Positions 1 to 64,000 of a stretch of DNA of 64,000 bases are shown piece by piece. Under the pieces are notes generated by a model that saw nothing but the letters and a program-made list of their open reading frames with translations, was not told the DNA's origin and ran no database searches. Source of the DNA: a virus; the IMG/VR virus record IMGVR_UViG_3300035670_000053. One strand, written 5' to 3'. The translations under genes were made by a program, and so were the position numbers. Each line of letters begins with the position of its first letter. The stretch's first letter is position 1.

Positions 1-2
1 TC

Positions 3-1454
3 GAAGGTCAATTATGGTATGACACTAGTGATCCCTTCAGTAAGGTACTGCGTATCATGGATGGTACCGCAGATAACGCTAGATGGCCTCTAGCAAGCGG
101 TATATACCAGCAAGGTAGCGATCCTAGAAGTTCCCCGTCTGCTGCCTTAAAGGTCGGTGATATTTGGGTTGATACTTCAAATAATCAATTAAAAATTTAT
201 AATAGTAACGATTGGACAGTTATAGGACCATTAGTAAGTTCAGGAACTTCAAAAACTGGAATTGAACCGGATGAAATTTTAGATACACAAAATAATTCTA
301 GATTTGTTATTAAAAATTTTATTAATGGTGAAGTTGTATCTATAATTGCTAATGCAACTTTTACCCCCAAAGTAGTAATAAGTGGTTTTAGTATATTAAG
401 ACCAGGAATAAATTTAAGTTCTAATAATTCAATATTACTTAATGGAATAGCATCAACATCATTAGCATTAGATGTATCAGGAAGAAGATTTACTGCAGAT
501 AAATTTTTAAGAAAGGATGATACATCTGGGCAAATTATTACTGGAAGAATTTGGTTTCAAACACCTGTTAATCAGACTAACTATTTGGCTAGAGATGGTA
601 TTGTAATTAATACTACATTAAATTCAGATTTTATTCAGCTACTCAAGTTGTCATCTGATGCAGTTTTATTAAACAATACCGTTGGTGGAAAAATTGTATT
701 TAAAACTAGGTCATCTCAAAGTGCTGGATTGACCAACACATTGATTTTAGATAATAAATCAGTAGCAATTAATACTGTAACAGATACAAATTATGCTCTA
801 TCAATAAATGGAAATTTAAAAGTATCAGGAAATCTAGATTTAATATCTACGGCATCATTTACAAATGTTGAAGTAGATAATACTTTTAAAGTTAGTGATG
901 TATTAAATGTATCACAAGATTATACTACTATAACAAATTTAGTTACATTAGGTACAACAAGTAGTTCTGGATTAATTTTATTGCCCGGTAATCATAATTC
1001 GTATGATATAGGCACACCTTCAGTATATTTTAGAAATTTATATGTTAGTTATATAGGAGCAGTTGGTACAGGAACGGTTATTCATGGAAATATAACTGGA
1101 TCATCTAATGGATTATTAAAAAGTACCCAATTTAAGCTAACTGGTGATATAGAATCAAATACAATTAACTTTAATGGAACTGGAACCTCCGCAACTTTTG
1201 TAACTAATATAACTTCGGCTGGAATAAAATCTATAACTCCCGTAGGATCCATTATTGCGTTTTCTACTTCAACAAGTCCTTCTGGATGGTTATTATGTGA
1301 TGGTTCAGCTATTTCAACTAGTACATATGATGAATTATTTGAAGTTATTGGATATAGTTATGGATCTTCGGGTGAGGATTTTAAGATACCTGATATGGTT
1401 TCAATAACTACAGCAACGGGTGGATTTCCTATACATTATATTATAAAGTATTAA
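3..1454 (+). CDS. Tail fibre/baseplate protein with C-terminal tail-collar domain (5' partial)
   Basis: Frame is open from nt 3 (EGQLWYDTS...) upstream of the tracked ATG at 57. GDIWVDT/GQxWxD motif shared with the next two ORFs. C-terminal PVGSIIAF...GWLLCDGS...LFEVIGYSYG...FKIPDM is a phage tail-collar signature. Confidence 0.8.
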   Translation, partial: EGQLWYDTSDPFSKVLRIMDGTADNARWPLASGIYQQGSDPRSSPSAALKVGDIWVDTSNNQLKIYNSNDWTVIGPLVSSGTSKTGIEPDEILDTQNNSRFVIKNFINGEVVSIIANATFTPKVVISGFSILRPGINLSSNNSILLNGIASTSLALDVSGRRFTADKFLRKDDTSGQIITGRIWFQTPVNQTNYLARDGIVINTTLNSDFIQLLKLSSDAVLLNNTVGGKIVFKTRSSQSAGLTNTLILDNKSVAINTVTDTNYALSINGNLKVSGNLDLISTASFTNVEVDNTFKVSDVLNVSQDYTTITNLVTLGTTSSSGLILLPGNHNSYDIGTPSVYFRNLYVSYIGAVGTGTVIHGNITGSSNGLLKSTQFKLTGDIESNTINFNGTGTSATFVTNITSAGIKSITPVGSIIAFSTSTSPSGWLLCDGSAISTSTYDELFEVIGYSYGSSGEDFKIPDMVSITTATGGFPIHYIIKY

Positions 1455-1458
1455 TACT

Positions 1459-2457
1459 ATGGCATATACAATATTAAGAGCAGATGGTTCGATTTTGTTA
1501 GAGTTAGCAGATGGTAGAGTAGATGATACTACTACTAGCTTGACACTTATTGGAAAAAACAGGGATGGGTATGGCGAACAATTAAATAATAATTTAATAA
1601 AATTGTTATCAAATTTCGCTAATACTTCTATTAATCCACCACGAAATCCAATAACTGGACAAATATGGTATGATAGAACTGCAAAAAGATTAAAAGTATA
1701 TGATGGTGAATTTAGAATTTTAAGTGGCGCAATTCTATCTGGTACAAGACCAACTAATGCTAACATTGGTGATTTATGGTTTGATACTATTAATAATCAA
1801 TTAAAAATATTGAATCAAGATTCTGAGTTATTAGTGGGACCATCTTTTTCATCTTTGGTTGGAGAAAACGGGTGGTCTTTACCCGCAACATTAATAAAAG
1901 ATGACAATGCAACAAGTAGAAATTTAACTTTATTAAAAAATTATGGGAAAACTATTGGAGTAATTTCTTCAGAACCTTTTGAAGTGTTTAACGTTGATTC
2001 TGCTACATATTTTGGTACATCAACATTTTCAATGGTTTCTGGCTTAAACATTTTAGGTGATATATCATATACAGGAAAAATTGAGCAAAAATATATAACA
2101 GTATCATTACCTAATAGTTCAGTTGCGGCAGGCAGTCCAGCGATTGATAATACTGATGAATTTTTGACTCAAACCAACAATATTATAACTATACTAAATG
2201 CAACATATCCGATTAATACTACTACCAATTTATTAATATCTAACACTGTGAATAGTTCTTCTATAGAAAGAGGAGTCCCTGTTAATAGTGAGGCGAGAGT
2301 AATATTAACTGGTGGCTTTATATTAGCTGGATCTCCATTTAATGGTCTTCAAATTAGAAGATTTATAGCAAGAACGAATACTTGGGATTATTATGATATT
2401 ACTGGCGGTGTATTTAATACTTTAACTAACGTTATAGCTACATTCGAAGGAACATAA
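1459..2457 (+). CDS. Tail/baseplate structural protein (paralogue of 2459..3655)
   Basis: N-terminus MAYTI...SLTLIGKN..GYGE..N.N..KLL.NFAN...P..GQIWYD is shared with the downstream ORF; structural gene context. Confidence 0.65.
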   Translation: MAYTILRADGSILLELADGRVDDTTTSLTLIGKNRDGYGEQLNNNLIKLLSNFANTSINPPRNPITGQIWYDRTAKRLKVYDGEFRILSGAILSGTRPTNANIGDLWFDTINNQLKILNQDSELLVGPSFSSLVGENGWSLPATLIKDDNATSRNLTLLKNYGKTIGVISSEPFEVFNVDSATYFGTSTFSMVSGLNILGDISYTGKIEQKYITVSLPNSSVAAGSPAIDNTDEFLTQTNNIITILNATYPINTTTNLLISNTVNSSSIERGVPVNSEARVILTGGFILAGSPFNGLQIRRFIARTNTWDYYDITGGVFNTLTNVIATFEGT

Positions 2458-2458
2458 C

Positions 2459-3655
2459 ATGCCATATATTATTAATAAAACAAATGGATCTAGAATAACA
2501 ATTTTAGATGACGCAGCTTTAAGTAAAACAACAAGTTTAACTTTTGTTGGTAGAAATTTCTCTGGTTACGGGGAAATTATTAATGAAAATTTCTTAAAAT
2601 TACTAGAAAGTTTTTCAAATACTACACAACCAATCACTCCTATAACTGGGCAATTGTGGTTTGATACTAGCCTTGATGTTAAAAAGTTAAATGTTTACGA
2701 TGGTCTAGCTTTTAAAGGTATTGCAAGTTTAATCGTTTCCTCATCACCTCCTACGAATGTAACTGAAGGAGATTTATGGTGGGATAATAACAATCAACAG
2801 TTGAAATTATATAGTGGATTTGAATATAAAATTATTGGCCCAGCACCAAGTACACGTGCTGCGTGGGAAGTTGGTGAAGAACAAATTGATGAAGCTCAAC
2901 TAATTACAACTCCAGTTATACAAGGAACTTTCGGTGGTGATGCAATAGTTTTAGTTAGTAATGAACCAGATTTTAATCCAGTTGCTCAATCCGCACTATA
3001 TGAAAAATTTCCAGTTGTAAAAAAAGGTATAACCTTATATGGTGCAAAAGAAGATACTGGTTCATCTAAAGAATTTGGATATTATTTTTGGGGAACAGCA
3101 GCTGATGCATTAGTTGCAACAACTTCAACCAGTTTTTCAATAAATTATACAACTACAAACGCTACTTTTCATGTTCCATTTGCTAATACATCTACTGGCT
3201 TCCCTCAAATGTATTCAAATGATGGAATCACATTCAATCCATCTTCTGGTGTTCTGACTACAATAGCATCATCATCACGATATGCAGACTTGGCAGAAAG
3301 ATACAAGAGTGATAATCCCTATGATATGGGATCAGTTTTAATTATTGGTGGTTCTCAAGAAGTTACTGAAACACATAGAAGGGCAGATACATCAGTTATT
3401 GGAATAGTGTCATGTAATCCTGCATTTAGAATGAATGAAATAACTGATGATGAATCAAGAAATCCATATATTGCATTACGTGGAAGGGTGCCATGCAAAG
3501 TAATTGGCCCAATTAAGAAAGGGACCATGTTAGTAACGAGTTCATATCCAGGTTATGCAGAGGCATTTAGGTCAGGAGATGACCCAAATGCTGTATTTGC
3601 AAGAGCTTTATATGATTTTAACGGAAATAAGGGTTTAGTAGAAGTTGTTGTTTAA
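2459..3655 (+). CDS. Tail protein with C-terminal peptidase G2-like autocleavage/chaperone domain
   Basis: Same N-terminal module as the upstream ORF. C-terminal YADLAERY...VIGIVS.NPA..MN...IALRGRVPCKV.G...KG.MLVTS. Confidence 0.65.
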   Translation: MPYIINKTNGSRITILDDAALSKTTSLTFVGRNFSGYGEIINENFLKLLESFSNTTQPITPITGQLWFDTSLDVKKLNVYDGLAFKGIASLIVSSSPPTNVTEGDLWWDNNNQQLKLYSGFEYKIIGPAPSTRAAWEVGEEQIDEAQLITTPVIQGTFGGDAIVLVSNEPDFNPVAQSALYEKFPVVKKGITLYGAKEDTGSSKEFGYYFWGTAADALVATTSTSFSINYTTTNATFHVPFANTSTGFPQMYSNDGITFNPSSGVLTTIASSSRYADLAERYKSDNPYDMGSVLIIGGSQEVTETHRRADTSVIGIVSCNPAFRMNEITDDESRNPYIALRGRVPCKVIGPIKKGTMLVTSSYPGYAEAFRSGDDPNAVFARALYDFNGNKGLVEVVV

Positions 3656-4536
3656 ACGGCCATGATAGCCTTTATAGGCTCATGGCAGTTATAATTTACT
3701 AACTCTACATCATTCATTGTAAAATCAGTAATTCTAGAAACTTCACTATTCATTTTTAGTGTTGGCCATGGTAAAGGCTTTCTAGCTAGCTGTTCTTTTA
3801 CTTGATCAATGTGATTGTTATATATATGAGCATCACCGATAACAATAGATAATTCATCTACTTCATAATTACATACTTGTGCTAGCATATGTGTGAATAA
3901 TGCATAACTTGCTATGTTAAATGGTAATCCCAAAAACATATCAGATGACCTCTGATACATTTGGCAGCTTAATTTACCATTGTTCACATAAAACTGAGAC
4001 ATAACATGACATGGTGGTAATGCCATTAGCTCAATTTCTCCTGGATTCCATGCAGTTAATATATGCCGTCTACTGTAAGGATCATTTTTTAAATTTTCAA
4101 CTAATTCTAGAAGTTGATCATGATTTTGTAATACAACTTTATTGATTCTAATCAATGGTTTGCGCCAACGTCTCCATTGAACTCCATAAATTCTACCTAA
4201 ATCACCAGGATGTCTTTGAAGTTTACGATTGACCCAATATGGTGCTTGTGCATTATCAGTCCATATTGTTTTTTTATCAATATATCTTTCCCCGTGTAAT
4301 ATTTCTTTTAGTCTAAATTCGTCATTACTTCCTTCTATAAACCATAGAAGTTCACTAACCATGGCTTTCCATGCTAGTTTTTTGGTAGTAATTGCTGGAA
4401 ATTCTTCTTTTAAATCAAAAGTTAATTGTAACCCGAATAAACTTTTAGTTCCAACTCCAGTACGATCATTTCTATTATTTCCATTATATAACACATTTTC
4501 TAACGCATTGAGATAAGTATATTCTTGATGATTCAT
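3652..4536 (-). CDS. thyA: Thymidylate synthase
   Basis: DRTGVGT, ELLWF, catalytic LPPCH, YQRSSD, GLPFN, GDAHIY motifs. Confidence 0.97.
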   Translation of the reverse strand: MNHQEYTYLNALENVLYNGNNRNDRTGVGTKSLFGLQLTFDLKEEFPAITTKKLAWKAMVSELLWFIEGSNDEFRLKEILHGERYIDKKTIWTDNAQAPYWVNRKLQRHPGDLGRIYGVQWRRWRKPLIRINKVVLQNHDQLLELVENLKNDPYSRRHILTAWNPGEIELMALPPCHVMSQFYVNNGKLSCQMYQRSSDMFLGLPFNIASYALFTHMLAQVCNYEVDELSIVIGDAHIYNNHIDQVKEQLARKPLPWPTLKMNSEVSRITDFTMNDVELVNYNCHEPIKAIMAV

Positions 4537-5012
4537 TTTGAGTATTTTTTTATAGTGTAAGATATATCACTATCAATATGAGATGATATAATTGATGTAT
4601 TTTTGTAATTATTTTTTACAAAATCTAAATTAAAAAACCTATCACAATCAAAAGATTGATCTATTTCAGTAACGTAAAAATTATCTATAATATCCATACT
4701 AGAATTATAGAGTTTTTCCCCTCCAATTATGAATATTTCTTTTTCTGGGTGATGTTTTTTTGCAAAAAATATAGATGCTTCTAATGCTGAAAAGCATAAA
4801 TCTGCGTCATGTTTGAATCTTGAAATCACACAATTGATTCTATTGGGCAGTTTATTCGGTAAGCTTCTCCAAGTAGTTGACCCCATTATCACAAAATTGT
4901 TTTCAGTTTGTGATTTAAAAAATTTCATGTCATTTTTTAAATGGGGCCATGGCAATTTTCCCAAAAATCCAATTCCAGATTGTTTGTCTACTGCTACTAT
5001 TGAATTTATCAT
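4533..5012 (-). CDS. folA: Dihydrofolate reductase
   Basis: IG..GKLPW, VIMGSTTW.SLP..LP.R, IFIIGG motifs; adjacent to thyA. Confidence 0.93.
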   Translation of the reverse strand: MINSIVAVDKQSGIGFLGKLPWPHLKNDMKFFKSQTENNFVIMGSTTWRSLPNKLPNRINCVISRFKHDADLCFSALEASIFFAKKHHPEKEIFIIGGEKLYNSSMDIIDNFYVTEIDQSFDCDRFFNLDFVKNNYKNTSIISSHIDSDISYTIKKYSK

Positions 5013-5623
5013 TCACTGACCGTTTCAACTTTTTGTCTTTTTTTTATAGGATCAAGTTCTTCAGCTTTTTTTCGTAGTTGTTGTGCCTGTTTAAACAATG
5101 CGTCTGCTTTTGACCTCAATTCAGTAGCTGACAACTTTGAAATATCAATAGATGTGTCTTCTGTTAATGTCATAGCAGCCTTTTCTGTAACTTTACTGGA
5201 TTCAACTACTTGTGTTTGTTTTTCTGCTACTGATTGCTTTTTACCCTCAGAAATAGCCAAATCTTCAATGCTTACACCTTTTTGTTCAGCAATTAATCTA
5301 TTTAATTCATCTAATGGTACAGATGTCTGTGGATTAGGAGTTACCAATACTTCACTAGTTGGTACTTTTTTTAGTTGATTACGATTATGTAACCATGCTA
5401 ACATATTATTTCCATCTGGAAAACTTCTTACAGATAATATGTCTGCAAATTCATTAGCTTGTTGACCGCTAGGATCTTGAATCAAATTCATTAATGCATT
5501 GTGATAAGCATCACCTAAATTAGATGTTCCTACTACTAGTGCACTATTTGGATCTCCCGGTAAAGTTCTATAAACAATAACTATTTTTGCGTTATTATTT
5601 TTCATTTTTCCAACGTGTTTCAT
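5009..5623 (-). CDS. Conserved-looking phage hypothetical protein
   Basis: 204 aa ORF tiling with neighbours; charged coiled-coil-like C-terminus. Confidence 0.7.
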   Translation of the reverse strand: MKHVGKMKNNNAKIVIVYRTLPGDPNSALVVGTSNLGDAYHNALMNLIQDPSGQQANEFADILSVRSFPDGNNMLAWLHNRNQLKKVPTSEVLVTPNPQTSVPLDELNRLIAEQKGVSIEDLAISEGKKQSVAEKQTQVVESSKVTEKAAMTLTEDTSIDISKLSATELRSKADALFKQAQQLRKKAEELDPIKKRQKVETVSE

Positions 5624-5634
5624 TGTTTATCCTA

Positions 5635-5856
5635 TTATTTTGTAGAAATTGAGCTTAAAAATGTGTTAACTCTGTCGTATACTGTTCCAACAGCCGTTAA
5701 TTCATTTGCTTGGAATGCACCTCTACGAACCGCAGTTTCAACTAATGTTTTTAGTGCTTGTAAATCGGAAACAGAAAGTTCTGTCGTATTGTTTGGTTGT
5801 TGATCTTGTGTATTTTCCATGTTTAGCCTTTCAAAAAATTTGGATATGATATACAA
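5635..5856 (-). CDS. Small hypothetical protein
   Basis: 73 aa ORF in operon orientation. Confidence 0.6.
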   Translation of the reverse strand: MYIISKFFERLNMENTQDQQPNNTTELSVSDLQALKTLVETAVRRGAFQANELTAVGTVYDRVNTFLSSISTK

Positions 5857-6104
5857 AAAACTGTTAAATCTTTTTCATCTTCGAATCCAACTACTACTTT
5901 TTCGCACAAACCATATGTATCTAATACGGTTATTCGTGTAATTGAATACCTACTATTTAAGTTATATTCAATCCAGTGTTCTAAAAATTCAGTAGTTATA
6001 TAGTTTTCTGGCATCTGAATTTTATGAAAAGTGTCGGGCATAAAATTTATTTTTCTTATACCCAACACATTCAATGGATTAATTGTTCCATTAGCCAATG
6101 ACAT
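5823..6104 (-). CDS. Small hypothetical protein with F-E-D-E-K-D-L-T-V-F motif
   Basis: 93 aa. C-terminal FEDEKDLTVF resembles the ends of the 44860-48951 array proteins. Confidence 0.55.
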   Translation of the reverse strand: MSLANGTINPLNVLGIRKINFMPDTFHKIQMPENYITTEFLEHWIEYNLNSRYSITRITVLDTYGLCEKVVVGFEDEKDLTVFCISYPNFLKG

Positions 6105-6106
6105 GA

Positions 6107-7360
6107 TTACTCATCATAATATGCATGTTCGCCAAATGGTGGAACAATAGAATCATTTCCGTGGATAATAAACAATGTATCACAATAATCCTCATCACCC
6201 CAACTTCCACCCGGATATCCATCAGTGAACATAATAAATTTCTTGGGTTGAATATCATTCTCTTGCATAAATTTCCAGTTAGCTTCAAATGCAGTTCCAC
6301 CACCGCCTTTTACTTTATAAGACAAAATTTCGTCAGCATTATCGGAAGTAAAAGTTTCATAGTTATAGACTGCGGTATCAAAACACCAAAGTTTAATTTT
6401 AAAATCTTGATATTCATCCATGATTCCTTTAATTTCAGATAGGAAATCTTTGGCTTGTGTGTCACTAATACTTCCACTCATGTCAATGGCGATACTTACA
6501 TCAATTGTATCTTCATTTAGTAGACCTGGTAAAATTGCTCCACTATGTTGACTTTTTCTATTCGGTCTACTGAAACTAAAATTGCTTTTTAGAATACTTT
6601 GAATGTTCATTCTAAGTAATTCTCTCCAATCCATTTTTGGTTCAGTGAAATCCTTGATCATTCTTTGAATTCCTGCTGGAATTTTACCAGCACCTACACT
6701 TTGTGCAGAAGAAATCATTGCTTCTTTAATTTCTTCACGAATGGCATCTCTTTCCTCTTTAGTTAGACGGGGTTTTTTTGGATTATTCTGGTCATTATTT
6801 TCATCACCATTTCCATCATCTCCGTCAAGATGTTCATCAAACATATCACCTAGGTCTTGAATATTAATCTTTTTTGCTTTTGAAAAAAGTTCATCGTAAA
6901 TTTCTTCAAAACTTTTATCGCGATACTTGTTATCTTGAAAAATTTTTAAGAATTTCGGTACAGCACCAATCTTTTCATCAACCAATATTTGATTTACCGC
7001 ATAATCTGCTGCTACATTACTTAACATAGCATCACGGGATTCTTTTCTTCCTAGATGATCAAATACATTGTGTAGAACTTCGTGGGCAAATCCAAACTCA
7101 CATTCTTTAGCACTAAGTTTGTCAACAAAACCGTTGTTGTAATAAAATTTTCTACCATCAGTTGCTAAAGTTGTGCACCAATCACTGGCGTCTACTAAAG
7201 TTAGACGAGTTGCCATATTACCAAAAAATGGATGCTTTAATAGCAGACCAACACGTGCAGTTGTTAGCTTTTCAACAAGCTTGTTTTTTTCAGAATTTGA
7301 AAATTGCTTCTTTGACCAATCATCTTTTGATTGCTTTGTACTAGTATTTTTAGCTGTCAT
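6107..7360 (-). CDS. Metallopeptidase-like (HExxH) plus vWA domain protein (DUF2201-type)
   Basis: AHEVLH motif; MIDAS-like IDMSGS; GGGT near C-terminus; directly downstream of a MoxR-like AAA gene. Confidence 0.85.
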   Translation of the reverse strand: MTAKNTSTKQSKDDWSKKQFSNSEKNKLVEKLTTARVGLLLKHPFFGNMATRLTLVDASDWCTTLATDGRKFYYNNGFVDKLSAKECEFGFAHEVLHNVFDHLGRKESRDAMLSNVAADYAVNQILVDEKIGAVPKFLKIFQDNKYRDKSFEEIYDELFSKAKKINIQDLGDMFDEHLDGDDGNGDENNDQNNPKKPRLTKEERDAIREEIKEAMISSAQSVGAGKIPAGIQRMIKDFTEPKMDWRELLRMNIQSILKSNFSFSRPNRKSQHSGAILPGLLNEDTIDVSIAIDMSGSISDTQAKDFLSEIKGIMDEYQDFKIKLWCFDTAVYNYETFTSDNADEILSYKVKGGGGTAFEANWKFMQENDIQPKKFIMFTDGYPGGSWGDEDYCDTLFIIHGNDSIVPPFGEHAYYDE

Positions 7361-7386
7361 ATTAATCCTTTATTAGTTTAAGCATA

Positions 7387-7404
7387 AAGGCCCTTACGGG
7401 CCTT
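7387..7404 (-). terminator. GC-rich hairpin between the AAA and vWA genes
   Basis: AAGGCCC-GTAA-GGGCCTT, 7 bp stem with GNRA loop; only a weak U-tract follows, so it may be a stability/processing hairpin. Confidence 0.5.
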
Positions 7405-7407
7405 GTA

Positions 7408-8490
7408 TCAATTTTCCATTGCTTGGACGATGAACTTACCGTATTTTGAATGGAATTCATCAAAATTAGTAAGTTTACCGGCGTCGAATGGAAGTTCGTA
7501 AGTACTTAGTGCAGTTTTTGCCCCCATAACTACTAGCTCGGTTGGGAAATTTTTCATCATGAACCCAAAGAAATTATCGGCCATTTCATCCCAGTTCTTA
7601 ACCTTTTTAAGGTTAGCTGACTTTAGTTCATAACACAGGCTGATAGTCAAAGAATACATTGCTGAAATTTCCTTGATATCACACTTTTTGATCTTACCAG
7701 AAAGCACTAGTTCTGGATTTGGCATTTGTTTAGCAACCTTTCGGTGAGCCATAAACTTAACAGCTAGTCCTTCGCCTACTGCACCTGACACTAGATCATT
7801 TAGTGTTTTATCTGAAATATCATCATCGTTTAGAAGTTCACTTACGAAGCTCCATGAACGGGGTGTTGCAAAGCTCTTGCTGGGTGACTTTGGATCAAAG
7901 TCATAAAGATCTTGTTTTGCAAACCCAATATATCCCACGACTTGTTCATGGACATTGTTAGTAACAGCCCACTTGTGCCAATCATCATAATCAACACGTA
8001 GTTCAATATGAATAAAACGGTTTGCCAAAGGAGCAGGCATTCTATAAGTTACACCCTTATCTGTTTCTCGATTTCCAGCTGCAATAATACTTACATTACG
8101 TGGAAGTTCATATGTTCCGACTCTACGATTCAGAATAAGCTGATATGCGGCAGCTTGGGTAGCGGGTGCAGCAGAATTTAGCTCGTCAAGAAATAGGATG
8201 CTGTTGTCTTCAGGGTCAGTTGGAAACTCAAGTGGTGGAGCCCACGCCATAGTATTGCTTAATGAATTATAATATGGAATTCCCTTGATATCAGTTGGTT
8301 CCCATAGAGACAAACGAACATCGATTACTTTACGATTTTGTTCGTTGCCAATCTGCTTTACGATATCACTCTTACCGATACCAGGAGGCCCCCACATAAA
8401 AACAGGACGGCTACTTTTCATACACTTTGTAATTGCTGTTTTAGCTTCATTTGGGCCAAGGGTGCGGGAAACAATGTTTTTTTCTGCCAT
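7408..8490 (-). CDS. MoxR-like AAA+ ATPase
   Basis: Walker A GPPGIGKS, Walker B ILFLDE, AAGN, LANRF; paired with a vWA gene. Confidence 0.88.
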   Translation of the reverse strand: MAEKNIVSRTLGPNEAKTAITKCMKSSRPVFMWGPPGIGKSDIVKQIGNEQNRKVIDVRLSLWEPTDIKGIPYYNSLSNTMAWAPPLEFPTDPEDNSILFLDELNSAAPATQAAAYQLILNRRVGTYELPRNVSIIAAGNRETDKGVTYRMPAPLANRFIHIELRVDYDDWHKWAVTNNVHEQVVGYIGFAKQDLYDFDPKSPSKSFATPRSWSFVSELLNDDDISDKTLNDLVSGAVGEGLAVKFMAHRKVAKQMPNPELVLSGKIKKCDIKEISAMYSLTISLCYELKSANLKKVKNWDEMADNFFGFMMKNFPTELVVMGAKTALSTYELPFDAGKLTNFDEFHSKYGKFIVQAMEN

Positions 8491-8542
8491 GATGTACTCT
8501 CTTTCAATAGTTAGTTAAGGATTGTTGTCGTGCAACAAGGTT

Positions 8543-8571
8543 ATTGTAGCACTACTAGGATTAGGAATCAA
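8543..8571 (-). promoter_or_regulatory. Sigma70-like early promoter
   Basis: TTGATT-17 nt-TACAAT upstream of the AAA gene. Confidence 0.7.
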
Positions 8572-8938
8572 GCAACTTTTTTACGTGTGTTGTAAACTTG
8601 TGTAAATCGCCATCTAATAAAATTAGATGTATTGCAGTAGTTTCATTAAAAACGTAAATATGGTTTTTTGTTATAAAATATGGGGATTTTAGATTTTGAT
8701 CTAATATTAGTATTAGATTGTTGTTGCAAATGATATTTTTTGGAAAATTAATTTTATATTTTTTTATATCACATTTGCATAGAGCATTAAAGCCTTCTTC
8801 AGAAAGACCCAATCCACCTGAATCTTTTACTCTAATGCTTCTCCACCAAAGAAATAAGTATTTTTTAAAATTTTTTTCATCAGAGGGCAATGACAAATGA
8901 TCTATAATAAATTTAGTTATAGCTAACTTTTGATTCAT
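8561..8938 (-). CDS. Hypothetical protein
   Basis: 125 aa ORF preceded by ATAAATA. Confidence 0.65.
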   Translation of the reverse strand: MNQKLAITKFIIDHLSLPSDEKNFKKYLFLWWRSIRVKDSGGLGLSEEGFNALCKCDIKKYKINFPKNIICNNNLILILDQNLKSPYFITKNHIYVFNETTAIHLILLDGDLHKFTTHVKKLLDS

Positions 8939-8957
8939 TGCTGTATTTATTGTATTT

Positions 8958-9260
8958 TTATTCCTCTGATTTTATTTCATGAACTTTTTCGCCAGTAGTC
9001 AATTTATATACTGAAAAATCATTACACTTGTATACTTTATTAAGTTTTTCAGCTAAATTAAAAGCATGCCCTGAGTTTGAAAAAGAAATTTTTTTATATT
9101 TTGGACTTATTTTATTAGTCAGATAATTTGAAATTTTTATATTTATAGGTTTATCTTTGTAATAAACAGCCCAAATAGCTTCTGCTTCTAGGACTTCTTC
9201 TAGTTTAAAAGTTTTTTTATCTATTAGTTCAAGTAAAACTTTTGGTTTTGGGCGGCTCAC
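8958..9260 (-). CDS. Hypothetical phage protein
   Basis: GTG start with GGAG Shine-Dalgarno; ATAAATA at 9291-9297. Confidence 0.7.
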   Translation of the reverse strand: MSRPKPKVLLELIDKKTFKLEEVLEAEAIWAVYYKDKPINIKISNYLTNKISPKYKKISFSNSGHAFNLAEKLNKVYKCNDFSVYKLTTGEKVHEIKSEE

Positions 9261-9296
9261 AATAATACTCCAATAAATTAATTATCGTAGTATTTA

Positions 9297-9518
9297 TTAA
9301 AATTTACCACCATTAAATGTTACAGTTATGTTATCATTTGCTTTTTCGGACACCTGTTTGTCTAGATTTCCTGCTAATCTAGTCATAACTATAGATAAAC
9401 TATTTTGCAAATCGCTTACTTCTTTTAAAGAAAGAACTAAATTTTTCTGATTGGAACGAATTGCAACCCTTGCTTTATCTAGAAAATCTTCAATCGGCAA
9501 GGTGTTGATGCTTTTCAT
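9297..9518 (-). CDS. Hypothetical protein
   Basis: 73 aa ORF tiling with neighbours. Confidence 0.6.
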   Translation of the reverse strand: MKSINTLPIEDFLDKARVAIRSNQKNLVLSLKEVSDLQNSLSIVMTRLAGNLDKQVSEKANDNITVTFNGGKF

Positions 9519-10005
9519 AATTGTTTAACTCAATTAATTTTTGTTTTAAATCATAATCGGATTTAAATGGTCCATGATATAAGTTATTATCTAATGTTAT
9601 TAGTTTTGGACAATAATTTTTAACCCAACCCTTTTTTATCTTTATAAGATAATATCCTGCACAGTAATAACTTTTACTATTTGCTCTTTTTAGATATAAT
9701 GGTAGCTTTTTCTTTATATCATATACTGGAGCTATTGGCTTATTTTTACATGGATATCCATATATTTGTTTGATATCGTATTTAGATTGATGAAGTTTTG
9801 TGTCAGATGCTAATTTAATACCAAAATTTTTCTCAAAATCTAATAAATTTTTAATTTCTACTTTTTTGCCATTTTTTAGAAAAAAATATTTGTTTTTTTC
9901 TTTACAAATGGAGCCTATTTTATATTCATTTTGGTATAAAAGCCATTCTTTATTTTTTAATAAGGCCTTTGTTTCTATTTTTATATTATTAATTGTATTT
10001 TGCAT
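9490..10005 (-). CDS. Hypothetical protein
   Basis: 171 aa basic ORF tiling with neighbours. Confidence 0.6.
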   Translation of the reverse strand: MQNTINNIKIETKALLKNKEWLLYQNEYKIGSICKEKNKYFFLKNGKKVEIKNLLDFEKNFGIKLASDTKLHQSKYDIKQIYGYPCKNKPIAPVYDIKKKLPLYLKRANSKSYYCAGYYLIKIKKGWVKNYCPKLITLDNNLYHGPFKSDYDLKQKLIELNNYEKHQHLAD

Positions 10006-10987
10006 TTAATACTTCCACATATGGATTTGGATTTTCTGCTAGTTTTAGTAATTCATGTTTCCCACAAAACTTTAAGAATCTAACACCAACCATTGATATA
10101 TTTTTATTAAGGCTAATCTCTTCATCGATTGTTTCAGAGATGATTTTTTTGATATTTTCTGGTTGATTTTTTAATCCACACAGTAGTAGGTTTCTTTCAT
10201 AATCTTTACCTACAGTATGTGTGACACCCTCGTGATCAATCCACGTTTGTAACATAAAGTTATTCCATGTAAAACCTTTTGTATGACGATCTTCGAATAC
10301 TTGAACTAATCCAGCTTTATTTTTTGAACCTTTTTCTCTCACACCGGGGTAAGCGGAAAACACATTATCGCTTTTGTCTCCACGAATGCATTTTTTAAAT
10401 AAAAGCCATTCTGGATTTGGTGGATCTTTAATTTTTTTTGTTTTTGAATCAATTACAGGTCTGTTTTTATCATCAAAATACCCATTAATTTTAATAGTGG
10501 TGTCAGATAGACCATTATATATGGTGACATTATTAGAAATTAATTGTGCAAAATCTTCATCTGATGAACAAATAACATGATTATCATCGGGGTGTTTTTC
10601 AATCCACCCACTGATTAAATCATCTGCTTCTAGTACAGAATTTTCAAGAGTGGTACAATTGGTATTTTCTGCAACATACTTCTTAAAAGATTCATATGTT
10701 TCCCAAAATAGATTTTCTTCTAACTCTTCATCGGGACTCATCTCTCCCTTATCTCTGTTTTGCTTATATTGTTTATAAATGTCTTTACGCCAACTTTTTC
10801 CTTCAAAGAAGAATACAACATGGGTTGCTTTGAACATTTTCCATGCTTTATTAATACTATAAAAAATAGAGTTTACACAAAGAGCCATCTTTTCTTCTAG
10901 TGGTGCTTTAATACCATATCTATTTCTATAGAAGATATTAGCAGTATCAACTAAAATAAAACATTTATTCATATTTGTCATCATCAA
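9989..10987 (-). CDS. rnh: T4-type RNase H / 5'-3' exonuclease (FEN/PIN-like fold)
   Basis: LVDTAN, FEGKSWRK, EADD, SSDED, GDKSDN acidic motifs. Confidence 0.85.
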   Translation of the reverse strand: MMMTNMNKCFILVDTANIFYRNRYGIKAPLEEKMALCVNSIFYSINKAWKMFKATHVVFFFEGKSWRKDIYKQYKQNRDKGEMSPDEELEENLFWETYESFKKYVAENTNCTTLENSVLEADDLISGWIEKHPDDNHVICSSDEDFAQLISNNVTIYNGLSDTTIKINGYFDDKNRPVIDSKTKKIKDPPNPEWLLFKKCIRGDKSDNVFSAYPGVREKGSKNKAGLVQVFEDRHTKGFTWNNFMLQTWIDHEGVTHTVGKDYERNLLLCGLKNQPENIKKIISETIDEEISLNKNISMVGVRFLKFCGKHELLKLAENPNPYVEVLNAKYN

Positions 10988-11300
10988 TTCTTAGTGCTTT
11001 GTTTAAAGATCCGCTGTTTCTATTGTTCATATTGATCCCCACTTCACTGCCAATGTTTTTACACATTTCAGTGAACCACTGATCAACTATATCCTCTTCA
11101 GATGGTCCATTATATCCATTTTTTCTTAATTCTAGAATAAAATATTCATTCCAATCAAGCTCAAAAAACCCATTTTTAATATTTTCTTTATTGATTTCTG
11201 TATTGATTACAGTGACCCACGGTTGTTTTAACTTTGTTGCTTCTTCTTTTGGGGATAATTTTTCAGCGGTATTCGATCTTTTAAAAAGGTTTTTGAACAT
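10965..11300 (-). CDS. Hypothetical protein
   Basis: 111 aa ORF; ELDWN...IVDQWF. Confidence 0.65.
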   Translation of the reverse strand: MFKNLFKRSNTAEKLSPKEEATKLKQPWVTVINTEINKENIKNGFFELDWNEYFILELRKNGYNGPSEEDIVDQWFTEMCKNIGSEVGINMNNRNSGSLNKALRIDDDKYE

Positions 11301-11304
11301 ACTT

Positions 11305-12282
11305 TTATGATAAAATGAAGTTGATTGATTTGGTTTGTTGTTTATCTATTAATTCATTGAAAATTTTAAATAAACTATCTTTTGTTTTTTCTAAACTATA
11401 AAAATTTTTTAAATAGTCTATATATTCTAAATCATCTGATGAAAAATTATCTATATTTTCTATTACAGATGGGATTTTATCAATGAAATCTATGTAATCC
11501 ATAAATTGGACTTTTGTAAATATTGATTCTTTAAAATATTCTGAACCAGCATATCCATCAAATCCTAATACCTTGCATCCACACAGTGCGGATTCTAATG
11601 GTGGTAATCCAAAACCCTCTGGACCACCAAAAGAAAAAAATAATTTTGATTTTCTGAATACTGTAGCAGTTTCTTCTTTTGGTAAGTTTTCTATTTTAAT
11701 TAATTGCCAATTTGGATATTTTCCTCGAAAATATACGTCAATAAATCTTGCAAAGTTGCCATTTTTATAGTTTAAATAGCATGCTATATTTTTTTTATTT
11801 TTTACATTTTCATTGTAATATAAATTGCTATCTACTCCAATACGAAAATTATATATCTTATCGTTTGGTAAATTAAATATCTTTTTCAAACCTGTAGTAG
11901 TATGTAGTGAATTACTTAAGATAGCAACAGCATTATCATACGTTTTCTTGTGTAACTCATATGGATTATATGAATAAAATGTTCCATGAATTCCCTGATT
12001 AATAATAATATAAGGAATTCCTAATGGTGCAAGTAAATCATTTGCAACCCAAATAAATTCTTCACATACTATTACTAGATCATCTTTGGTAAGATGATTT
12101 AAATCTAAAATTTCATAATCGTTTTCTACTAATTTTACTATTGATTGTTGTTCTTCTCTCCAATAAACATATACACAAACATTAAAATTAAGTTCACGTA
12201 ACAGTTTCATGTGAGATAACAGGACATTTACACCCCCAGAGTTGGGGTTAAAGTGACCCATTAAATTAAAAACAAGCCGCAT
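11305..12282 (-). CDS. Glycosyltransferase, GT-B/GT4-like
   Basis: N-terminal SGGV; C-terminal EGFGLPPLES...G matching the GT4 E-x7-E motif. Confidence 0.8.
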   Translation of the reverse strand: MRLVFNLMGHFNPNSGGVNVLLSHMKLLRELNFNVCVYVYWREEQQSIVKLVENDYEILDLNHLTKDDLVIVCEEFIWVANDLLAPLGIPYIIINQGIHGTFYSYNPYELHKKTYDNAVAILSNSLHTTTGLKKIFNLPNDKIYNFRIGVDSNLYYNENVKNKKNIACYLNYKNGNFARFIDVYFRGKYPNWQLIKIENLPKEETATVFRKSKLFFSFGGPEGFGLPPLESALCGCKVLGFDGYAGSEYFKESIFTKVQFMDYIDFIDKIPSVIENIDNFSSDDLEYIDYLKNFYSLEKTKDSLFKIFNELIDKQQTKSINFILS

Positions 12283-12462
12283 TTATCTATTCCTAAGTTC
12301 TTTTTCAAACTTTTTATATTGTTCTGACTTGTATAGATCTCGCTCATCGAACTTGAGCATATTGTCTCTACAATATTCTTTATAATTTTCAATGTCATCA
12401 AAAATTTTAGAAACTTCGGGCTTCATACGAAGATGCTTTTCAATGAATTTTGGCTGTGCCAT
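12283..12462 (-). CDS. Small hypothetical protein (59 aa, not in ORF track)
   Basis: Hand translation MAQPKFIEKHLRMKPEVSKIFDD...ELRNR*; fills the gap between the clamp and GT genes. Confidence 0.55.
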   Translation of the reverse strand: MAQPKFIEKHLRMKPEVSKIFDDIENYKEYCRDNMLKFDERDLYKSEQYKKFEKELRNR

Positions 12463-12551
12463 GTTTGAATATTTCCTTTAAATGTTGTTTAGAATTTTAA
12501 AAATTTCACCTTGCGTAGGTGATGCTATTTTAGCACTGCTTGTTATAGATG

Positions 12552-13283
12552 TCAAGCTCTCGCTGGCAATATATAATTATAAACTGCATGATTACTTGTT
12601 ACAGTGATCATCATTGCGCCTTCATTGGAAAATTTTATTTTTTTACTTCCTGGTAAGTTAAACAAAGATAAAGTTTGTGAAATTGGCCATGAAAATTTGT
12701 TTCTTAATTTTTTACTAACATTTTTTTCAAAAATGTATGAGCCGTAGTAAGAACCTTGATCACCAAAATTAAATATTAAATTTCCTGCTGTGGTTGTAAC
12801 ACTAAAATTCTTTTCTTGATTATTCAACGCTACTTGATATTTGAATTTTTGCATACTTGTATCGGATGGTTCAAAATCAATTTCCCAATATATTTGTTTT
12901 AATCTTATTGATTTTAATTTTTCATTAATTATTTCAGTATTCATTAATCTATAATGATTTTTAAAATCATTATTTTTATTATTAAATTCAATTGCTATTG
13001 GTAATTTTTGATCATCTTTGTCAGATTTGATAACTTTTATTATTGGATCGTCTTTATATTCTGGGCACTTAAGTAATGTATTTAATTTTTCTATATTACC
13101 CATTCCAAATGTATAGTTAAAATCTGGAATGGGTGAATTGGTAATTGCTTGTAATACTACACTTTTATCTTCCGCCATTGATTCAATAATAGTTTCATTA
13201 TTTTCATTGGTGTGAATTTTTAAGGCAGGAAATAAACCCATTAAATGCGTGTGCTGTACTATATCGTCTAATATTTGTTTCAT
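12552..13283 (-). CDS. DNA polymerase sliding clamp (gp45-like)
   Basis: 243 aa, directly downstream of polB; ends in ITV.S....YNYILPA typical of clamps. Confidence 0.6.
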   Translation of the reverse strand: MKQILDDIVQHTHLMGLFPALKIHTNENNETIIESMAEDKSVVLQAITNSPIPDFNYTFGMGNIEKLNTLLKCPEYKDDPIIKVIKSDKDDQKLPIAIEFNNKNNDFKNHYRLMNTEIINEKLKSIRLKQIYWEIDFEPSDTSMQKFKYQVALNNQEKNFSVTTTAGNLIFNFGDQGSYYGSYIFEKNVSKKLRNKFSWPISQTLSLFNLPGSKKIKFSNEGAMMITVTSNHAVYNYILPARA

Positions 13284-13286
13284 AAA

Positions 13287-15986
13287 TTATACAAATTCAA
13301 AAATGTTGCTAAATGTGTTATTTTCTTGTGTATTTTTTATCGACCAATTTAATATACCTATCAAATTGTCTAATTTTTTATCAATGATGGCTTCTTCCAT
13401 AGCTTCATGGTCAAATGGTAGTTTCTTAAACCACTCTGGTAATCTCAAATCATCTATAGGATATGCTACTGATGTGTATCCTAACTGATTATCTTTTATT
13501 TTGCAAACTATAATTTTTGAACCATCAGTAATATTTAATGAGTATCTATCATTGTTTAATTTTTTTAGGGTATTCCAATTTAAAGATGCTCTAACATGAC
13601 CAGGTAAATTTGCTTTTCCTAAGTCACTCTCTTTTTTTGCTAATGCAGTGATATTATTAACTCTTTTTGGAGTTCCTTTCTCCCAACCTGGTTTTTTTCT
13701 AAATTCTGCTCTGAAGCTTTTTATAAGTTCTACAATTTCATGCTCTTTACTGCCAGTAAGAATTTTTTTCAAAATTGAGCTTAAAAAATTCTGCATGTAA
13801 TCAGGAGTATCACTTCTTTTTAGATCTAGGCCCATTGCTTTAATTTTACCGGGAGAACCGTCAATATCATAACGTTTGCCATCTTTATCATAATAAAGAA
13901 CAGCGTATCTTTTTTTGGTTATGAACAGACCTTTTGATGCCACTATTTCCCGGCCAGCTTTAATAACTTCTCCTCTACTTGGTGGACAATGGAATTGATT
14001 TAACATAAAATCAGAAAATGAGGAATTTACATTATCTGCAACAGCATTATACAACTTAATTGCAATTTCACCATCCCATTCTATTTTTTTACTATTGATA
14101 TCATCTTTTAAAATTGGATATGCTGAAAAATAACAACTATCAGTGTCAGAATAAATTACTGATTTTCCAGTATGATCATAATCTCCACATATAATTTCAT
14201 TAATTTTTGAATTCATGTGTTTGACAATTTGTCTACCAGTAAGTGTAGTTGATTGACCAATTCTCTTATCATAAAAACGACATCCTGCATTAAGAATAGC
14301 TCCATATAATGAGTTCAAGTTAATTTTTTTTACTAATTGTCTTTTATCCCAATATTCCTCTTCTTGAGAGTTTCCATTCTCTTTTGAAATTTTAAGTTTA
14401 GCTTGTAGTTCCTTTCTTTCAACGTACCATTTTTTTAGAAGTCCCGGGATAACTCCTTCGTTCTCATAAGAAAATATAGTACCGTTGGCAGATAACATCC
14501 ACGGTTTGTTACTTTCAAATATTATTTGATATACTTCAGCAGCTGAAAATGTTTGACTTGATCCATTCTCCCAATTTATTTCAATTTCAGTTCCTATTTC
14601 TTTATTCATAACTGATTCATATTCAAAACTGCCAAATAATCCTTCCCATGCGGCGGCGAATTTTTTACCCTCTCTCATTTGAAATTTTATATATGCTTCA
14701 GTTTTTTCTTGATTTAGCTGACCAACAATAGTTTCAGGACCCATGTTTAATGCTCTAATAACACTTGGGTATAGACTATTAATATCAACAGAACCAATCC
14801 AATCATGTAATCCTTTTTTAGGATATGCTACATACGCTCCTGCGGCTTTATCTTCGATGTCATCTTCTTTATCTTCATCATCTACCTCTTGATCATTTGT
14901 TCTAATTCTTGATGGTACAATTAATCCTCTATAATGCGCTTCATTGATAATTGCTTGTTCAGTTACTGCTACTGCACCAAGTACCTTCGGTAACAATACT
15001 GTATTTTCATGAGCAATTGAATTAGCTAAGCTTAAAAATTTCAACTTTTTATCCAACTTGTTTAGAAGAGTTACGTCTTGTCTATTATATTCAATAAATT
15101 TTTTGAAATCGTTGTTATATAACTGATCCAAAGAACCTTCATATTCAGTCTTTCGTTCTCCCAATTCAAATTCAGCAATTGAATCTAGACTAAAACTAGG
15201 TCTTTCTTCATACGTATATTTTCTGTATAGTTCTAGACTATCTAGATGGACTCTACCAACTAACGTATAGGTAACCGCATGTTTTCCATACTTTTCATAT
15301 TCTTTTTTTACGGGATAATAATCCCATAAGCAAAATTTTCTAGTATAATCTTTACCTAGAGATTTAATAGTTCTATGTACTGTATAAGGGATATCAAAAC
15401 CTGTGCTATTCCATCCACTTAATACATCTACATCTTCGATTAACTGAAGAAAAGTATCAATAAGATCCCTTTCTTCTTCAAATATATAAGTATTTGGAAA
15501 ATCTTTGGTTAATTCAACTGCTTGTTCAAGTGTCAATGTTTTAGGTGGAATTGCCAATGTTATTAATGCATCTAAATGTTGCATATATAAAGATATTGCA
15601 TTTATTGGCATAAATGCATCTTCAGGTGATGCATAACCCCGATCTGGATCAAAGTCAACCTCAATGTCAAAAAAACATACATTAAGGTTTGGTGGTTCTT
15701 TACCTAAATAATTTTCTTCTAAACATCTTGAAATTGCAGATAGATCACTCTCGTATAGTTTATAATTATTTTTTATTCTTTCTTCTTTTTTGAAATCCTT
15801 ATAGGAAGTAGTTGATACTTTATCTAACTTTTTTCCAAAAATGGATCTATACTTACCTTTGTCATTTTCATAATAAAAACAGTATTTTGCTGGATAAGTA
15901 TTATAAACTCTTCCTTTTTTGGGATCTCTTTCTACTACATGGACTAAATCTTTTTGCTTATCCCAAATTGCATCAACATAACTCAT
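13287..15986 (-). CDS. Family B DNA polymerase (gp43-like)
   Basis: Exo I FDIEVD, GWN...FDIPY, DINSLYPS, KINLNSLYG, YSDTDS, KKRY. Confidence 0.97.
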   Translation of the reverse strand: MSYVDAIWDKQKDLVHVVERDPKKGRVYNTYPAKYCFYYENDKGKYRSIFGKKLDKVSTTSYKDFKKEERIKNNYKLYESDLSAISRCLEENYLGKEPPNLNVCFFDIEVDFDPDRGYASPEDAFMPINAISLYMQHLDALITLAIPPKTLTLEQAVELTKDFPNTYIFEEERDLIDTFLQLIEDVDVLSGWNSTGFDIPYTVHRTIKSLGKDYTRKFCLWDYYPVKKEYEKYGKHAVTYTLVGRVHLDSLELYRKYTYEERPSFSLDSIAEFELGERKTEYEGSLDQLYNNDFKKFIEYNRQDVTLLNKLDKKLKFLSLANSIAHENTVLLPKVLGAVAVTEQAIINEAHYRGLIVPSRIRTNDQEVDDEDKEDDIEDKAAGAYVAYPKKGLHDWIGSVDINSLYPSVIRALNMGPETIVGQLNQEKTEAYIKFQMREGKKFAAAWEGLFGSFEYESVMNKEIGTEIEINWENGSSQTFSAAEVYQIIFESNKPWMLSANGTIFSYENEGVIPGLLKKWYVERKELQAKLKISKENGNSQEEEYWDKRQLVKKINLNSLYGAILNAGCRFYDKRIGQSTTLTGRQIVKHMNSKINEIICGDYDHTGKSVIYSDTDSCYFSAYPILKDDINSKKIEWDGEIAIKLYNAVADNVNSSFSDFMLNQFHCPPSRGEVIKAGREIVASKGLFITKKRYAVLYYDKDGKRYDIDGSPGKIKAMGLDLKRSDTPDYMQNFLSSILKKILTGSKEHEIVELIKSFRAEFRKKPGWEKGTPKRVNNITALAKKESDLGKANLPGHVRASLNWNTLKKLNNDRYSLNITDGSKIIVCKIKDNQLGYTSVAYPIDDLRLPEWFKKLPFDHEAMEEAIIDKKLDNLIGILNWSIKNTQENNTFSNIFEFV

Positions 15987-15988
15987 AG

Positions 15989-16612
15989 TTAACAGTTTTC
16001 GTTTTCGACACCAATGACATATCCGTCGTTGTTTATAATTAATTTTCTTAAAATTTCATCGTGTGCAGTTGTGTGACCCGCTATTAAAGCATAATGAAGT
16101 TCAACTGGTAATCTATTTCGATAGAATCCAAAAGTTTTTTTATAAACTTGAATATTGAATCTAGCAATATCACTTAACGTGAAATTACTTTTATGCATTT
16201 CGTAATAAGAGTCAAACTCAACATCTTGTGGTAAGTTTGTTGGCCAGATAATAATTAAATGTTTACATTTATATGCAAGTGCATCAATTACATTCATAGC
16301 TTCGTTTAAAAACAAATGTTCTAATATATCACCCATGATACATAAATCATAATGATGTGTTCTATCTGTTTTAACAAAATCAATTATATCTTGATAAAAA
16401 ACATTTCTATATTTTGATTTTAAATCATAATCAGTAATATATTTTTCAACAGGTTCAACTGCATCACATACAATTTCAGAACTTACTGAATTAATTATAT
16501 TTTTATATTTACCTTGGCCTGGACCTACGTCTAATACAGTTTTTGGTTTTAATGCTGTTATATGGTCTATAACTTCTTTATTAAAAGCTGAAAGGGATGT
16601 AGGCATATTCAA
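15989..16612 (-). CDS. Class I SAM-dependent methyltransferase
   Basis: VLDVGPGQG motif I; DAVE; YDLCIMGDILEHL. Confidence 0.82.
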   Translation of the reverse strand: MNMPTSLSAFNKEVIDHITALKPKTVLDVGPGQGKYKNIINSVSSEIVCDAVEPVEKYITDYDLKSKYRNVFYQDIIDFVKTDRTHHYDLCIMGDILEHLFLNEAMNVIDALAYKCKHLIIIWPTNLPQDVEFDSYYEMHKSNFTLSDIARFNIQVYKKTFGFYRNRLPVELHYALIAGHTTAHDEILRKLIINNDGYVIGVENENC

Positions 16613-16881
16613 TCTTCTTTTCTAATATGCGCATGACCACTAATATCAACGATAGTCTCCAAATCATCAAATTCACGAAATACTTGATCCCATTGATCTT
16701 TCAATGCAATTCTTATCGCTTTTCTAATTATACTTGGTTTTACTTCCAGTTCTTCTGAAACTGCTTTAATTGTTTCATTTAGCCCTTCAGTTAAATCCTG
16801 AATTTCTCGCATGACAGTTACGCCTTCTGCGATTATTTGTTTGATTTTTGCTTGTTCTGGTGCGCCATATGCTTTGCTCAT
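16609..16881 (-). CDS. Small helical DNA-binding protein (T4 DsbA-like)
   Basis: Start moved to MSKAYG (GGAG RBS; TTGTAT-17-TATAAT promoter just upstream). IKAVSEELEVKPSIIRKAIR pattern. Confidence 0.55.
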   Translation of the reverse strand: MSKAYGAPEQAKIKQIIAEGVTVMREIQDLTEGLNETIKAVSEELEVKPSIIRKAIRIALKDQWDQVFREFDDLETIVDISGHAHIRKED

Positions 16882-16977
16882 AAAAACTCCTTTGCCAAAT
16901 ATTATACTACATGAGAAGCTATGATACAAGTACTCGTAGCTTCTCACATTATAAAAATGTTGATGAATTCTATTAAA

Positions 16978-18306
16978 TTATTTTTTTGGCAAGTCTTTAG
17001 ATAAATCCATTCCCGGAGGTATAGAAGCTAAAACTGATTCAATATCGTAACCAATACTTAGTACAAACTTTATAATATTTTTTGGATCTGCCGTCATTTC
17101 AGGTTGTTGCAAAGCTGTAGCTAACATTTGTTGTTTATCAGAATCTGATAAAGTATTATCGGGTTTATAATCTGCACCAGCTAATTTTTTAATAAAATTT
17201 AGATTCTTTTTATCAAGAGCTTCTTGATCAACTGTTTCATTTTCTTGTATATTAGTGTAGTTCATATTTTCTTTTTTAGCTCCCCAGTTTTTAGATCCTT
17301 TTTTCCTGCATTTAACTAATGCTCCACTATTTCCAGTAATTGTAATAATTCCACATCCATCAGTTTCTTGCATCATTACCCAAGTACCATTTTCTGTTTC
17401 TGGGCACCATACGTCAGTTTTATTTTCTTTAATAATCTTGAAGTTAGTTAAATTTTTATATCTTTTATTGCTTACATAATAACATGAATAAATCTCATGA
17501 TTATAATATTCTTTCCAAGTAACAGTTCCACCGTTTAAAAATGCAGCTAAAATAAAAGCATTACGATGTTCTACATCTTTTTGCTTAAAATTAAAAGATT
17601 GCTTGCCATAATTTCCACTATATTCCCAATCCAGATTACTTATACTGTTATTATTTTCAGTAAGACGTCTAGCTTTACATTGGTTTCCATCATAAACAAT
17701 TGCGCTAAATAACCAACTTTGACGTTGTTCTGGTGATATATCTAAAATATATTTTATCCAATTATCACCATATTTAAATATTTTATCTTTTCGTATCGAT
17801 TCCCCACCTTCATATGGTGCAGTAACTACTAAATGTTTTTTATGCTTGAAATCAATCATGTCAGTAGATTCTAATAATGCCATATTATTAGTTTTTTCAT
17901 ATTTTCCTATTTTAGAAGTTTTTTGTTCAGGAAATTTTATTACCCATTTATGATTCGGGGTACATTCAAAAACAAATCCAGTATTACCGCTTCTAATTAC
18001 ATTGGTTTCGGCATTTTTGTAACGATGCAAATTTGTTATTGGTTTAAATTCCATAACATCTTTTTGCATATTATAAGTTAAAATGTTATCGCCTATATTT
18101 AATTCGTCTACTTTTTTCCATCCTTCTTTAGTTAACGCTTTTGATGTTTCTTCTGGAACACAAGCATATGCGCTTGGCCACACTTTATATCTACTTTTTA
18201 CTTTATAATAACATGCATCCTTTTTTTCCATCATTACTGACTCTGAAAATAATGGACCGCCACATTCTGGGCATTTTCTGCTTTTTAAAGATTGATTATT
18301 TTTCAT
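16978..18306 (-). CDS. Small phage protein (KKDACYYKVKSRYKVWPSAYA/SGALVKCRKK module) interrupted by an intein
   Basis: See the intein feature; removing residues 49-326 restores a continuous short basic module. Confidence 0.8.
   Translation of the reverse strand: MKNNQSLKSRKCPECGGPLFSESVMMEKKDACYYKVKSRYKVWPSAYACVPEETSKALTKEGWKKVDELNIGDNILTYNMQKDVMEFKPITNLHRYKNAETNVIRSGNTGFVFECTPNHKWVIKFPEQKTSKIGKYEKTNNMALLESTDMIDFKHKKHLVVTAPYEGGESIRKDKIFKYGDNWIKYILDISPEQRQSWLFSAIVYDGNQCKARRLTENNNSISNLDWEYSGNYGKQSFNFKQKDVEHRNAFILAAFLNGGTVTWKEYYNHEIYSCYYVSNKRYKNLTNFKIIKENKTDVWCPETENGTWVMMQETDGCGIITITGNSGALVKCRKKGSKNWGAKKENMNYTNIQENETVDQEALDKKNLNFIKKLAGADYKPDNTLSDSDKQQMLATALQQPEMTADPKNIIKFVLSIGYDIESVLASIPPGMDLSKDLPKK
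17329..18162 (-). mobile_element. Intein, 278 aa, with degenerate LAGLIDADG-like middle
   Basis: Cys1 (CVPEETSKALTKEGWKKVDEL), block B TPNH, block F VWCPETENGTWV, terminal GN followed by Ser+1; WLFSAIVYDG resembles a LAGLIDADG helix. Confidence 0.85.
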
Positions 18307-18332
18307 ATTTGTTCCTTGGCAGGTGATGTATT

Positions 18333-19802
18333 TTAACTTGTTTTCTTTTTTGTTGCAACATTTATCGCAGAACCTTTGCGTTCTGGATTGGGATCTTCTC
18401 TTCTTTTTCTAGAAGCAGAACTTGCTCTGCCTTTTTTGCCTAAAGAATGTGCTTTACTTTGTGGTAAACACTTTGGTTTACCTTCACTACTTGATCCTCT
18501 TGCACAATCTCCTCGTATTTTACCATCTGGTCCAAAACGAACCCATTTTTCTTTAAACCATTTACGAAGATCTTCTTTTATTTCATTTTCTACTTTTTTT
18601 TTTAAAATTGAAGATGTATTTTCATCAAGACTTTGATTTACACTATTCATATAATCGGCAGATTTTGTTATTTTACTTTGCTGCCATGCCATTATACCTT
18701 CAGATTCTTTATATTTTTTTATTTTAGCTAATATTTTTTTGGCATCAGCCATTATACTTTTCAATTCACTTGAAGCCATACTTATTTCATGGTCTTGTTC
18801 TTTGTTCTCTCTCATAAATTTTTTAACTGGAAAAAATTTATGTATTTCAATATCTTTTAAATTTCTGTTTTTAAGTTCTTGTTTAACAGTATTAAAATCA
18901 TTTTTAGAAATATATAAAGTATTACCTATAAGTTTTATATCATTTGAATTTAATATTCCGTCACTAACTAATTGTTTAATAAATCTATTTCCTTGTATTG
19001 TAGTTGGTATAATTAAATTATTACCATCAGTTTTTGGTAACTCTTGAGTGGTGACATCATTATCAGTATCAGTAGTTGTGTCCGGTGATTTTTTATCTTT
19101 ACTACCGATATCAATCTGACTTTTTGGATGAGTCATTAAATAATGTAAACTATCTTCTTCATCATCTTTTTTCAGACCATTATCTATATTAGGTTTTCTG
19201 AATAGTTCTATATTTTTATTATCGTCTATAATTTCGGTTTCAATCGCATCTTTAATGTCTTCTAAAATATCACTTAAGTATGATGGTATATCTATAAAAA
19301 TTTTTGATTTCTCGCCAATTTCAAGTTCAGATAATACATTTTTAATTTTAAGAATGGAATCATCTGTATCTTTATAATCTATATTAACTGGACTAAAAAT
19401 AGAATCTTGACGTTTTATATCTTTAGGCTTATTACCAGGGCCACCAAACATTATTATTCTAGTTTCTTCATTTGGCATTTCGGATAGTCTGAATTTAATG
19501 AAAATTTTACTATTATCATCATCTAATTCAAAAATTTTTTTAGAATCTTTTTCGTTTTTTCTATCTGACCTAGTATGTTTCTGTGTTCCTCTACCGGGAG
19601 TAGACCCCATGCCAACTGGATTTCTAGGAGGTTTTGTTGGAACTTTTACAGTTTTTTTTAATTCTTGTACTCTGCGTTTAATCATTCCTAAATTAGACGC
19701 AACTGATCCCACATCACCAGAAGATGTGCCGCCAGCGGATGCTGTTTCAAGGATATATCTTGTTTCAGATTTTCCAGATACTTTTTTAAATTCTTTGTTC
19801 AT
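18333..19802 (-). CDS. Modular putative head-internal protein
   Basis: Low-complexity linkers joining ETASAGGTSSG, EQDHEISMA...WQQSKIT and EDLRKWFKEKWVRF modules. Confidence 0.6.
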   Translation of the reverse strand: MNKEFKKVSGKSETRYILETASAGGTSSGDVGSVASNLGMIKRRVQELKKTVKVPTKPPRNPVGMGSTPGRGTQKHTRSDRKNEKDSKKIFELDDDNSKIFIKFRLSEMPNEETRIIMFGGPGNKPKDIKRQDSIFSPVNIDYKDTDDSILKIKNVLSELEIGEKSKIFIDIPSYLSDILEDIKDAIETEIIDDNKNIELFRKPNIDNGLKKDDEEDSLHYLMTHPKSQIDIGSKDKKSPDTTTDTDNDVTTQELPKTDGNNLIIPTTIQGNRFIKQLVSDGILNSNDIKLIGNTLYISKNDFNTVKQELKNRNLKDIEIHKFFPVKKFMRENKEQDHEISMASSELKSIMADAKKILAKIKKYKESEGIMAWQQSKITKSADYMNSVNQSLDENTSSILKKKVENEIKEDLRKWFKEKWVRFGPDGKIRGDCARGSSSEGKPKCLPQSKAHSLGKKGRASSASRKRREDPNPERKGSAINVATKKKTS

Positions 19803-20167
19803 TTTTTACCCATCCAATTTGAAACGGGACTTACAGTGTTGGTGTTATCTAACTCTTCACTATTTAAATCACCGTGATTAATATCTTTCCATTTCGCTCC
19901 AACAGCTTTATATGCTTGTTTTAGCATTTCTTGTTCTTCTTCAGAATATGGAAAGGTCACTTTTTTCTTACCAAACCAGCTTTTTGAATCAATCTTTAAT
20001 GGATCTTTTCCATTGGCTCCTGCTACAGCTAGTCCCAATCTATATTCTGTGTAATCACCGCTGGCTCGTTCACCATCAGAATAAACATGTATTCCTCTAG
20101 AAGATTTTTGTTGGCGTTTTTTTATTTTACCAATCTTTTTTTCTGTGATGAATTCTTTTAATCTCAT
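19799..20167 (-). CDS. Putative head-internal protein
   Basis: N-terminus MRLKEFITE resembles a T4 capsid-targeting sequence. Confidence 0.55.
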   Translation of the reverse strand: MRLKEFITEKKIGKIKKRQQKSSRGIHVYSDGERASGDYTEYRLGLAVAGANGKDPLKIDSKSWFGKKKVTFPYSEEEQEMLKQAYKAVGAKWKDINHGDLNSEELDNTNTVSPVSNWMGKK

Positions 20168-20173
20168 AATATA

Positions 20174-20926
20174 TTAAGCTGTTCCAGTAGATTTTTGAAT
20201 TGTTTTAATTGATCCTACTTTATATCCTTCCATTCGATTAATTGCATCAAGCATTAAATTTTGCTGCTGTGGTGTTAATCTATTTAAGGGAGTATTTTGG
20301 CTGGTATTGGTTGCTTTTACTACTGCATCAATGTATGCTAATGTATTGTTTTCTGTAGGTGGAGCATATCTTGTTATAGCATCCTTAATGGTCATATTTA
20401 CATATTTAGATGATGGACTAAATAGCAATTGTTTCTTAGCATTAAAACCATCTTCCGGTGTAGCAAATACTGCAAAAGTTCCACTAGCACCAGCATTTCC
20501 TGATCCGACATATCCAGGTTGTTTTTTTGTCCACGGAAAATCTCTTAGGTTTCCAGGGTTATTCATCCTCCAGTTAACGTTTCCTTGTCTTCGTTGAATA
20601 TCCCCATCAACTGTTTCTACATCAATAAACCCAGGACCACTTTTTACAATTCTATCAATTTCTTTTTCTTGTGCTGGTTGTTGAGTAGCTGGGGCTTGTG
20701 CCGCTGATCCGCTTGTTAATAATGCCCTCCATGTATTAGGTCCAACTATACCATCTGCTGTTAAGTTATTGCTTTTTTGAAAATTTATAACTGCTTGTCT
20801 AGTATTATTTCCAAAAATGTTATCAGATTTTATTTTTAATAATGTTTGTACTTGACCAACTGCTGGACCTCTGCTACCTATTCTAAGTGTAGGATTAGTT
20901 TGTTCAAATAATTCTAATATTTTCAT
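20174..20926 (-). CDS. Peptidoglycan-binding domain plus lysozyme-like domain protein
   Basis: PG_binding_1 signature LRIGSRG..V..VQ..L...D..FG..T..AV..FQ....L..DGIVGP.TW; C-terminal NNPGNL...F.T...G...I..YAP..EN.T..Y. Confidence 0.75.
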   Translation of the reverse strand: MKILELFEQTNPTLRIGSRGPAVGQVQTLLKIKSDNIFGNNTRQAVINFQKSNNLTADGIVGPNTWRALLTSGSAAQAPATQQPAQEKEIDRIVKSGPGFIDVETVDGDIQRRQGNVNWRMNNPGNLRDFPWTKKQPGYVGSGNAGASGTFAVFATPEDGFNAKKQLLFSPSSKYVNMTIKDAITRYAPPTENNTLAYIDAVVKATNTSQNTPLNRLTPQQQNLMLDAINRMEGYKVGSIKTIQKSTGTA

Positions 20927-20933
20927 TTTATAA

Positions 20934-21374
20934 TTAATCTCTCTTTAAACTAGAACGTAACATCCAACCATGCTTATCATGTGCATCTATTCTAGCTGCA
21001 ATAAAATCGCTAAACCCATGCTCATTTAAAGATTCAGAAAGTTTAAATAATTTAGTAAAAATTATTTTCATTTTTTCATTGTCTTTAATTAATTCTTCTA
21101 TCATTTCTCTTGAAGATAATATTTTGGTTTCATCTTCAATTTGTGATAACATACTAAATCTAGTATAACTACCTGGCATATAAGTATTTAATGATCTGAT
21201 TTTTTCAGCAAACTCGTCTATACTGTCTTGGACTTCTTCATAAATTTTACCAAGAAGTTTATGATATTGATAAAAATCCGGCCCTTCAACGTTCCAATGA
21301 AAAAAATGAGCTTTTAAATAAAAACTAAATTCACTTGAAAATGCTATCTTCGCCAGTTTTTGTAAATCATCCAT
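20934..21374 (-). CDS. dps: Dps/ferritin-like protein
   Basis: HFFHWNVEG..FYQYHKLL..IYEE...DEFAE.IR; H.KH.WML. Confidence 0.85.
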   Translation of the reverse strand: MDDLQKLAKIAFSSEFSFYLKAHFFHWNVEGPDFYQYHKLLGKIYEEVQDSIDEFAEKIRSLNTYMPGSYTRFSMLSQIEDETKILSSREMIEELIKDNEKMKIIFTKLFKLSESLNEHGFSDFIAARIDAHDKHGWMLRSSLKRD

Positions 21375-21429
21375 GAAAGTATCCTATCTTTTTAGATATT
21401 TTATATATTTTATTTATCTGATAATGATT

Positions 21430-22053
21430 TTAAGTTACAGGATCAGTTAGTACTAACTGTAATGAATTTCCGTCTTTACGTATCATCCAGTTACCAGTAT
21501 GTAAATCACCTCTTGAATTAGGCAATTCATCCAATATTTCTGATACTAAATTTAAGGCTTGAAGTAGTTTTTCATCATGAACTTCCGATTTTAATATATC
21601 TAAATTTTCTTTAGTCCATAAAGTTTTTAAAAATCTAATTCTACTTTTTAGATTTATTCCGGTATTTCTGAATAATGGTAATAATATACTATCTGGGTAT
21701 TTACTTATCGGATCAAGCTTTTCCATAACAGCCAATCCTTGATATGAAATAGTGTCTTCAAATTTTGGATTAGGAAAAGAGAATACTTTAACAGATTCTA
21801 TTTTTGGTAAATATGAATTTGATGAAGATAAATTTTTTATCTTATTGGTCCATTCTAAATAGGAATCAAATTTTGGATTATGTATCTTCCAAATTTTTAA
21901 TATTTTATTATTTTTTTTAATATGATAAACTTTTGTTCCTCCACTAGAGGAATTATTGTTTATTTTTTTTAAAAATTTAGACTTGTCATTTACTGACAAT
22001 GCAGATTTAATATCTCTAATGTCATCTTCATTGATAATTTCTAATATTTTCAT
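21430..22053 (-). CDS. Protein-kinase-like fold protein
   Basis: Gly-rich SGGTKVY, LKI, VMEKL, catalytic DLHTGNWM, terminal TDP. Confidence 0.65.
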   Translation of the reverse strand: MKILEIINEDDIRDIKSALSVNDKSKFLKKINNNSSSGGTKVYHIKKNNKILKIWKIHNPKFDSYLEWTNKIKNLSSSNSYLPKIESVKVFSFPNPKFEDTISYQGLAVMEKLDPISKYPDSILLPLFRNTGINLKSRIRFLKTLWTKENLDILKSEVHDEKLLQALNLVSEILDELPNSRGDLHTGNWMIRKDGNSLQLVLTDPVT

Positions 22054-22058
22054 AGAAA

Positions 22059-22202
22059 TTATTTATTAGAATTATTTTCTGGATTTCCATCAATATGATG
22101 AATATGATAACTTATTTCATTTTCATCTTTCGGTATACTACTGTAATGATCTTCCCATATTTTTCTGTAATTGACTTTTGCTTTTTTATGCTTTTTACTC
22201 AT
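22059..22202 (-). pseudogene. Truncated HNH homing endonuclease (47 aa, not in ORF track)
   Basis: Hand translation MSKKHKKAKVNYRKIWEDHYSSIPKDENEISYHIHHIDGNPENNSNK*; stops right after HHIDGN..NN. Confidence 0.7.
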
Positions 22203-22399
22203 ATCGGGGTCTCGCCCGTTAACCACGGCTTAGCAAAAAATAACCGAAACCATTCTTCCGTCCCAGGTTTTATGTTATGTTTTTTCATTAATTCTGCTTT
22301 TTCCATACCAGTATAACTGATATTAGGTTCGCCGAAGTTAATATTTGTTTTTGTAGTAGTTATACCTGCTAGTTTTTTTAAATTATTAATATCATCCAT
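22199..22399 (-). CDS. Small hypothetical protein
   Basis: 66 aa; MDDINNLKKLAGI start; IKPGTEEWFRLFF. Confidence 0.65.
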   Translation of the reverse strand: MDDINNLKKLAGITTTKTNINFGEPNISYTGMEKAELMKKHNIKPGTEEWFRLFFAKPWLTGETPI

Positions 22400-22401
22400 A
22401 A

Positions 22402-22755
22402 TTAATTAAAATATGAATATTTTTTCAAATCATTATGGTAATGATCATATAATTTATTACACAGTTTTTCTCTTAAATCTTTATTAAAGACTTTTCCTAA
22501 TTTCCCATTTAGTTTATTTTTATCGTAAAATTCTTTACATCCCTGTTTAACCATAGGCATAAAGTATTCTATAATTTCTTCATTAGAAAAAGATTTTTTT
22601 TCATTAAAAGTTTCTGCTATATTAAAATAGTGATTTTTAAAAGTTTGATCACTGTTTAAAATGAACTCAAACAATTCATCTATTGGAATACTTGAATTAC
22701 TTTCTTCCTTTTTTGAATCTAATGAATGACTACCAAAAAATTCCATTAATTTCAT
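22402..22755 (-). CDS. Hypothetical protein, probable start MKLMEFF
   Basis: ATG at 22755 removes most of the overlap and gives the shared MK(I/L)xE(F/L) N-terminus. Confidence 0.55.
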   Translation of the reverse strand: MKLMEFFGSHSLDSKKEESNSSIPIDELFEFILNSDQTFKNHYFNIAETFNEKKSFSNEEIIEYFMPMVKQGCKEFYDKNKLNGKLGKVFNKDLREKLCNKLYDHYHNDLKKYSYFN

Positions 22756-22759
22756 GATT

Positions 22760-23185
22760 TCACCATGCTCGACATGACCAAAATTTGGCTTTCCATCTTG
22801 GACCCGGGTTAGCACAATTATGTCTTGCTCTAAAACTCTTACGGCGTTTAGGATTAGATTTTTTAATCCTCATTTTTTTGTCACCGAAATTTACTTTTAC
22901 CACATTTCCTTTTGGTCCCTTGACGTAAACTTTGCTTTTCTTAACGTCACCTTTCATTGGTTTACCTAAAGGTACTTTTCTTCCTTGGTACTCGGCTTCG
23001 TTAATAGTTTCCAATGGGAGGTATGATAACCCAGTATCGTCAATAGAAATGACAACTCCATCAGTAGTGAAATCTATGATGGATGTTTCTATGAGAATAT
23101 TGTCTAATTCAAGATGAAATACATCACCTATAGACATAGATTCCTCTAAGGAGGATGGATCAAGTACTAAATCACTAATTTTCAT
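22760..23185 (-). CDS. Putative head-internal protein with basic EAEYQGRKV...WSCRAW module
   Basis: Acidic N-terminal half and very basic C-terminal half; CTAAATA upstream. Confidence 0.6.
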   Translation of the reverse strand: MKISDLVLDPSSLEESMSIGDVFHLELDNILIETSIIDFTTDGVVISIDDTGLSYLPLETINEAEYQGRKVPLGKPMKGDVKKSKVYVKGPKGNVVKVNFGDKKMRIKKSNPKRRKSFRARHNCANPGPRWKAKFWSCRAW

Positions 23186-23228
23186 AATTGTATACCCTAT
23201 TACAATTATTTAGTGATTTTAATATTTT

Positions 23229-23633
23229 TTAATGATTATACAATATTGACTCAACTGAACCATCATTGATATAAACATGTCCTCTTACCCAAACAAAGTT
23301 TCCGGTAAAGTTTATTATATCTACAGTAGATGTATTTCTTACATTTAACTCAGTGTATGCCACACTTGAATTACTGACGTTGAACCAATCTGAATTGGTC
23401 GGTACTGTTGCTAGAGTGGCTTGCATTGTAATAGTACCTGAAAAGTCTTGTGTTGCAGTGTACATCACGGTATGCAAGCCATCGCTGCCACCAAAATAGC
23501 CATCACCTTTGACTTTATCGCTAATAAAAACTATAGCTTCAGTACCAGAATTTGGATATACCACAGCTGTTGTGCTGGTACTAGAAGGAGTATTTAACGG
23601 TACAAAGTTTAGAGTTTGACTTAATGCTGGCAT
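23229..23633 (-). CDS. Hypothetical beta-rich virion-type protein
   Basis: 134 aa; ATAAATA lies 7 nt before the ATG. Confidence 0.6.
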   Translation of the reverse strand: MPALSQTLNFVPLNTPSSTSTTAVVYPNSGTEAIVFISDKVKGDGYFGGSDGLHTVMYTATQDFSGTITMQATLATVPTNSDWFNVSNSSVAYTELNVRNTSTVDIINFTGNFVWVRGHVYINDGSVESILYNH

Positions 23634-23643
23634 AGTATAGTAT

Positions 23644-25890
23644 TTATACTTTTTCTAAAGCAATATCTGTTTTAGGCTGTACCAGCTTAATATAATCAAA
23701 AATTATTTCATCATTTGATGCATTAACTTCAACTGTTCCACCATTTTTAAGTTTACCAAAAAGAATTTCTTTACTTAGAGGCTTTTTAATAAATTCATCA
23801 ATAGTTCTCTGTAGTGGTCTAGCACCCATTTTACTGTCAAAACCTTTATTAATCAAGAATTTAATTGCTTCTGGTAGAATTTTGATAGATATATTTTTAT
23901 CTTTCATCAAACTATTAATTTCATCAATAAATTTCTTGACGATCTTTGTCATGGATTCTTGGTCTAATTTATTAAATTTAATTACACCATCTAATCTATT
24001 TCTAAATTCTGGTGCAAAGAAAGTATTTACTGCATTAGTGGGGTCAAAATCTCTTTCGATATTTCCAAATCCAACACTATTTTTTTCTGCATCAGCTGCA
24101 CCTAAATTACTAGTCATGATAATTATAGCATTTTTACCATCTGCCTTTTTACCATTACTTCCAGTAATTACTGCATTATCCATTAGCTGAAGCAAAACTG
24201 TAAAGACATCTGGGTGCGCTTTTTCAATTTCGTCAAAAAGAAAAATACCATTTGGATTTTCTTGTAGGCTTGTAACCAGTTGACCAGCATTATCATCAAA
24301 CCCAATATATCCCGGTGGGCTACCAATGAATTTACTGACACTATGTTTTTCTTGAAATTCACTCATATCAAATCTGACAAGCTTTGTGCCCATATTGATT
24401 GATAATTGTTTTGCAACTTCAGTTTTTCCGACTCCAGTTGGTCCTACGAACAAGAAGTTTCCTACTGGTTTATTTCCATTTTTAAGTCCAGCTTGAGCAA
24501 TAAATATTTTATCTAATAAAACATCGATGGACTTTTCTTGTCCAAAAACGCTTTGCTTCATATGCTTTTCTAAATTTTGAAGATTTTTACTCTCTTTTTC
24601 ATTTAGATTTTCAATAGGCATCTTTACCATTTTTGAAACTTCAAAAATAATTTGGTCATGGTCTACTGTTTTTTCTGATGAATTATTGAGTTTAAATCTA
24701 GCACATGCACAATCAATTAAGTCAATTGCCTTGTCTGGTAGTTTTTTATCAGTAATATATTTGATACTATATTTTACAGCATCAACAATTGCTTGATTTG
24801 TGATTTTTACACCATGATGTTTTTCATAGTACTTTTTCAACCCTTTTAGGATTTTTACAGTATCTTCTTCTGAAGGTTCATCAATTACAACTTTATGAAA
24901 ACGTCGCATTAATGCTCTATCTTTTTCAAAGAATTTCCTATACTCTTCCCATGTGGTACTTGCAATTACCTTGATATTACCTTTAGATAAGGCAGATTTT
25001 AGCATATTGCTCATATCATTGCTTCCACCATTACTAGTGCCAGCGCCGTTCATCATATGGGCTTCATCAATGAATAATATGCAATTACCTAATTTTTCAG
25101 AGGCATTAATTACTGCTTTCAGTCTTTCTTCAAAATCTCCACGATATTTAGATCCAGCTAACATTGCACTAATATCTAAATTGTAGATAGTATAGTTTTC
25201 TAAAAATTTTGGAACTGACTTATCCACGATTTTTTTAGCTAGCCCTTCAGCAATCGCAGTTTTTCCAACTCCGGGGTCACCTACTAAAATAGCATTTGAT
25301 TTAACTCTTCTAGCTAGAATCAGTTCAATATCTTCGATTTCTTTATCACGTCCAACTACTGGATCAATATTTTTATTTTTTGCTTTTTCATTTAAATTAG
25401 TACAAAATTGATTAATAATATTTTCATATTTAGTACTATTATTTGAAGATTTATTGGACTTATCTTCTTTATTCAAGAATTTTAAGAATTTTTCTTTATC
25501 AATATTTGCTTTTTTAAGCAAATATACAGCGTGAGTATTTTTTTCTGATAAAATACTTAAAAAACAGTCTATGGGCTCGATAATATGCTTACCAACTAGT
25601 AGAACATTGGTGAATGCTCTATTGATAACCTTATCTAAAACGTTTGTTTTTTTAGGTTTATTAATATCGGGGTTTATAATATCTTTTAAATCATACTCAA
25701 TATAGTGTTGAATATCATCTTTTAAAACCTCGACGTCTGTTCCAAAATCAGTTAAAAGTGAACAGAATTCTTCATTTGATACTATACTTAAAAGAAAATG
25801 TTCCAACGTAATATATTCATGCTTATTTTTTATAGCAATCATTATTGCATTTTCAAAAATTTCTTCTAAATCTTTATCAGTATCTATCAT
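23644..25890 (-). CDS. clpA: ClpA-like Hsp100 ATPase
   Basis: Clp N-domain (HEYITLEH); two Walker A motifs (GDPGVGKT, GPTGVGKT); KYRGDFEERL; GSPPGYIG; GARPL. Confidence 0.93.
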   Translation of the reverse strand: MIDTDKDLEEIFENAIMIAIKNKHEYITLEHFLLSIVSNEEFCSLLTDFGTDVEVLKDDIQHYIEYDLKDIINPDINKPKKTNVLDKVINRAFTNVLLVGKHIIEPIDCFLSILSEKNTHAVYLLKKANIDKEKFLKFLNKEDKSNKSSNNSTKYENIINQFCTNLNEKAKNKNIDPVVGRDKEIEDIELILARRVKSNAILVGDPGVGKTAIAEGLAKKIVDKSVPKFLENYTIYNLDISAMLAGSKYRGDFEERLKAVINASEKLGNCILFIDEAHMMNGAGTSNGGSNDMSNMLKSALSKGNIKVIASTTWEEYRKFFEKDRALMRRFHKVVIDEPSEEDTVKILKGLKKYYEKHHGVKITNQAIVDAVKYSIKYITDKKLPDKAIDLIDCACARFKLNNSSEKTVDHDQIIFEVSKMVKMPIENLNEKESKNLQNLEKHMKQSVFGQEKSIDVLLDKIFIAQAGLKNGNKPVGNFLFVGPTGVGKTEVAKQLSINMGTKLVRFDMSEFQEKHSVSKFIGSPPGYIGFDDNAGQLVTSLQENPNGIFLFDEIEKAHPDVFTVLLQLMDNAVITGSNGKKADGKNAIIIMTSNLGAADAEKNSVGFGNIERDFDPTNAVNTFFAPEFRNRLDGVIKFNKLDQESMTKIVKKFIDEINSLMKDKNISIKILPEAIKFLINKGFDSKMGARPLQRTIDEFIKKPLSKEILFGKLKNGGTVEVNASNDEIIFDYIKLVQPKTDIALEKV

Positions 25891-25903
25891 TTAGTTTTTC
25901 CTT

Positions 25904-26701
25904 TTATATAAAGTTTTTCAAAATTGCTTTTTGTTCATCTGTTAAATTTGTTGGTATTGTTATGTTTATTTTTATAAACAGTCTACCTCTTGTATTTGTC
26001 GAGTTATTAAACATTCCAAAATTTGGTACACCAAAAATTTGGTTATTTTGTGCACCTGGAGGAATGTTAATTGCTAGAGTTTTATTATCTATTGTGTTAA
26101 TTGTTAACTCTTTCCCCAAGATTGCTTCAAAGCATGACAATTGTACCACAGTCTCTAGGTCATCATCAAGTCGTTTAAATATAGGATGTGGTTTAATATC
26201 TACTGTTAAAAAAATATCTCCTCTTGGGATATTTTTAATACTATCATCTCCGATATTATAAATTCGTAAGGTAGTATTATGTTGAATACCTTTTGGTATT
26301 TTAATATCTATTAATTGATCTCTGCCGGATGGTAGTTTAACATTACTTATAATATCTTTGCCGTTAAAAGCTTCTTCTAAAGTTATTTCTACTTTAAGAT
26401 TTAAATTTTTATTTCTAAATTCTCTACGAAATACGTTGTTATTTTCAAAATTAAAAAAGTCTCTAAAAATATCAGATATATCTTGAAAATGGTTGTTTGT
26501 AGTCTGATTTTGGTAATTATCGTATTGAAGTTTTTTATCAGGATCGCTTAAAGTTGCATACGCTGCTTGTATTTCTTGAAATGTCTTAGTGTCGCCACCC
26601 CGATCAGGGTGGTGTAGACTTGCTAATTTTCTATAAGCAGATTTTATCTCTTCTTTAGATGCTGACTTTTCTATTCCTAATATAGTATAATAATCGGGCA
26701 T
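25904..26701 (-). CDS. DnaJ/CbpA-like co-chaperone (no zinc finger)
   Basis: J domain with HPD; DnaJ C-terminal domain; no CxxCxGxG repeats. Confidence 0.9.
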   Translation of the reverse strand: MPDYYTILGIEKSASKEEIKSAYRKLASLHHPDRGGDTKTFQEIQAAYATLSDPDKKLQYDNYQNQTTNNHFQDISDIFRDFFNFENNNVFRREFRNKNLNLKVEITLEEAFNGKDIISNVKLPSGRDQLIDIKIPKGIQHNTTLRIYNIGDDSIKNIPRGDIFLTVDIKPHPIFKRLDDDLETVVQLSCFEAILGKELTINTIDNKTLAINIPPGAQNNQIFGVPNFGMFNNSTNTRGRLFIKINITIPTNLTDEQKAILKNFI

Positions 26702-26724
26702 ATATTCATGTAATGGTATACATG

Positions 26725-26753
26725 ATCATACTATGTTTTTGAAAAATAGTCAA
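26725..26753 (-). promoter_or_regulatory. Sigma70-like promoter
   Basis: TTGACT-17 nt-TATGAT upstream of the DnaJ gene. Confidence 0.7.
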
Positions 26754-26756
26754 TAC

Positions 26757-26990
26757 TTATTTTTTTACTGGAACTTCTGTTCCTTCAAGTTTTCTTCTAA
26801 CTTTTATCTTTTTACATTCTTCGATTACTTTACCATTTTTATCTTTTAATTCTTTACCAGATTTGTCTTTTTTTGGATGACATACTTCTTTAATTTCACC
26901 TTTTCCGGCAGTATCTGTTTTTGGTTCATCTGCAAAAGATGGGCTTAAAAGAAATAGGCTTGTTATTATTGATAATAAAATATTTTTCAT
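26757..26990 (-). CDS. Small secreted protein
   Basis: Signal-peptide-like N-terminus ending in SFA; two Cys; Lys-rich. Confidence 0.55.
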   Translation of the reverse strand: MKNILLSIITSLFLLSPSFADEPKTDTAGKGEIKEVCHPKKDKSGKELKDKNGKVIEECKKIKVRRKLEGTEVPVKK

Positions 26991-27271
26991 ACATCTTCCT
27001 TTTTATCTGAATCTTCATTTTTATTACATTTTTTATCATTGGAAGACCCTAACATTATTCCTGATAAGGTTCCAGTTAAAAATGTAGCTATTGGAATAAT
27101 TAATTCAAAGAATTTTGTATCAATTGGGCTTATAGCATCTAACGGCTGTGTTACGAAAATAATACTATATAAAACTACAAATACAATCCCCATAAGGGTT
27201 AATGCTAAACATACTCCGACGAATACTTTAAGTCTAGCAAACAATTCTTCAGAAGTCATTCTTTCATTCAT
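26987..27271 (-). CDS. Two-TM membrane protein (holin/antiholin candidate)
   Basis: Two hydrophobic helices; sits in the lysis cluster. Confidence 0.55.
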   Translation of the reverse strand: MNERMTSEELFARLKVFVGVCLALTLMGIVFVVLYSIIFVTQPLDAISPIDTKFFELIIPIATFLTGTLSGIMLGSSNDKKCNKNEDSDKKEDV

Positions 27272-27466
27272 GGTTTCTACCTTCTTTAATTTCTGGACAT
27301 TCTCTCGATATTTCGCATGTTTCTTTTTGACACTCTACATTATTAATGTTTTTTGGATCTTGACATGGATATCTATACCTGACATCACATGAATACAACA
27401 TAAAAATTGATGATAGTATTAAAATTTTAGCGACTGTATTCATGTTTATCTCCTAAAAATAATTTA

Positions 27467-27952
27467 TTATAATTCCTCTCTTTCTGGCTGTACCGGCATG
27501 GCTCTTCCCTTAGAGTCAGTCAACACTTGATTAGATGTTTGTGGTCTATCAAATGATTGAAACTGCGAAGAACCTCCCATTGAATTAACAGGTTGTGGTT
27601 GCGCACTGAAAGATTGTGAAACTGGTGCTGAAAAACTTTGTGTTGGTTGAGGTGCTGGCAATGCTGGTTGATTACCACTTTGATTATTAATTCCAGCTAG
27701 CTTTTCTTGTCCTCTACTCCATGCAGTTACACCTAATACTGCACCCATTGCCATATGAAATAATCCTGCTCCTTGTAAGGTCAAAGGTTCCCATTGACGA
27801 AAAGCATCATTTTCTGGCATTACTTCCCAAAATTGAACAACTGCCCATAATATTGGAAATACTATAAAATCAAAAGCACAGACTGACATGTACATTATTG
27901 CCATCATGGGCCGCCATTTTTTCTGCATCCAATCTTCTTTATTTTCCGTCAT
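27467..27952 (-). CDS. Holin-like membrane protein
   Basis: KWRPMMAIMYM..C.FDF..FP and second TM (LFHMAMGAVLG); adjacent to the endolysin. Confidence 0.6.
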   Translation of the reverse strand: MTENKEDWMQKKWRPMMAIMYMSVCAFDFIVFPILWAVVQFWEVMPENDAFRQWEPLTLQGAGLFHMAMGAVLGVTAWSRGQEKLAGINNQSGNQPALPAPQPTQSFSAPVSQSFSAQPQPVNSMGGSSQFQSFDRPQTSNQVLTDSKGRAMPVQPEREEL

Positions 27953-28077
27953 GGTTTTTATCCTTTAAGTTTAATATAATTTCCTTTACCTTAGTTTGTA
28001 AATTTGTTGCCCATGCTGGTTGTGGTAAATTCCATCCTATGAACATTCCAATTAATAACCATAAAATTATTTCCATT

Positions 28078-28722
28078 TTACACTCCTAGCACATGTAATG
28101 CATGTTTATAATGATTTATTCTATCCTCTAAACCAATATAACCGCCATTTATCCTTCTAGTTAATTCTCTAATATCACCAGTATCTGCCCATTTGTTTAA
28201 ACTATTTGTTTCCCAAAACCAACAGGCACTCTGTACTGCTCCTTCAAATGTAGCTAGATATTCTGGTATTTCTTCAACTGGTGTTTCAATACTATCGGCA
28301 AATGCTTGATAATTATTTTTTCCAGTTAATTGAATTAAACCTCTACCGCAGTAACGATACCCATCTCCACTATTTTCATCACCATTTCCCATTCTATTAG
28401 CATAAACTCTATTAGCTATAGCTTCTTGTTTATTTGGAAGTGATGCATATTTTTGAGCTAACTCATCTGTTGGAAAATATTTTGGAAATATTTTTCTAAG
28501 AGTGGATGATCTATAATTTAGATTTTCTTTTAAGAACTTGAAATTTGCAGATTCGTGTGCACATTGTGCAACAAATGCAGCTACTCTTTGTGGAGTATTA
28601 ATATCATAATCGGGTAATAATCTTTCCATTGCATTATGCCATTGTTCAACATATGGGTTCTTTTTTATAATTAGTGCTAGTTGTTCTGCTGTAAGAATGA
28701 ATTTTTGCATTTTACCCTCCAA
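28078..28722 (-). CDS. Endolysin, glycoside hydrolase family 19
   Basis: AQCAHES, ENLNY, GRGLIQLTGK.NY, SACWFW, TRRINGG. Confidence 0.9.
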   Translation of the reverse strand: MEGKMQKFILTAEQLALIIKKNPYVEQWHNAMERLLPDYDINTPQRVAAFVAQCAHESANFKFLKENLNYRSSTLRKIFPKYFPTDELAQKYASLPNKQEAIANRVYANRMGNGDENSGDGYRYCGRGLIQLTGKNNYQAFADSIETPVEEIPEYLATFEGAVQSACWFWETNSLNKWADTGDIRELTRRINGGYIGLEDRINHYKHALHVLGV

Positions 28723-28747
28723 TGTTATTTACTAAATTTCGTAATTT

Positions 28748-29020
28748 TTATTTGTTTGATTTATCCATAATTTTCTTTTGGGTTGAATACCAATCTATCC
28801 AACCATCATTTTTATTAGAGCATTCATAATATAATTGATAATTGCGTATTATTACCTTTAAAAATTCACTAATGTCAGTGGCATTATCATTTGCTTGTAA
28901 TAAATCGGGACATTTTTCAAGTAAAGCTTTAGGAGCTTCTGGAAATTTTTGTTTTACTGGAACAACTGTAGTGCATGCTGATAAAAAAATGCTTGTTAAT
29001 AGTATAAAAAAAATTTTCAT
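28748..29020 (-). CDS. Outer-membrane spanin (lipoprotein) candidate
   Basis: Lipobox LSAC; Pro-rich segment; overlaps the i-spanin by ATGA. Confidence 0.7.
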   Translation of the reverse strand: MKIFFILLTSIFLSACTTVVPVKQKFPEAPKALLEKCPDLLQANDNATDISEFLKVIIRNYQLYYECSNKNDGWIDWYSTQKKIMDKSNK

Positions 29021-29502
29021 TTCTTATCTCCGTTAGGATTTTTTGCAGCTTCATTCAGTTGATTTAATGCAGCTTTATTATGTTCTTCCAAAATTATTTG
29101 TGGAACTGGACAATTTTCAACATATTTTACAACTTCTTCTTTTTCTTTTATTACACGATCTACATATTCTATTCTAGTATCGGCTTTTTGTTTTATTATT
29201 CTATCTTTATATACTATTTTCTCTTCAATTCTTACATTTTCAGTTTGACTCTCAACTTTTGCGTTTTCTAATTGTTTTTCTAAATCTTTTACTCTTTGTT
29301 CCCATTTAGCTTCATTTGCGGCAATTCCTAAAAACCATGAACCTATTACTATACATATTATCCCAGCAGCTTTTAATGGTACTTTATATATCCTAGTAAA
29401 CCATGAAAATACTAAACATCCTAGTCCTGTTAGCAACACAATGGTCCAGAACCAAGTTGGTATTAATCCTAATAAAGCACCAATTTGCCACATGATTACC
29501 AC
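29017..29502 (-). CDS. Inner-membrane spanin candidate
   Basis: N-terminal TM segments, coiled coil, C-terminal Cys-Pro. Confidence 0.65.
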   Translation of the reverse strand: MVIMWQIGALLGLIPTWFWTIVLLTGLGCLVFSWFTRIYKVPLKAAGIICIVIGSWFLGIAANEAKWEQRVKDLEKQLENAKVESQTENVRIEEKIVYKDRIIKQKADTRIEYVDRVIKEKEEVVKYVENCPVPQIILEEHNKAALNQLNEAAKNPNGDKK

Positions 29503-30269
29503 CTATCCTTTTCAATAATTATTGCGTCTTTTTCATTACGTATAATGTATTTGTCACCAATTTTTTGAATATCATAATTTCCTAAAAATTTATTTAAAAA
29601 TAATACTTTACTTTGACCACTTTCTGTTATGTCGAATGGTCCAGGTGTTGTATCAAATACTTTATCAGACTTACCTATAGCAATAAATTTAGCGGTTAAA
29701 TCATGAAAATATGGTTTTTTAAATATTAAAGTATTATTTTCTGACAAAATAACATCAACTATTCCTTTGTTAAAGAATTTTTTGATATCATTACTTTTTG
29801 ATTCAAACATAAATTTTTTATAAGAATCCACATTTAATGGAACATATTTTTTTAAATTATCTTCATTTAAGTCATAATATTCTTTTGATTTTTGATATGA
29901 AAATTTCCAGTTTGAATTGTTTGTTAATTTTTTCAAACCATAGAATAATTCATTTAAATTATTTGGTAAATTTTTATTTCTTTCCAACTCTACAAATACA
30001 TGATAATTTCCATCAAATTCTTCACCTGCACTCATATCAGAATCAAGAATAAAATCATAACTTTTTTCAAAAAACTCCATCAAATCTATAGCTGGCTGTT
30101 TTTCTTTTAGTTTAAATCCTAAAACGACGATATCTTCGTCTTCACCCATTTTGCTTTTAAATCGATCAATGGAAAATTTTGTATTAATAAAATGTTCCAT
30201 GTCCTTACTTCTAAGGCTTTCAAATATTTGCTGGTGGGGCTGCTGGTGCTGGAGTTTGTGGGATTTCAT
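29496..30269 (-). CDS. Hypothetical protein
   Basis: 257 aa ORF; start uncertain because of a 50 nt overlap with the upstream gene. Confidence 0.65.
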   Translation of the reverse strand: MKSHKLQHQQPHQQIFESLRSKDMEHFINTKFSIDRFKSKMGEDEDIVVLGFKLKEKQPAIDLMEFFEKSYDFILDSDMSAGEEFDGNYHVFVELERNKNLPNNLNELFYGLKKLTNNSNWKFSYQKSKEYYDLNEDNLKKYVPLNVDSYKKFMFESKSNDIKKFFNKGIVDVILSENNTLIFKKPYFHDLTAKFIAIGKSDKVFDTTPGPFDITESGQSKVLFLNKFLGNYDIQKIGDKYIIRNEKDAIIIEKDRW

Positions 30270-30771
30270 TTGCTTCCGGTCCTTGTTGCATCGTTTCGGC
30301 TGTGGTTTCTATACTATTATATTTTAAGAATTCTGACATCCTTGCTTTCTCTTTGTTTTCTTTTCCAATTGAAATATCATGAATTAATTTTTTCGGCATT
30401 TCAATTGTTACCAACCATATTGGATGTGCTTCTATTTTTCCTTTTTTTGTACCTGGTCTAAAATCATCTGGATCTTTTATTTTTCTAGGAATTAAAATAT
30501 TATTTTTTTCATATGATACTTTACATCCATACATTCTGAGTATTTTCAATCCGTGAGAATCTGGTGATTTTTTTGTCGGCCACATAAAAGTACAAGAAAT
30601 CATGTATCTAGATACTTTTGGACCTTCTACCAATTCACCATCAATCCAGTTATCAAATGCATATAAATTTAATTCATCTAATACTTTCTCAAAATCTAAA
30701 AGTATTTTTAGTGAATTATTGTTTTCATTTATGTATTGAACATTTTTAATTATATCTATAATGTCTTTCAT
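30220..30771 (-). CDS. Hypothetical protein
   Basis: 183 aa; ATAAATA at 30791-30797. Confidence 0.7.
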   Translation of the reverse strand: MKDIIDIIKNVQYINENNNSLKILLDFEKVLDELNLYAFDNWIDGELVEGPKVSRYMISCTFMWPTKKSPDSHGLKILRMYGCKVSYEKNNILIPRKIKDPDDFRPGTKKGKIEAHPIWLVTIEMPKKLIHDISIGKENKEKARMSEFLKYNSIETTAETMQQGPEANEIPQTPAPAAPPANI

Positions 30772-30895
30772 GGTGGTCTCTTTTATTAAATATTTATCCT
30801 AAAAAGTATTCTTGCGATTTTTCTACTGTTTTGATATACTTTTTATTGTTTATGTTTAAATAAAAATGTAGGTCGATTCAATTAGGAGGTTACAA

Positions 30896-31654
30896 TTGCC
30901 TAGAGCCAAAAGAAAAGACAGGGAATTTTTCTTAGAAAAAGACCCAAGATTCATAAAAAAAGAGCCAAAAGATAATTTAATACAAATTAAATCTTACGTA
31001 AAAAGAAATCAAGAAGTTTTAATAATTCCGAGGAGTATAAATCAAGAAACTTATATTGAGTTACTTAAAAATCAAAAATTATACATAGTTTTTGCAATAG
31101 GGCCAGCAGGAACCGGAAAAACTATGTTGGCGGTACAAATGGCTATAAAACAGCTTAAAGAAGGTTCAATTAAAAAAATAATTGTAACACGCCCAGCTGT
31201 CAGTGTTGATGAGGAACATGGATTTTTGCCGGGGACATTAAATCAAAAAATGGAGCCGTGGACTCGCCCAATTTTTGATGTATTTGAGGAATACTATCAC
31301 CCTAGAGAAATTCAAGCAATGATCGAAGATGGGATCATTGAAATTGCACCATTAGCAATGATGCGAGGTAGAACATTCAAAAATGCATTTATAATAGCAG
31401 ATGAATGTCAAAATACGTCTACTAGTCAAATGAAAATGTTACTAACTAGAATTGGGGAAAATTCTAGAATGGTTGTAACAGGGGATCTAAACCAAGCTGA
31501 TAGACCAAAAGAAAATGGTCTATTAGAATTTTGTAATTTATATGCGAAAGCTACAAATTATAAAATGATTGGAATGGTAAAATTTGACGTAAAAGACGTT
31601 GAAAGACATCCCGTAGTCAAAGAAATTCTAAAAATTTATAAAGAAGACGTCTAA
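30896..31654 (+). CDS. phoH: PhoH family ATPase
   Basis: GPAGTGKT, GFLPG, RGRTF, DECQN, GDLNQAD. Confidence 0.95.
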   Translation: MPRAKRKDREFFLEKDPRFIKKEPKDNLIQIKSYVKRNQEVLIIPRSINQETYIELLKNQKLYIVFAIGPAGTGKTMLAVQMAIKQLKEGSIKKIIVTRPAVSVDEEHGFLPGTLNQKMEPWTRPIFDVFEEYYHPREIQAMIEDGIIEIAPLAMMRGRTFKNAFIIADECQNTSTSQMKMLLTRIGENSRMVVTGDLNQADRPKENGLLEFCNLYAKATNYKMIGMVKFDVKDVERHPVVKEILKIYKEDV

Positions 31655-31660
31655 AAAGTA

Positions 31661-31692
31661 AAAAGCGGCCATTGACCTGCTGTGCCGCTTTT
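31661..31692. terminator. Bidirectional intrinsic terminator
   Basis: AAAAGCGGC...GCCGCTTTT between the convergent phoH and clamp loader genes. Confidence 0.7.
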
Positions 31693-32612
31693 TACAGTCT
31701 AGATAATTTAATCAAAGTTGCTGATAAATTCAGTTCTGAATCAGCGCAGATTGCATGATCTACTAATCCATCTTTTATGATTAAAATGGCAGAATCTTTT
31801 TTCTCTTCGGTATCACCAAATAGATCTATATTTCTATACATCCATTTGTAAATATCTTCCATTTCTTCTGGTTTAGCATTTTGACATAATAGTTTTCTGG
31901 CATCTTTTATTAATCCGTTTTTAAAAAGTTCTACCATTTTAATTTTATAGTCATCTGCAAATTTGTCACTGCTGTTTGGTAGATATAATACATTATCTAT
32001 AACATTTTGTTGTACAAAGTTGATACATTTTCTTAGATCTGGGTAAGTTGCTTTTACATATGTATCTAACACATCCAAATTAAATTCTGTATGTTCTTCA
32101 ACTAGAATAGTGGCAACCCTAGCAGTAAATTCCGTCTGGTCAGTTTTTTCGATATGAAACCCTTGACATCTACTATGAATAGCAGGGATTATCTTGTTAG
32201 AATAATTACATGTTAGAATAAATCTACTGTAATTACTATAATTTTCCATAACTCCACGTAAAATTGCTTGTGCATTTGGAGTTAAAAAATCAGCTTCATC
32301 TAGTAATACTACTTTAAATGGACCAAATGGAATACTTTCAACAAAATTTACAATTTTATCTCTTATAGTATCTACACTATTTTCTCTACTTGCATTCAGT
32401 TCTAAAAAATCAAAATTGTCTATTTCTAATTCATTGACTAGAATTTTTGCCAGAGTTGTTTTACCTACTCCCGGTGAACCACTGAACAAAAGGTGTGGAA
32501 TATATTTTTCTTTAACCCATGCTTCAATCTGTTGTTGTTGCGCAGAATCACGAAAAACATATTCTGAAAGTTTTGTTGGGCGATATTTTTCACACCAAAG
32601 TTTTTTTATCAT
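31692..32612 (-). CDS. Clamp loader ATPase subunit (gp44/RFC small-like)
   Basis: WCEKYRP, GSPGVGKT, LNAS, LDEAD, SRC. Confidence 0.92.
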   Translation of the reverse strand: MIKKLWCEKYRPTKLSEYVFRDSAQQQQIEAWVKEKYIPHLLFSGSPGVGKTTLAKILVNELEIDNFDFLELNASRENSVDTIRDKIVNFVESIPFGPFKVVLLDEADFLTPNAQAILRGVMENYSNYSRFILTCNYSNKIIPAIHSRCQGFHIEKTDQTEFTARVATILVEEHTEFNLDVLDTYVKATYPDLRKCINFVQQNVIDNVLYLPNSSDKFADDYKIKMVELFKNGLIKDARKLLCQNAKPEEMEDIYKWMYRNIDLFGDTEEKKDSAILIIKDGLVDHAICADSELNLSATLIKLSRL

Positions 32613-32616
32613 ATAA

Positions 32617-32892
32617 TTATTTTAAAAATTCCATAGTGATAATTTTTCCAATTGTCTCACCTAAATCTGATTCGGAATTTACAATATGTAGACAGGATAT
32701 TTCTTCATGTTTTTTAGTATCATATCTTAATGATTCAACTATAATACCACCTTTTGCTATATAAATATTGAACCCTAAATTTCTTTGTGATGAACGGGCT
32801 AATGAAAGGTCAGCAGGCTCTGGACCGATCTCATTAAATGATTTATCTAACTTTTTATACAGTTTGTATAATATACTTTTAATTAAACTCAT
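32617..32892 (-). CDS. Hypothetical protein
   Basis: 91 aa ORF tiling with neighbours. Confidence 0.6.
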   Translation of the reverse strand: MSLIKSILYKLYKKLDKSFNEIGPEPADLSLARSSQRNLGFNIYIAKGGIIVESLRYDTKKHEEISCLHIVNSESDLGETIGKIITMEFLK

Positions 32893-32894
32893 TT

Positions 32895-33233
32895 TTAATT
32901 TTCTGATCTATAGATATCAGATGGTTTACTGTCAGCGGTCATCATTATTGCATTATTATCTATCATTCGCAATTCTATAACTGAGCCGTTTGAATCCTCA
33001 TATTCTATAGTTCTAGTCCATCTACCATGTTCAACTAAAACCCATTCACCGATTTTCACATCTTGTTGATCTGGACCAATTGCCCATACTTTACCCCATC
33101 TAGGGTGGATTCCTTGATTTTTTCCATTATCGCTCGGGATATATAATCCAGAAGATGTTCTTTCGATTCCGAAATCCATATCTGAAACTAAAACTTTATC
33201 TTTTAATGGCAAAATTGTTCCTTTAACTTTCAT
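32895..33233 (-). CDS. groES: GroES-like co-chaperonin
   Basis: ILPLKDKVLV, mobile loop TSSGLYIP, AIGP, VKIGEWVL. Confidence 0.8.
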   Translation of the reverse strand: MKVKGTILPLKDKVLVSDMDFGIERTSSGLYIPSDNGKNQGIHPRWGKVWAIGPDQQDVKIGEWVLVEHGRWTRTIEYEDSNGSVIELRMIDNNAIMMTADSKPSDIYRSEN

Positions 33234-33245
33234 AATAACTCCGTT

Positions 33246-33446
33246 TTATTTTTTTGGTGAAGCCTTTGGATTTGTTTCGTAATAATCATTCATGATTTCA
33301 TCACGCTTTTTTACGATTTTCCCACCAGGGCCTAATTCATCGCCTCTAGCATTTACCCGCATATTTCCAATAGCTGGCATTAATTCATTCTTTTTCATTA
33401 ATTTTTCTAAATCAATTTCTTTACCTTGCATAGTTCTATATTTCAT
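33246..33446 (-). CDS. Small hypothetical protein
   Basis: 66 aa; YRTMQGKEID...GNMRVNARGDELGPGG. Confidence 0.65.
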   Translation of the reverse strand: MKYRTMQGKEIDLEKLMKKNELMPAIGNMRVNARGDELGPGGKIVKKRDEIMNDYYETNPKASPKK

Positions 33447-33456
33447 AATTGTTCCT

Positions 33457-33975
33457 TTAATTTAAGAATTCGGATATGTCAAGCCTGTGTTTTACAGAAT
33501 CTATTTTATGTATTTCCAATAAAAATAATACATAACTTGATACACTACTGCCTCTACCAATTCCCCATGGAATTTTGTGAGTTTTCATCATATCCACTAA
33601 GTATTTAAGAAATTTTAATAAGTCTATTAAATTATATTGTTCATATAACTTTAATTCTTTGGACAGACGATTTATATTTTCTTTTGGACAAATATTATAT
33701 AAATGTTCTATAATATCAAAATCTTTATAATCCGGTGGAATAAACCAATTTTTTTGGTTAAGTTTATCAAACTCTTCTTGAGATATAGATGATTCAACAA
33801 AAAAATTTAAATCGTCAAACTCGTTGTAATTGTCTTTATTACTTTTATTAAATAACTCACTTATGAATTTGTCATCAACATATACGTCTGATAATGAATC
33901 TAAAGTTTTGGTATATATAGCTTCAAAAATTTCTTTTTCAGTTAACGATACTTGACCATATGAGTTTATCTTCAT
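33457..33975 (-). CDS. Stand-alone DNA polymerase III alpha (DnaE)-like fragment
   Basis: RL..EL..Y...NL...L..L..LV......IPWGIGRGSSVSS.V.FLL.IHKID matches the DnaE GxGRGS region. Confidence 0.7.
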   Translation of the reverse strand: MKINSYGQVSLTEKEIFEAIYTKTLDSLSDVYVDDKFISELFNKSNKDNYNEFDDLNFFVESSISQEEFDKLNQKNWFIPPDYKDFDIIEHLYNICPKENINRLSKELKLYEQYNLIDLLKFLKYLVDMMKTHKIPWGIGRGSSVSSYVLFLLEIHKIDSVKHRLDISEFLN

Positions 33976-34007
33976 TCAAACATGATACCACATGTTGGTA
34001 TATCTTG

Positions 34008-34238
34008 TCAATCAATGTTAATCAAACCATCTAGATTTTTGTCTTTATTTTTTTCTAAATCTTCCATACGTTTACGATATCTAGTTTTTAGCTCATCATT
34101 TAACATATTTAATATAGAAGATATTTGTAAACACAATTGTCCTTGCCCACATTTTGCGGCTATATGATATTTTTTAGTTAAATCTTGAATTTTTAATTCA
34201 ATATCATCATCTTTAAGTTTATGCAAATTGTCAATTAA
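34008..34238 (-). CDS. Small hypothetical coiled-coil protein
   Basis: Probable start MFNPLIDNL, just downstream of the previous stop codon. Confidence 0.55.
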   Translation of the reverse strand, partial: LIDNLHKLKDDDIELKIQDLTKKYHIAAKCGQGQLCLQISSILNMLNDELKTRYRKRMEDLEKNKDKNLDGLINID

Positions 34239-34249
34239 TGGATTAAACA

Positions 34250-34804
34250 TTATATTTGCTTTAAATAAAGATTGTCTGAATCTCCATCGGACCATAATTG
34301 AAATAATGCAGGGTTTGGCCCAGTGATGGTAACGGGTAGAGATGCGCCATAATTGTATAAATTTACTGCTGAAAATGTTACAGTTGTTGCAAATGTACTA
34401 GCAGTTGAAATTGCTAACATCATTGTGCCTGAACGATTTGTTGGGGGTAAATTTATAACACTAAAAGAATGTGTACCACTACTAATTTTATATTTCTGAA
34501 AACCACCATTAGAATAATCTAATTCAACATCACCAGTTTGGATAGTTTCGGTTTCATCATAAACAATATCAGAGCAATCTTTAAAAGAAGCACGTTCTAT
34601 TATATTATCGCCAAAATTATTAGTTTCAGATAATTTAACCGCATTTATTTTTAAATATTCTACATCTTCATCTGTATATATTAATGCTTGTCTTATATTT
34701 TTGAAATTATCTCTAAATCCTTGTGTGTCATTATCTCTTCCTGATACTGGAAAATTTTGATTTATTTTGTTAATAAAAACACTTGCTGTATTTAATGTTG
34801 ACAC
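34250..34804 (-). CDS. Virion structural protein (tail-associated)
   Basis: I.QNFPVSG.DNDTQGFRDNF N-terminus; beta-rich C-terminus; structural context. Confidence 0.55.
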   Translation of the reverse strand: MSTLNTASVFINKINQNFPVSGRDNDTQGFRDNFKNIRQALIYTDEDVEYLKINAVKLSETNNFGDNIIERASFKDCSDIVYDETETIQTGDVELDYSNGGFQKYKISSGTHSFSVINLPPTNRSGTMMLAISTASTFATTVTFSAVNLYNYGASLPVTITGPNPALFQLWSDGDSDNLYLKQI

Positions 34805-34807
34805 TTT

Positions 34808-37800
34808 TTACTCCGATTTATTTTTTAAATTTTCAACTTCATTTATTAATGTTTTTAATGCTTCTATTAATAAAGGTATTATTTGCTCATAATTAACTGC
34901 TAAGTAACCATCAGTTCTTGTAATAACTGCTTCTGGCAACACATTAACTATTTCTTGGGCAATTACACCTGCTTGCCTAGTTCTTGTATCTTTATTTACA
35001 GCATACTGATTCCAATTATATAAAATTCCGGAAATTTGTTTTATTTTTTCTTTTGCATTTGAAATTGTTTCTATATTGGTTTTTAATCTCTTATCTGATG
35101 AATAATATGCAACTATGTCTCCACCTGCTCGAATCTCACCTGATGCATATAGGTCTGATCCATTGAATTGTAAATTTGAAGAACTTGTTACAGTTCCACC
35201 GCTATTATATAATACTTGTCCAGATGAACCAGCGGTTCCTGGTATTCCTGGTGCGCCGTTTGGTCCTTGTGCACCTGATGGTCCTTGGAATCCTTGTGCT
35301 CCTTGGAATCCCTGTGCTCCTTGGGAACCTGGGGAACCTGGTGAACCAGAACCAGTGAACCCTTGTGCTCCTTGGATACCTTCTGCGCCGGTTGCTCCTT
35401 GAAACCCTTGATGTCCCTGTCGTCCTTGGAATCCTTGATGTCCTTGGCTTCCTTGCAATCCTTCTGGACCTTGTAATCCTTGTGGTCCTCTAAATCCTTG
35501 ATGACCCTGTGCCCCTTGGAATCCTTGATTTCCTTGGAATCCTTGATGTCCCTGGAATCCTTGTGCCCCACGATCACCCTGAAATCCTTGATGACCTTGA
35601 TTTCCTTGGAATCCTTGATGACCTTGATTTCCCTGAAATCCACGTGGGCCTTGTGCTCCTTGAAGTCCCTCTGCGCCCTGACTTCCTTGAAAACCTGCTG
35701 GACCTTGTGCCCCTGATCCCGATGGGCCTTGACTACCTTCGGCTCCTTGGAATCCTTGTGCTCCTTGACTTCCTTGGAACCCTTCTGCACCCTGAACACC
35801 TTGAACGCCTACCCCACTATCACCTTGAGTTCCTTGGAATCCTTGTGCTCCTTGACTTCCTTGAAATCCTGGTAATCCACGTGAACCCTGTGCACCTTGT
35901 AATCCTGGTGGACCATCTCCTCCTAATATACCTTGTTGTCCTTGAATTCCAGTTGATCCTTGAAAACCCTGATGTCCTTGATTTCCTTGGAAACCTTGGT
36001 GTCCCTGGAATCCCTGTGCGCCTTGTGGGCCTTCGCCACCAGCACCTTGTGTTCCTTGGAATCCTTGTGCTCCTTGGAAACCCTGATTTCCTTGGAATCC
36101 TTGATGTCCTTGGAATCCCTGTGCACCTTGGAATCCTCCTTCGCTCGGTGCACCTTGTGTTCCTTGGAATCCCTGTGCACCTTGGAATCCCTGATGTCCT
36201 TGATTTCCTTGAAAACCTTGTGATCCTTGTACGCCATTAAAACCTTGAGCACCTTGTAACCCGGGTGCACCTCTAAGTCCTTGTGCTCCTTGGAAACCTT
36301 GATGACCTTGGAAACCTTGATGACCCTGAGTTCCTTGAAAACCTTGGTGACCTTGGAATCCTTGGTGACCTTGAAAACCTTGTGCGCCTTGTGGCCCATC
36401 GCCCCCAGCACCCTGAGTTCCTTGAAATCCTTGTGCTCCTTGAATTCCATCATGTCCTTGGAAGCCTTGGTGTCCTTGGAAGCCTTGGTTTCCTTGAAAT
36501 CCTTGCGCCCCTTGGAAACCTTGATGTCCTTGAAAACCTTGATGTCCTTGAAAACCTTGATGTCCTTGGAATCCTTGTGTCCCTTGGAAACCTTGATGTC
36601 CTTGGAATCCTTGCGCTCCCTGTCCTCCAGCGCCCTGTGTTCCTTGGAATCCTTGTGCTCCTTGGATTCCATCATGACCTTGGAATCCTTGTGCTCCTTG
36701 GAATCCCTGTGCTCCTTGGAATCCTTGTGCTCCTTGAATACCATCATGTCCTTGTGTTCCTTGGAAACCCTGATGACCTTGATGTCCTTGGAATCCTTGT
36801 GCTCCTTGAACTCCATCTACTCCTTGTGCGCCTTGTGGTCCTTCGCCTCCAGCACCTTGTGTTCCTTGGAATCCTTGGTGGCCTTGATTTCCTTGGAATC
36901 CTTGCGCCCCTTGAATGCCTTCTATTCCTTGTGCTCCTTGGAATCCCTGATGTCCTTGGAATCCTTGCGCTCCTTGAATACCTTCTACACCTTGTGTTCC
37001 CTGAAATCCCTGATGACCTTGATTTCCTTGGAATCCTTGTGCGCCTTGAATACCAGTAAATCCTAATTCTCCCTGTGATCCTTGATTTCCTTGGAATCCT
37101 TGATGTCCCTGAAAACCTTCTAAACCTTGTGCGCCCTGTGGTCCTTGTCCCCCAGCCCCTTGTGTACCTTGGAATCCTTGTGCCCCTTGAATTCCTGCTA
37201 AACCTTGATCCCCTTGAATGCCAGTTGCACCTCGAAATCCTTGCGCCCCTTGAAAACCTTGCGCACCTTGAATTCCATCTGATCCAGGTCCACCACCTAT
37301 ACCCTGTGTTCCTTGAAATCCTTGTGCTCCTTGGAAGCCTTGCGCTCCTTGTATTCCTGTTTCGGCAGGTAAACCTTGTGCTCCTTCAAGTCCTTGATGC
37401 CCCTGTGTTCCTTGGAATCCTTGCGCACCTTGTGTTCCGGAACCACCACCTACGACGTATAGCTCTCCATTTTTATAGATGTCTCCACCTATATGGATAT
37501 CTTTGCCTATACCAACCCCACCTGTTACAATTAATCCTCCAGTAGTAGTACTTATTGCATTGGTTGAAGTTGTTACTTTTAATATGGGTGTTAATAATGT
37601 TTTTGAATCGCTTTGAAATATTAAAGAAGAATCTGAGACTGGGGTTACATAATCATTGATTCCAATAGCCATTGTTGGATAATATTCTGAAATATTATCC
37701 GAAGAAGTTATAAATGATTTGTCTGATTTATCTGCTCTTCCAACAAAAATCGTAGAAGTTGACACCCATGTAGCAGTATTACCTTCTGATTTTAATATAT

Positions 37801-38344
37801 AATTTTGTGGACCTATATTAATGAATGCAGTTACATCAGTATCTACTTGTATTGGAATGGAGCCTTGCGAACCACCTTGAATATTTGGAAATACTGTAGC
37901 CGTTGGACCTTGTGATCCTTGTACCCCAGCTACACCTTGAGAACCTTGAACACCTTGTGCTCCTTGTACGCCTTGTGTTCCTTGTACACCCGATGTTCCC
38001 TGAACACCTTGTGCTCCTTGTACGCCTTGTGTTCCCTGAACACCTTGTGCCCCTTGAACACCCTGTGAACCCGGTCCTCCACTTGATCCAGTTTCTCCTT
38101 GAACTCCTTGATGGCCTTGAACTCCTTGATGACCTTGAACCCCTTGTGCTCCTTGGACTCCCTGACTTCCTTGGATACCTTGTGGACCAGCAGGACCAAC
38201 TGTATCTAACAATAATCTGGCGCGTGAAACCGTTAGTTTTTGTTCAACTCCAGAATCTGCAACAATAAAAAGGGTTTCTCCTTCAGTTGGATTGGTTAAA
38301 CCTGGATCTTGTAGAACTTGCGATAATGGGGCTCTTGTTGTCAT
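34808..38344 (-). CDS. Collagen-like tail fibre with C-terminal peptidase S74 intramolecular chaperone
   Basis: Long Gly-X-Gln tracts; C-terminal SDKRLK.NI...AGVIAQE...LPEAV...V.YE..IPLLIEA.K. Confidence 0.88.
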   Translation of the reverse strand: MTTRAPLSQVLQDPGLTNPTEGETLFIVADSGVEQKLTVSRARLLLDTVGPAGPQGIQGSQGVQGAQGVQGHQGVQGHQGVQGETGSSGGPGSQGVQGAQGVQGTQGVQGAQGVQGTSGVQGTQGVQGAQGVQGSQGVAGVQGSQGPTATVFPNIQGGSQGSIPIQVDTDVTAFINIGPQNYILKSEGNTATWVSTSTIFVGRADKSDKSFITSSDNISEYYPTMAIGINDYVTPVSDSSLIFQSDSKTLLTPILKVTTSTNAISTTTGGLIVTGGVGIGKDIHIGGDIYKNGELYVVGGGSGTQGAQGFQGTQGHQGLEGAQGLPAETGIQGAQGFQGAQGFQGTQGIGGGPGSDGIQGAQGFQGAQGFRGATGIQGDQGLAGIQGAQGFQGTQGAGGQGPQGAQGLEGFQGHQGFQGNQGSQGELGFTGIQGAQGFQGNQGHQGFQGTQGVEGIQGAQGFQGHQGFQGAQGIEGIQGAQGFQGNQGHQGFQGTQGAGGEGPQGAQGVDGVQGAQGFQGHQGHQGFQGTQGHDGIQGAQGFQGAQGFQGAQGFQGHDGIQGAQGFQGTQGAGGQGAQGFQGHQGFQGTQGFQGHQGFQGHQGFQGHQGFQGAQGFQGNQGFQGHQGFQGHDGIQGAQGFQGTQGAGGDGPQGAQGFQGHQGFQGHQGFQGTQGHQGFQGHQGFQGAQGLRGAPGLQGAQGFNGVQGSQGFQGNQGHQGFQGAQGFQGTQGAPSEGGFQGAQGFQGHQGFQGNQGFQGAQGFQGTQGAGGEGPQGAQGFQGHQGFQGNQGHQGFQGSTGIQGQQGILGGDGPPGLQGAQGSRGLPGFQGSQGAQGFQGTQGDSGVGVQGVQGAEGFQGSQGAQGFQGAEGSQGPSGSGAQGPAGFQGSQGAEGLQGAQGPRGFQGNQGHQGFQGNQGHQGFQGDRGAQGFQGHQGFQGNQGFQGAQGHQGFRGPQGLQGPEGLQGSQGHQGFQGRQGHQGFQGATGAEGIQGAQGFTGSGSPGSPGSQGAQGFQGAQGFQGPSGAQGPNGAPGIPGTAGSSGQVLYNSGGTVTSSSNLQFNGSDLYASGEIRAGGDIVAYYSSDKRLKTNIETISNAKEKIKQISGILYNWNQYAVNKDTRTRQAGVIAQEIVNVLPEAVITRTDGYLAVNYEQIIPLLIEALKTLINEVENLKNKSE
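35270..37460 (-). repeat. Degenerate 9/18 bp coding tandem repeat (GFQGxQ); second block at about 37905-38195
   Basis: Recurrent ccttg(g/a)aa(t/a)cc(t/c)tg units on the + strand. Confidence 0.9.
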
Positions 38345-38390
38345 AAAATTAAATATCCATAAATTTACATGTATTTATTTGATTTGGTAT

Positions 38391-40472
38391 TTAATTTTTT
38401 ATATCTCTTTTACCAAAAAATAAATACCGTTCTTTATTGGTGATGTTGTCTTCTTTTACTATAACTCTATCTATATCTAGATGAATTTTTTTGAAATCAA
38501 AATTTTTCAATTTTATTCTACTTACGATTCGTTGTCCTTCATTTGGTAAGGTATAACATAATGGTATAAATCTCATATAATTTATAGATTTATAGCTTGA
38601 ATCCTGTGAAGTCTGTAAAAATTTAGGATAGAAACTTTTATTAATAGAAATTTTTTCAGAATCTTCTAAAGTTATGTTTGATAATTGTTCTCTCATATTA
38701 TCGATACTTGCTGGATAATATTGGATATTATCAAAATATACTATACTACTAACACTTGTGTTATATTGATTTACTAAATTGTCAATTACATCAGCATATA
38801 CTATATCGTAAATATAATTTCCATTTGAATCTTCTGCTCTTGCAGTTTTTATATTACCAAAATAAAATGTTCTTCTATAGAAATTTCTAACAAATGATTC
38901 TGCATATTTTTCTATATCAACTTTTTCAATGGCAAATTCTAAAATTATTTTTATATCTCGTTGAACACCAAATTCTGGATCTAAATTTCTGTAGAGTAAT
39001 TTTGGATCAAAAATTTGCTCATCATTAATAAAATTACTGTAATAATCTTTTGTAGACTTGGATAAAAATGGTTTAAAATATAATGATGTATAATTTTTAG
39101 ATGCTTCTGTTACATTTATACTGAAACTTTTATTTATTGCGCTTAATTCGTATATATCTTTAGCTTCTGCTTCAAAATTAAATGTTCCAGAAGTCCCAGT
39201 GTTTACTTTTCCAGTTATTGACCCATCTGATAATAATGTTAAACCATCGGGCAAATTTCCAGATTTTTTACTGTATTTTATATCATAATTTGAAATTGTC
39301 TGTTTTGCTTGCACATATAAATGACTTAATTCTCCAGTAGTAACTGTGCCTAAGAATGAACTTGTTGTAACCCATTCTATAGAACTTTCTACAAGACCTT
39401 TTATAGCTAGTGTAAATGTATTTGATGCGGTTACGGACACCCCTGTTAAGCTATCAAATTTTGTTGCGTTAATATTTAGATTATAGTTAATTGTATATGC
39501 TGGTTGATACGGTATATAACCATATAAAAATCCAGTATTTCTATCTAAATTTAAATTTTGCGGCAATCTAGTAGTAATTGTAGTACCAGTTACCAAATTA
39601 TATGTTATTGTTCCTACAAAGGGTGATGGATCATAAGCAGATGCATCTAATATTTGATAATTTTCTGCTCTTATTGTTCCTAAGCTATTACCATTAATAA
39701 ATTGTGGTGGTAGCAAGTAGCTTTTTGGTTGTGTATTCAAACTTACATCTAAAATAGCAATACCAGTACTTGTTGTTAAAGGATGATACCTTAACATTTC
39801 AGAATCTAAAACCAGTAATTTGAATAATCTTTTAGATTCTGATATTCCATCAGATGCAGATACATAAAATTGATATGTTTTTGGATTATATACTGTTGCA
39901 GTAGTTACAGTTGTGTTTAAGTCTAGATCGGTAAAACAATCAATTATTCCGCTTAGTACTCCAGAATCAGATAATACCAAGTTTGGGGGCAGCGCATCGC
40001 TTAAACCATCTACATAATAAGATATTTTAGAGTCAGGTGATTTGGTAGTTGTTGCTTCTAATTGATAGTTTATATATTGTTTATTAAACACATAGGGTTT
40101 TACGCCATCTATAGATAGATAACCTTCAATTGTACTATATGTTAGGGTAAAAGATGTACCCGTTATGATTGTTTGTGTTTCCCACGTTGGGGAATTTATA
40201 CCTTCGACATCTAGAATAAAAGTTCTATCTCTTATTCCAGAAGTATTGGTAGCTCTTACTACAAACTTATTTGTTTTTAAATTTGAAACTACTTCAGGTG
40301 TGCCACTAATAATACCTGTGGTTGTTGTTAGTGACAAACCATCAGGTAATTTACCACTTAAAATAGAATAGGTTATATTAGTACCAGAGGCTACTAATGT
40401 AGTTGAAGTTGATACTAATTCTGTAGCAGTAAATAAAAATCCCGATGGTGTAATCCAAATAGGTGAGGTCAT
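38391..40472 (-). CDS. Large virion structural protein with Ig-like (He_PIG-type) repeats
   Basis: Repeated Y....G.LP.GL.L....G.I.G modules; Thr-rich. Confidence 0.7.
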   Translation of the reverse strand: MTSPIWITPSGFLFTATELVSTSTTLVASGTNITYSILSGKLPDGLSLTTTTGIISGTPEVVSNLKTNKFVVRATNTSGIRDRTFILDVEGINSPTWETQTIITGTSFTLTYSTIEGYLSIDGVKPYVFNKQYINYQLEATTTKSPDSKISYYVDGLSDALPPNLVLSDSGVLSGIIDCFTDLDLNTTVTTATVYNPKTYQFYVSASDGISESKRLFKLLVLDSEMLRYHPLTTSTGIAILDVSLNTQPKSYLLPPQFINGNSLGTIRAENYQILDASAYDPSPFVGTITYNLVTGTTITTRLPQNLNLDRNTGFLYGYIPYQPAYTINYNLNINATKFDSLTGVSVTASNTFTLAIKGLVESSIEWVTTSSFLGTVTTGELSHLYVQAKQTISNYDIKYSKKSGNLPDGLTLLSDGSITGKVNTGTSGTFNFEAEAKDIYELSAINKSFSINVTEASKNYTSLYFKPFLSKSTKDYYSNFINDEQIFDPKLLYRNLDPEFGVQRDIKIILEFAIEKVDIEKYAESFVRNFYRRTFYFGNIKTARAEDSNGNYIYDIVYADVIDNLVNQYNTSVSSIVYFDNIQYYPASIDNMREQLSNITLEDSEKISINKSFYPKFLQTSQDSSYKSINYMRFIPLCYTLPNEGQRIVSRIKLKNFDFKKIHLDIDRVIVKEDNITNKERYLFFGKRDIKN

Positions 40473-40512
40473 GATAAATAAGTATTTTTAATTATTTACC
40501 ATATTTTTAAAA

Positions 40513-40734
40513 TTAATGAAGTACTCTGTGATCTAGCGTCTCAAAATTATCTATTCCGAATATTTCCAATATCATTTTTATTTCTTCAGGTGGGTCCTCC
40601 ATTAAGTCGGGTGGATACATTATACTTTTTAATTCACCATCTGGGCCTATTATAAATCCATAATCATTTGGATCGTATGTTTCTTCGTTTTCATCGTATG
40701 TAGTTTCGTCTACATTTGGCATGTTATTTGACAT
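40513..40734 (-). CDS. Small acidic protein
   Basis: 73 aa, GGAG RBS, CTAAATA upstream. Confidence 0.65.
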   Translation of the reverse strand: MSNNMPNVDETTYDENEETYDPNDYGFIIGPDGELKSIMYPPDLMEDPPEEIKMILEIFGIDNFETLDHRVLH

Positions 40735-40853
40735 TTTTGTACTCCATAAAGTATTTAGAAATAGATTAACGAATCACCTCCTTTTAAAAATAATTTCTAT
40801 ATGTTTATTTAGTGATAAATATTTTTATATAACTTATATAAAGGATTTATAAT

Positions 40854-41258
40854 ATGTTTTCATTTATAAAAAAACTGTTGGGGTTACCAACTGAAGAAGA
40901 AAAAAGACTTGCTGAAGAAGCAAAATCGGCTGTTCCTTATAAAGTAGAAGCACCTGTTACTCCTGTAATTAATAACAAATCGGGAGACACTGTAGATGTT
41001 CCAAAAGTTATTGTTCAGCCATTAGTAACTGAAGAAGTTGTAGTTAAATTTGTTGAGCCAGTAAAAAAAGAAGAACCCGTAATCGTTGAATTACCTAAAG
41101 AGGTAGAAGTTCCCACCTTAAAAGAAGAAGTAAAAGCTAAACCAAAAACTAAAAAAGTAAAAAAAGAAGTGGTTGAAAAAACGGTTGCTGAAAAAGAAAA
41201 AGGGGTAGAAAAATCTACCCCTAAGGTTGCAAAAAAATCTAGGTCAAAGAAGTCTTGA
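40854..41258 (+). CDS. Low-complexity Lys/Glu/Val/Pro-rich protein with basic tail
   Basis: AAGGA RBS; MFSFIKKLLG amphipathic start; KKSRSKKS end. Confidence 0.65.
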   Translation: MFSFIKKLLGLPTEEEKRLAEEAKSAVPYKVEAPVTPVINNKSGDTVDVPKVIVQPLVTEEVVVKFVEPVKKEEPVIVELPKEVEVPTLKEEVKAKPKTKKVKKEVVEKTVAEKEKGVEKSTPKVAKKSRSKKS

Positions 41259-41489
41259 ATTTAATTTTTCAAAAGCTTGGTTGAGTTCATTGAATTTATG
41301 CGTATATAATGTTTCTAACCCAATTAGAATATTTAAAATTTGATCTTCATCGTAATCAGTATCAAAAACTCTACTGAAAGTTTTTAGATCATCAATTATA
41401 TGTTCGCATGATTTAATATTATTTTTTAATTCGTTTAATAAAATTTTATTAGTCATATAATTTTTCCTTTTTGGATAGATATGTTTCAA
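41244..41489 (-). CDS. Hypothetical protein
   Basis: 81 aa helical ORF. Confidence 0.5.
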   Translation of the reverse strand: MKHIYPKRKNYMTNKILLNELKNNIKSCEHIIDDLKTFSRVFDTDYDEDQILNILIGLETLYTHKFNELNQAFEKLNSRLL

Positions 41490-41588
41490 ACAGTTTAAAG
41501 CTTGCTAAGTTTTTGATAAATAAGTGTGGGTCACGAGACTGCCATCTCTACCCACTCTAATGCTAGATTTAAATAAAGGGGCATCAGC

Positions 41589-42254
41589 ATGACTATTTAT
41601 ACACATTACGTTTATTGGATACATTTACCAGAACATAACGACCATTATTCTCAGGGGTATATAGGTGTTTCTAACAACCCAAAACGTAGATTTAGAGAAC
41701 ATCTCAATGTTACAAAATTCATGAACGAGAAAAATCCATTTTTCACCCGAATTTTACAAAAATATTCTAATATTCTTGTTCAAACTTTATTATATCAAGG
41801 TACTGAAGAGTCTTGTTATCTACTAGAAGAAGAATTTCGTCCAAATAAAAATATAGCATGGAATGCTGCAAAAGGAGGATTTAAACCCCCTTCTAAAATA
41901 GGCTGGAAACCTACAAAAGAAACTTTATCTAAACGTAGCAACAGTCTTAAAGGAATACCTAGAACAGAAGAATGGTGTAATAATCTTTCTTTGGCAAAGC
42001 AAGGCCCAAAAAATGGGATGTATGGGAAAAAAATACCATGTCTCGATTCAAGAAAAATATTAATTATCCAAACAAAGAATAAAAACAAAATAGATAACTT
42101 AATTTTACTTTTTAAACTATTGAATGCAGGTGAATCTATTCGCAATATCTCTAAATCTACAGAATTCTCTACATCAACGGTTTGTTCTATAAAGAAAAAT
42201 CCTAAATTACATTTTGAGGCTTTCCCAATACTCAAACAATTTGAAACTTGCTAG
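41589..42254 (+). mobile_element. Free-standing GIY-YIG homing endonuclease with NUMOD3-like and HTH-like C-terminus
   Basis: YVYWI...GYIGVSNNPKRRF.EH; ETLSKRS.SLKG, KNGMYGKK; opposite strand to its neighbours. Confidence 0.8.
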
Positions 42255-43232
42255 ATTTTTAGCCTTTGCCTCTACCATTACGTCTGCCCATTCCCAATGT
42301 GTTTTGGCCCATAAGTTCATAGCAAGATTATGCATGTAATCACTATGGGCTCTTAATTTTTGTTTATTGATGCCTCTATCAATTAGCACATCACGGGAGG
42401 GAAGTATGTCGGTTGGATGATCAGAAAGAAATTCTTCTCTGGATTGGCTATAATGCATAACAGGCCGTAAACCACGCCAACTATTAATAATCATTTTGAT
42501 ACGCGGATCATTTGATGAAATATATTCTCCTTCACGACAATAATTATGATGTATATCTAAAACAATGGGCAGTAGATCGCCTAGTGTTAGGCATTCATCT
42601 AATCCCCATGAGTTTTCTTCATTTTCAATGGTGATTGAATTACGGGCTTCTGGTGAGAGTCTTTTATAGGCTCTCCTGATACCTTCTGGACCTTCTTTAC
42701 CCGAGATGTGCACGTTGATCTTGATGTCTTGAAATTGTTTACCAAACCCCATCCACCGGGCCATATCTGCATGATACTCAAACTCCTCTATACTCTTATT
42801 TACAATATCAGGATTATCACTAGCAAGAACAGTAAACTGACCTGGATGGAAAGACAGTCTAACATTACGATCACGGGCAATGCGCCCGACTTCAGCAAAA
42901 TGTCTTTCCGCATATTGTTGTACGTCAGGGAGCTTCCAAAAATACCGCCAATTAGATTCAGTGTATACAGGTAAAATATCACTTGAGAGGCGGACCATTC
43001 TAAGGTGTTGATTTAAATTTCCAACACGGGTTACAAGTTTTTTAACAGATTCGATGTTACCTTTCATCAAATCCCATAATTTTTCTTCTGCCTTAGACTT
43101 AGATTGTCTATTAAGCCATGCTACTGTAGTAGTACCAGTATTGTATTTTTTACAATCATCTGATGATTTAATTCCATCAGTTTGATTGGGGTTATCAATC
43201 CATTTGCAAGCAAATCCAATACGTTTGATCAT
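42207..43232 (-). CDS. uvsE: UV-damage endonuclease UvsE/UVDE
   Basis: RIGFACK, RLSSDILP, RLSFHPGQF, INVH, IENEE, DIHH, MVEAKAK. Confidence 0.93.
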   Translation of the reverse strand: MIKRIGFACKWIDNPNQTDGIKSSDDCKKYNTGTTTVAWLNRQSKSKAEEKLWDLMKGNIESVKKLVTRVGNLNQHLRMVRLSSDILPVYTESNWRYFWKLPDVQQYAERHFAEVGRIARDRNVRLSFHPGQFTVLASDNPDIVNKSIEEFEYHADMARWMGFGKQFQDIKINVHISGKEGPEGIRRAYKRLSPEARNSITIENEENSWGLDECLTLGDLLPIVLDIHHNYCREGEYISSNDPRIKMIINSWRGLRPVMHYSQSREEFLSDHPTDILPSRDVLIDRGINKQKLRAHSDYMHNLAMNLWAKTHWEWADVMVEAKAKNLASFKLFEYWESLKM

Positions 43233-43248
43233 TTAAAATCCTTAGGGT

Positions 43249-43512
43249 TTATGAATACTTTAGAATAAACCAAGTAAGTTTTTTTCCTTCACTAAAAGAA
43301 AAAGTTACATGTGATTCAGTTCCACTCTTGAGGCCATACATATAATAAGACGAAGATGGAGTATAAGCGAAACTGAAATCTTTGTCAACTACTAAACCTG
43401 TAAGTTTCAATTCATTAACTATATCTAGCATTTTAGATGCAGACATAGCTTTTAAAATTGATTTATGAGGAAATTTGTCTAGCATACATATTCTTTTGAA
43501 GGTAAAAACCAT
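43249..43512 (-). CDS. Small protein ending FILKYS (array-family outlier)
   Basis: C-terminal FSEGKKLTWFILKYS*. Confidence 0.6.
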   Translation of the reverse strand: MVFTFKRICMLDKFPHKSILKAMSASKMLDIVNELKLTGLVVDKDFSFAYTPSSSYYMYGLKSGTESHVTFSFSEGKKLTWFILKYS

Positions 43513-43871
43513 TCAAGTGTTTCTTGTGGACTATATTTTTCTATTAATTTAAGAAAAAAATCTGCATCTTTTTTATTAATAAATTTAATAAACATATTAA
43601 CCATATTATCTGATGATTTTTCATCTATAATATAATCCCATGCTCTTGTATTGAAAACACCTGCCCGATAAATTTTATTATATTCTCGAAATGCTGATAT
43701 TTTAGTAGTTTCTGCATAATATATATTAAGCCATAATGTGCCTACTATCATTCTAGCACATGTTTGTGTCATTGCAACACCATTCCAATATGTTATATGA
43801 GCATCATGTTTTTTTATATACATATTAAATGGGACAGGACTAATAAAACTCCAAGCCGCTGCATCATGCAT
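43479..43871 (-). CDS. Hypothetical protein
   Basis: 130 aa ORF tiling with neighbours. Confidence 0.55.
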   Translation of the reverse strand: MHDAAAWSFISPVPFNMYIKKHDAHITYWNGVAMTQTCARMIVGTLWLNIYYAETTKISAFREYNKIYRAGVFNTRAWDYIIDEKSSDNMVNMFIKFINKKDADFFLKLIEKYSPQETLEWFLPSKEYVC

Positions 43872-44442
43872 TACCGTAATCCTCTTCTGTTAATTTAGTA
43901 TAATCCCATATTGTTTTAGGATTAGCAATGATGTTTTTTATTAGTTCATCGTCTGGTTGATATCCATATGACCAGTATTTAAATAATCTTTTAATACTAT
44001 TTTCATTGATTTTTGTCATTCTTAAATATTTGTTTTTTAAATCATTTATGAAATTATCAGAATAATACCATGTGTCACCATCAGTTGCAATTTGACAAAC
44101 AGTTATGTCAAAATTATCTAATAAATTTAACACATTTTTTTCATCGCTTTCATCAATGTTTGTACGATATGGTTTTTTAATAATTTGAACTTTTATATTT
44201 GAAATTAAGTAGGTAGATGCATATACTGTATCAAATTTTGGATGATAACCAATATTCATTCTAAATTTATTCATGGATTCTACAGTTGGAAACCAAATAT
44301 CTATATCATGCTCTTCTACTGCGTAATCCTGAAACCATCTTAATGCTGCTCCTCCTGCAACAATTGCATTATAATTTTCTAAATTAAGACTTCTTATTAA
44401 TTCTCGATCGGTCGAATGAATTGTTAATAAATTTATTGACAT
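43864..44442 (-). CDS. Nucleotidyltransferase (Pol beta/CCA head-domain-like)
   Basis: VAGGAALR, HDIDIWF, FDITVCQ. Confidence 0.75.
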   Translation of the reverse strand: MSINLLTIHSTDRELIRSLNLENYNAIVAGGAALRWFQDYAVEEHDIDIWFPTVESMNKFRMNIGYHPKFDTVYASTYLISNIKVQIIKKPYRTNIDESDEKNVLNLLDNFDITVCQIATDGDTWYYSDNFINDLKNKYLRMTKINENSIKRLFKYWSYGYQPDDELIKNIIANPKTIWDYTKLTEEDYGNA

Positions 44443-44449
44443 GATATTT

Positions 44450-44863
44450 TTATTTTGCTAAATTTAGCAATGTTTTATAATGTTCATATGCTTTTCGTAC
44501 AGATTCGTTACTGTCTCTAATACGTTTTTCGTTTAAATTCACAAAATATAGTTCTCTTAATTGCCCATAGTCATGTATGATCATCTCAACTGAGTTTAGT
44601 CCTGTGAAATTCTTTAGATTTTCGAGATCAACATGTTCGTCTGCCAACTGTTCAAACTCCACTATTGGCATGGTAATCTCCACTGCTTCAACACTGTCAA
44701 TCTTTGTAATGGCGTAGGTAGACAAATAATCTTCGTAAGGATTGTAGGTGTTAGGAACTAATGATGGATTGTTATGCACGTACATCCTCTTATCATATTT
44801 GACGGAACCGTAATAACGATTTAAAAATGATTTAACTGATTTTGATTTTTCAATATGTTTCAT
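44450..44863 (-). CDS. Hypothetical protein
   Basis: 137 aa; starts inside the last array junction (ATGA). Confidence 0.6.
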   Translation of the reverse strand: MKHIEKSKSVKSFLNRYYGSVKYDKRMYVHNNPSLVPNTYNPYEDYLSTYAITKIDSVEAVEITMPIVEFEQLADEHVDLENLKNFTGLNSVEMIIHDYGQLRELYFVNLNEKRIRDSNESVRKAYEHYKTLLNLAK

Positions 44864-45066
44864 GAATACCTCAAAATAAACATTGTATATTTTTTTTCAT
44901 CAACTACTTCAATACGCCCGCCAATAGCGGATGACAATTGGATTCCGTATTCTTTAACCATATGTTCCTTAAGCGCATGAATATTAAGTAACAAACTAAT
45001 AGGAGCATTTTCTTCCCATTTATTGATAGCGCGCCAGACCATATTATCATCAATAAGATTTGTCAT
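44860..45066 (-). CDS. Array unit ending FILRYS
   Basis: Start moved to the ATG in the junction. Confidence 0.7.
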   Translation of the reverse strand: MTNLIDDNMVWRAINKWEENAPISLLLNIHALKEHMVKEYGIQLSSAIGGRIEVVDEKKYTMFILRYS

Positions 45067-45461
45067 GACCACCTCAACAAAAACAATGTGTAATCTTTTG
45101 GATTTTTACAGGCGAAGAAAATATAATCTCCTCCACCAAGTTCATCTATTTCCCATCCATTTGATGTACTTGATGCACGATGGAAATCAAATCTAAATTT
45201 ATCTGTACAGTTTTCCTTACACCATTGACTAAGCACATATATTCCGTCTATTGCTACATCCCAGTAATAAACATTGTGGCCACGATTTTCAAAACAGTAA
45301 ACATATGGATACCCACGATAAAAATCTTTTACTCTACTAGCAGGACGATTGATATCTAGATCGTACATGTGATCGTATTGTTCTCTAGTTTCGCAACCAT
45401 GTGCTGCTAGAAAACGACGTTCTCGCCATTCAAGATATCGTTTTTGTATTAGTTTTAACAT
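45063..45461 (-). CDS. Array unit ending FLLRWS
   Basis: TAATG overlap with the upstream unit. Confidence 0.75.
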   Translation of the reverse strand: MLKLIQKRYLEWRERRFLAAHGCETREQYDHMYDLDINRPASRVKDFYRGYPYVYCFENRGHNVYYWDVAIDGIYVLSQWCKENCTDKFRFDFHRASSTSNGWEIDELGGGDYIFFACKNPKDYTLFLLRWS

Positions 45462-45658
45462 TATAACCACTTCAAGACAAATAGTGAATATCCAGGCCCA
45501 GATGGTATTACACTAAATTCATAGCCATGAATGCTAGAAGATTCGTGTAAGTGTTTTACTTTATTTTCTTTCATCCAATTCATGATTTCTAAAAACTCAG
45601 AAAAATCTTTAACAAAATAATTATTTCTAGGATAACCCCTAAGTTGATAAATTTTCAT
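45461..45658 (-). CDS. Array unit ending FVLKWL
   Basis: ATGA overlap at the junction. Confidence 0.7.
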   Translation of the reverse strand: MKIYQLRGYPRNNYFVKDFSEFLEIMNWMKENKVKHLHESSSIHGYEFSVIPSGPGYSLFVLKWL

Positions 45659-45858
45659 GACCACCTCAAACATACCATCGTATATAATTTTTCATCAGAT
45701 ATTTTAACTTCAAAGTGCTGATATATGATATTAACTCTCCAATATGCGCCGCTGATCTCTACTATACCTATACTTAAACAAGGGTGTCCTAGAGACTCAA
45801 ACCATGATATCAATTCGTTAAAAGTAGTTTTGTTGAACTGTATTAATAATTTTTTCAT
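45655..45858 (-). CDS. Array unit ending VCLRWS
   Basis: ATGA overlap at the junction. Confidence 0.7.
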   Translation of the reverse strand: MKKLLIQFNKTTFNELISWFESLGHPCLSIGIVEISGAYWRVNIIYQHFEVKISDEKLYTMVCLRWS

Positions 45859-46094
45859 GACCATTTCAATAATAGAATAGTTAGTTGTTCTTTATTAATC
45901 ATAGCATCATAACTGTTTTCTAGGTCATCATTACTGGCATAGATCATATCGTCATTTTCGCCGAATGTATCACGTAACCATTGTTTCATCTCTCTGCCAT
46001 GCTTTCCCCAAAATCCACACTCATATCTACCATGATAGTATCGTGATTTCTTTATTTGAACACCTTTTAATGAAATTACGTTGTCTGTTTTCAT
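45855..46094 (-). CDS. Array unit ending LLLKWS
   Basis: ATGA overlap at the junction. Confidence 0.7.
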   Translation of the reverse strand: MKTDNVISLKGVQIKKSRYYHGRYECGFWGKHGREMKQWLRDTFGENDDMIYASNDDLENSYDAMINKEQLTILLLKWS

Positions 46095-46345
46095 GACCAC
46101 TTCAGCAAAAACAAAGTAGCATCTTGATCGTTAACAAATCCAAACCAATCATAACCAGTACTAACTCCTAATGCATCACCTAGTGACTTAGGTTCGTGCT
46201 TAATGATTTCACAACCTTGTTCGGCTAACCATGACCGATAACCTTCGTACCACGCATCAAAATTGTTTGGTAAGTTAGGCATGATATTTTCTTTGAAGTA
46301 AAATCTAGTATTGTAATGTAGTGGATTGGTATCTAGGAATATCAT
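46091..46345 (-). CDS. Array unit ending FLLKWS
   Basis: ATGA overlap at the junction. Confidence 0.7.
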   Translation of the reverse strand: MIFLDTNPLHYNTRFYFKENIMPNLPNNFDAWYEGYRSWLAEQGCEIIKHEPKSLGDALGVSTGYDWFGFVNDQDATLFLLKWS

Positions 46346-46614
46346 GACCATCTCAGTAAAAATAACATTTTATCTTTTTCATGTTTGAAATAGATAGTGG
46401 ACCAATTCTAAATCCAGTCATTTCCAAAGTTTTTTTCACACCATACTAACATTTCAGGTCCCAATTCGGGATATGAAACACTTGGGAAATTCTTTTTAAT
46501 ATACTCTGTAGCTTCAAAAGCACCAGTATAACGAAGATTATTTACACCAAAATTTAGAATTTTTTTGTGTAGGGACGAGTAAATTTTTTCCACTTCTATT
46601 GTTTTTACGATCAT
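46342..46614 (-). pseudogene. Array unit with in-frame TAG (46408-46410), ending FLLRWS
   Basis: Reading through TAG gives ...FGNDWI*NWSTIYFKHEKDKMLFLLRWS*. Confidence 0.75.
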
Positions 46615-46862
46615 GACCACCTCAACGCAAACAATAAGGCATCATGATCATCCTCAAATTGAATGAACTTTTCAGGGAGATAATCTGGACTATGATAGTA
46701 ATTGCCCTGACAATTTTCCTTCAACCATTCACTTATTAAAAGATCCTTATGAGAATACAGATAAAAACCAGTTAATTCTGATTCGTCAGTATACTTTACA
46801 AGATGAAGAACCGGCGTCTTGATTTCTGGAAAGCCAGGCACTGGTTTATAAGTTACTGTCAT
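46611..46862 (-). CDS. Array unit ending FALRWS
   Basis: ATGA overlap at the junction. Confidence 0.7.
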   Translation of the reverse strand: MTVTYKPVPGFPEIKTPVLHLVKYTDESELTGFYLYSHKDLLISEWLKENCQGNYYHSPDYLPEKFIQFEDDHDALLFALRWS

Positions 46863-47038
46863 GACCACCTCAACAAAAACATTATAGCATCACAATCTTC
46901 TAATTCAAAATAAATGTCGTCATGACCAATCTGCCAATCTGCCCAGTAGGTTCGATCTACCCAATTTTTACAATTAGCATAGATCCAATCGCATTGTTCA
47001 TACCATGTAATTGGACATTTTATTGTTACTGTAGTCAT
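46859..47038 (-). CDS. Array unit ending FLLRWS
   Basis: ATGA overlap at the junction. Confidence 0.7.
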   Translation of the reverse strand: MTTVTIKCPITWYEQCDWIYANCKNWVDRTYWADWQIGHDDIYFELEDCDAIMFLLRWS

Positions 47039-47355
47039 GAGTTTTTCAACAACCAAATTATCTTTTCATGCGGATCGTCAAATTCTAAACTAAATCCAAA
47101 AACCATTCTATCTGTTAGATACTTTTCTACAACACGATATGGTCCAGGATACAGAGCCTGCATGACTTCATTTACATGTTTCATGTCCTTCATAGTTATT
47201 TCTTGGGTGTTGTAAGTACTAATCGAATTGTTATATTGTAGTTCTAACTCTTGTAGATGATCCTGCCAAGTCCATTGTTTTGGATAATATATTCGGATAG
47301 AAGGTGCCACAAGGATAGGCTTATGTTTTTTGAGTTTTGGTACTGTAATAGTCAT
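47035..47355 (-). CDS. Array unit ending WLLKNS
   Basis: ATGA overlap; degenerate junction. Confidence 0.7.
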   Translation of the reverse strand: MTITVPKLKKHKPILVAPSIRIYYPKQWTWQDHLQELELQYNNSISTYNTQEITMKDMKHVNEVMQALYPGPYRVVEKYLTDRMVFGFSLEFDDPHEKIIWLLKNS

Positions 47356-47422
47356 GGCCACCTCAGCACAAATAACATATAGTAATCATATATGGCCAAA
47401 GTTGTTTTTTAAGTGATCTCAT
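47352..47422 (-). pseudogene. 71 nt remnant array unit
   Basis: ATG..MRSLKKQLWPY in one frame; YDYYMLFVLRWP* plus junction in another frame. Confidence 0.6.
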
Positions 47423-47790
47423 ATCACCATACTTTTTATAATTTCATATTGACGAATTGCTTCTTCTACTCTTTTCCAAGCAATTTCTAATGCTGGATTA
47501 TTTTTTTGTGTTTCATGAGTTTGTCTGAATGCCTTATTAAATACATCATTATTAACCCAAGCATATGGGTTTGCGTCTGTCCAGTAATAAACAATAGCGA
47601 TATCGGGAAACGTGGCCCGAATTTGATTTTCGTATGTATACCACTCATTAGTTTTTTTATGATAATAAAAATAATTATAATCATGATCACCGTCAGCCTT
47701 TCCACCAACGCCCCAACCTCTATAACCGAGATAGTATCCAGATGTATCAGGTTGTTTATCTTTAGTATTATACCAAATTGAAGTTTTCAT
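47419..47790 (-). CDS. Hypothetical protein inside the array, lacking the terminal motif
   Basis: 123 aa; MKTSIWYNTKDKQPD...GYYL start. Confidence 0.65.
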   Translation of the reverse strand: MKTSIWYNTKDKQPDTSGYYLGYRGWGVGGKADGDHDYNYFYYHKKTNEWYTYENQIRATFPDIAIVYYWTDANPYAWVNNDVFNKAFRQTHETQKNNPALEIAWKRVEEAIRQYEIIKSMVI

Positions 47791-47791
47791 T

Positions 47792-47986
47792 TTATGCCCA
47801 TTTTAACATGAATAATATATAATCTTTTTTATCATAAAAATAAAAACGATAGTACCACTCACCGTTTTCGTGTTTAAATGCGTCATTTGTAATATAACTT
47901 GAGCAATGTTTTATTGTCCATTCTAGTATTTTTTGTGTTTCTACGAAAGGATGTTTATCATATCTAAAACAAAAAGTATAACTCAT
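47792..47986 (-). CDS. Array unit ending FMLKWA
   Basis: ATGA overlap at the junction. Confidence 0.7.
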   Translation of the reverse strand: MSYTFCFRYDKHPFVETQKILEWTIKHCSSYITNDAFKHENGEWYYRFYFYDKKDYILFMLKWA

Positions 47987-48147
47987 GTCCATCTCAATAT
48001 GGCAAATAATTTATCTTTTTCATTGCCAATATACCAGGTATCAAACTTACTATAACTATTAGTTCCCATATATTCACAAACAATATTTTGATTCTGACAC
48101 CATTCCCAGAACATGTCTCTATACGCAACATTGATTTTGAACATCAT
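47983..48147 (-). CDS. Array unit ending AILRWT (54 aa, not in ORF track)
   Basis: Hand translation MMFKINVAYRDMFWEWCQNQNIVCEYMG...EKDKLFAILRWT*. Confidence 0.7.
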   Translation of the reverse strand: MMFKINVAYRDMFWEWCQNQNIVCEYMGTNSYSKFDTWYIGNEKDKLFAILRWT

Positions 48148-48464
48148 GACCACCTCAAAATAAACAAAGTCAGATCCTTTGGGTTCTTGAAGGCAAAAGT
48201 AGTACTGCCAAATATGTTATGCACCACCCACAAATTGTCACCCATTCCTTTCCATGTTAGAGGAGTACCGTAAGTCCAACCACCGGGTCCTATGTTGTTA
48301 TAGCACCATTCTTCCATATCTTTCTGTTCGTGGTAGCGATCTTTGTCGAATGTAATCTCCATTTTGTGCCAGCCTTCTGTTATTGTGTCAAATATTACGG
48401 CTCTGTCAATCTCTTCACAAATTATATTTGTAGCATCAATAGTGATTTTATCAATCGGGTTCAT
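48144..48464 (-). CDS. Array unit ending FILRWS
   Basis: ATGA overlap at the junction. Confidence 0.72.
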   Translation of the reverse strand: MNPIDKITIDATNIICEEIDRAVIFDTITEGWHKMEITFDKDRYHEQKDMEEWCYNNIGPGGWTYGTPLTWKGMGDNLWVVHNIFGSTTFAFKNPKDLTLFILRWS

Positions 48465-48736
48465 AACCACCTCAAAATAAACAACGTTGCGTGTTTTTCA
48501 GATTCAAACCAAACGGTATCTATTCTTGACCAAAAATAGTGTGTTTTCCCGAATTGTTCCTTACACCATTCGTTTATGTCAAGCCAATTATATTCTATAT
48601 TGACGACAGATACATTTACACGATAATAGCCTGCGTCGGCAAATCTAGAGTCCCAGTTATGGGCGAGACTACGAGGTCGAGTATTATCCCAATCTCCCCA
48701 TGCTTGAACAAAATCACCTATACAGTCTTTTTTCAT
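48461..48736 (-). CDS. Array unit ending FILRWL
   Basis: ATGA overlap at the junction. Confidence 0.72.
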   Translation of the reverse strand: MKKDCIGDFVQAWGDWDNTRPRSLAHNWDSRFADAGYYRVNVSVVNIEYNWLDINEWCKEQFGKTHYFWSRIDTVWFESEKHATLFILRWL

Positions 48737-48951
48737 GACCACCTCAACATGTAAAGCATAGCCACACGATCATCTGTAAATTTTAGATAGTTGATAAACT
48801 GATGATACTCAGCTTCATATACTTTTACGACAGACCATTGTTGGCCACCATACTTATTATTAAGATAATAAAGTATCGGACCAACATGATGCTCTAACCA
48901 ACATTCTTGTTGATAAGTTAGTGCTTGCTTTAACTTTATTTCAGTAGTCAT
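48733..48951 (-). CDS. First array unit, ending YMLRWS
   Basis: Directly downstream of a consensus promoter. Confidence 0.72.
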   Translation of the reverse strand: MTTEIKLKQALTYQQECWLEHHVGPILYYLNNKYGGQQWSVVKVYEAEYHQFINYLKFTDDRVAMLYMLRWS

Positions 48952-48977
48952 GCGTGAAATTTTTACAGTGTACTACC

Positions 48978-49006
48978 ATTTTAACACTGCAACTATTTCT
49001 TGTCAA
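48978..49006 (-). promoter_or_regulatory. Near-consensus sigma70 promoter heading the small-ORF array
   Basis: TTGACA-17 nt-TAAAAT; a GTCAAC..GTTGAC inverted repeat overlaps the -35 box. Confidence 0.8.
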
Positions 49007-49211
49007 CCATATAGTTGACTGAAAAAATCAATAATACAGCATTAGTACAATAAAAATATAATTAATGATATAATTACTATACTAATAAAAATAAGTCTTA
49101 TAAAGTTAATTCCAAGTTCATCAATAAATGACTTTTTATCAATATTAAAAAATAGCAGTAAAAAATTTACTGCTATAATATCTAATACCCTAATCATTGA
49201 TTGATAAAATA

Positions 49212-49388
49212 TTATGTATTTTTAGGGTCAGCTTTAGTGATAGACCATGAACCATCGCCATTATCGGAGAAATTAAGAGTATCACCTTCATTCCAACCTA
49301 CCTGATCTAGTAATTCAGGGGGGAATTCTAACAATATGTCTCCAGTTTCTGGATCTTCTTTAGTTTCTAAAATCCATTTAGTTTCCAT
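49212..49388 (-). CDS. AbrB/MazE-like small protein (58 aa, not in ORF track)
   Basis: METKWILETKEDPETGDILLEFPPELLDQVGWNEGDTLNFSDNGDGSWSITK; FP.ELL...GW..GD.L swapped-hairpin pattern; GAGG RBS. Confidence 0.6.
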   Translation of the reverse strand: METKWILETKEDPETGDILLEFPPELLDQVGWNEGDTLNFSDNGDGSWSITKADPKNT

Positions 49389-49539
49389 GATGTTCCTCTT
49401 TTTTTAACTCGACTATTCCATATTGCTTATACATCCAACTAATGAAGTTTTCAATATGTAAATCTGGTCTTACTTTTTTTGAATAAACTTCATAAGCTAA
49501 TGATACTTTATTTAACATATCTTTATCTAAGTAAAACAT

Positions 49540-50121
49540 TTATGACCTTTTTTCAATAACTTTATCTGCTAATCCGTAATTAATTGAAGCTTGTGCGTCC
49601 ATGATATTATCACGGTCCATATCTTTAGTCAACTGACTAAAAGATTTTCCCGTATTTTTTACATAGATATTAGTTAAATCTTTTTTCATTCGTAGAATTT
49701 CGTTAACCTGAATTTCCATGTCGGATGCTTGACCACTTGCTCCACCTAAAGGCTGATGAATTAAATGTCGTGAATGTGGCAACATAAATCTTTTTCCTTT
49801 TTTACCGGATGAAGCAAGTAGTGATCCCATACTAGCAGCTTGTCCAATAACATATGTTGCAATATCTGGTTTTACAAAATCCATTACATCTAAAATTCCC
49901 AATCCTGAAACTACCGATCCTCCTGGACTATTAATATACAAATTAATATCTTTATTAGAATCCATACTTTCAAGATGAAGAATTTGTGCAATAACTAAGT
50001 TTGCACTATGATCATTAACTGGGCCATTCAGAAAAACGATTCTTTCATTCAATAAACGGCTGTAAATGTCAAATGCTCTTTCTCCCTGACTTGTCTTTTC
50101 AACTACCATTGGTACTAACAT
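49540..50121 (-). CDS. clpP: ClpP protease subunit
   Basis: [23 protein letters not shown] (catalytic Ser), HQP (His), MDRD, YGLAD. Confidence 0.95.
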
Positions 50122-50130
50122 ATTTTTCCT

Positions 50131-50478
50131 TTAAATTATAACTGCGGTTTTAGTTTGTCGATCACTATAAATTTTGTGACCACGTTCTCTAATTAAATCA
50201 GCAGTAAGTTGTGGGTGTTCTTGCCATTGATTTTTCCAAAAATTTTCATCAAGACTTTCATCACAATCTACTGCATAAATTTCATAGAATCTTTGATGAT
50301 TAAATCTTGCCCTTATAATTAAGTTACGAATAATACTATTCAAAGGATTAGGTATAGATTCTTCTCCTTTAAGTAGTTTAATAAGGTTTTCTTTATCTTG
50401 ATTTTCATATATAGAAATAGGAATGATTGCTTCGATTCCGTTGTAATCCCAACTAAAAATAAATGCATTTTTTGTCAT
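50131..50478 (-). CDS. Hypothetical protein
   Basis: 115 aa ORF. Confidence 0.6.
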   Translation of the reverse strand: MTKNAFIFSWDYNGIEAIIPISIYENQDKENLIKLLKGEESIPNPLNSIIRNLIIRARFNHQRFYEIYAVDCDESLDENFWKNQWQEHPQLTADLIRERGHKIYSDRQTKTAVII

Positions 50479-50480
50479 GT

Positions 50481-50798
50481 TTAATTTGAATTCTTGATTT
50501 TGGTGAGTAAACTATTTTTTTCTTCTTTATATATTTTCCAATTGTCAATAACAGTGTCATATATAGTTATTTTTAAAAATACGCCGACCATAATCATAAT
50601 CCCGGTTGTCACGGTGCTTATTGATTGAATCATTAACCCAGTTATTGTGACACTAACAGACAAAATACATAAAAAATAAAAAGGATCTACTTTTTTAGCA
50701 AACCAAACAAGAAAATGCAGAAGTTCTTTCATATGATCTTTCAAAAATTTATTAATGAGTTTCGTTAAGTGTAATCCATTCAGACCATTTTGGTACAT
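50481..50798 (-). CDS. Two-TM membrane protein
   Basis: Two hydrophobic segments. Confidence 0.5.
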   Translation of the reverse strand: MYQNGLNGLHLTKLINKFLKDHMKELLHFLVWFAKKVDPFYFLCILSVSVTITGLMIQSISTVTTGIMIMVGVFLKITIYDTVIDNWKIYKEEKNSLLTKIKNSN

Positions 50799-50949
50799 TT
50801 AAAAAACTAGATGTTGTTTCATCAAATGCACTGTAGTCTGTGTGTATGTACTTTTTTCTATATTGAAGTTGTTTTACATTGTCAACTGTTACCCATCTTA
50901 ACTCAATATCATTGATTGGAAAATTATTTTCTTGAGATAAATTAGACAT
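50752..50949 (-). CDS. Small hypothetical protein
   Basis: 65 aa; IELRW...KQLQYR...WSEW. Confidence 0.5.
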   Translation of the reverse strand: MSNLSQENNFPINDIELRWVTVDNVKQLQYRKKYIHTDYSAFDETTSSFLNVPKWSEWITLNETH

Positions 50950-50963
50950 AACGAATTATTATA

Positions 50964-51236
50964 TTAAGACCATTTTAAAATAAACATAGTCATATTTTTT
51001 TCTTCTTTAAAGAAAAATACACTTTTATGCTCGTACCACACGGATGCTGATGAACCGAAATTTTTATTACACCATTTTTTAGCTTTCTCAATGTCTAGCT
51101 GTTTATCTTCGGTATTTTCAATTTTAACCCAATGATATTCACCGAGCCAACTTTTGGATTTGCCGGTTTTCATAAAGTTGGACTTTTCTTCAAGCTTGAT
51201 ATTATCGAACTTTGACAAATCAATATTAATGTTCAT
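50964..51236 (-). CDS. Array-family outlier ending FILKWS
   Basis: W..KNFG...WY....FFFKEEKNMTMFILKWS*; has its own promoter. Confidence 0.7.
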   Translation of the reverse strand: MNINIDLSKFDNIKLEEKSNFMKTGKSKSWLGEYHWVKIENTEDKQLDIEKAKKWCNKNFGSSASVWYEHKSVFFFKEEKNMTMFILKWS

Positions 51237-51262
51237 ATAAGCCTTGTGGTTTATAGTTTATA

Positions 51263-51299
51263 GAGCTTGTATTATTGCATACAAGCTCGATCTAGTCAA
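51263..51299 (-). promoter_or_regulatory. Sigma70-like promoter with overlapping 10 bp inverted repeat
   Basis: TTGACT-17 nt-AATAAT; GAGCTTGTAT-N6-ATACAAGCTC at 51263-51288. Confidence 0.6.
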
Positions 51300-51313
51300 G
51301 TACTAAATTATTG

Positions 51314-52510
51314 TTACTTAAATGTTTTTAGAATCAAAACATCTTCATTAAATTTTCCAGTAAGCTTGGTATCAATAGTTCTTACATTTTTATCAAACCA
51401 TGTTTCTATCTTTTTTTGAGTATTCTGATCTTTTAACTCTTTAAGTTGAGCGACGGGAGTTCTTAATGTTTTTTGACAACTAGTATCTGTAAATCCTTTA
51501 ATAGATGAACCTTTTACCTCAAATCCATTGATGCTTGTACTTCTGTAAATTCCAACTTTTCTTGTTTTAACATTATATACTAATGCCATCTGTGCACCAA
51601 TTAGGTTGGTTGGATTTAAAGAAACTAGATTTAATTTATCATCCCTTATACAATACTTAAAACTTTTAACTAATTCTTCTGAAGATTTGGCTTTTTTAGT
51701 TCTTGGTTTTTTATTTACTTTACCTTCTTCAATTAACTGATCACATGCTTTATAAACGTTTTCATAAAACTCAATCAATTTTTTGATATTTTTTCTTGGG
51801 TGATGCCTATATGCTTCTCTAAGTTGTTCTTCAGCTTTCCCACTAGATAATTCTAGAAGTTCATCAAACTGTTTTTGATAAAAAGTTTTTATATATCTAG
51901 CATGTGCTGCTTTTACATTTTTTCCTCGTAAAACATTTAGAACTTTGATGGAAGACGGATTGAATTCATTTGGATTCTCAATAAAAGTATCAATGTTATA
52001 ATCTATATCTTCACACATTTGCCCAGCAGATTCTTTAATTTTTTCTTGAATATTAAATCCTGAATCTGCGACTGGTTGTTTTACCTGAGTTTCTGTGGGT
52101 TTTTCTACGGTATACTTTTCACCTACAATTATTTTGTCTATTTCTTTAGTAAGCCACTCTGCTGAATTTTTTCCATTGTTAAAATTTTCTCTAACAACCG
52201 GCATTCCTCTTAGTAAATTAGCTGCTATTGCTCCAATTGTAGAAGAACATTTCCAATCTGGTGAATTTTTGAATTTTTTAATTTGTTCATTAGTGTAGTC
52301 ATTATTTGACATCCACTGAATCACTTTTAGTTTTAAGTCTTTACTGGCAACTTCTAATTGGTAATATCGTAAAGATTCTCTAAAATATGAAACAAATTTT
52401 TCATGTGTCCATGATTCGTGACCCTCCCAATTCGGACTAGGGTCTTTTTTTGCTTGTGCTCTAATTTTGTTAAGCTGGGTATTTCTTGATTTTATGGTAG
52501 TAGTAGTCAT
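51314..52510 (-). CDS. Hypothetical phage protein
   Basis: 398 aa; C-terminal YNVKTRKVGIY...F.VKG.SIKGF. Confidence 0.75.
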   Translation of the reverse strand: MTTTTIKSRNTQLNKIRAQAKKDPSPNWEGHESWTHEKFVSYFRESLRYYQLEVASKDLKLKVIQWMSNNDYTNEQIKKFKNSPDWKCSSTIGAIAANLLRGMPVVRENFNNGKNSAEWLTKEIDKIIVGEKYTVEKPTETQVKQPVADSGFNIQEKIKESAGQMCEDIDYNIDTFIENPNEFNPSSIKVLNVLRGKNVKAAHARYIKTFYQKQFDELLELSSGKAEEQLREAYRHHPRKNIKKLIEFYENVYKACDQLIEEGKVNKKPRTKKAKSSEELVKSFKYCIRDDKLNLVSLNPTNLIGAQMALVYNVKTRKVGIYRSTSINGFEVKGSSIKGFTDTSCQKTLRTPVAQLKELKDQNTQKKIETWFDKNVRTIDTKLTGKFNEDVLILKTFK

Positions 52511-52516
52511 TAGAGT

Positions 52517-52545
52517 ATTTTACAAACTATGCAAGGTTATGTCAA
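52517..52545 (-). promoter_or_regulatory. Sigma70 promoter, probably giving a leaderless transcript
   Basis: TTGACA-17 nt-TAAAAT, 6 nt before the ATG at 52510. Confidence 0.75.
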
Positions 52546-52565
52546 CATGGTCCTATATTAAGACA

Positions 52566-52826
52566 TTATCTATTTTCACTATCAATTGAAGATATTAAAT
52601 CACCATATTTTAATAAAAATAGTGTTTTTTTATGTTCATTATAGAAATCTAACCAAGTATACGTATAGTCATATATATTGGTTCTCTGAGTAAAACCTAG
52701 TTTTTCTCTTGAATTTGCCCGTATCAGATAATAACTTGGTGGATATTCTTTTTTAATTTTTTCAAGAATTTTTATCCAATCTTTCTCTTTTACTTTTATC
52801 GATTTCATTCTTTGACTGGAATCCAT
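52566..52826 (-). CDS. Small protein with extended array-like C-terminus (LFLLKYG)
   Basis: DFYNEHKKTLFLLKY motif. Confidence 0.55.
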   Translation of the reverse strand: MDSSQRMKSIKVKEKDWIKILEKIKKEYPPSYYLIRANSREKLGFTQRTNIYDYTYTWLDFYNEHKKTLFLLKYGDLISSIDSENR

Positions 52827-53197
52827 TTGATAGCCTTCAGATCTTTTTCTATTTCTTCTGTTATAGTACCTTCACTTACATAGTGATTATATATACTTCC
52901 ATTCATGTCTTGTTCATTATGCATACCACTACAATACCAATCCATGTAATCGCCTTCTTCATGGATGTCTGCTATTATGCTACCAGCATGTCTCCATGAG
53001 CAGTGCCACATTTTGTTTTTTAGAATGTCTAAAACATCTAATTTTAGAAAATCATTATTGCATAGCGCTGCATATAAATTTTGTGAATATATAAAACTAG
53101 ATTTAACTTTGTTACATATCCATGGGGTATTTTTCAGATCAGCCTCAAGGGAATTTTTTTCTAAAGGATAATCTATATTAGAAGTTAATATAATCAT
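52805..53197 (-). CDS. Hypothetical protein
   Basis: YSQNLYAALCNN...SWRHAG..IAD...GDYMDWYCSG. Confidence 0.7.
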   Translation of the reverse strand: MIILTSNIDYPLEKNSLEADLKNTPWICNKVKSSFIYSQNLYAALCNNDFLKLDVLDILKNKMWHCSWRHAGSIIADIHEEGDYMDWYCSGMHNEQDMNGSIYNHYVSEGTITEEIEKDLKAIKWIPVKE

Positions 53198-53226
53198 ATA
53201 AAATGTTGTGCAGGTAAATTATAATT

Positions 53227-53610
53227 TCAAATAATAGATTTTTTCTCTTTAATGTTTTTTAAATCAGATATTGATTTTTTTAAAATTTCACTAAAATTTA
53301 GAGCAACTTGTTCATTTAAAATTACAGAGGATTCGCACTCAATATATCCTTTGGTCCATAGTTTCCAAGTAGTATATAGCACATGTGCAATTCTGTTAAT
53401 AAAATCAAACCGTGTTGGCTGTTGATTCCACCAGCAAGATTTTACATTTGTATATTGTGTTACAATGACTTGGTTACAAGATTCATCAACTTCAACAATC
53501 AATTTTATACGATGATTTTCATCACCGCAGTCACAAAAAACTGTATAAAACTTAGCGGTGTCAAAATTCTTATCTAAACAAATGCCTTCGGCTGGTTCTT
53601 GATATTGCAT
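53227..53610 (-). CDS. Hypothetical protein (CDC...H motif)
   Basis: 127 aa ORF. Confidence 0.6.
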   Translation of the reverse strand: MQYQEPAEGICLDKNFDTAKFYTVFCDCGDENHRIKLIVEVDESCNQVIVTQYTNVKSCWWNQQPTRFDFINRIAHVLYTTWKLWTKGYIECESSVILNEQVALNFSEILKKSISDLKNIKEKKSII

Positions 53611-53612
53611 AT

Positions 53613-53849
53613 TTAATTTAATTTATGTTTAGGAATAGCGTCGTAATCGTCATCATCGTCTAGAATATCTTCTAATGATTCATAATCTTCATCTTGAGTC
53701 CCAATAACAAACTTTCCATATGCATCTGGGAAATCTTCATATACTTGCCTGATAATTTCATCAAGATCCTCCTGTGTTCCGGTAAATGCGTTAAGAAAAT
53801 TTTCTGTAAAAATAATATCTAATTCTTGGTTCATGTTGTTTAAGTCCAT
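53613..53849 (-). CDS. Small highly acidic protein
   Basis: 23 of 78 residues are Asp/Glu. Confidence 0.6.
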   Translation of the reverse strand: MDLNNMNQELDIIFTENFLNAFTGTQEDLDEIIRQVYEDFPDAYGKFVIGTQDEDYESLEDILDDDDDYDAIPKHKLN

Positions 53850-54682
53850 AGTGAATTTCTAATTTTGATAAGACGAATCATCATTTCTTCATCTTCTTTT
53901 TCATAAGCTTCTTCGATTTCCTGGCTCTTCTTTAGAGCTTCACTGCCAAATTCTTTTAATGATGTTGGTGTTTTATCATCACAAAACCAATCGAGGTCTT
54001 CATTTCCATATAGATCACGTTTTAGATCACAATACTTTGTCCACCCACTGGCGTCGTGTACATCTGGGCGATTTGGATAAACTTCGGTCCACCACTTGTA
54101 TAGTGCTAAAATTTCGCGGGCTTTTTCTGCCTGATAAGTAGGTTTACCTATCATGTCAGTCTTTTCGCCTACATCATCTTCCGTCCAAACAAGTTCGCTT
54201 TGCCATTTAAGACCGTCAAGTCCTGCTTCAGGACTACGCCAAGTTCTCCAACGAAACCAACCACTGGACCAAAATGGTGCATGATACTTAGCTCGGGCTT
54301 CTTTGTCCCAAGCAATATTCCACCATGCCTGTTCAATTTCGACAAAATCTACCAATTCATTGAACAAGCAGGGCAAAAAACGATTACCAACGTCGCACCA
54401 CTGCCCTGGTTTAATGTCTCTAGGATGAGCCGTAAGGCAATGAGATTTGGTAATATAACGATTGTTTATGTAATATTTTAGATCGTATAATTTATCTATT
54501 GGCCACCAGATAAAATTCTGAATTTTATCTAGTCCTTCTTCTGCAAGCCAATAGCGGAAAGGATACTTTGTTTCTGCATCCTTTCGCCAATCTCGCCAAC
54601 CTTCAGCAGTCTTGGCTCCGTTTTTCGGTGTCCCGCGAAGCCAATCTGCGAAAGTGCTGCAACTCCAATAATGTTTTCTCAT
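53840..54682 (-). CDS. Trp-rich hypothetical phage protein
   Basis: 280 aa ORF tiling with neighbours. Confidence 0.75.
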   Translation of the reverse strand: MRKHYWSCSTFADWLRGTPKNGAKTAEGWRDWRKDAETKYPFRYWLAEEGLDKIQNFIWWPIDKLYDLKYYINNRYITKSHCLTAHPRDIKPGQWCDVGNRFLPCLFNELVDFVEIEQAWWNIAWDKEARAKYHAPFWSSGWFRWRTWRSPEAGLDGLKWQSELVWTEDDVGEKTDMIGKPTYQAEKAREILALYKWWTEVYPNRPDVHDASGWTKYCDLKRDLYGNEDLDWFCDDKTPTSLKEFGSEALKKSQEIEEAYEKEDEEMMIRLIKIRNSLWT

Positions 54683-55377
54683 TATTCGTTTTTACTTCCA
54701 AATAAATTTAACAGGTTTAAGAAAATGTTTATATAGTTCATATATAAACTCAATGCCCCTCTTACTTCAGCAGAAGCAGTGGTACTATAACTAAGTTCTT
54801 CTCTAATTCGTTGGGTATCCCATGCGGTTAATCCCATGAATATTACAATTGCTAATGTACTGATGACCATTTCTGCAACTGTACTTCCGATGAACAGGTT
54901 GATTATAGCAGCAATGATAATTGAGATCAAGCCAACAAATAACCACTTACCTAAGTTATCTAAATTTTTCTTTGTAAAATATCCATAAAAACTCATTACA
55001 CAAAATAGAACAGCTGCACTCATGAATGCTGATATGATAGAACCTAAATTATACACTATAAAAATACTTGAAAAACATAATCCCATCAATGCTGCAAAGC
55101 CATGAAGCATAAGATGGGAAATTAATTTAGGTGGATCTGCATTAAGTGCGATAGAGATTACAAATACTGCCACTAGTGGTGAGAAAATAACTATCCATTT
55201 CATAAATCCAGTGAATAGAAATGCCATTAATGCAGTGCTACTGGCAACTAACATACTAACGACCATTGATGTTACAAGGGCCATAGCCATAATTCCATAA
55301 ACTCTACCCATAGCAGAATTTATATCACTTGCAGTACGATACCCTGTTTGTGGTAAACCCATACTTGAACCGAACAT
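54682..55377 (-). CDS. Bax inhibitor-1/YccA family membrane protein
   Basis: About 7 TM helices; AWDTQRI, GALSLY.N.INIFL.LL C-terminus. Confidence 0.9.
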   Translation of the reverse strand: MFGSSMGLPQTGYRTASDINSAMGRVYGIMAMALVTSMVVSMLVASSTALMAFLFTGFMKWIVIFSPLVAVFVISIALNADPPKLISHLMLHGFAALMGLCFSSIFIVYNLGSIISAFMSAAVLFCVMSFYGYFTKKNLDNLGKWLFVGLISIIIAAIINLFIGSTVAEMVISTLAIVIFMGLTAWDTQRIREELSYSTTASAEVRGALSLYMNYINIFLNLLNLFGSKNE

Positions 55378-55381
55378 TATT

Positions 55382-55753
55382 TTACTCCTTTATTAAATAA
55401 TTTTTTAAATCTGGTGGAGTCCAACCTAAAGGCTTTAGGACTTTTCCATCTTCTCTTTTTCTAACTTTTCCAGTCTGTGTGTCAATTTTTGCAAAGTTGG
55501 ATCGCATCACCTCCTTCCATCCTTCTTCGCCGTTAAATCCCGCTGAGTGGATTGCACCTGCTGTTACAACCATAATATCTAAAAGAGCATCAAACACTTC
55601 TAGGTTATTATTGTTATCTATCGCAACTTTTAATTCTCCAACTTCTTCTTCAATTAATTTAAGATATAAGTTGAATTGTGATTGATTGAATTTGTCTACT
55701 GATTGATCACAAGATTTCATAAATTTTTCTTGATCTTTAAAAACATTTGGCAT
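55382..55753 (-). CDS. MazG-like NTP pyrophosphohydrolase
   Basis: LIEEEVGEL, DALLDIMVV, EVMRSNFAK, REDGKVLKP. Confidence 0.82.
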   Translation of the reverse strand: MPNVFKDQEKFMKSCDQSVDKFNQSQFNLYLKLIEEEVGELKVAIDNNNNLEVFDALLDIMVVTAGAIHSAGFNGEEGWKEVMRSNFAKIDTQTGKVRKREDGKVLKPLGWTPPDLKNYLIKE

Positions 55754-55762
55754 TTTATTTCC

Positions 55763-56053
55763 TTATATATTTTGGTACTTTAGGTAGTATTCTGTAAGCT
55801 TTTTACTGTCAATAAATGCAACAATTGCAAAATCATATGTAGCATTTTGCGCATTGATAAATTTATGCACTTCTGGTTTTTCATATGATGATGTTACAAT
55901 AAAATGTCCAGGTTTAGTTTTTTTCCAAATATTTATATGTTCAGACACTGCTTCATCTGTACAATAGAAATCATATAAACTAAACCTGTGAACGACTATT
56001 TTGTGGATTTCTTTAATAGATTTGTCTTTATCAATTATTGTTTTGTAAAACAT
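55763..56053 (-). CDS. Hypothetical protein
   Basis: 96 aa; ends LTEYYLKY. Confidence 0.6.
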   Translation of the reverse strand: MFYKTIIDKDKSIKEIHKIVVHRFSLYDFYCTDEAVSEHINIWKKTKPGHFIVTSSYEKPEVHKFINAQNATYDFAIVAFIDSKKLTEYYLKYQNI

Positions 56054-56061
56054 ATTTTTAA

Positions 56062-56286
56062 TTATCCTGTTAATTTATGTCCCCATTTTAAATTAAAAAT
56101 AGTTAAAAACTTTGATAATTCGTTTTCATTTTCAAATCGAAAGGTATTTGAGTTTATTAATTTAAAATTAAAATTGTTATTAACTGTGTTTTCAATCCAA
56201 TTCCAAATATTACTATCTGTACAAAAAACACTTATTTCTAATTCATTACTTTTTCTAATAAAGAGTCTATTTCCAAAAATATTCAT
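56062..56286 (-). CDS. Small protein with array-like C-terminus (FENENE...FNLKW)
   Basis: 74 aa ORF. Confidence 0.55.
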   Translation of the reverse strand: MNIFGNRLFIRKSNELEISVFCTDSNIWNWIENTVNNNFNFKLINSNTFRFENENELSKFLTIFNLKWGHKLTG

Positions 56287-56759
56287 ATTTTATTTTTTAC
56301 AAATGTTTTCTTCTTTGATTTGAATTTTGGTTTAAATTCAGGTTTTTTATTAAAATTAATGTTTTGATGAACTAGATTGCTTGCACTATTTTCTAATGCT
56401 GCCATAATTTCTTCTGGACTGGGACCATCATCATTAACGTCATAATTTTGACTATATGTATATCCAGCTTGACTTATTTTTTTGTTATTTGCATCTGCAT
56501 TAACAAAATTTTCTCTTAAACATCCAACAGGTCCAAATTCATCTTGACTAATTGTTTCCCATGTTCTTAGTTCAAGAAGTGGTTCAATTTCAGTAGGGAT
56601 TGAAATTATATAAAATTTTTGATTTTTATCGTATCCTTCTTCTTCAAGGTTGAGGATTTTAATTATTTTCCCTTTTGTTAATCTATTTTTTCCTGATGAT
56701 ATGCCATAAATCCAAACAGTATCATTTAATTTATATTCTTTTACTATATTCATAATCAA
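56283..56759 (-). CDS. Hypothetical protein
   Basis: 158 aa ORF. Confidence 0.6.
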   Translation of the reverse strand: MIMNIVKEYKLNDTVWIYGISSGKNRLTKGKIIKILNLEEEGYDKNQKFYIISIPTEIEPLLELRTWETISQDEFGPVGCLRENFVNADANNKKISQAGYTYSQNYDVNDDGPSPEEIMAALENSASNLVHQNINFNKKPEFKPKFKSKKKTFVKNKI

Positions 56760-56908
56760 TCCGATCCAACTTTACTTTGTAAGTTATCTTTCATAAATTT
56801 TAATGCTTGGCGGATAGTAGTAAAAATATATTCAGAATCTTCCTCATCGGATCTTACAGTTACAACATATCCATTTTTTACTTTTCTTAATTCAATAGAA
56901 TCAATCAT
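56756..56908 (-). CDS. Small hypothetical protein (50 aa, not in ORF track)
   Basis: MIDSIELRKVKNGYVVTV...; fills the gap between neighbours. Confidence 0.5.
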   Translation of the reverse strand: MIDSIELRKVKNGYVVTVRSDEEDSEYIFTTIRQALKFMKDNLQSKVGSD

Positions 56909-56911
56909 ATT

Positions 56912-57634
56912 TTACCTTTGTACGCTTAAGTTGTAATTGAAATGGAATATTCCAATATGTGCAATTTCTCTGCTTAACTCTTGATCGCACCAGATTTCAT
57001 ATCCTTCTTGCTTACACTTTTGGAAAAAGTAAATGTCTTCACCTACTTCTAAATTAAGATGGGGAATGTATTCTTGAAGATAGTGAGGTTGTGCTACTTT
57101 TTCATATACTTCTCTTTTTATTAAGCATAATCCATGTGGTAGTACATCACACATTTCCATTGCTGGACTGTTATCAGTTGTTTGAAACTCTCTAAAAGAT
57201 CCGGCTGATCCGGTCATACCAGTAAAACTTGGATTTGGGAATCTACGTCTACGATAATTTGCACCAACTATTGGTTTATTTCTAGCAAGCAACCTCATTG
57301 GTGTGTCAATTGGAAATTTCATATCACTATCGACCCACCATATATAATCAAAATTGCTTTTCATAAAAATATCTACTAAATTTCTACGAGCAATTGTGAT
57401 AACACTTCCTATATTAAATGCACAATTTATTTTTATTCCATTTGCCACCAAATTGGCTGATGCCATTGCTAAGTGTTGTGCAAATTCTGCATTTACCATT
57501 TCCATTGATGGTACTGCTATCATTATGCTTGGTGGTTGTGTTCTATTTACTGGTGCAGCGGGTTGTGCTGTAGCAACTGGTGGAGGTGGGGCAAGAACTT
57601 TTTTAGTTGGAATATTTAATTTACCTTTTTTCAT
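56912..57634 (-). CDS. Glycosyltransferase, GT-A/GT2-like
   Basis: ITIARRNLV, WWVDSDM (DxD), GLCLIKREV, GEDIYF, HIG. Confidence 0.8.
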   Translation of the reverse strand: MKKGKLNIPTKKVLAPPPPVATAQPAAPVNRTQPPSIMIAVPSMEMVNAEFAQHLAMASANLVANGIKINCAFNIGSVITIARRNLVDIFMKSNFDYIWWVDSDMKFPIDTPMRLLARNKPIVGANYRRRRFPNPSFTGMTGSAGSFREFQTTDNSPAMEMCDVLPHGLCLIKREVYEKVAQPHYLQEYIPHLNLEVGEDIYFFQKCKQEGYEIWCDQELSREIAHIGIFHFNYNLSVQR

Positions 57635-57715
57635 TATTATCCTTATATATTATTTTTCTATTTTTATATTTATTTTTTAATAAATCACGCAACGAGTATT
57701 CTATACTTTAGAGAA

Positions 57716-58225
57716 TTAAGTATCTAGCTTTTCAATATCAACCCCGCATTTTTTCAAAAACTCTATGCCATCAGTTGATCGATATTCATTTAAATAAAAT
57801 AATTTTCTTATACCTGCACCATATATACTTTTGGCGCATTCCATGCATGGGGCATGAGTGCAAAATAAATATGCACCGTCGCCCCCTGCATTTCCTTTTT
57901 TTGCTAATTTATCAATTGCGTTCCGTTCAGCATGTAAAACTTCAGGTTTAGTTTTAAGCCTTGTATATTGCTTAGTGTCTACATTGTAGGACCATGCCGC
58001 CTTTTCTGAAACGGTTTCTCTTACATCATATGTGACTAATTTATCTTCACAATTATTATCCCATCCAGCTGGAGTTCCATTCCATGAAAATGAAAGGATG
58101 TTATCATCTTTAACAATGACACAGCCCACCTGAAGTCTTATCGCTCTACTCATTTTTGCACATTGAATTGCAACGTCTGAGTAAAATTTTTTCATTCTAT
58201 CGTTCATTATTCTAGTTCGTTCCAT
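57716..58225 (-). CDS. dCMP deaminase
   Basis: VGCVIV, WNGTP, HAE, PCMEC zinc motifs. Confidence 0.9.
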   Translation of the reverse strand: MERTRIMNDRMKKFYSDVAIQCAKMSRAIRLQVGCVIVKDDNILSFSWNGTPAGWDNNCEDKLVTYDVRETVSEKAAWSYNVDTKQYTRLKTKPEVLHAERNAIDKLAKKGNAGGDGAYLFCTHAPCMECAKSIYGAGIRKLFYLNEYRSTDGIEFLKKCGVDIEKLDT

Positions 58226-58389
58226 ACCACACGACCAAACTGGTCAATTTTTGCTATACTTTCCAGTCTTTGAACTAGGACATATTCTCTATATTCAGAA
58301 ACTATTTTACCGCCTCTTTTAATTAGCTCATCAATTTTTTGATTTGCGACATTTGACATAGGTTCAAATTTCTTAAATTTTTTATCCAT
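58207..58389 (-). CDS. Small hypothetical protein
   Basis: 60 aa ORF. Confidence 0.55.
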   Translation of the reverse strand: MDKKFKKFEPMSNVANQKIDELIKRGGKIVSEYREYVLVQRLESIAKIDQFGRVVWNELE

Positions 58390-58421
58390 GATGGTTCCTA
58401 TTGTTATACTTTAATTATAAG

Positions 58422-58778
58422 TCATGTGAGTTTTTTTGTCAATGATAATTTTTTATTGTTTTCAATTTCATTGGCTGCTTCTTCTAACAAGTCAGCAATA
58501 CGATCGGGTTCACCCTCTTCTACACTTTTTCTACCTGGGATTTGTCTACGAATCTCTGCACGTTTACGTAAACGATAAATCAGTGGTTGGCTTTCGGTTG
58601 GAAGTCGTTGTAAACAGTTTACACCATCACATTCAGTTGAGCTTAAACATTTGATACATTTGACTCCCGGACATTCTTCTTTGGTATTATACACGGTTTC
58701 TACCGTATTACAAACCTTACAATAGGTTAGATCGGGCATACCAAATGCGGATTCGTCATTGCGCCATTGATGTTTCAT
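58422..58778 (-). CDS. Cys-rich small protein
   Basis: CxxC...C...CxxC...C...C, then a helical LRKRAEIRRQI module. Confidence 0.6.
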   Translation of the reverse strand: MKHQWRNDESAFGMPDLTYCKVCNTVETVYNTKEECPGVKCIKCLSSTECDGVNCLQRLPTESQPLIYRLRKRAEIRRQIPGRKSVEEGEPDRIADLLEEAANEIENNKKLSLTKKLT

Positions 58779-59176
58779 ACCAACTCCGATTCATTAATTC
58801 GTTCAAAAGCAACCACTGCTGGAAGTAATAGAACTGCCGCTGGGGTTTCACTGAGAATAGCCAAAACACGTAGTTTATCACTGGGTATATCTAGGTATTT
58901 ACTGGCGTCATCATATGCGATTAGTGCTGCTGTCGCATCCATAGTCGCAAGCTTAGCCGCACCCCAAGCTGTATTCCAAGCCGCAACCTTAGACGCATCC
59001 AAAGCCGCAATTCTAGACGCATCCAAAGCCGCACTATGTGCCGCATCCAAAGCCGCACCATGAGCCGCACTCCAAGCCGTATCCCTAGCTGCATCCCAAA
59101 TTTCAGGATGTGACTTTACAGACTCAAGTACCCGATCAATATGATAGGCATTTGGTAAGTGGCTCCAGACACTCAT
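58775..59176 (-). CDS. Ala/Trp-rich paralogue, copy 5
   Basis: W S.LPNA.HIDRV ... IAYDDASKYL ... AFERI.E family. Confidence 0.8.
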   Translation of the reverse strand: MSVWSHLPNAYHIDRVLESVKSHPEIWDAARDTAWSAAHGAALDAAHSAALDASRIAALDASKVAAWNTAWGAAKLATMDATAALIAYDDASKYLDIPSDKLRVLAILSETPAAVLLLPAVVAFERINESELV

Positions 59177-59574
59177 ATAGCATTCTCCAATTTATTAATT
59201 CGTTCAAACGCAATCACTGCTGGCAGCAATAGAATTGCTGCCGGGTTTTCACTGATAATGGCCAAAACACGTAGTTTATCACTGGGTATATCTAGGTATT
59301 TACTGGCATCATCAAATGCAATTAGTGCTGCTGTCGCATCCATAGTCGCAAGCGTAGCCGCAACCCAAGCTACATTCCAAGCCGTAACCCAAGACGCATT
59401 CAAAGCCGTAACCCTAGACGCATTCAAAGCCGCAAACCTAGACGCATCCAAAGCCGCACCATGAGCCGCAAGTCTAGTATTCAAAGCCGCATCCCAAATT
59501 TCAGGATGCGATTTCGCTGACTCAAGTACCCTATCAATATGACAGGCATTTGGTAAATGACTCCATGCGTTCAT
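59173..59574 (-). CDS. Ala/Trp-rich paralogue, copy 4
   Basis: Same family; ATGA overlap. Confidence 0.8.
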   Translation of the reverse strand: MNAWSHLPNACHIDRVLESAKSHPEIWDAALNTRLAAHGAALDASRFAALNASRVTALNASWVTAWNVAWVAATLATMDATAALIAFDDASKYLDIPSDKLRVLAIISENPAAILLLPAVIAFERINKLENAI

Positions 59575-59960
59575 ACACACTCTAATTCACGAATTCGTTC
59601 AAAAGCAACCACTGCTGGAATCAATAGAACTGCTGCTGGGTCTTCACTAAGTATAGCCCAAACACGTAGTTGTTCGACAGGCATGTCTAGATATTTACTG
59701 GAATCATCATATACGATTAGGGCTGCTATCGGACCCCAAGCCGCACCCCGAGCCGCATTCCGTGCCGCAAGCCAAATCGCATCCCACGCCGCACTCGGAG
59801 CCGTATTCCGTGCCGCAAGCCAAATCGCATCCCACACCGCACTCGGAGCCGTATTCCTAGCCACAAGCCAAGCCGCATCCCAAATTTCAGGATGTGATTT
59901 CACTGACTTAATTACCCGATCAATATGATGGGCATTAGGCAAATTACTCCAGGCACTCAT
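59571..59960 (-). CDS. Ala/Trp-rich paralogue, copy 3
   Basis: Same family; internal 16 aa (48 bp) repeat. Confidence 0.8.
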   Translation of the reverse strand: MSAWSNLPNAHHIDRVIKSVKSHPEIWDAAWLVARNTAPSAVWDAIWLAARNTAPSAAWDAIWLAARNAARGAAWGPIAALIVYDDSSKYLDMPVEQLRVWAILSEDPAAVLLIPAVVAFERIRELECV

Positions 59961-60355
59961 ACACACTCCAATTCATTAATTCGTTCAAAAGCAATTACTG
60001 CTGGAATCAATAGAATTGCTGCTGGTATTTCACTGAGAATAGCCCAGATACGTAGATGATCACTAGGCATGTCTAGATATTTACTGGCGTCGTCATATGC
60101 GATTAGGGCGATTATCGCATTCCACGCCGCATCCCGAGCCGCAAGCCAATCCGCACCCCGAGCCGTAAGCCTAGCACCCAAAGCCGCATCCCAAGCCTCA
60201 TTATGATCTGTATCCCTAGCCGCATTTGTGGCCGCATTTGTAGCCGCATCCCAAGCCTTATCCCAAGTCGCACCCCAAATTTCAGGATGCGATTTCGCTG
60301 ACTCAAGTACCCGATCAATATGATGGGCATTTGGTAAATGACTCCATGCATTCAT
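59957..60355 (-). CDS. Ala/Trp-rich paralogue, copy 2
   Basis: Same family; ATGA overlap. Confidence 0.8.
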   Translation of the reverse strand: MNAWSHLPNAHHIDRVLESAKSHPEIWGATWDKAWDAATNAATNAARDTDHNEAWDAALGARLTARGADWLAARDAAWNAIIALIAYDDASKYLDMPSDHLRIWAILSEIPAAILLIPAVIAFERINELECV

Positions 60356-60741
60356 ACACACTCCAATTCACGAATTCGTTCAAAAGCAACCACTGCTGGT
60401 AGTAATAAAACCGATGCCGGGTCTTCACTAAGAATAGCCCAAACACGTAGTTGATCGCTGGGTATGTATAGATATTTGCTAGCGTCATCATATGCGATTA
60501 GGGCTGTTATCGCACCCCAAGCCGCATTCCAAGCCGCATACCTAGCCGCACCCAAAGCCGCACCCAAAGCCGCATACCTAGCCGCATACCTATCCGAAAG
60601 CCGAGCCGCACCCAAAGCCGCATACCTAGACGAAAGCCTAGCCTCATCCCAAATCGCATCCCAAATTTCAGTATGCGACTTTACAGACTCAAGTACCCTA
60701 TCAATATGACAGGCATTAGGCAAACGACTCCATGCGTTCAT
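60352..60741 (-). CDS. Ala/Trp-rich paralogue, copy 1
   Basis: Same family; ATGA overlap with the RNA ligase stop. Confidence 0.8.
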   Translation of the reverse strand: MNAWSRLPNACHIDRVLESVKSHTEIWDAIWDEARLSSRYAALGAARLSDRYAARYAALGAALGAARYAAWNAAWGAITALIAYDDASKYLYIPSDQLRVWAILSEDPASVLLLPAVVAFERIRELECV

Positions 60742-61655
60742 ACAGTATTCTCCATATAGGTTCTAACCCACTCCAACCGTTGTTGTTCGGTCATATCAGT
60801 ATATTCTACAATGTTTTCACGAATGTAGTCAATTAACCCATGATATTCTTCATCAATGCTACGCTTGATGTCCCTATTTAAGTCCACTAGCTTGTCAGTA
60901 TTTGGGTTTCTCGCTACCCACTTGTTTACCAAGTAATACGGGCTCTTGATCTTGGTAGACCGACCATCATCGGTGTATACAACATAACCTTCGTGACGAC
61001 ACTCCTTAGTCAACTCTTGAATTCTACCCATATTGGTAACAGTACATTCAGGCGTATAACAACCCAACTCTTTCGCTAGATCACGCAGAGTAAAACTATC
61101 ATACTGTACCCGAGAACCCCACACATTTTCCCGAAAACCCAACAAATACATGCCAGGACGTTCAGGAACAATGTGCGGATCATCTACATGGCAACATTCA
61201 AACATAAAGGTCACACCCTGCATATCGCTGCGGCTGAAAACCAAACACCAATCTTCGTAATTATATTGTTCACGGATCATTTTACGAACCATGTTAACAT
61301 AATCACTATCCAATGAACCAGTAGTGCTGATCAACAAATCACCACGATACCAGGTAACGGACGCCATAAATCCGTTAATTTTACGGAAAGCAGTTACCTT
61401 GGTATCAACATCAATCGCAGGCGCACGGCTTTCGATACCGAAGTTATAAATTTTTTTAAACGGATAAGCAACCAGATTGAAATCCTGATCAACGACCGCA
61501 CCACGACATTCTTCCAGATATTGATCCCAGGAATTCTTGTAAAAGACCTTCTTGTTGTACTTCAGCACATACAAACTAGGATATATAGCAGATTCCCGCA
61601 TCTTTACAGACTGGGAATTCTGCCGTACATATTCACGCAATTCATCACGAAACAT
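60738..61655 (-). CDS. RNA ligase, T4 Rnl1-like
   Basis: ECRG.V, PF.KIYN, motif I KINGF, TTGS, FEC, EGYVVY, KIKS..Y. Confidence 0.8.
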   Translation of the reverse strand: MFRDELREYVRQNSQSVKMRESAIYPSLYVLKYNKKVFYKNSWDQYLEECRGAVVDQDFNLVAYPFKKIYNFGIESRAPAIDVDTKVTAFRKINGFMASVTWYRGDLLISTTGSLDSDYVNMVRKMIREQYNYEDWCLVFSRSDMQGVTFMFECCHVDDPHIVPERPGMYLLGFRENVWGSRVQYDSFTLRDLAKELGCYTPECTVTNMGRIQELTKECRHEGYVVYTDDGRSTKIKSPYYLVNKWVARNPNTDKLVDLNRDIKRSIDEEYHGLIDYIRENIVEYTDMTEQQRLEWVRTYMENTV

Positions 61656-61656
61656 T

Positions 61657-62286
61657 TTAGACTTTCAATTGATTGGGGATAATTTTACTATGCATCCAAT
61701 GCTTGTCGGTTTGCACATGTCCTGCACGAACCCATTTAGCAACGTGTGTGTCAAATTGATTATAACTGAAATCTTCAGCAATCCGAACAACAAAACCTTC
61801 TTTATTTTCTACATCAAAGTTGTTTGCGATATGTTCTACAGTTTTGACGTCGAAAACACCACGATAAATCACTGGTACAGGAGTGACACCCAACAGTTCA
61901 AAGAACTCAAGAGTATCGTCCCAAGACAAGCAACGATCACCATCCCACACGCTGAAACCGTAGAAATACGTTTCCAAACTGTCGTAACTTACGGAGTGCC
62001 TCGCATATACATTTTCACCGCAAATTCGAAAATTACTTGGTATATCCAATCGAATGCTATTCCAAAAATTTTTAACCCAATCACGACTAGGATGATGACG
62101 GGAATCAACACTCCTAGCATGAATATGATCTGTATACATGGTGGTATTTTCTCCATCCATTTTCTCCGTAATGACGACCTCACGACCTTCAAGGCTATTT
62201 AGTGAAGATATACGAGTATCATCCCGCTGCATACCGGGACTGAATGGTAGATGAGATGTGCTAGGGTACTTGATATAAGTAGTCAT
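61657..62286 (-). CDS. RNA ligase, Rnl2-like nucleotidyltransferase
   Basis: KYPSTSHLPFSPG, TEKMDGEN, CGEN, FSVWD, EGFVVR, KWVR. Start moved to MTTYIKYP (GAGGA RBS; promoter upstream). Confidence 0.8.
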   Translation of the reverse strand: MTTYIKYPSTSHLPFSPGMQRDDTRISSLNSLEGREVVITEKMDGENTTMYTDHIHARSVDSRHHPSRDWVKNFWNSIRLDIPSNFRICGENVYARHSVSYDSLETYFYGFSVWDGDRCLSWDDTLEFFELLGVTPVPVIYRGVFDVKTVEHIANNFDVENKEGFVVRIAEDFSYNQFDTHVAKWVRAGHVQTDKHWMHSKIIPNQLKV

Positions 62287-62308
62287 GATGATCCTCACTA
62301 TTTTTTGT

Positions 62309-62337
62309 ATTATAGTGTAGATATTATTCCAAGTCAA
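62309..62337 (-). promoter_or_regulatory. Sigma70-like promoter
   Basis: TTGACT-17 nt-TATAAT. Confidence 0.75.
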
Positions 62338-62351
62338 GTACTAAACTTGTG

Positions 62352-62582
62352 TTATTGTTTAGACTCCCAAGCCCAATTGACGACAATCCAATCCTCTAAA
62401 CAATCTTCAAATGTATAGTTTTCGTCTACATAAGATTGTTCATATTTTTCACACATACGATTATACCAATAGGGCCAATATTTTCGTTTAATATCATCTT
62501 CACTGACCGTAACTATATACCCACCAGTTTCATCAGCAAATAAACTATTGGGATCATATTCGTTGTATGAAAAATATCTCAT
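62352..62582 (-). CDS. Small hypothetical protein
   Basis: 76 aa aromatic/acidic ORF. Confidence 0.6.
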   Translation of the reverse strand: MRYFSYNEYDPNSLFADETGGYIVTVSEDDIKRKYWPYWYNRMCEKYEQSYVDENYTFEDCLEDWIVVNWAWESKQ

Positions 62583-62590
62583 AACAATAT

Positions 62591-63091
62591 TTATTCTAAT
62601 ACTTCATTGGGGAATTCATCTGTAGATGAAAATACATATTCTGGATGTTCGGGTTTGGTATACGGGAAAGTGATATATACTCGACTATTTCTATTAGTGA
62701 AATATGTTTTGAAAACTTCACCAGTTTCAGTATCTTTGTACCATTCCCAAAAAACACGTCCATCTATGTCATATGCGCCAGTTTCATCTTTGAATACACT
62801 GCTACACCGTTTATTTTGCCACAAGGGACTGCCATTGTATTCTGCTACATTATTCCACTCCCAATCTTCTCCTGTTAGAGGAGCGATTGGCTTAAACTTG
62901 GCTAATGTAGAAAATAAATTAATAGCATATGGTGCACTACTGCCCGAATGACCTTCTTCAGAAAATACTTCCAATAGTTTCAAGACATGCTCACATATCG
63001 CTTGTTGCATTTCGTCTTTAAAAACGCCATTTTCGTTGCACCAACCTGCTGCTATAAATTCATTCTGTGCATGAAATTTAAGATTGCTCAT
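62591..63091 (-). CDS. Hypothetical protein
   Basis: 166 aa; EGHSGSSA, PIAPLTGED.EW, QNKRCS.VFK. Confidence 0.7.
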   Translation of the reverse strand: MSNLKFHAQNEFIAAGWCNENGVFKDEMQQAICEHVLKLLEVFSEEGHSGSSAPYAINLFSTLAKFKPIAPLTGEDWEWNNVAEYNGSPLWQNKRCSSVFKDETGAYDIDGRVFWEWYKDTETGEVFKTYFTNRNSRVYITFPYTKPEHPEYVFSSTDEFPNEVLE

Positions 63092-63104
63092 TTATTATTT
63101 CCGT

Positions 63105-63575
63105 TTAATCATGATCAAATTCGTCAGCATCAAAACCATTTCTGGTTGCAATTACTTTTGTATGATCTCCAAACATTTCTCGCATAATATCTTTCATCTC
63201 AACTGAAGTAATCATATCACTGATAAGTTCGCAACTTTCTTTATCAATTCCAGTTGAATTGGGGATTCTTTTGATAAAATACTCTACCCAAACATCCTCA
63301 AGGTCACCATCATATTCTCCCCAAGAACTTACGTTTTCAAGTTCATCAGCTGGGGCATTAGTAAAATAAACTTCGTGTACATTAAACACACATTCATCAC
63401 CATCATTAAAGTATGGAGTATATTGTGTCCAAGTAAATGCAGTAATATCTGGATTCTTGTTAAAGAATTCTTTGGTTACTTCTTTGAAGATAGATTGCGC
63501 ATCTTCTTGAAATTTCTTTTTCAATTTTTGTTGTTCAGCGATAAGTTGATCGAAACGTTCTTGTAATGTATTCAT
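63105..63575 (-). CDS. Hypothetical acidic protein
   Basis: WTQYTPYFNDGDECVF, MFGDH. Confidence 0.7.
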   Translation of the reverse strand: MNTLQERFDQLIAEQQKLKKKFQEDAQSIFKEVTKEFFNKNPDITAFTWTQYTPYFNDGDECVFNVHEVYFTNAPADELENVSSWGEYDGDLEDVWVEYFIKRIPNSTGIDKESCELISDMITSVEMKDIMREMFGDHTKVIATRNGFDADEFDHD

Positions 63576-63577
63576 TT

Positions 63578-63943
63578 TTAGTCCTCTAGGTTAATATGTT
63601 TACGATTGATTGATTTACGAGTTTTCTCGGTCCCTGACATCCAATTTTGTAATGTCATGTTATTCAGGTATTGTTCCACCGTTGGAATAAAACCCAAATC
63701 TTGCAACAGATGATCTTCAGCAATATCACGTGGACTGTATTCACGGCCATCTGAATTAATTCTTGTTCTGCCAAAGATGCGTTCTACAATATAGCACCCG
63801 AAAGCACTATGAAGTATAGCACGATGTCTCACATCTGCAATAGTTTGTTTAGAACTATCAATAAAATCATCTATATCAGCATAATCATCCGGTTTCCCGC
63901 CATACTTTTTTGCATGAATTTTACTGTGTAGAAATGGTTTCAT
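63578..63943 (-). CDS. His-rich hypothetical protein (DUF6915-like)
   Basis: MKP..HS...AKKYGG...DY..I..F.D.SK....D.RHRAILH..FG...E..FG...AEDH. Confidence 0.65.
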   Translation of the reverse strand: MKPFLHSKIHAKKYGGKPDDYADIDDFIDSSKQTIADVRHRAILHSAFGCYIVERIFGRTRINSDGREYSPRDIAEDHLLQDLGFIPTVEQYLNNMTLQNWMSGTEKTRKSINRKHINLED

Positions 63944-63965
63944 AAAAATTTCTCATGTTTAAGAT

Positions 63966-63994
63966 ATTGTATCATGGATGATATAGGCTGTCAA
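63966..63994 (-). promoter_or_regulatory. Sigma70 promoter
   Basis: TTGACA-17 nt-TACAAT. Confidence 0.75.
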
Positions 63995-64000
63995 TATATT

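Follow-up and report, generated by a model that had tools for sequence, protein, structure and literature searches.

The window, a stretch of 64,000 nucleotides from the 75.9-kb virus record IMGVR_UViG_3300035670_000053 (IMG/VR), carries on its minus strand, from 48951 to 44860, a row of 16 small genes (54–132 aa) and one unrelated gene downstream of a sigma70-like promoter (Table 1). Sixteen reading frames exhibited the C-terminus [FLIVMC]-x-L-(R/K)-(W/Y/N)-x-stop at joints spaced 161–440 nt apart, in agreement with a previous sequence-only reading, which had counted 16 units ending in F/L-x-L-(R/K)-W-S-stop with the same spacings. The single 440-nt interval (1/16) accommodates the unrelated gene x06 together with the dead remnant of a unit. 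Searches for tRNA genes in the window and for Rfam families in 43000–50500 returned no match.

Table 1 Features of the array and its surroundings (u, array units; x, other genes)
Feature	Position	Strand	Remarks
Terminator-like hairpin	49152..49176	-	11-bp perfect stem, 3-nt loop, T-run; closes upstream transcription unit
Sigma70-like promoter TTGACA-17-TAAAAT	48978..49006	-	TG-extended -10; array head
u01, 72 aa	48733..48951	-	first unit; orthologue likewise first in L012 and L146
u02, 91 aa	48461..48736	-	
u03, 106 aa	48144..48464	-	
u04, 54 aa	47983..48147	-	minimal unit
u05, 64 aa	47792..47986	-	C-terminus LKWA-TAA; next start not overlapping
x06, 123 aa	47419..47790	-	unrelated to units, lodged inside array
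Dead unit remnant	47352..47418	-	only last ~32 nt survive (47383-47352): ...MLFVLRWP-stop, SD and ATG for u07
u07, 106 aa	47035..47355	-	family resemblance confined to tail (ends LLKNS); membership uncertain
u08, 59 aa	46859..47038	-	92–93% nt identity in L012 and L146
u09, 83 aa	46611..46862	-	unit used for structure model
u10, 90 codons	46342..46614	-	in-frame TAG at 46408-46410 in window
u11, 84 aa	46091..46345	-	
u12, 79 aa	45855..46094	-	precisely missing from related contig in run X6 (joint 45869 to 46106, side 188)
u13, 67 aa	45655..45858	-	
u14, 65 aa	45461..45658	-	TAATG-type overlap; missing from contigs of runs X5 and X6
u15, 132 aa	45063..45461	-	
u16, 68 aa	44860..45066	-	ends LRYS; family-profile score from tail region only
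x17, 137 aa	44450..44863	-	non-family; start supplied by last joint
Solitary family member outside array	50964..51236	-	ends MFILKWS (TTA AAA TGG TCT TAA); no overlapping start; internal codon-choice control

Orthologues of x06 (48–55% aa identity) were located within the arrays of two related contigs, L008 and L009, and a further contig, L145 (99.7% identical), holds an intact 63-aa unit at the position of the remnant. Gene u07 matched the family in its last 18 residues only (hhalign E 0.07), and its tail corresponds to the tail preceding u08 in contig L012. The TAG codon within u10 is also present in L145; its recoding or readthrough was considered and rejected, as the other genes exhibited no pattern of mid-gene in-frame TAG and the public record has TGG at this position.

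The sequence TTGACA-17-TAAAAT, proposed earlier as the promoter of the array, was indeed the best promoter-like match of the region (11/12), and such sites were enriched on the gene strand (11 vs 3.3 in shuffles). A TTGACA promoter-like site was also found directly ahead of the array in contigs L012, L146 and L008. By sequence, one strong sigma70-like site is followed by overlapping genes devoid of promoters of their own, and a single operon transcript starting at this host-type (sigma70-like) promoter is probable. No RNA run searched for the array locus yielded a match. We infer that expression is polycistronic and early and that the proteins act in host interaction or anti-defence.

The bodies of the units share only ~20–35% amino acid identity. 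A family HMM built from A2 matched 14 of the 16 array units (E < 1e-3) as well as four dispersed genes, and the full profile (W-C-x-x-N helix, beta-hairpin, C-terminal helix at the very end) was recovered in u01–u06 equivalents and in u08–u15. The internal motifs pointed out in the sequence-only reading turned out to be genuine family columns, namely W-C-x-x-N-x-G and F-x-F-x-x-E-x-D-A. The AF2 model of u09 (pLDDT 87) showed the conserved tail as a C-terminal helix and supports the earlier suggestion that the units adopt one small, divergent fold. Searches of the units against Pfam, PHROGs, PADLOC and PDB sequences gave no match, and Foldseek of the model against the PDB found nothing at E ≤ 0.001. 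BFVD yielded weak matches only, to uncharacterised phage proteins, ESM Atlas only viral hypothetical clusters, and VIA-align generic ACT, RRM and KH-like sandwiches (Z ≤ 6). Since the fold matches were generic, no function could be inferred from fold searches. Neither megablast with the array nor tblastn with u03 and P0060 against GenBank phages produced a match. The family is unnamed, with neither a Pfam nor a PHROG entry. It is large: at least 670 representative clusters (50% identity) matched it at E ≤ 1e-3, and over 20 further viral contigs carried arrays of 5–16 units. Profile search, and this search only, also revealed 31 members in Sinorhizobium phage Phosso and four in Agrobacterium phage Atu_ph07, all annotated as 'hypothetical protein'. 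This lineage is related to the array phage (PolB 45–48% identical). We interpret the array as a fast-evolving family of small proteins, predicted to be of the alpha/beta type, that has expanded in tandem in an uncultured Atu_ph07/Rak2-like jumbo phage.

We found the claimed six exact copies of the 15-mer TTGAGGTGGTCATGA, and 13 sites when up to two mismatches were allowed, compared to 0.09 expected from shuffles. All sites lie within 44860–48747 and none elsewhere in the 75.9-kb record. The longer shared stretches reported before were recovered as well, with ~25 nt in common between the tails at 45063 and 46859 and 24 nt with one mismatch between those at 48144 and 48461. An exact scan of viral contigs for the 15-mer produced many single-copy loci, about the number due to chance by a rough estimate from the collection size, and only multi-copy loci were used. 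The joint combines three roles: it encodes the end of the C-terminal helix (LF-x-L-R/K-W-S), contains a GAGG Shine-Dalgarno sequence and forms an ATGA stop/start overlap. The overlap was observed at 14 of 16 joints, a TGA stop likewise in 14 of 16, and GAGG was positioned 5–6 nt upstream of the ATG at nine joints. As had been surmised, each unit brings the ribosome site and start codon for the next gene. The last sense codon was always NNA, and the palindrome TCATGA, which had been highlighted earlier, is a mere by-product of NNA-TGA overlapping ATG.

Codon usage at the joints supported the proposed nucleotide-level selection. Arginine was encoded by AGG in 9 of 11 cases, far above the background (8% genome-wide, 1/38 in unit bodies; p = 7e-9), and leucine by TTG in 12 of 16 (14% background; p = 6e-8). 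A strong Shine-Dalgarno sequence is not obligatory, as five of the 16 joints lack AGG and have AAA, AAG or AGA instead. At loci chosen independently of the DNA motif, AGG was found in 43 of 63 family members with a stop/start overlap to the following gene, but in only 6 of 26 without one (Fisher p = 1.4e-4); for TTG the corresponding counts were 48 of 63 and 5 of 26. Because uncoupled paralogues take other codons, the choice of TTG and AGG evidently depends on the coupling context, so that translational coupling would account for the selection at the DNA level. The same arrangement, a Shine-Dalgarno sequence inside the 3′ end of the upstream gene combined with an ATGA overlap, was present in 8–9 of this phage's 13 other overlaps.

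Comparison with near relatives (85–99.7% identical in shared units), all of them metagenome contigs and partly short Logan contigs, revealed insertions, deletions and reorderings of whole units. The gain, loss and reordering predicted by the sequence-only reading was therefore seen, with breakpoints at the joint, the opposite of the outcome which that reading had named as refuting. All listed endpoints of homology blocks (~20) lay no further than 31 nt before or 4 nt after the stop codon of a joint, and 14–25 nt of the joint were duplicated at indel edges. For instance, L012 and L146 (92–98% identical) differed by three joint-bounded indels of one, three and two whole units, each with a stretch of that length aligned twice. 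Identity between the window and L012 amounted to 83–93% up to the ATGA and collapsed immediately downstream. Logan contigs were missing exactly u12, u14 or u16, and L008, L009, L010 and L011 contained orthologous units in changed order. Many Logan 'joints' had flanks of only 21–27 nt, and most of these were set aside, their support being the joint sequence alone. Gene boundaries coincide with the joints; selection after random (illegitimate) recombination would also leave breakpoints at the joint.

When the window was compared with L012, synonymous divergence ranged from 0.09 (u09) to 0.96 (u16) and was saturated in u01, and dN/dS of the units was 0.14–0.65 compared to 0.03 in neighbouring housekeeping genes. 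Contigs with only 36–48% protein identity in their array-head and downstream genes shared u08–u09 at 92–94% DNA identity. Adjacent units evidently show a mosaic history of divergence.

We propose that translational coupling links every cistron to its successor. The codons of the C-terminal helix (Leu-Arg-Trp-small residue) would be selected to spell a GAGG(T) Shine-Dalgarno sequence, and the stop would overlap the next start (ATGA). The same 15–30 nt at the end of every unit would then constitute a patch of homology, where homologous or microhomology-mediated recombination could insert, delete, reorder or swap whole units, either by unequal crossing-over inside one genome or by exchange between co-infecting relatives. 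Each unit would retain a working ribosome site after rearrangement. We consider it likely that the locus is such a coupled family array, with the shared tail serving as homology patch for whole-unit turnover. The recombination pathway is one that we infer; relatives with arrays carry a RecA/UvsX-like gene.

Protein sequence, Shine-Dalgarno sequence and ATGA overlap together cover every conserved base of the 15-mer, rendering separate selection for a recombination site an unneeded assumption. The preferred reading is that recombination at the joint follows from the sequence that the units share. The same complete coverage would also suit a more austere explanation, according to which the joint is a conserved protein C-terminus with coupling and nothing else: illegitimate recombination would strike anywhere, selection would purge gene-breaking products and the shared sequence would be mechanistically inert. 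Family members of Phosso, which keep the protein tail without a conserved DNA joint, are consistent with this, as is the recent rearrangement at x06 and the remnant, with a right breakpoint ~32 nt ahead of the stop codon and a left end off the family joints. However, the duplicated joint at the edges of 3/3 L012–L146 indels is the trace that exchange between repeats leaves behind. Moreover, the listed endpoints all cluster near the joint stop even though dead remnants are tolerated, and out-of-joint products would therefore not all be purged at once. On balance, we regard a mechanistically inert joint as unlikely.

Homology-driven turnover was also weighed against movement of promoterless cassettes by a dedicated site-specific recombinase, with the joint as att site. 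As in integrons, a single promoter precedes promoterless units, each of which is acquired or lost in its entirety, and the sequence-only reading had called the array integron-like and suggested a search for a recombinase. This label did not hold up. PF00589 and PF00239 had no match in the 75.9-kb record (~21% complete), nor had PF00589 in a 333-kb, 92%-complete relative with two arrays, in two other array-bearing records or in Phosso; neither a tyrosine nor a serine recombinase turned up in the record, this relative or Phosso. Neither integrase nor attC or attI sites were found, and an inverted-repeat scan of 44800–49200 detected no recurring, attC-like structure at the joints except the trivial TCATGA palindrome. 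The units overlap and are paralogous, and their joints are coding sequence whose similarity is graded, with no fixed core site. A cassette system of this kind is thus very improbable, and the mechanism is likely homologous and not site-specific recombination. Equally remote is the idea that the shuffling reflects short-read mis-joins at the repeated joint: the relatives are metagenome assemblies and several Logan joints have very short flanks, but the shared exact stretches (≤ ~25 nt) are shorter than contig k-mers (31 in Logan), the L012-type order recurs independently in two Logan runs, in JGI data and in a GenBank WGS contig, and alternative orders include units absent from the window (A, B, C, n1–n4), which makes mis-joins within the same genome impossible.

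The closest known processes are PeSL-type modular shuffling and tandem-family accordions, both by homologous recombination. In T4-type phages, PeSLs (promoter-early stem-loops) are repeated signals between small non-essential genes, comprising the upstream stop, a Shine-Dalgarno sequence and the downstream start, and are points of homologous exchange for indels and replacements of whole ORFs among close relatives (PMC2839356, PMC4122927). They are intergenic, with a sigma70 promoter and stem-loop terminator for each gene, and mini-circles have been demonstrated (PMC2839356, PMC4122927). The array resembles them in that indels and replacements between close relatives are bounded by a repeated motif. 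It differs in lacking intergenic DNA, in having a single promoter and a repeat that is a coding C-terminal helix, and in that its genes are paralogues instead of unrelated ORFans; hairpin and promoter follow each other at the array head only, unlike the per-gene PeSL motif. Large DNA viruses harbour tandem multigene families or 'genomic accordions', such as amplified K3L in poxviruses and the MGF families of ASFV. With these the array shares tandem paralogues, presumed host-interaction proteins, fast expansion, contraction and divergence by unequal recombination, copy number and order that vary between close relatives, and repeat homology at breakpoints. In contrast, homology in viral accordions spans whole recent copies, whereas DNA likeness in the array is restricted to the 15–30 nt joint, and its units are predicted to be translationally coupled.

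How giant phages turn over their repertoire of small genes, which number in the hundreds and have no known function, is poorly understood; the array offers a concrete case at the sequence level. One short stretch serves as protein end, ribosome site, start codon and gene-exchange point, and because the exchange point carries ribosome site and start, every rearranged product would be expressed at once. The similarity of u08–u09 DNA in otherwise divergent contigs, together with the more than ten-fold difference in synonymous divergence between adjacent units, raises the further possibility, which we put forward only tentatively, that the coding joint is a portable adaptor for expression and recombination. 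Divergent jumbo phages might use it to trade small genes without a dedicated recombinase and to capture unrelated ORFs (x06, perhaps u07).

The large unnamed family defined here has 31 copies in the cultivable phage Phosso, in addition to those in Atu_ph07, and both function and shuffling mechanism are thereby open to laboratory testing. The proteins of Phosso and Atu_ph07 belong to the same family by profile and share the C-terminal helix (A-x-LF-K-L-x-W-S/A). The Phosso copies differ in being distributed over several loose clusters between conserved genes, with no joint at the DNA level, and mostly have T, A or S rather than R before the tryptophan, spelled with other codons.

The frames of the array run without a gap on the minus strand. 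The row of small genes proposed from the sequence alone was confirmed as an observation. We counted 16 units (u01–u05, u07–u16 and a dead remnant) of 54–132 aa, with an average length of about 250 nt. An unrelated gene, x06, is embedded in the row, and a non-family gene, x17, is started from the last joint, i.e., the shared unit end in which the C-terminal codons, a Shine-Dalgarno (SD) site and a stop overlapping the next ATG are combined. The 15-mer TTGAGGTGGTCATGA occurred in six exact copies, and 13 sites with at most two mismatches were found (0.09 expected), while it was absent elsewhere in the 75.9-kb virus record holding the window. This record, an IMG/VR contig with an estimated completeness of 21%, comes from a subsurface metagenome; relatives occur in wastewater and freshwater. 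Its family-B DNA polymerase shares 45–48% identity with those of Sinorhizobium phage Phosso and Agrobacterium phage Atu_ph07, which places the virus among the T4-related jumbo phages of the Atu_ph07/Rak2 type.

Features of the window discussed in the text
Feature	Coordinates	Strand	Remark
Array frames	48951-44860	minus	gapless
Terminator-like hairpin	49176-49152	minus	upstream of array promoter
Sigma70-like promoter	49006-48978	minus	TTGACA-17-TAAAAT with TG; best such site of region
x06	47790-47419	minus	unrelated gene within row
Dead unit remnant	47418-47352	minus	tail of unit intact in contig L145
x17	44863-44450	minus	non-family gene started from last joint
Dispersed family member	50964-51236	minus	outside array
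Dispersed family member	56062-56286	minus	outside array
Dispersed family member	52566-52826	minus	outside array
Dispersed family member	5823-6104	minus	outside array
Second tandem paralogue row	58775-60741	minus	joints at 60355, 59960, 59574
ClpP-like gene	49540-50121		directly upstream of terminator-promoter pair
ClpA/B-like gene	23644-25890		
DnaE-like fragment	33457-33975		
GroES gene	32895-33233		

In frame, the joint reads Leu-(Arg/Lys)-Trp-(Ser/Ala/Leu/Thr/Pro)-stop and is overlapped by the next ATG, as ATGA in 14 of 16 joints and as a TAATG-type overlap in one. The Leu codon is TTG in 12/16 joints (14% background) and G-ending in 15/16; Arg is encoded by AGG in 9 of 11 cases, compared to 8% in other genes and 1/38 in unit bodies. 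The final sense codon is A-ending in every joint, and TGA serves as stop at 14/16 joints versus 27% elsewhere. The joint DNA is thus more uniform than the protein sequence demands. The solitary family member at 50964-51236, which is followed by intergenic DNA, spells its tail MFILKWS as TTA AAA TGG TCT TAA. Furthermore, at loci picked independently of the DNA motif, AGG was used by 43 of the 63 members overlapping the next start but by only 6/26 non-overlapping ones (Fisher p 1.4e-4), and TTG by 48/63 and 5/26, respectively. The bias therefore tracks the downstream overlapping start, in line with the suggested selection at the DNA level. The string G-AGG-TGG provides a GAGG(T) SD site 5–6 nt ahead of the ATG, and an SD, usually GGAG, is embedded likewise at 8–9 of 13 other overlapping gene pairs of the phage. 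Embedded SD, ATGA overlap and overlap-dependent codons support the postulated translational coupling. Between them, protein sequence, SD and the overlap of stop and start explain all conserved bases of the 15-mer; the palindrome TCATGA, noted in the sequence-only reading, is a by-product. A second tandem row of paralogues in the window displays a near-identical joint (…GAATTGGAGTGTGTATGA) with embedded SD and ATGA overlap; this architecture has therefore emerged twice within the genome.

A family HMM run on the window genes gave significant matches to 14 array units and four dispersed genes, while u16 matched in its tail only and the match of u07 was not significant. The DNA joint is absent from all four dispersed members. 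In an AlphaFold model of u09 (104 homologues, pLDDT 87), the D-A-x-L-F-x-L-R-W-S segment formed the C-terminal helix of a small alpha/beta domain and the other common motif, W-C-x-E-N, the first helix. The conserved unit ending is thus predicted to be a structural element of the family fold, not an appendage, and the assumption of a single fold holds. When 1.84 billion representative proteins were searched with the profile, 670 clusters matched at E ≤ 1e-3; almost all are 50–140 aa long and end in L-R/K-W-x. No cluster is covered by Pfam, PHROG or PADLOC, and none has a relative whose structure is known. Hits in the fold searches were limited to uncharacterised proteins of phages and to generic sandwiches of the ferredoxin-like, ACT or RRM type (Z ≤ 6). 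The protein family is large and unnamed. Over 20 further viral contigs contain arrays of 5–16 units, among them a 333-kb, 92%-complete genome with two arrays. Among cultured phages, the profile search detected 31 matches in Phosso and four in Atu_ph07, all annotated as hypothetical, and none in GAP32. The Phosso members (47% GC) end in LFKLTWS or LFKLAWA, with different codons and without a common DNA joint; the uniform joint thus characterises the clade to which the window belongs. Phosso (PV764938.1) is a cultivable jumbo phage, and its matches fall into several loose clusters (e.g., 95355-100308), some of which adjoin a DnaE-like fragment and GroES, both also encoded in the window.

Comparison with related array-bearing contigs bore out the shuffling of units at joints. 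Units u08–u09 are common to the window, L012 (Logan) and L146 (GenBank WGS) at 92–94% nucleotide identity; u15 is shared at 85–88%, and u11 at 83% with L012 only. While the window carries u01 to u16 consecutively, the order is u01′, u16′, u08′, u09′, A, B, u11′, C, a frameshifted unit, u15′ in L012 and u01′, n1, u16′, u08′, n2, n3, u14′, u09′, A′, C′, n4, u15′ in L146 (primes denote orthologues; A–C and n1–n4 are missing from the window). At every block boundary, identity was lost directly past ATGA or started 13–31 nt ahead of the ATG. L012 and L146, which are 92–98% identical, differ by three indels of exactly one, three and two units, each bounded by joints with 14–25 nt aligned twice, the footprint that would be expected of repeat-repeat exchange. 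Logan contigs from other studies lacked exactly u12 (flank 188 nt), u14 or u16; many further Logan candidates, defined by the joint sequence alone, were set aside. Distant arrays (u09 55–60% aa identity) contain orthologues of u02, u05, u09, u13, u15 and x06 in other orders. When pooled, all of the approximately 20 homology-block endpoints lay close to a joint stop codon, at most 31 nt upstream of it or 4 nt past it.

Between 47383 and 45583, the window and the contig L145 (JGI) share 99.7% identity. Upstream of 47383, a 63-aa unit is intact in L145, but the window has x06 and retains just the final ~32 nt of the unit. This is a very recent replacement that preserved the tail feeding u07. The alignment gave no support for a retained start in the remnant. 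Orthologues of x06 (48–55% aa identity), a gene of 119–125 aa unrelated to the array units, reside inside arrays of distant relatives (L008:6878-7255, L009:7588-7947), where they are followed by an intact 52–58 aa unit instead of a remnant. The frameshifted dead unit of L012 (5421-5600) has an intact 60-aa version in the 95%-identical L146 (4659-4841) and is a second case of a unit that has decayed but retained its tail.

Synonymous divergence between the window and L012 ranged from 0.09 (u09), 0.22 (u08) and 0.38 (u11) to 0.96 (u16) and saturation (u01), and between L012 and L146 from 0 (u08, A) to 0.21 (u16). Adjacent units therefore have different histories. The dN/dS ratios of the units, 0.14–0.65 compared to 0.03 for two neighboring housekeeping genes, indicate that they are real genes on which constraint is weaker or shifting. 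The window differs from its public record (G000) by one base in 64,000: at 46409, TAG (a stop within u10) replaces TGG (Trp). TAG is very rare as a stop codon in this phage (1/102 ORFs). Since the independent contig L145 carries TAG as well, this is a natural nonsense variant and both alleles occur in nature.

As to the mechanism, random recombination followed by selection would also enrich breakpoints at joints, because joints and gene boundaries coincide. The duplicated joint at indel edges argues for homology-driven exchange, though it falls short of proof. A RecA/UvsX-like gene is present in larger relatives. An integron-type mechanism was not borne out, as neither tyrosine nor serine recombinases were found in the window's record (21% complete), nor a tyrosine recombinase in three array-bearing relatives or Phosso, nor an inverted-repeat structure recurring at joints; "integron-like" can thus serve at most as an analogy of function, referring to one promoter, promoterless units and whole-unit turnover. 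In T4-type phages, promoter-early stem-loop (PeSL) cassettes consisting of promoter, stem-loop, SD and start lie between small genes and act as homologous exchange points (PMC2839356, PMC4122927). PeSL-mediated modular shuffling is the nearest described process, but here the repeat is coding sequence, the units lack a promoter and hairpin of their own, and the genes are paralogues. Tandem multigene families of large eukaryotic DNA viruses undergo expansion and contraction. The array resembles them in this respect, except that likeness at the DNA level is left at the joint only. We class the turnover of the array as a variant of a known process in a large unnamed protein family.

Sigma70-like promoter sites on the gene strand numbered 11, compared to 3.3 in shuffles, and promoter-type sites also head the arrays of relatives. 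The locus turned up in no RNA run. Judging from the promoter type, early timing of the array is likely. The units are small, expanded and fast-evolving and probably have an early promoter, which allows the guess that they are host-interaction or anti-defence proteins. The window additionally encodes ClpP-like and ClpA/B-like proteins. While its array lies behind ClpP, those of L012 and L146 follow a UDP-glucose dehydrogenase and a 238-aa gene (L012:1290-3607, L146:143-2460), reflecting either movement of the array or local genome rearrangement.
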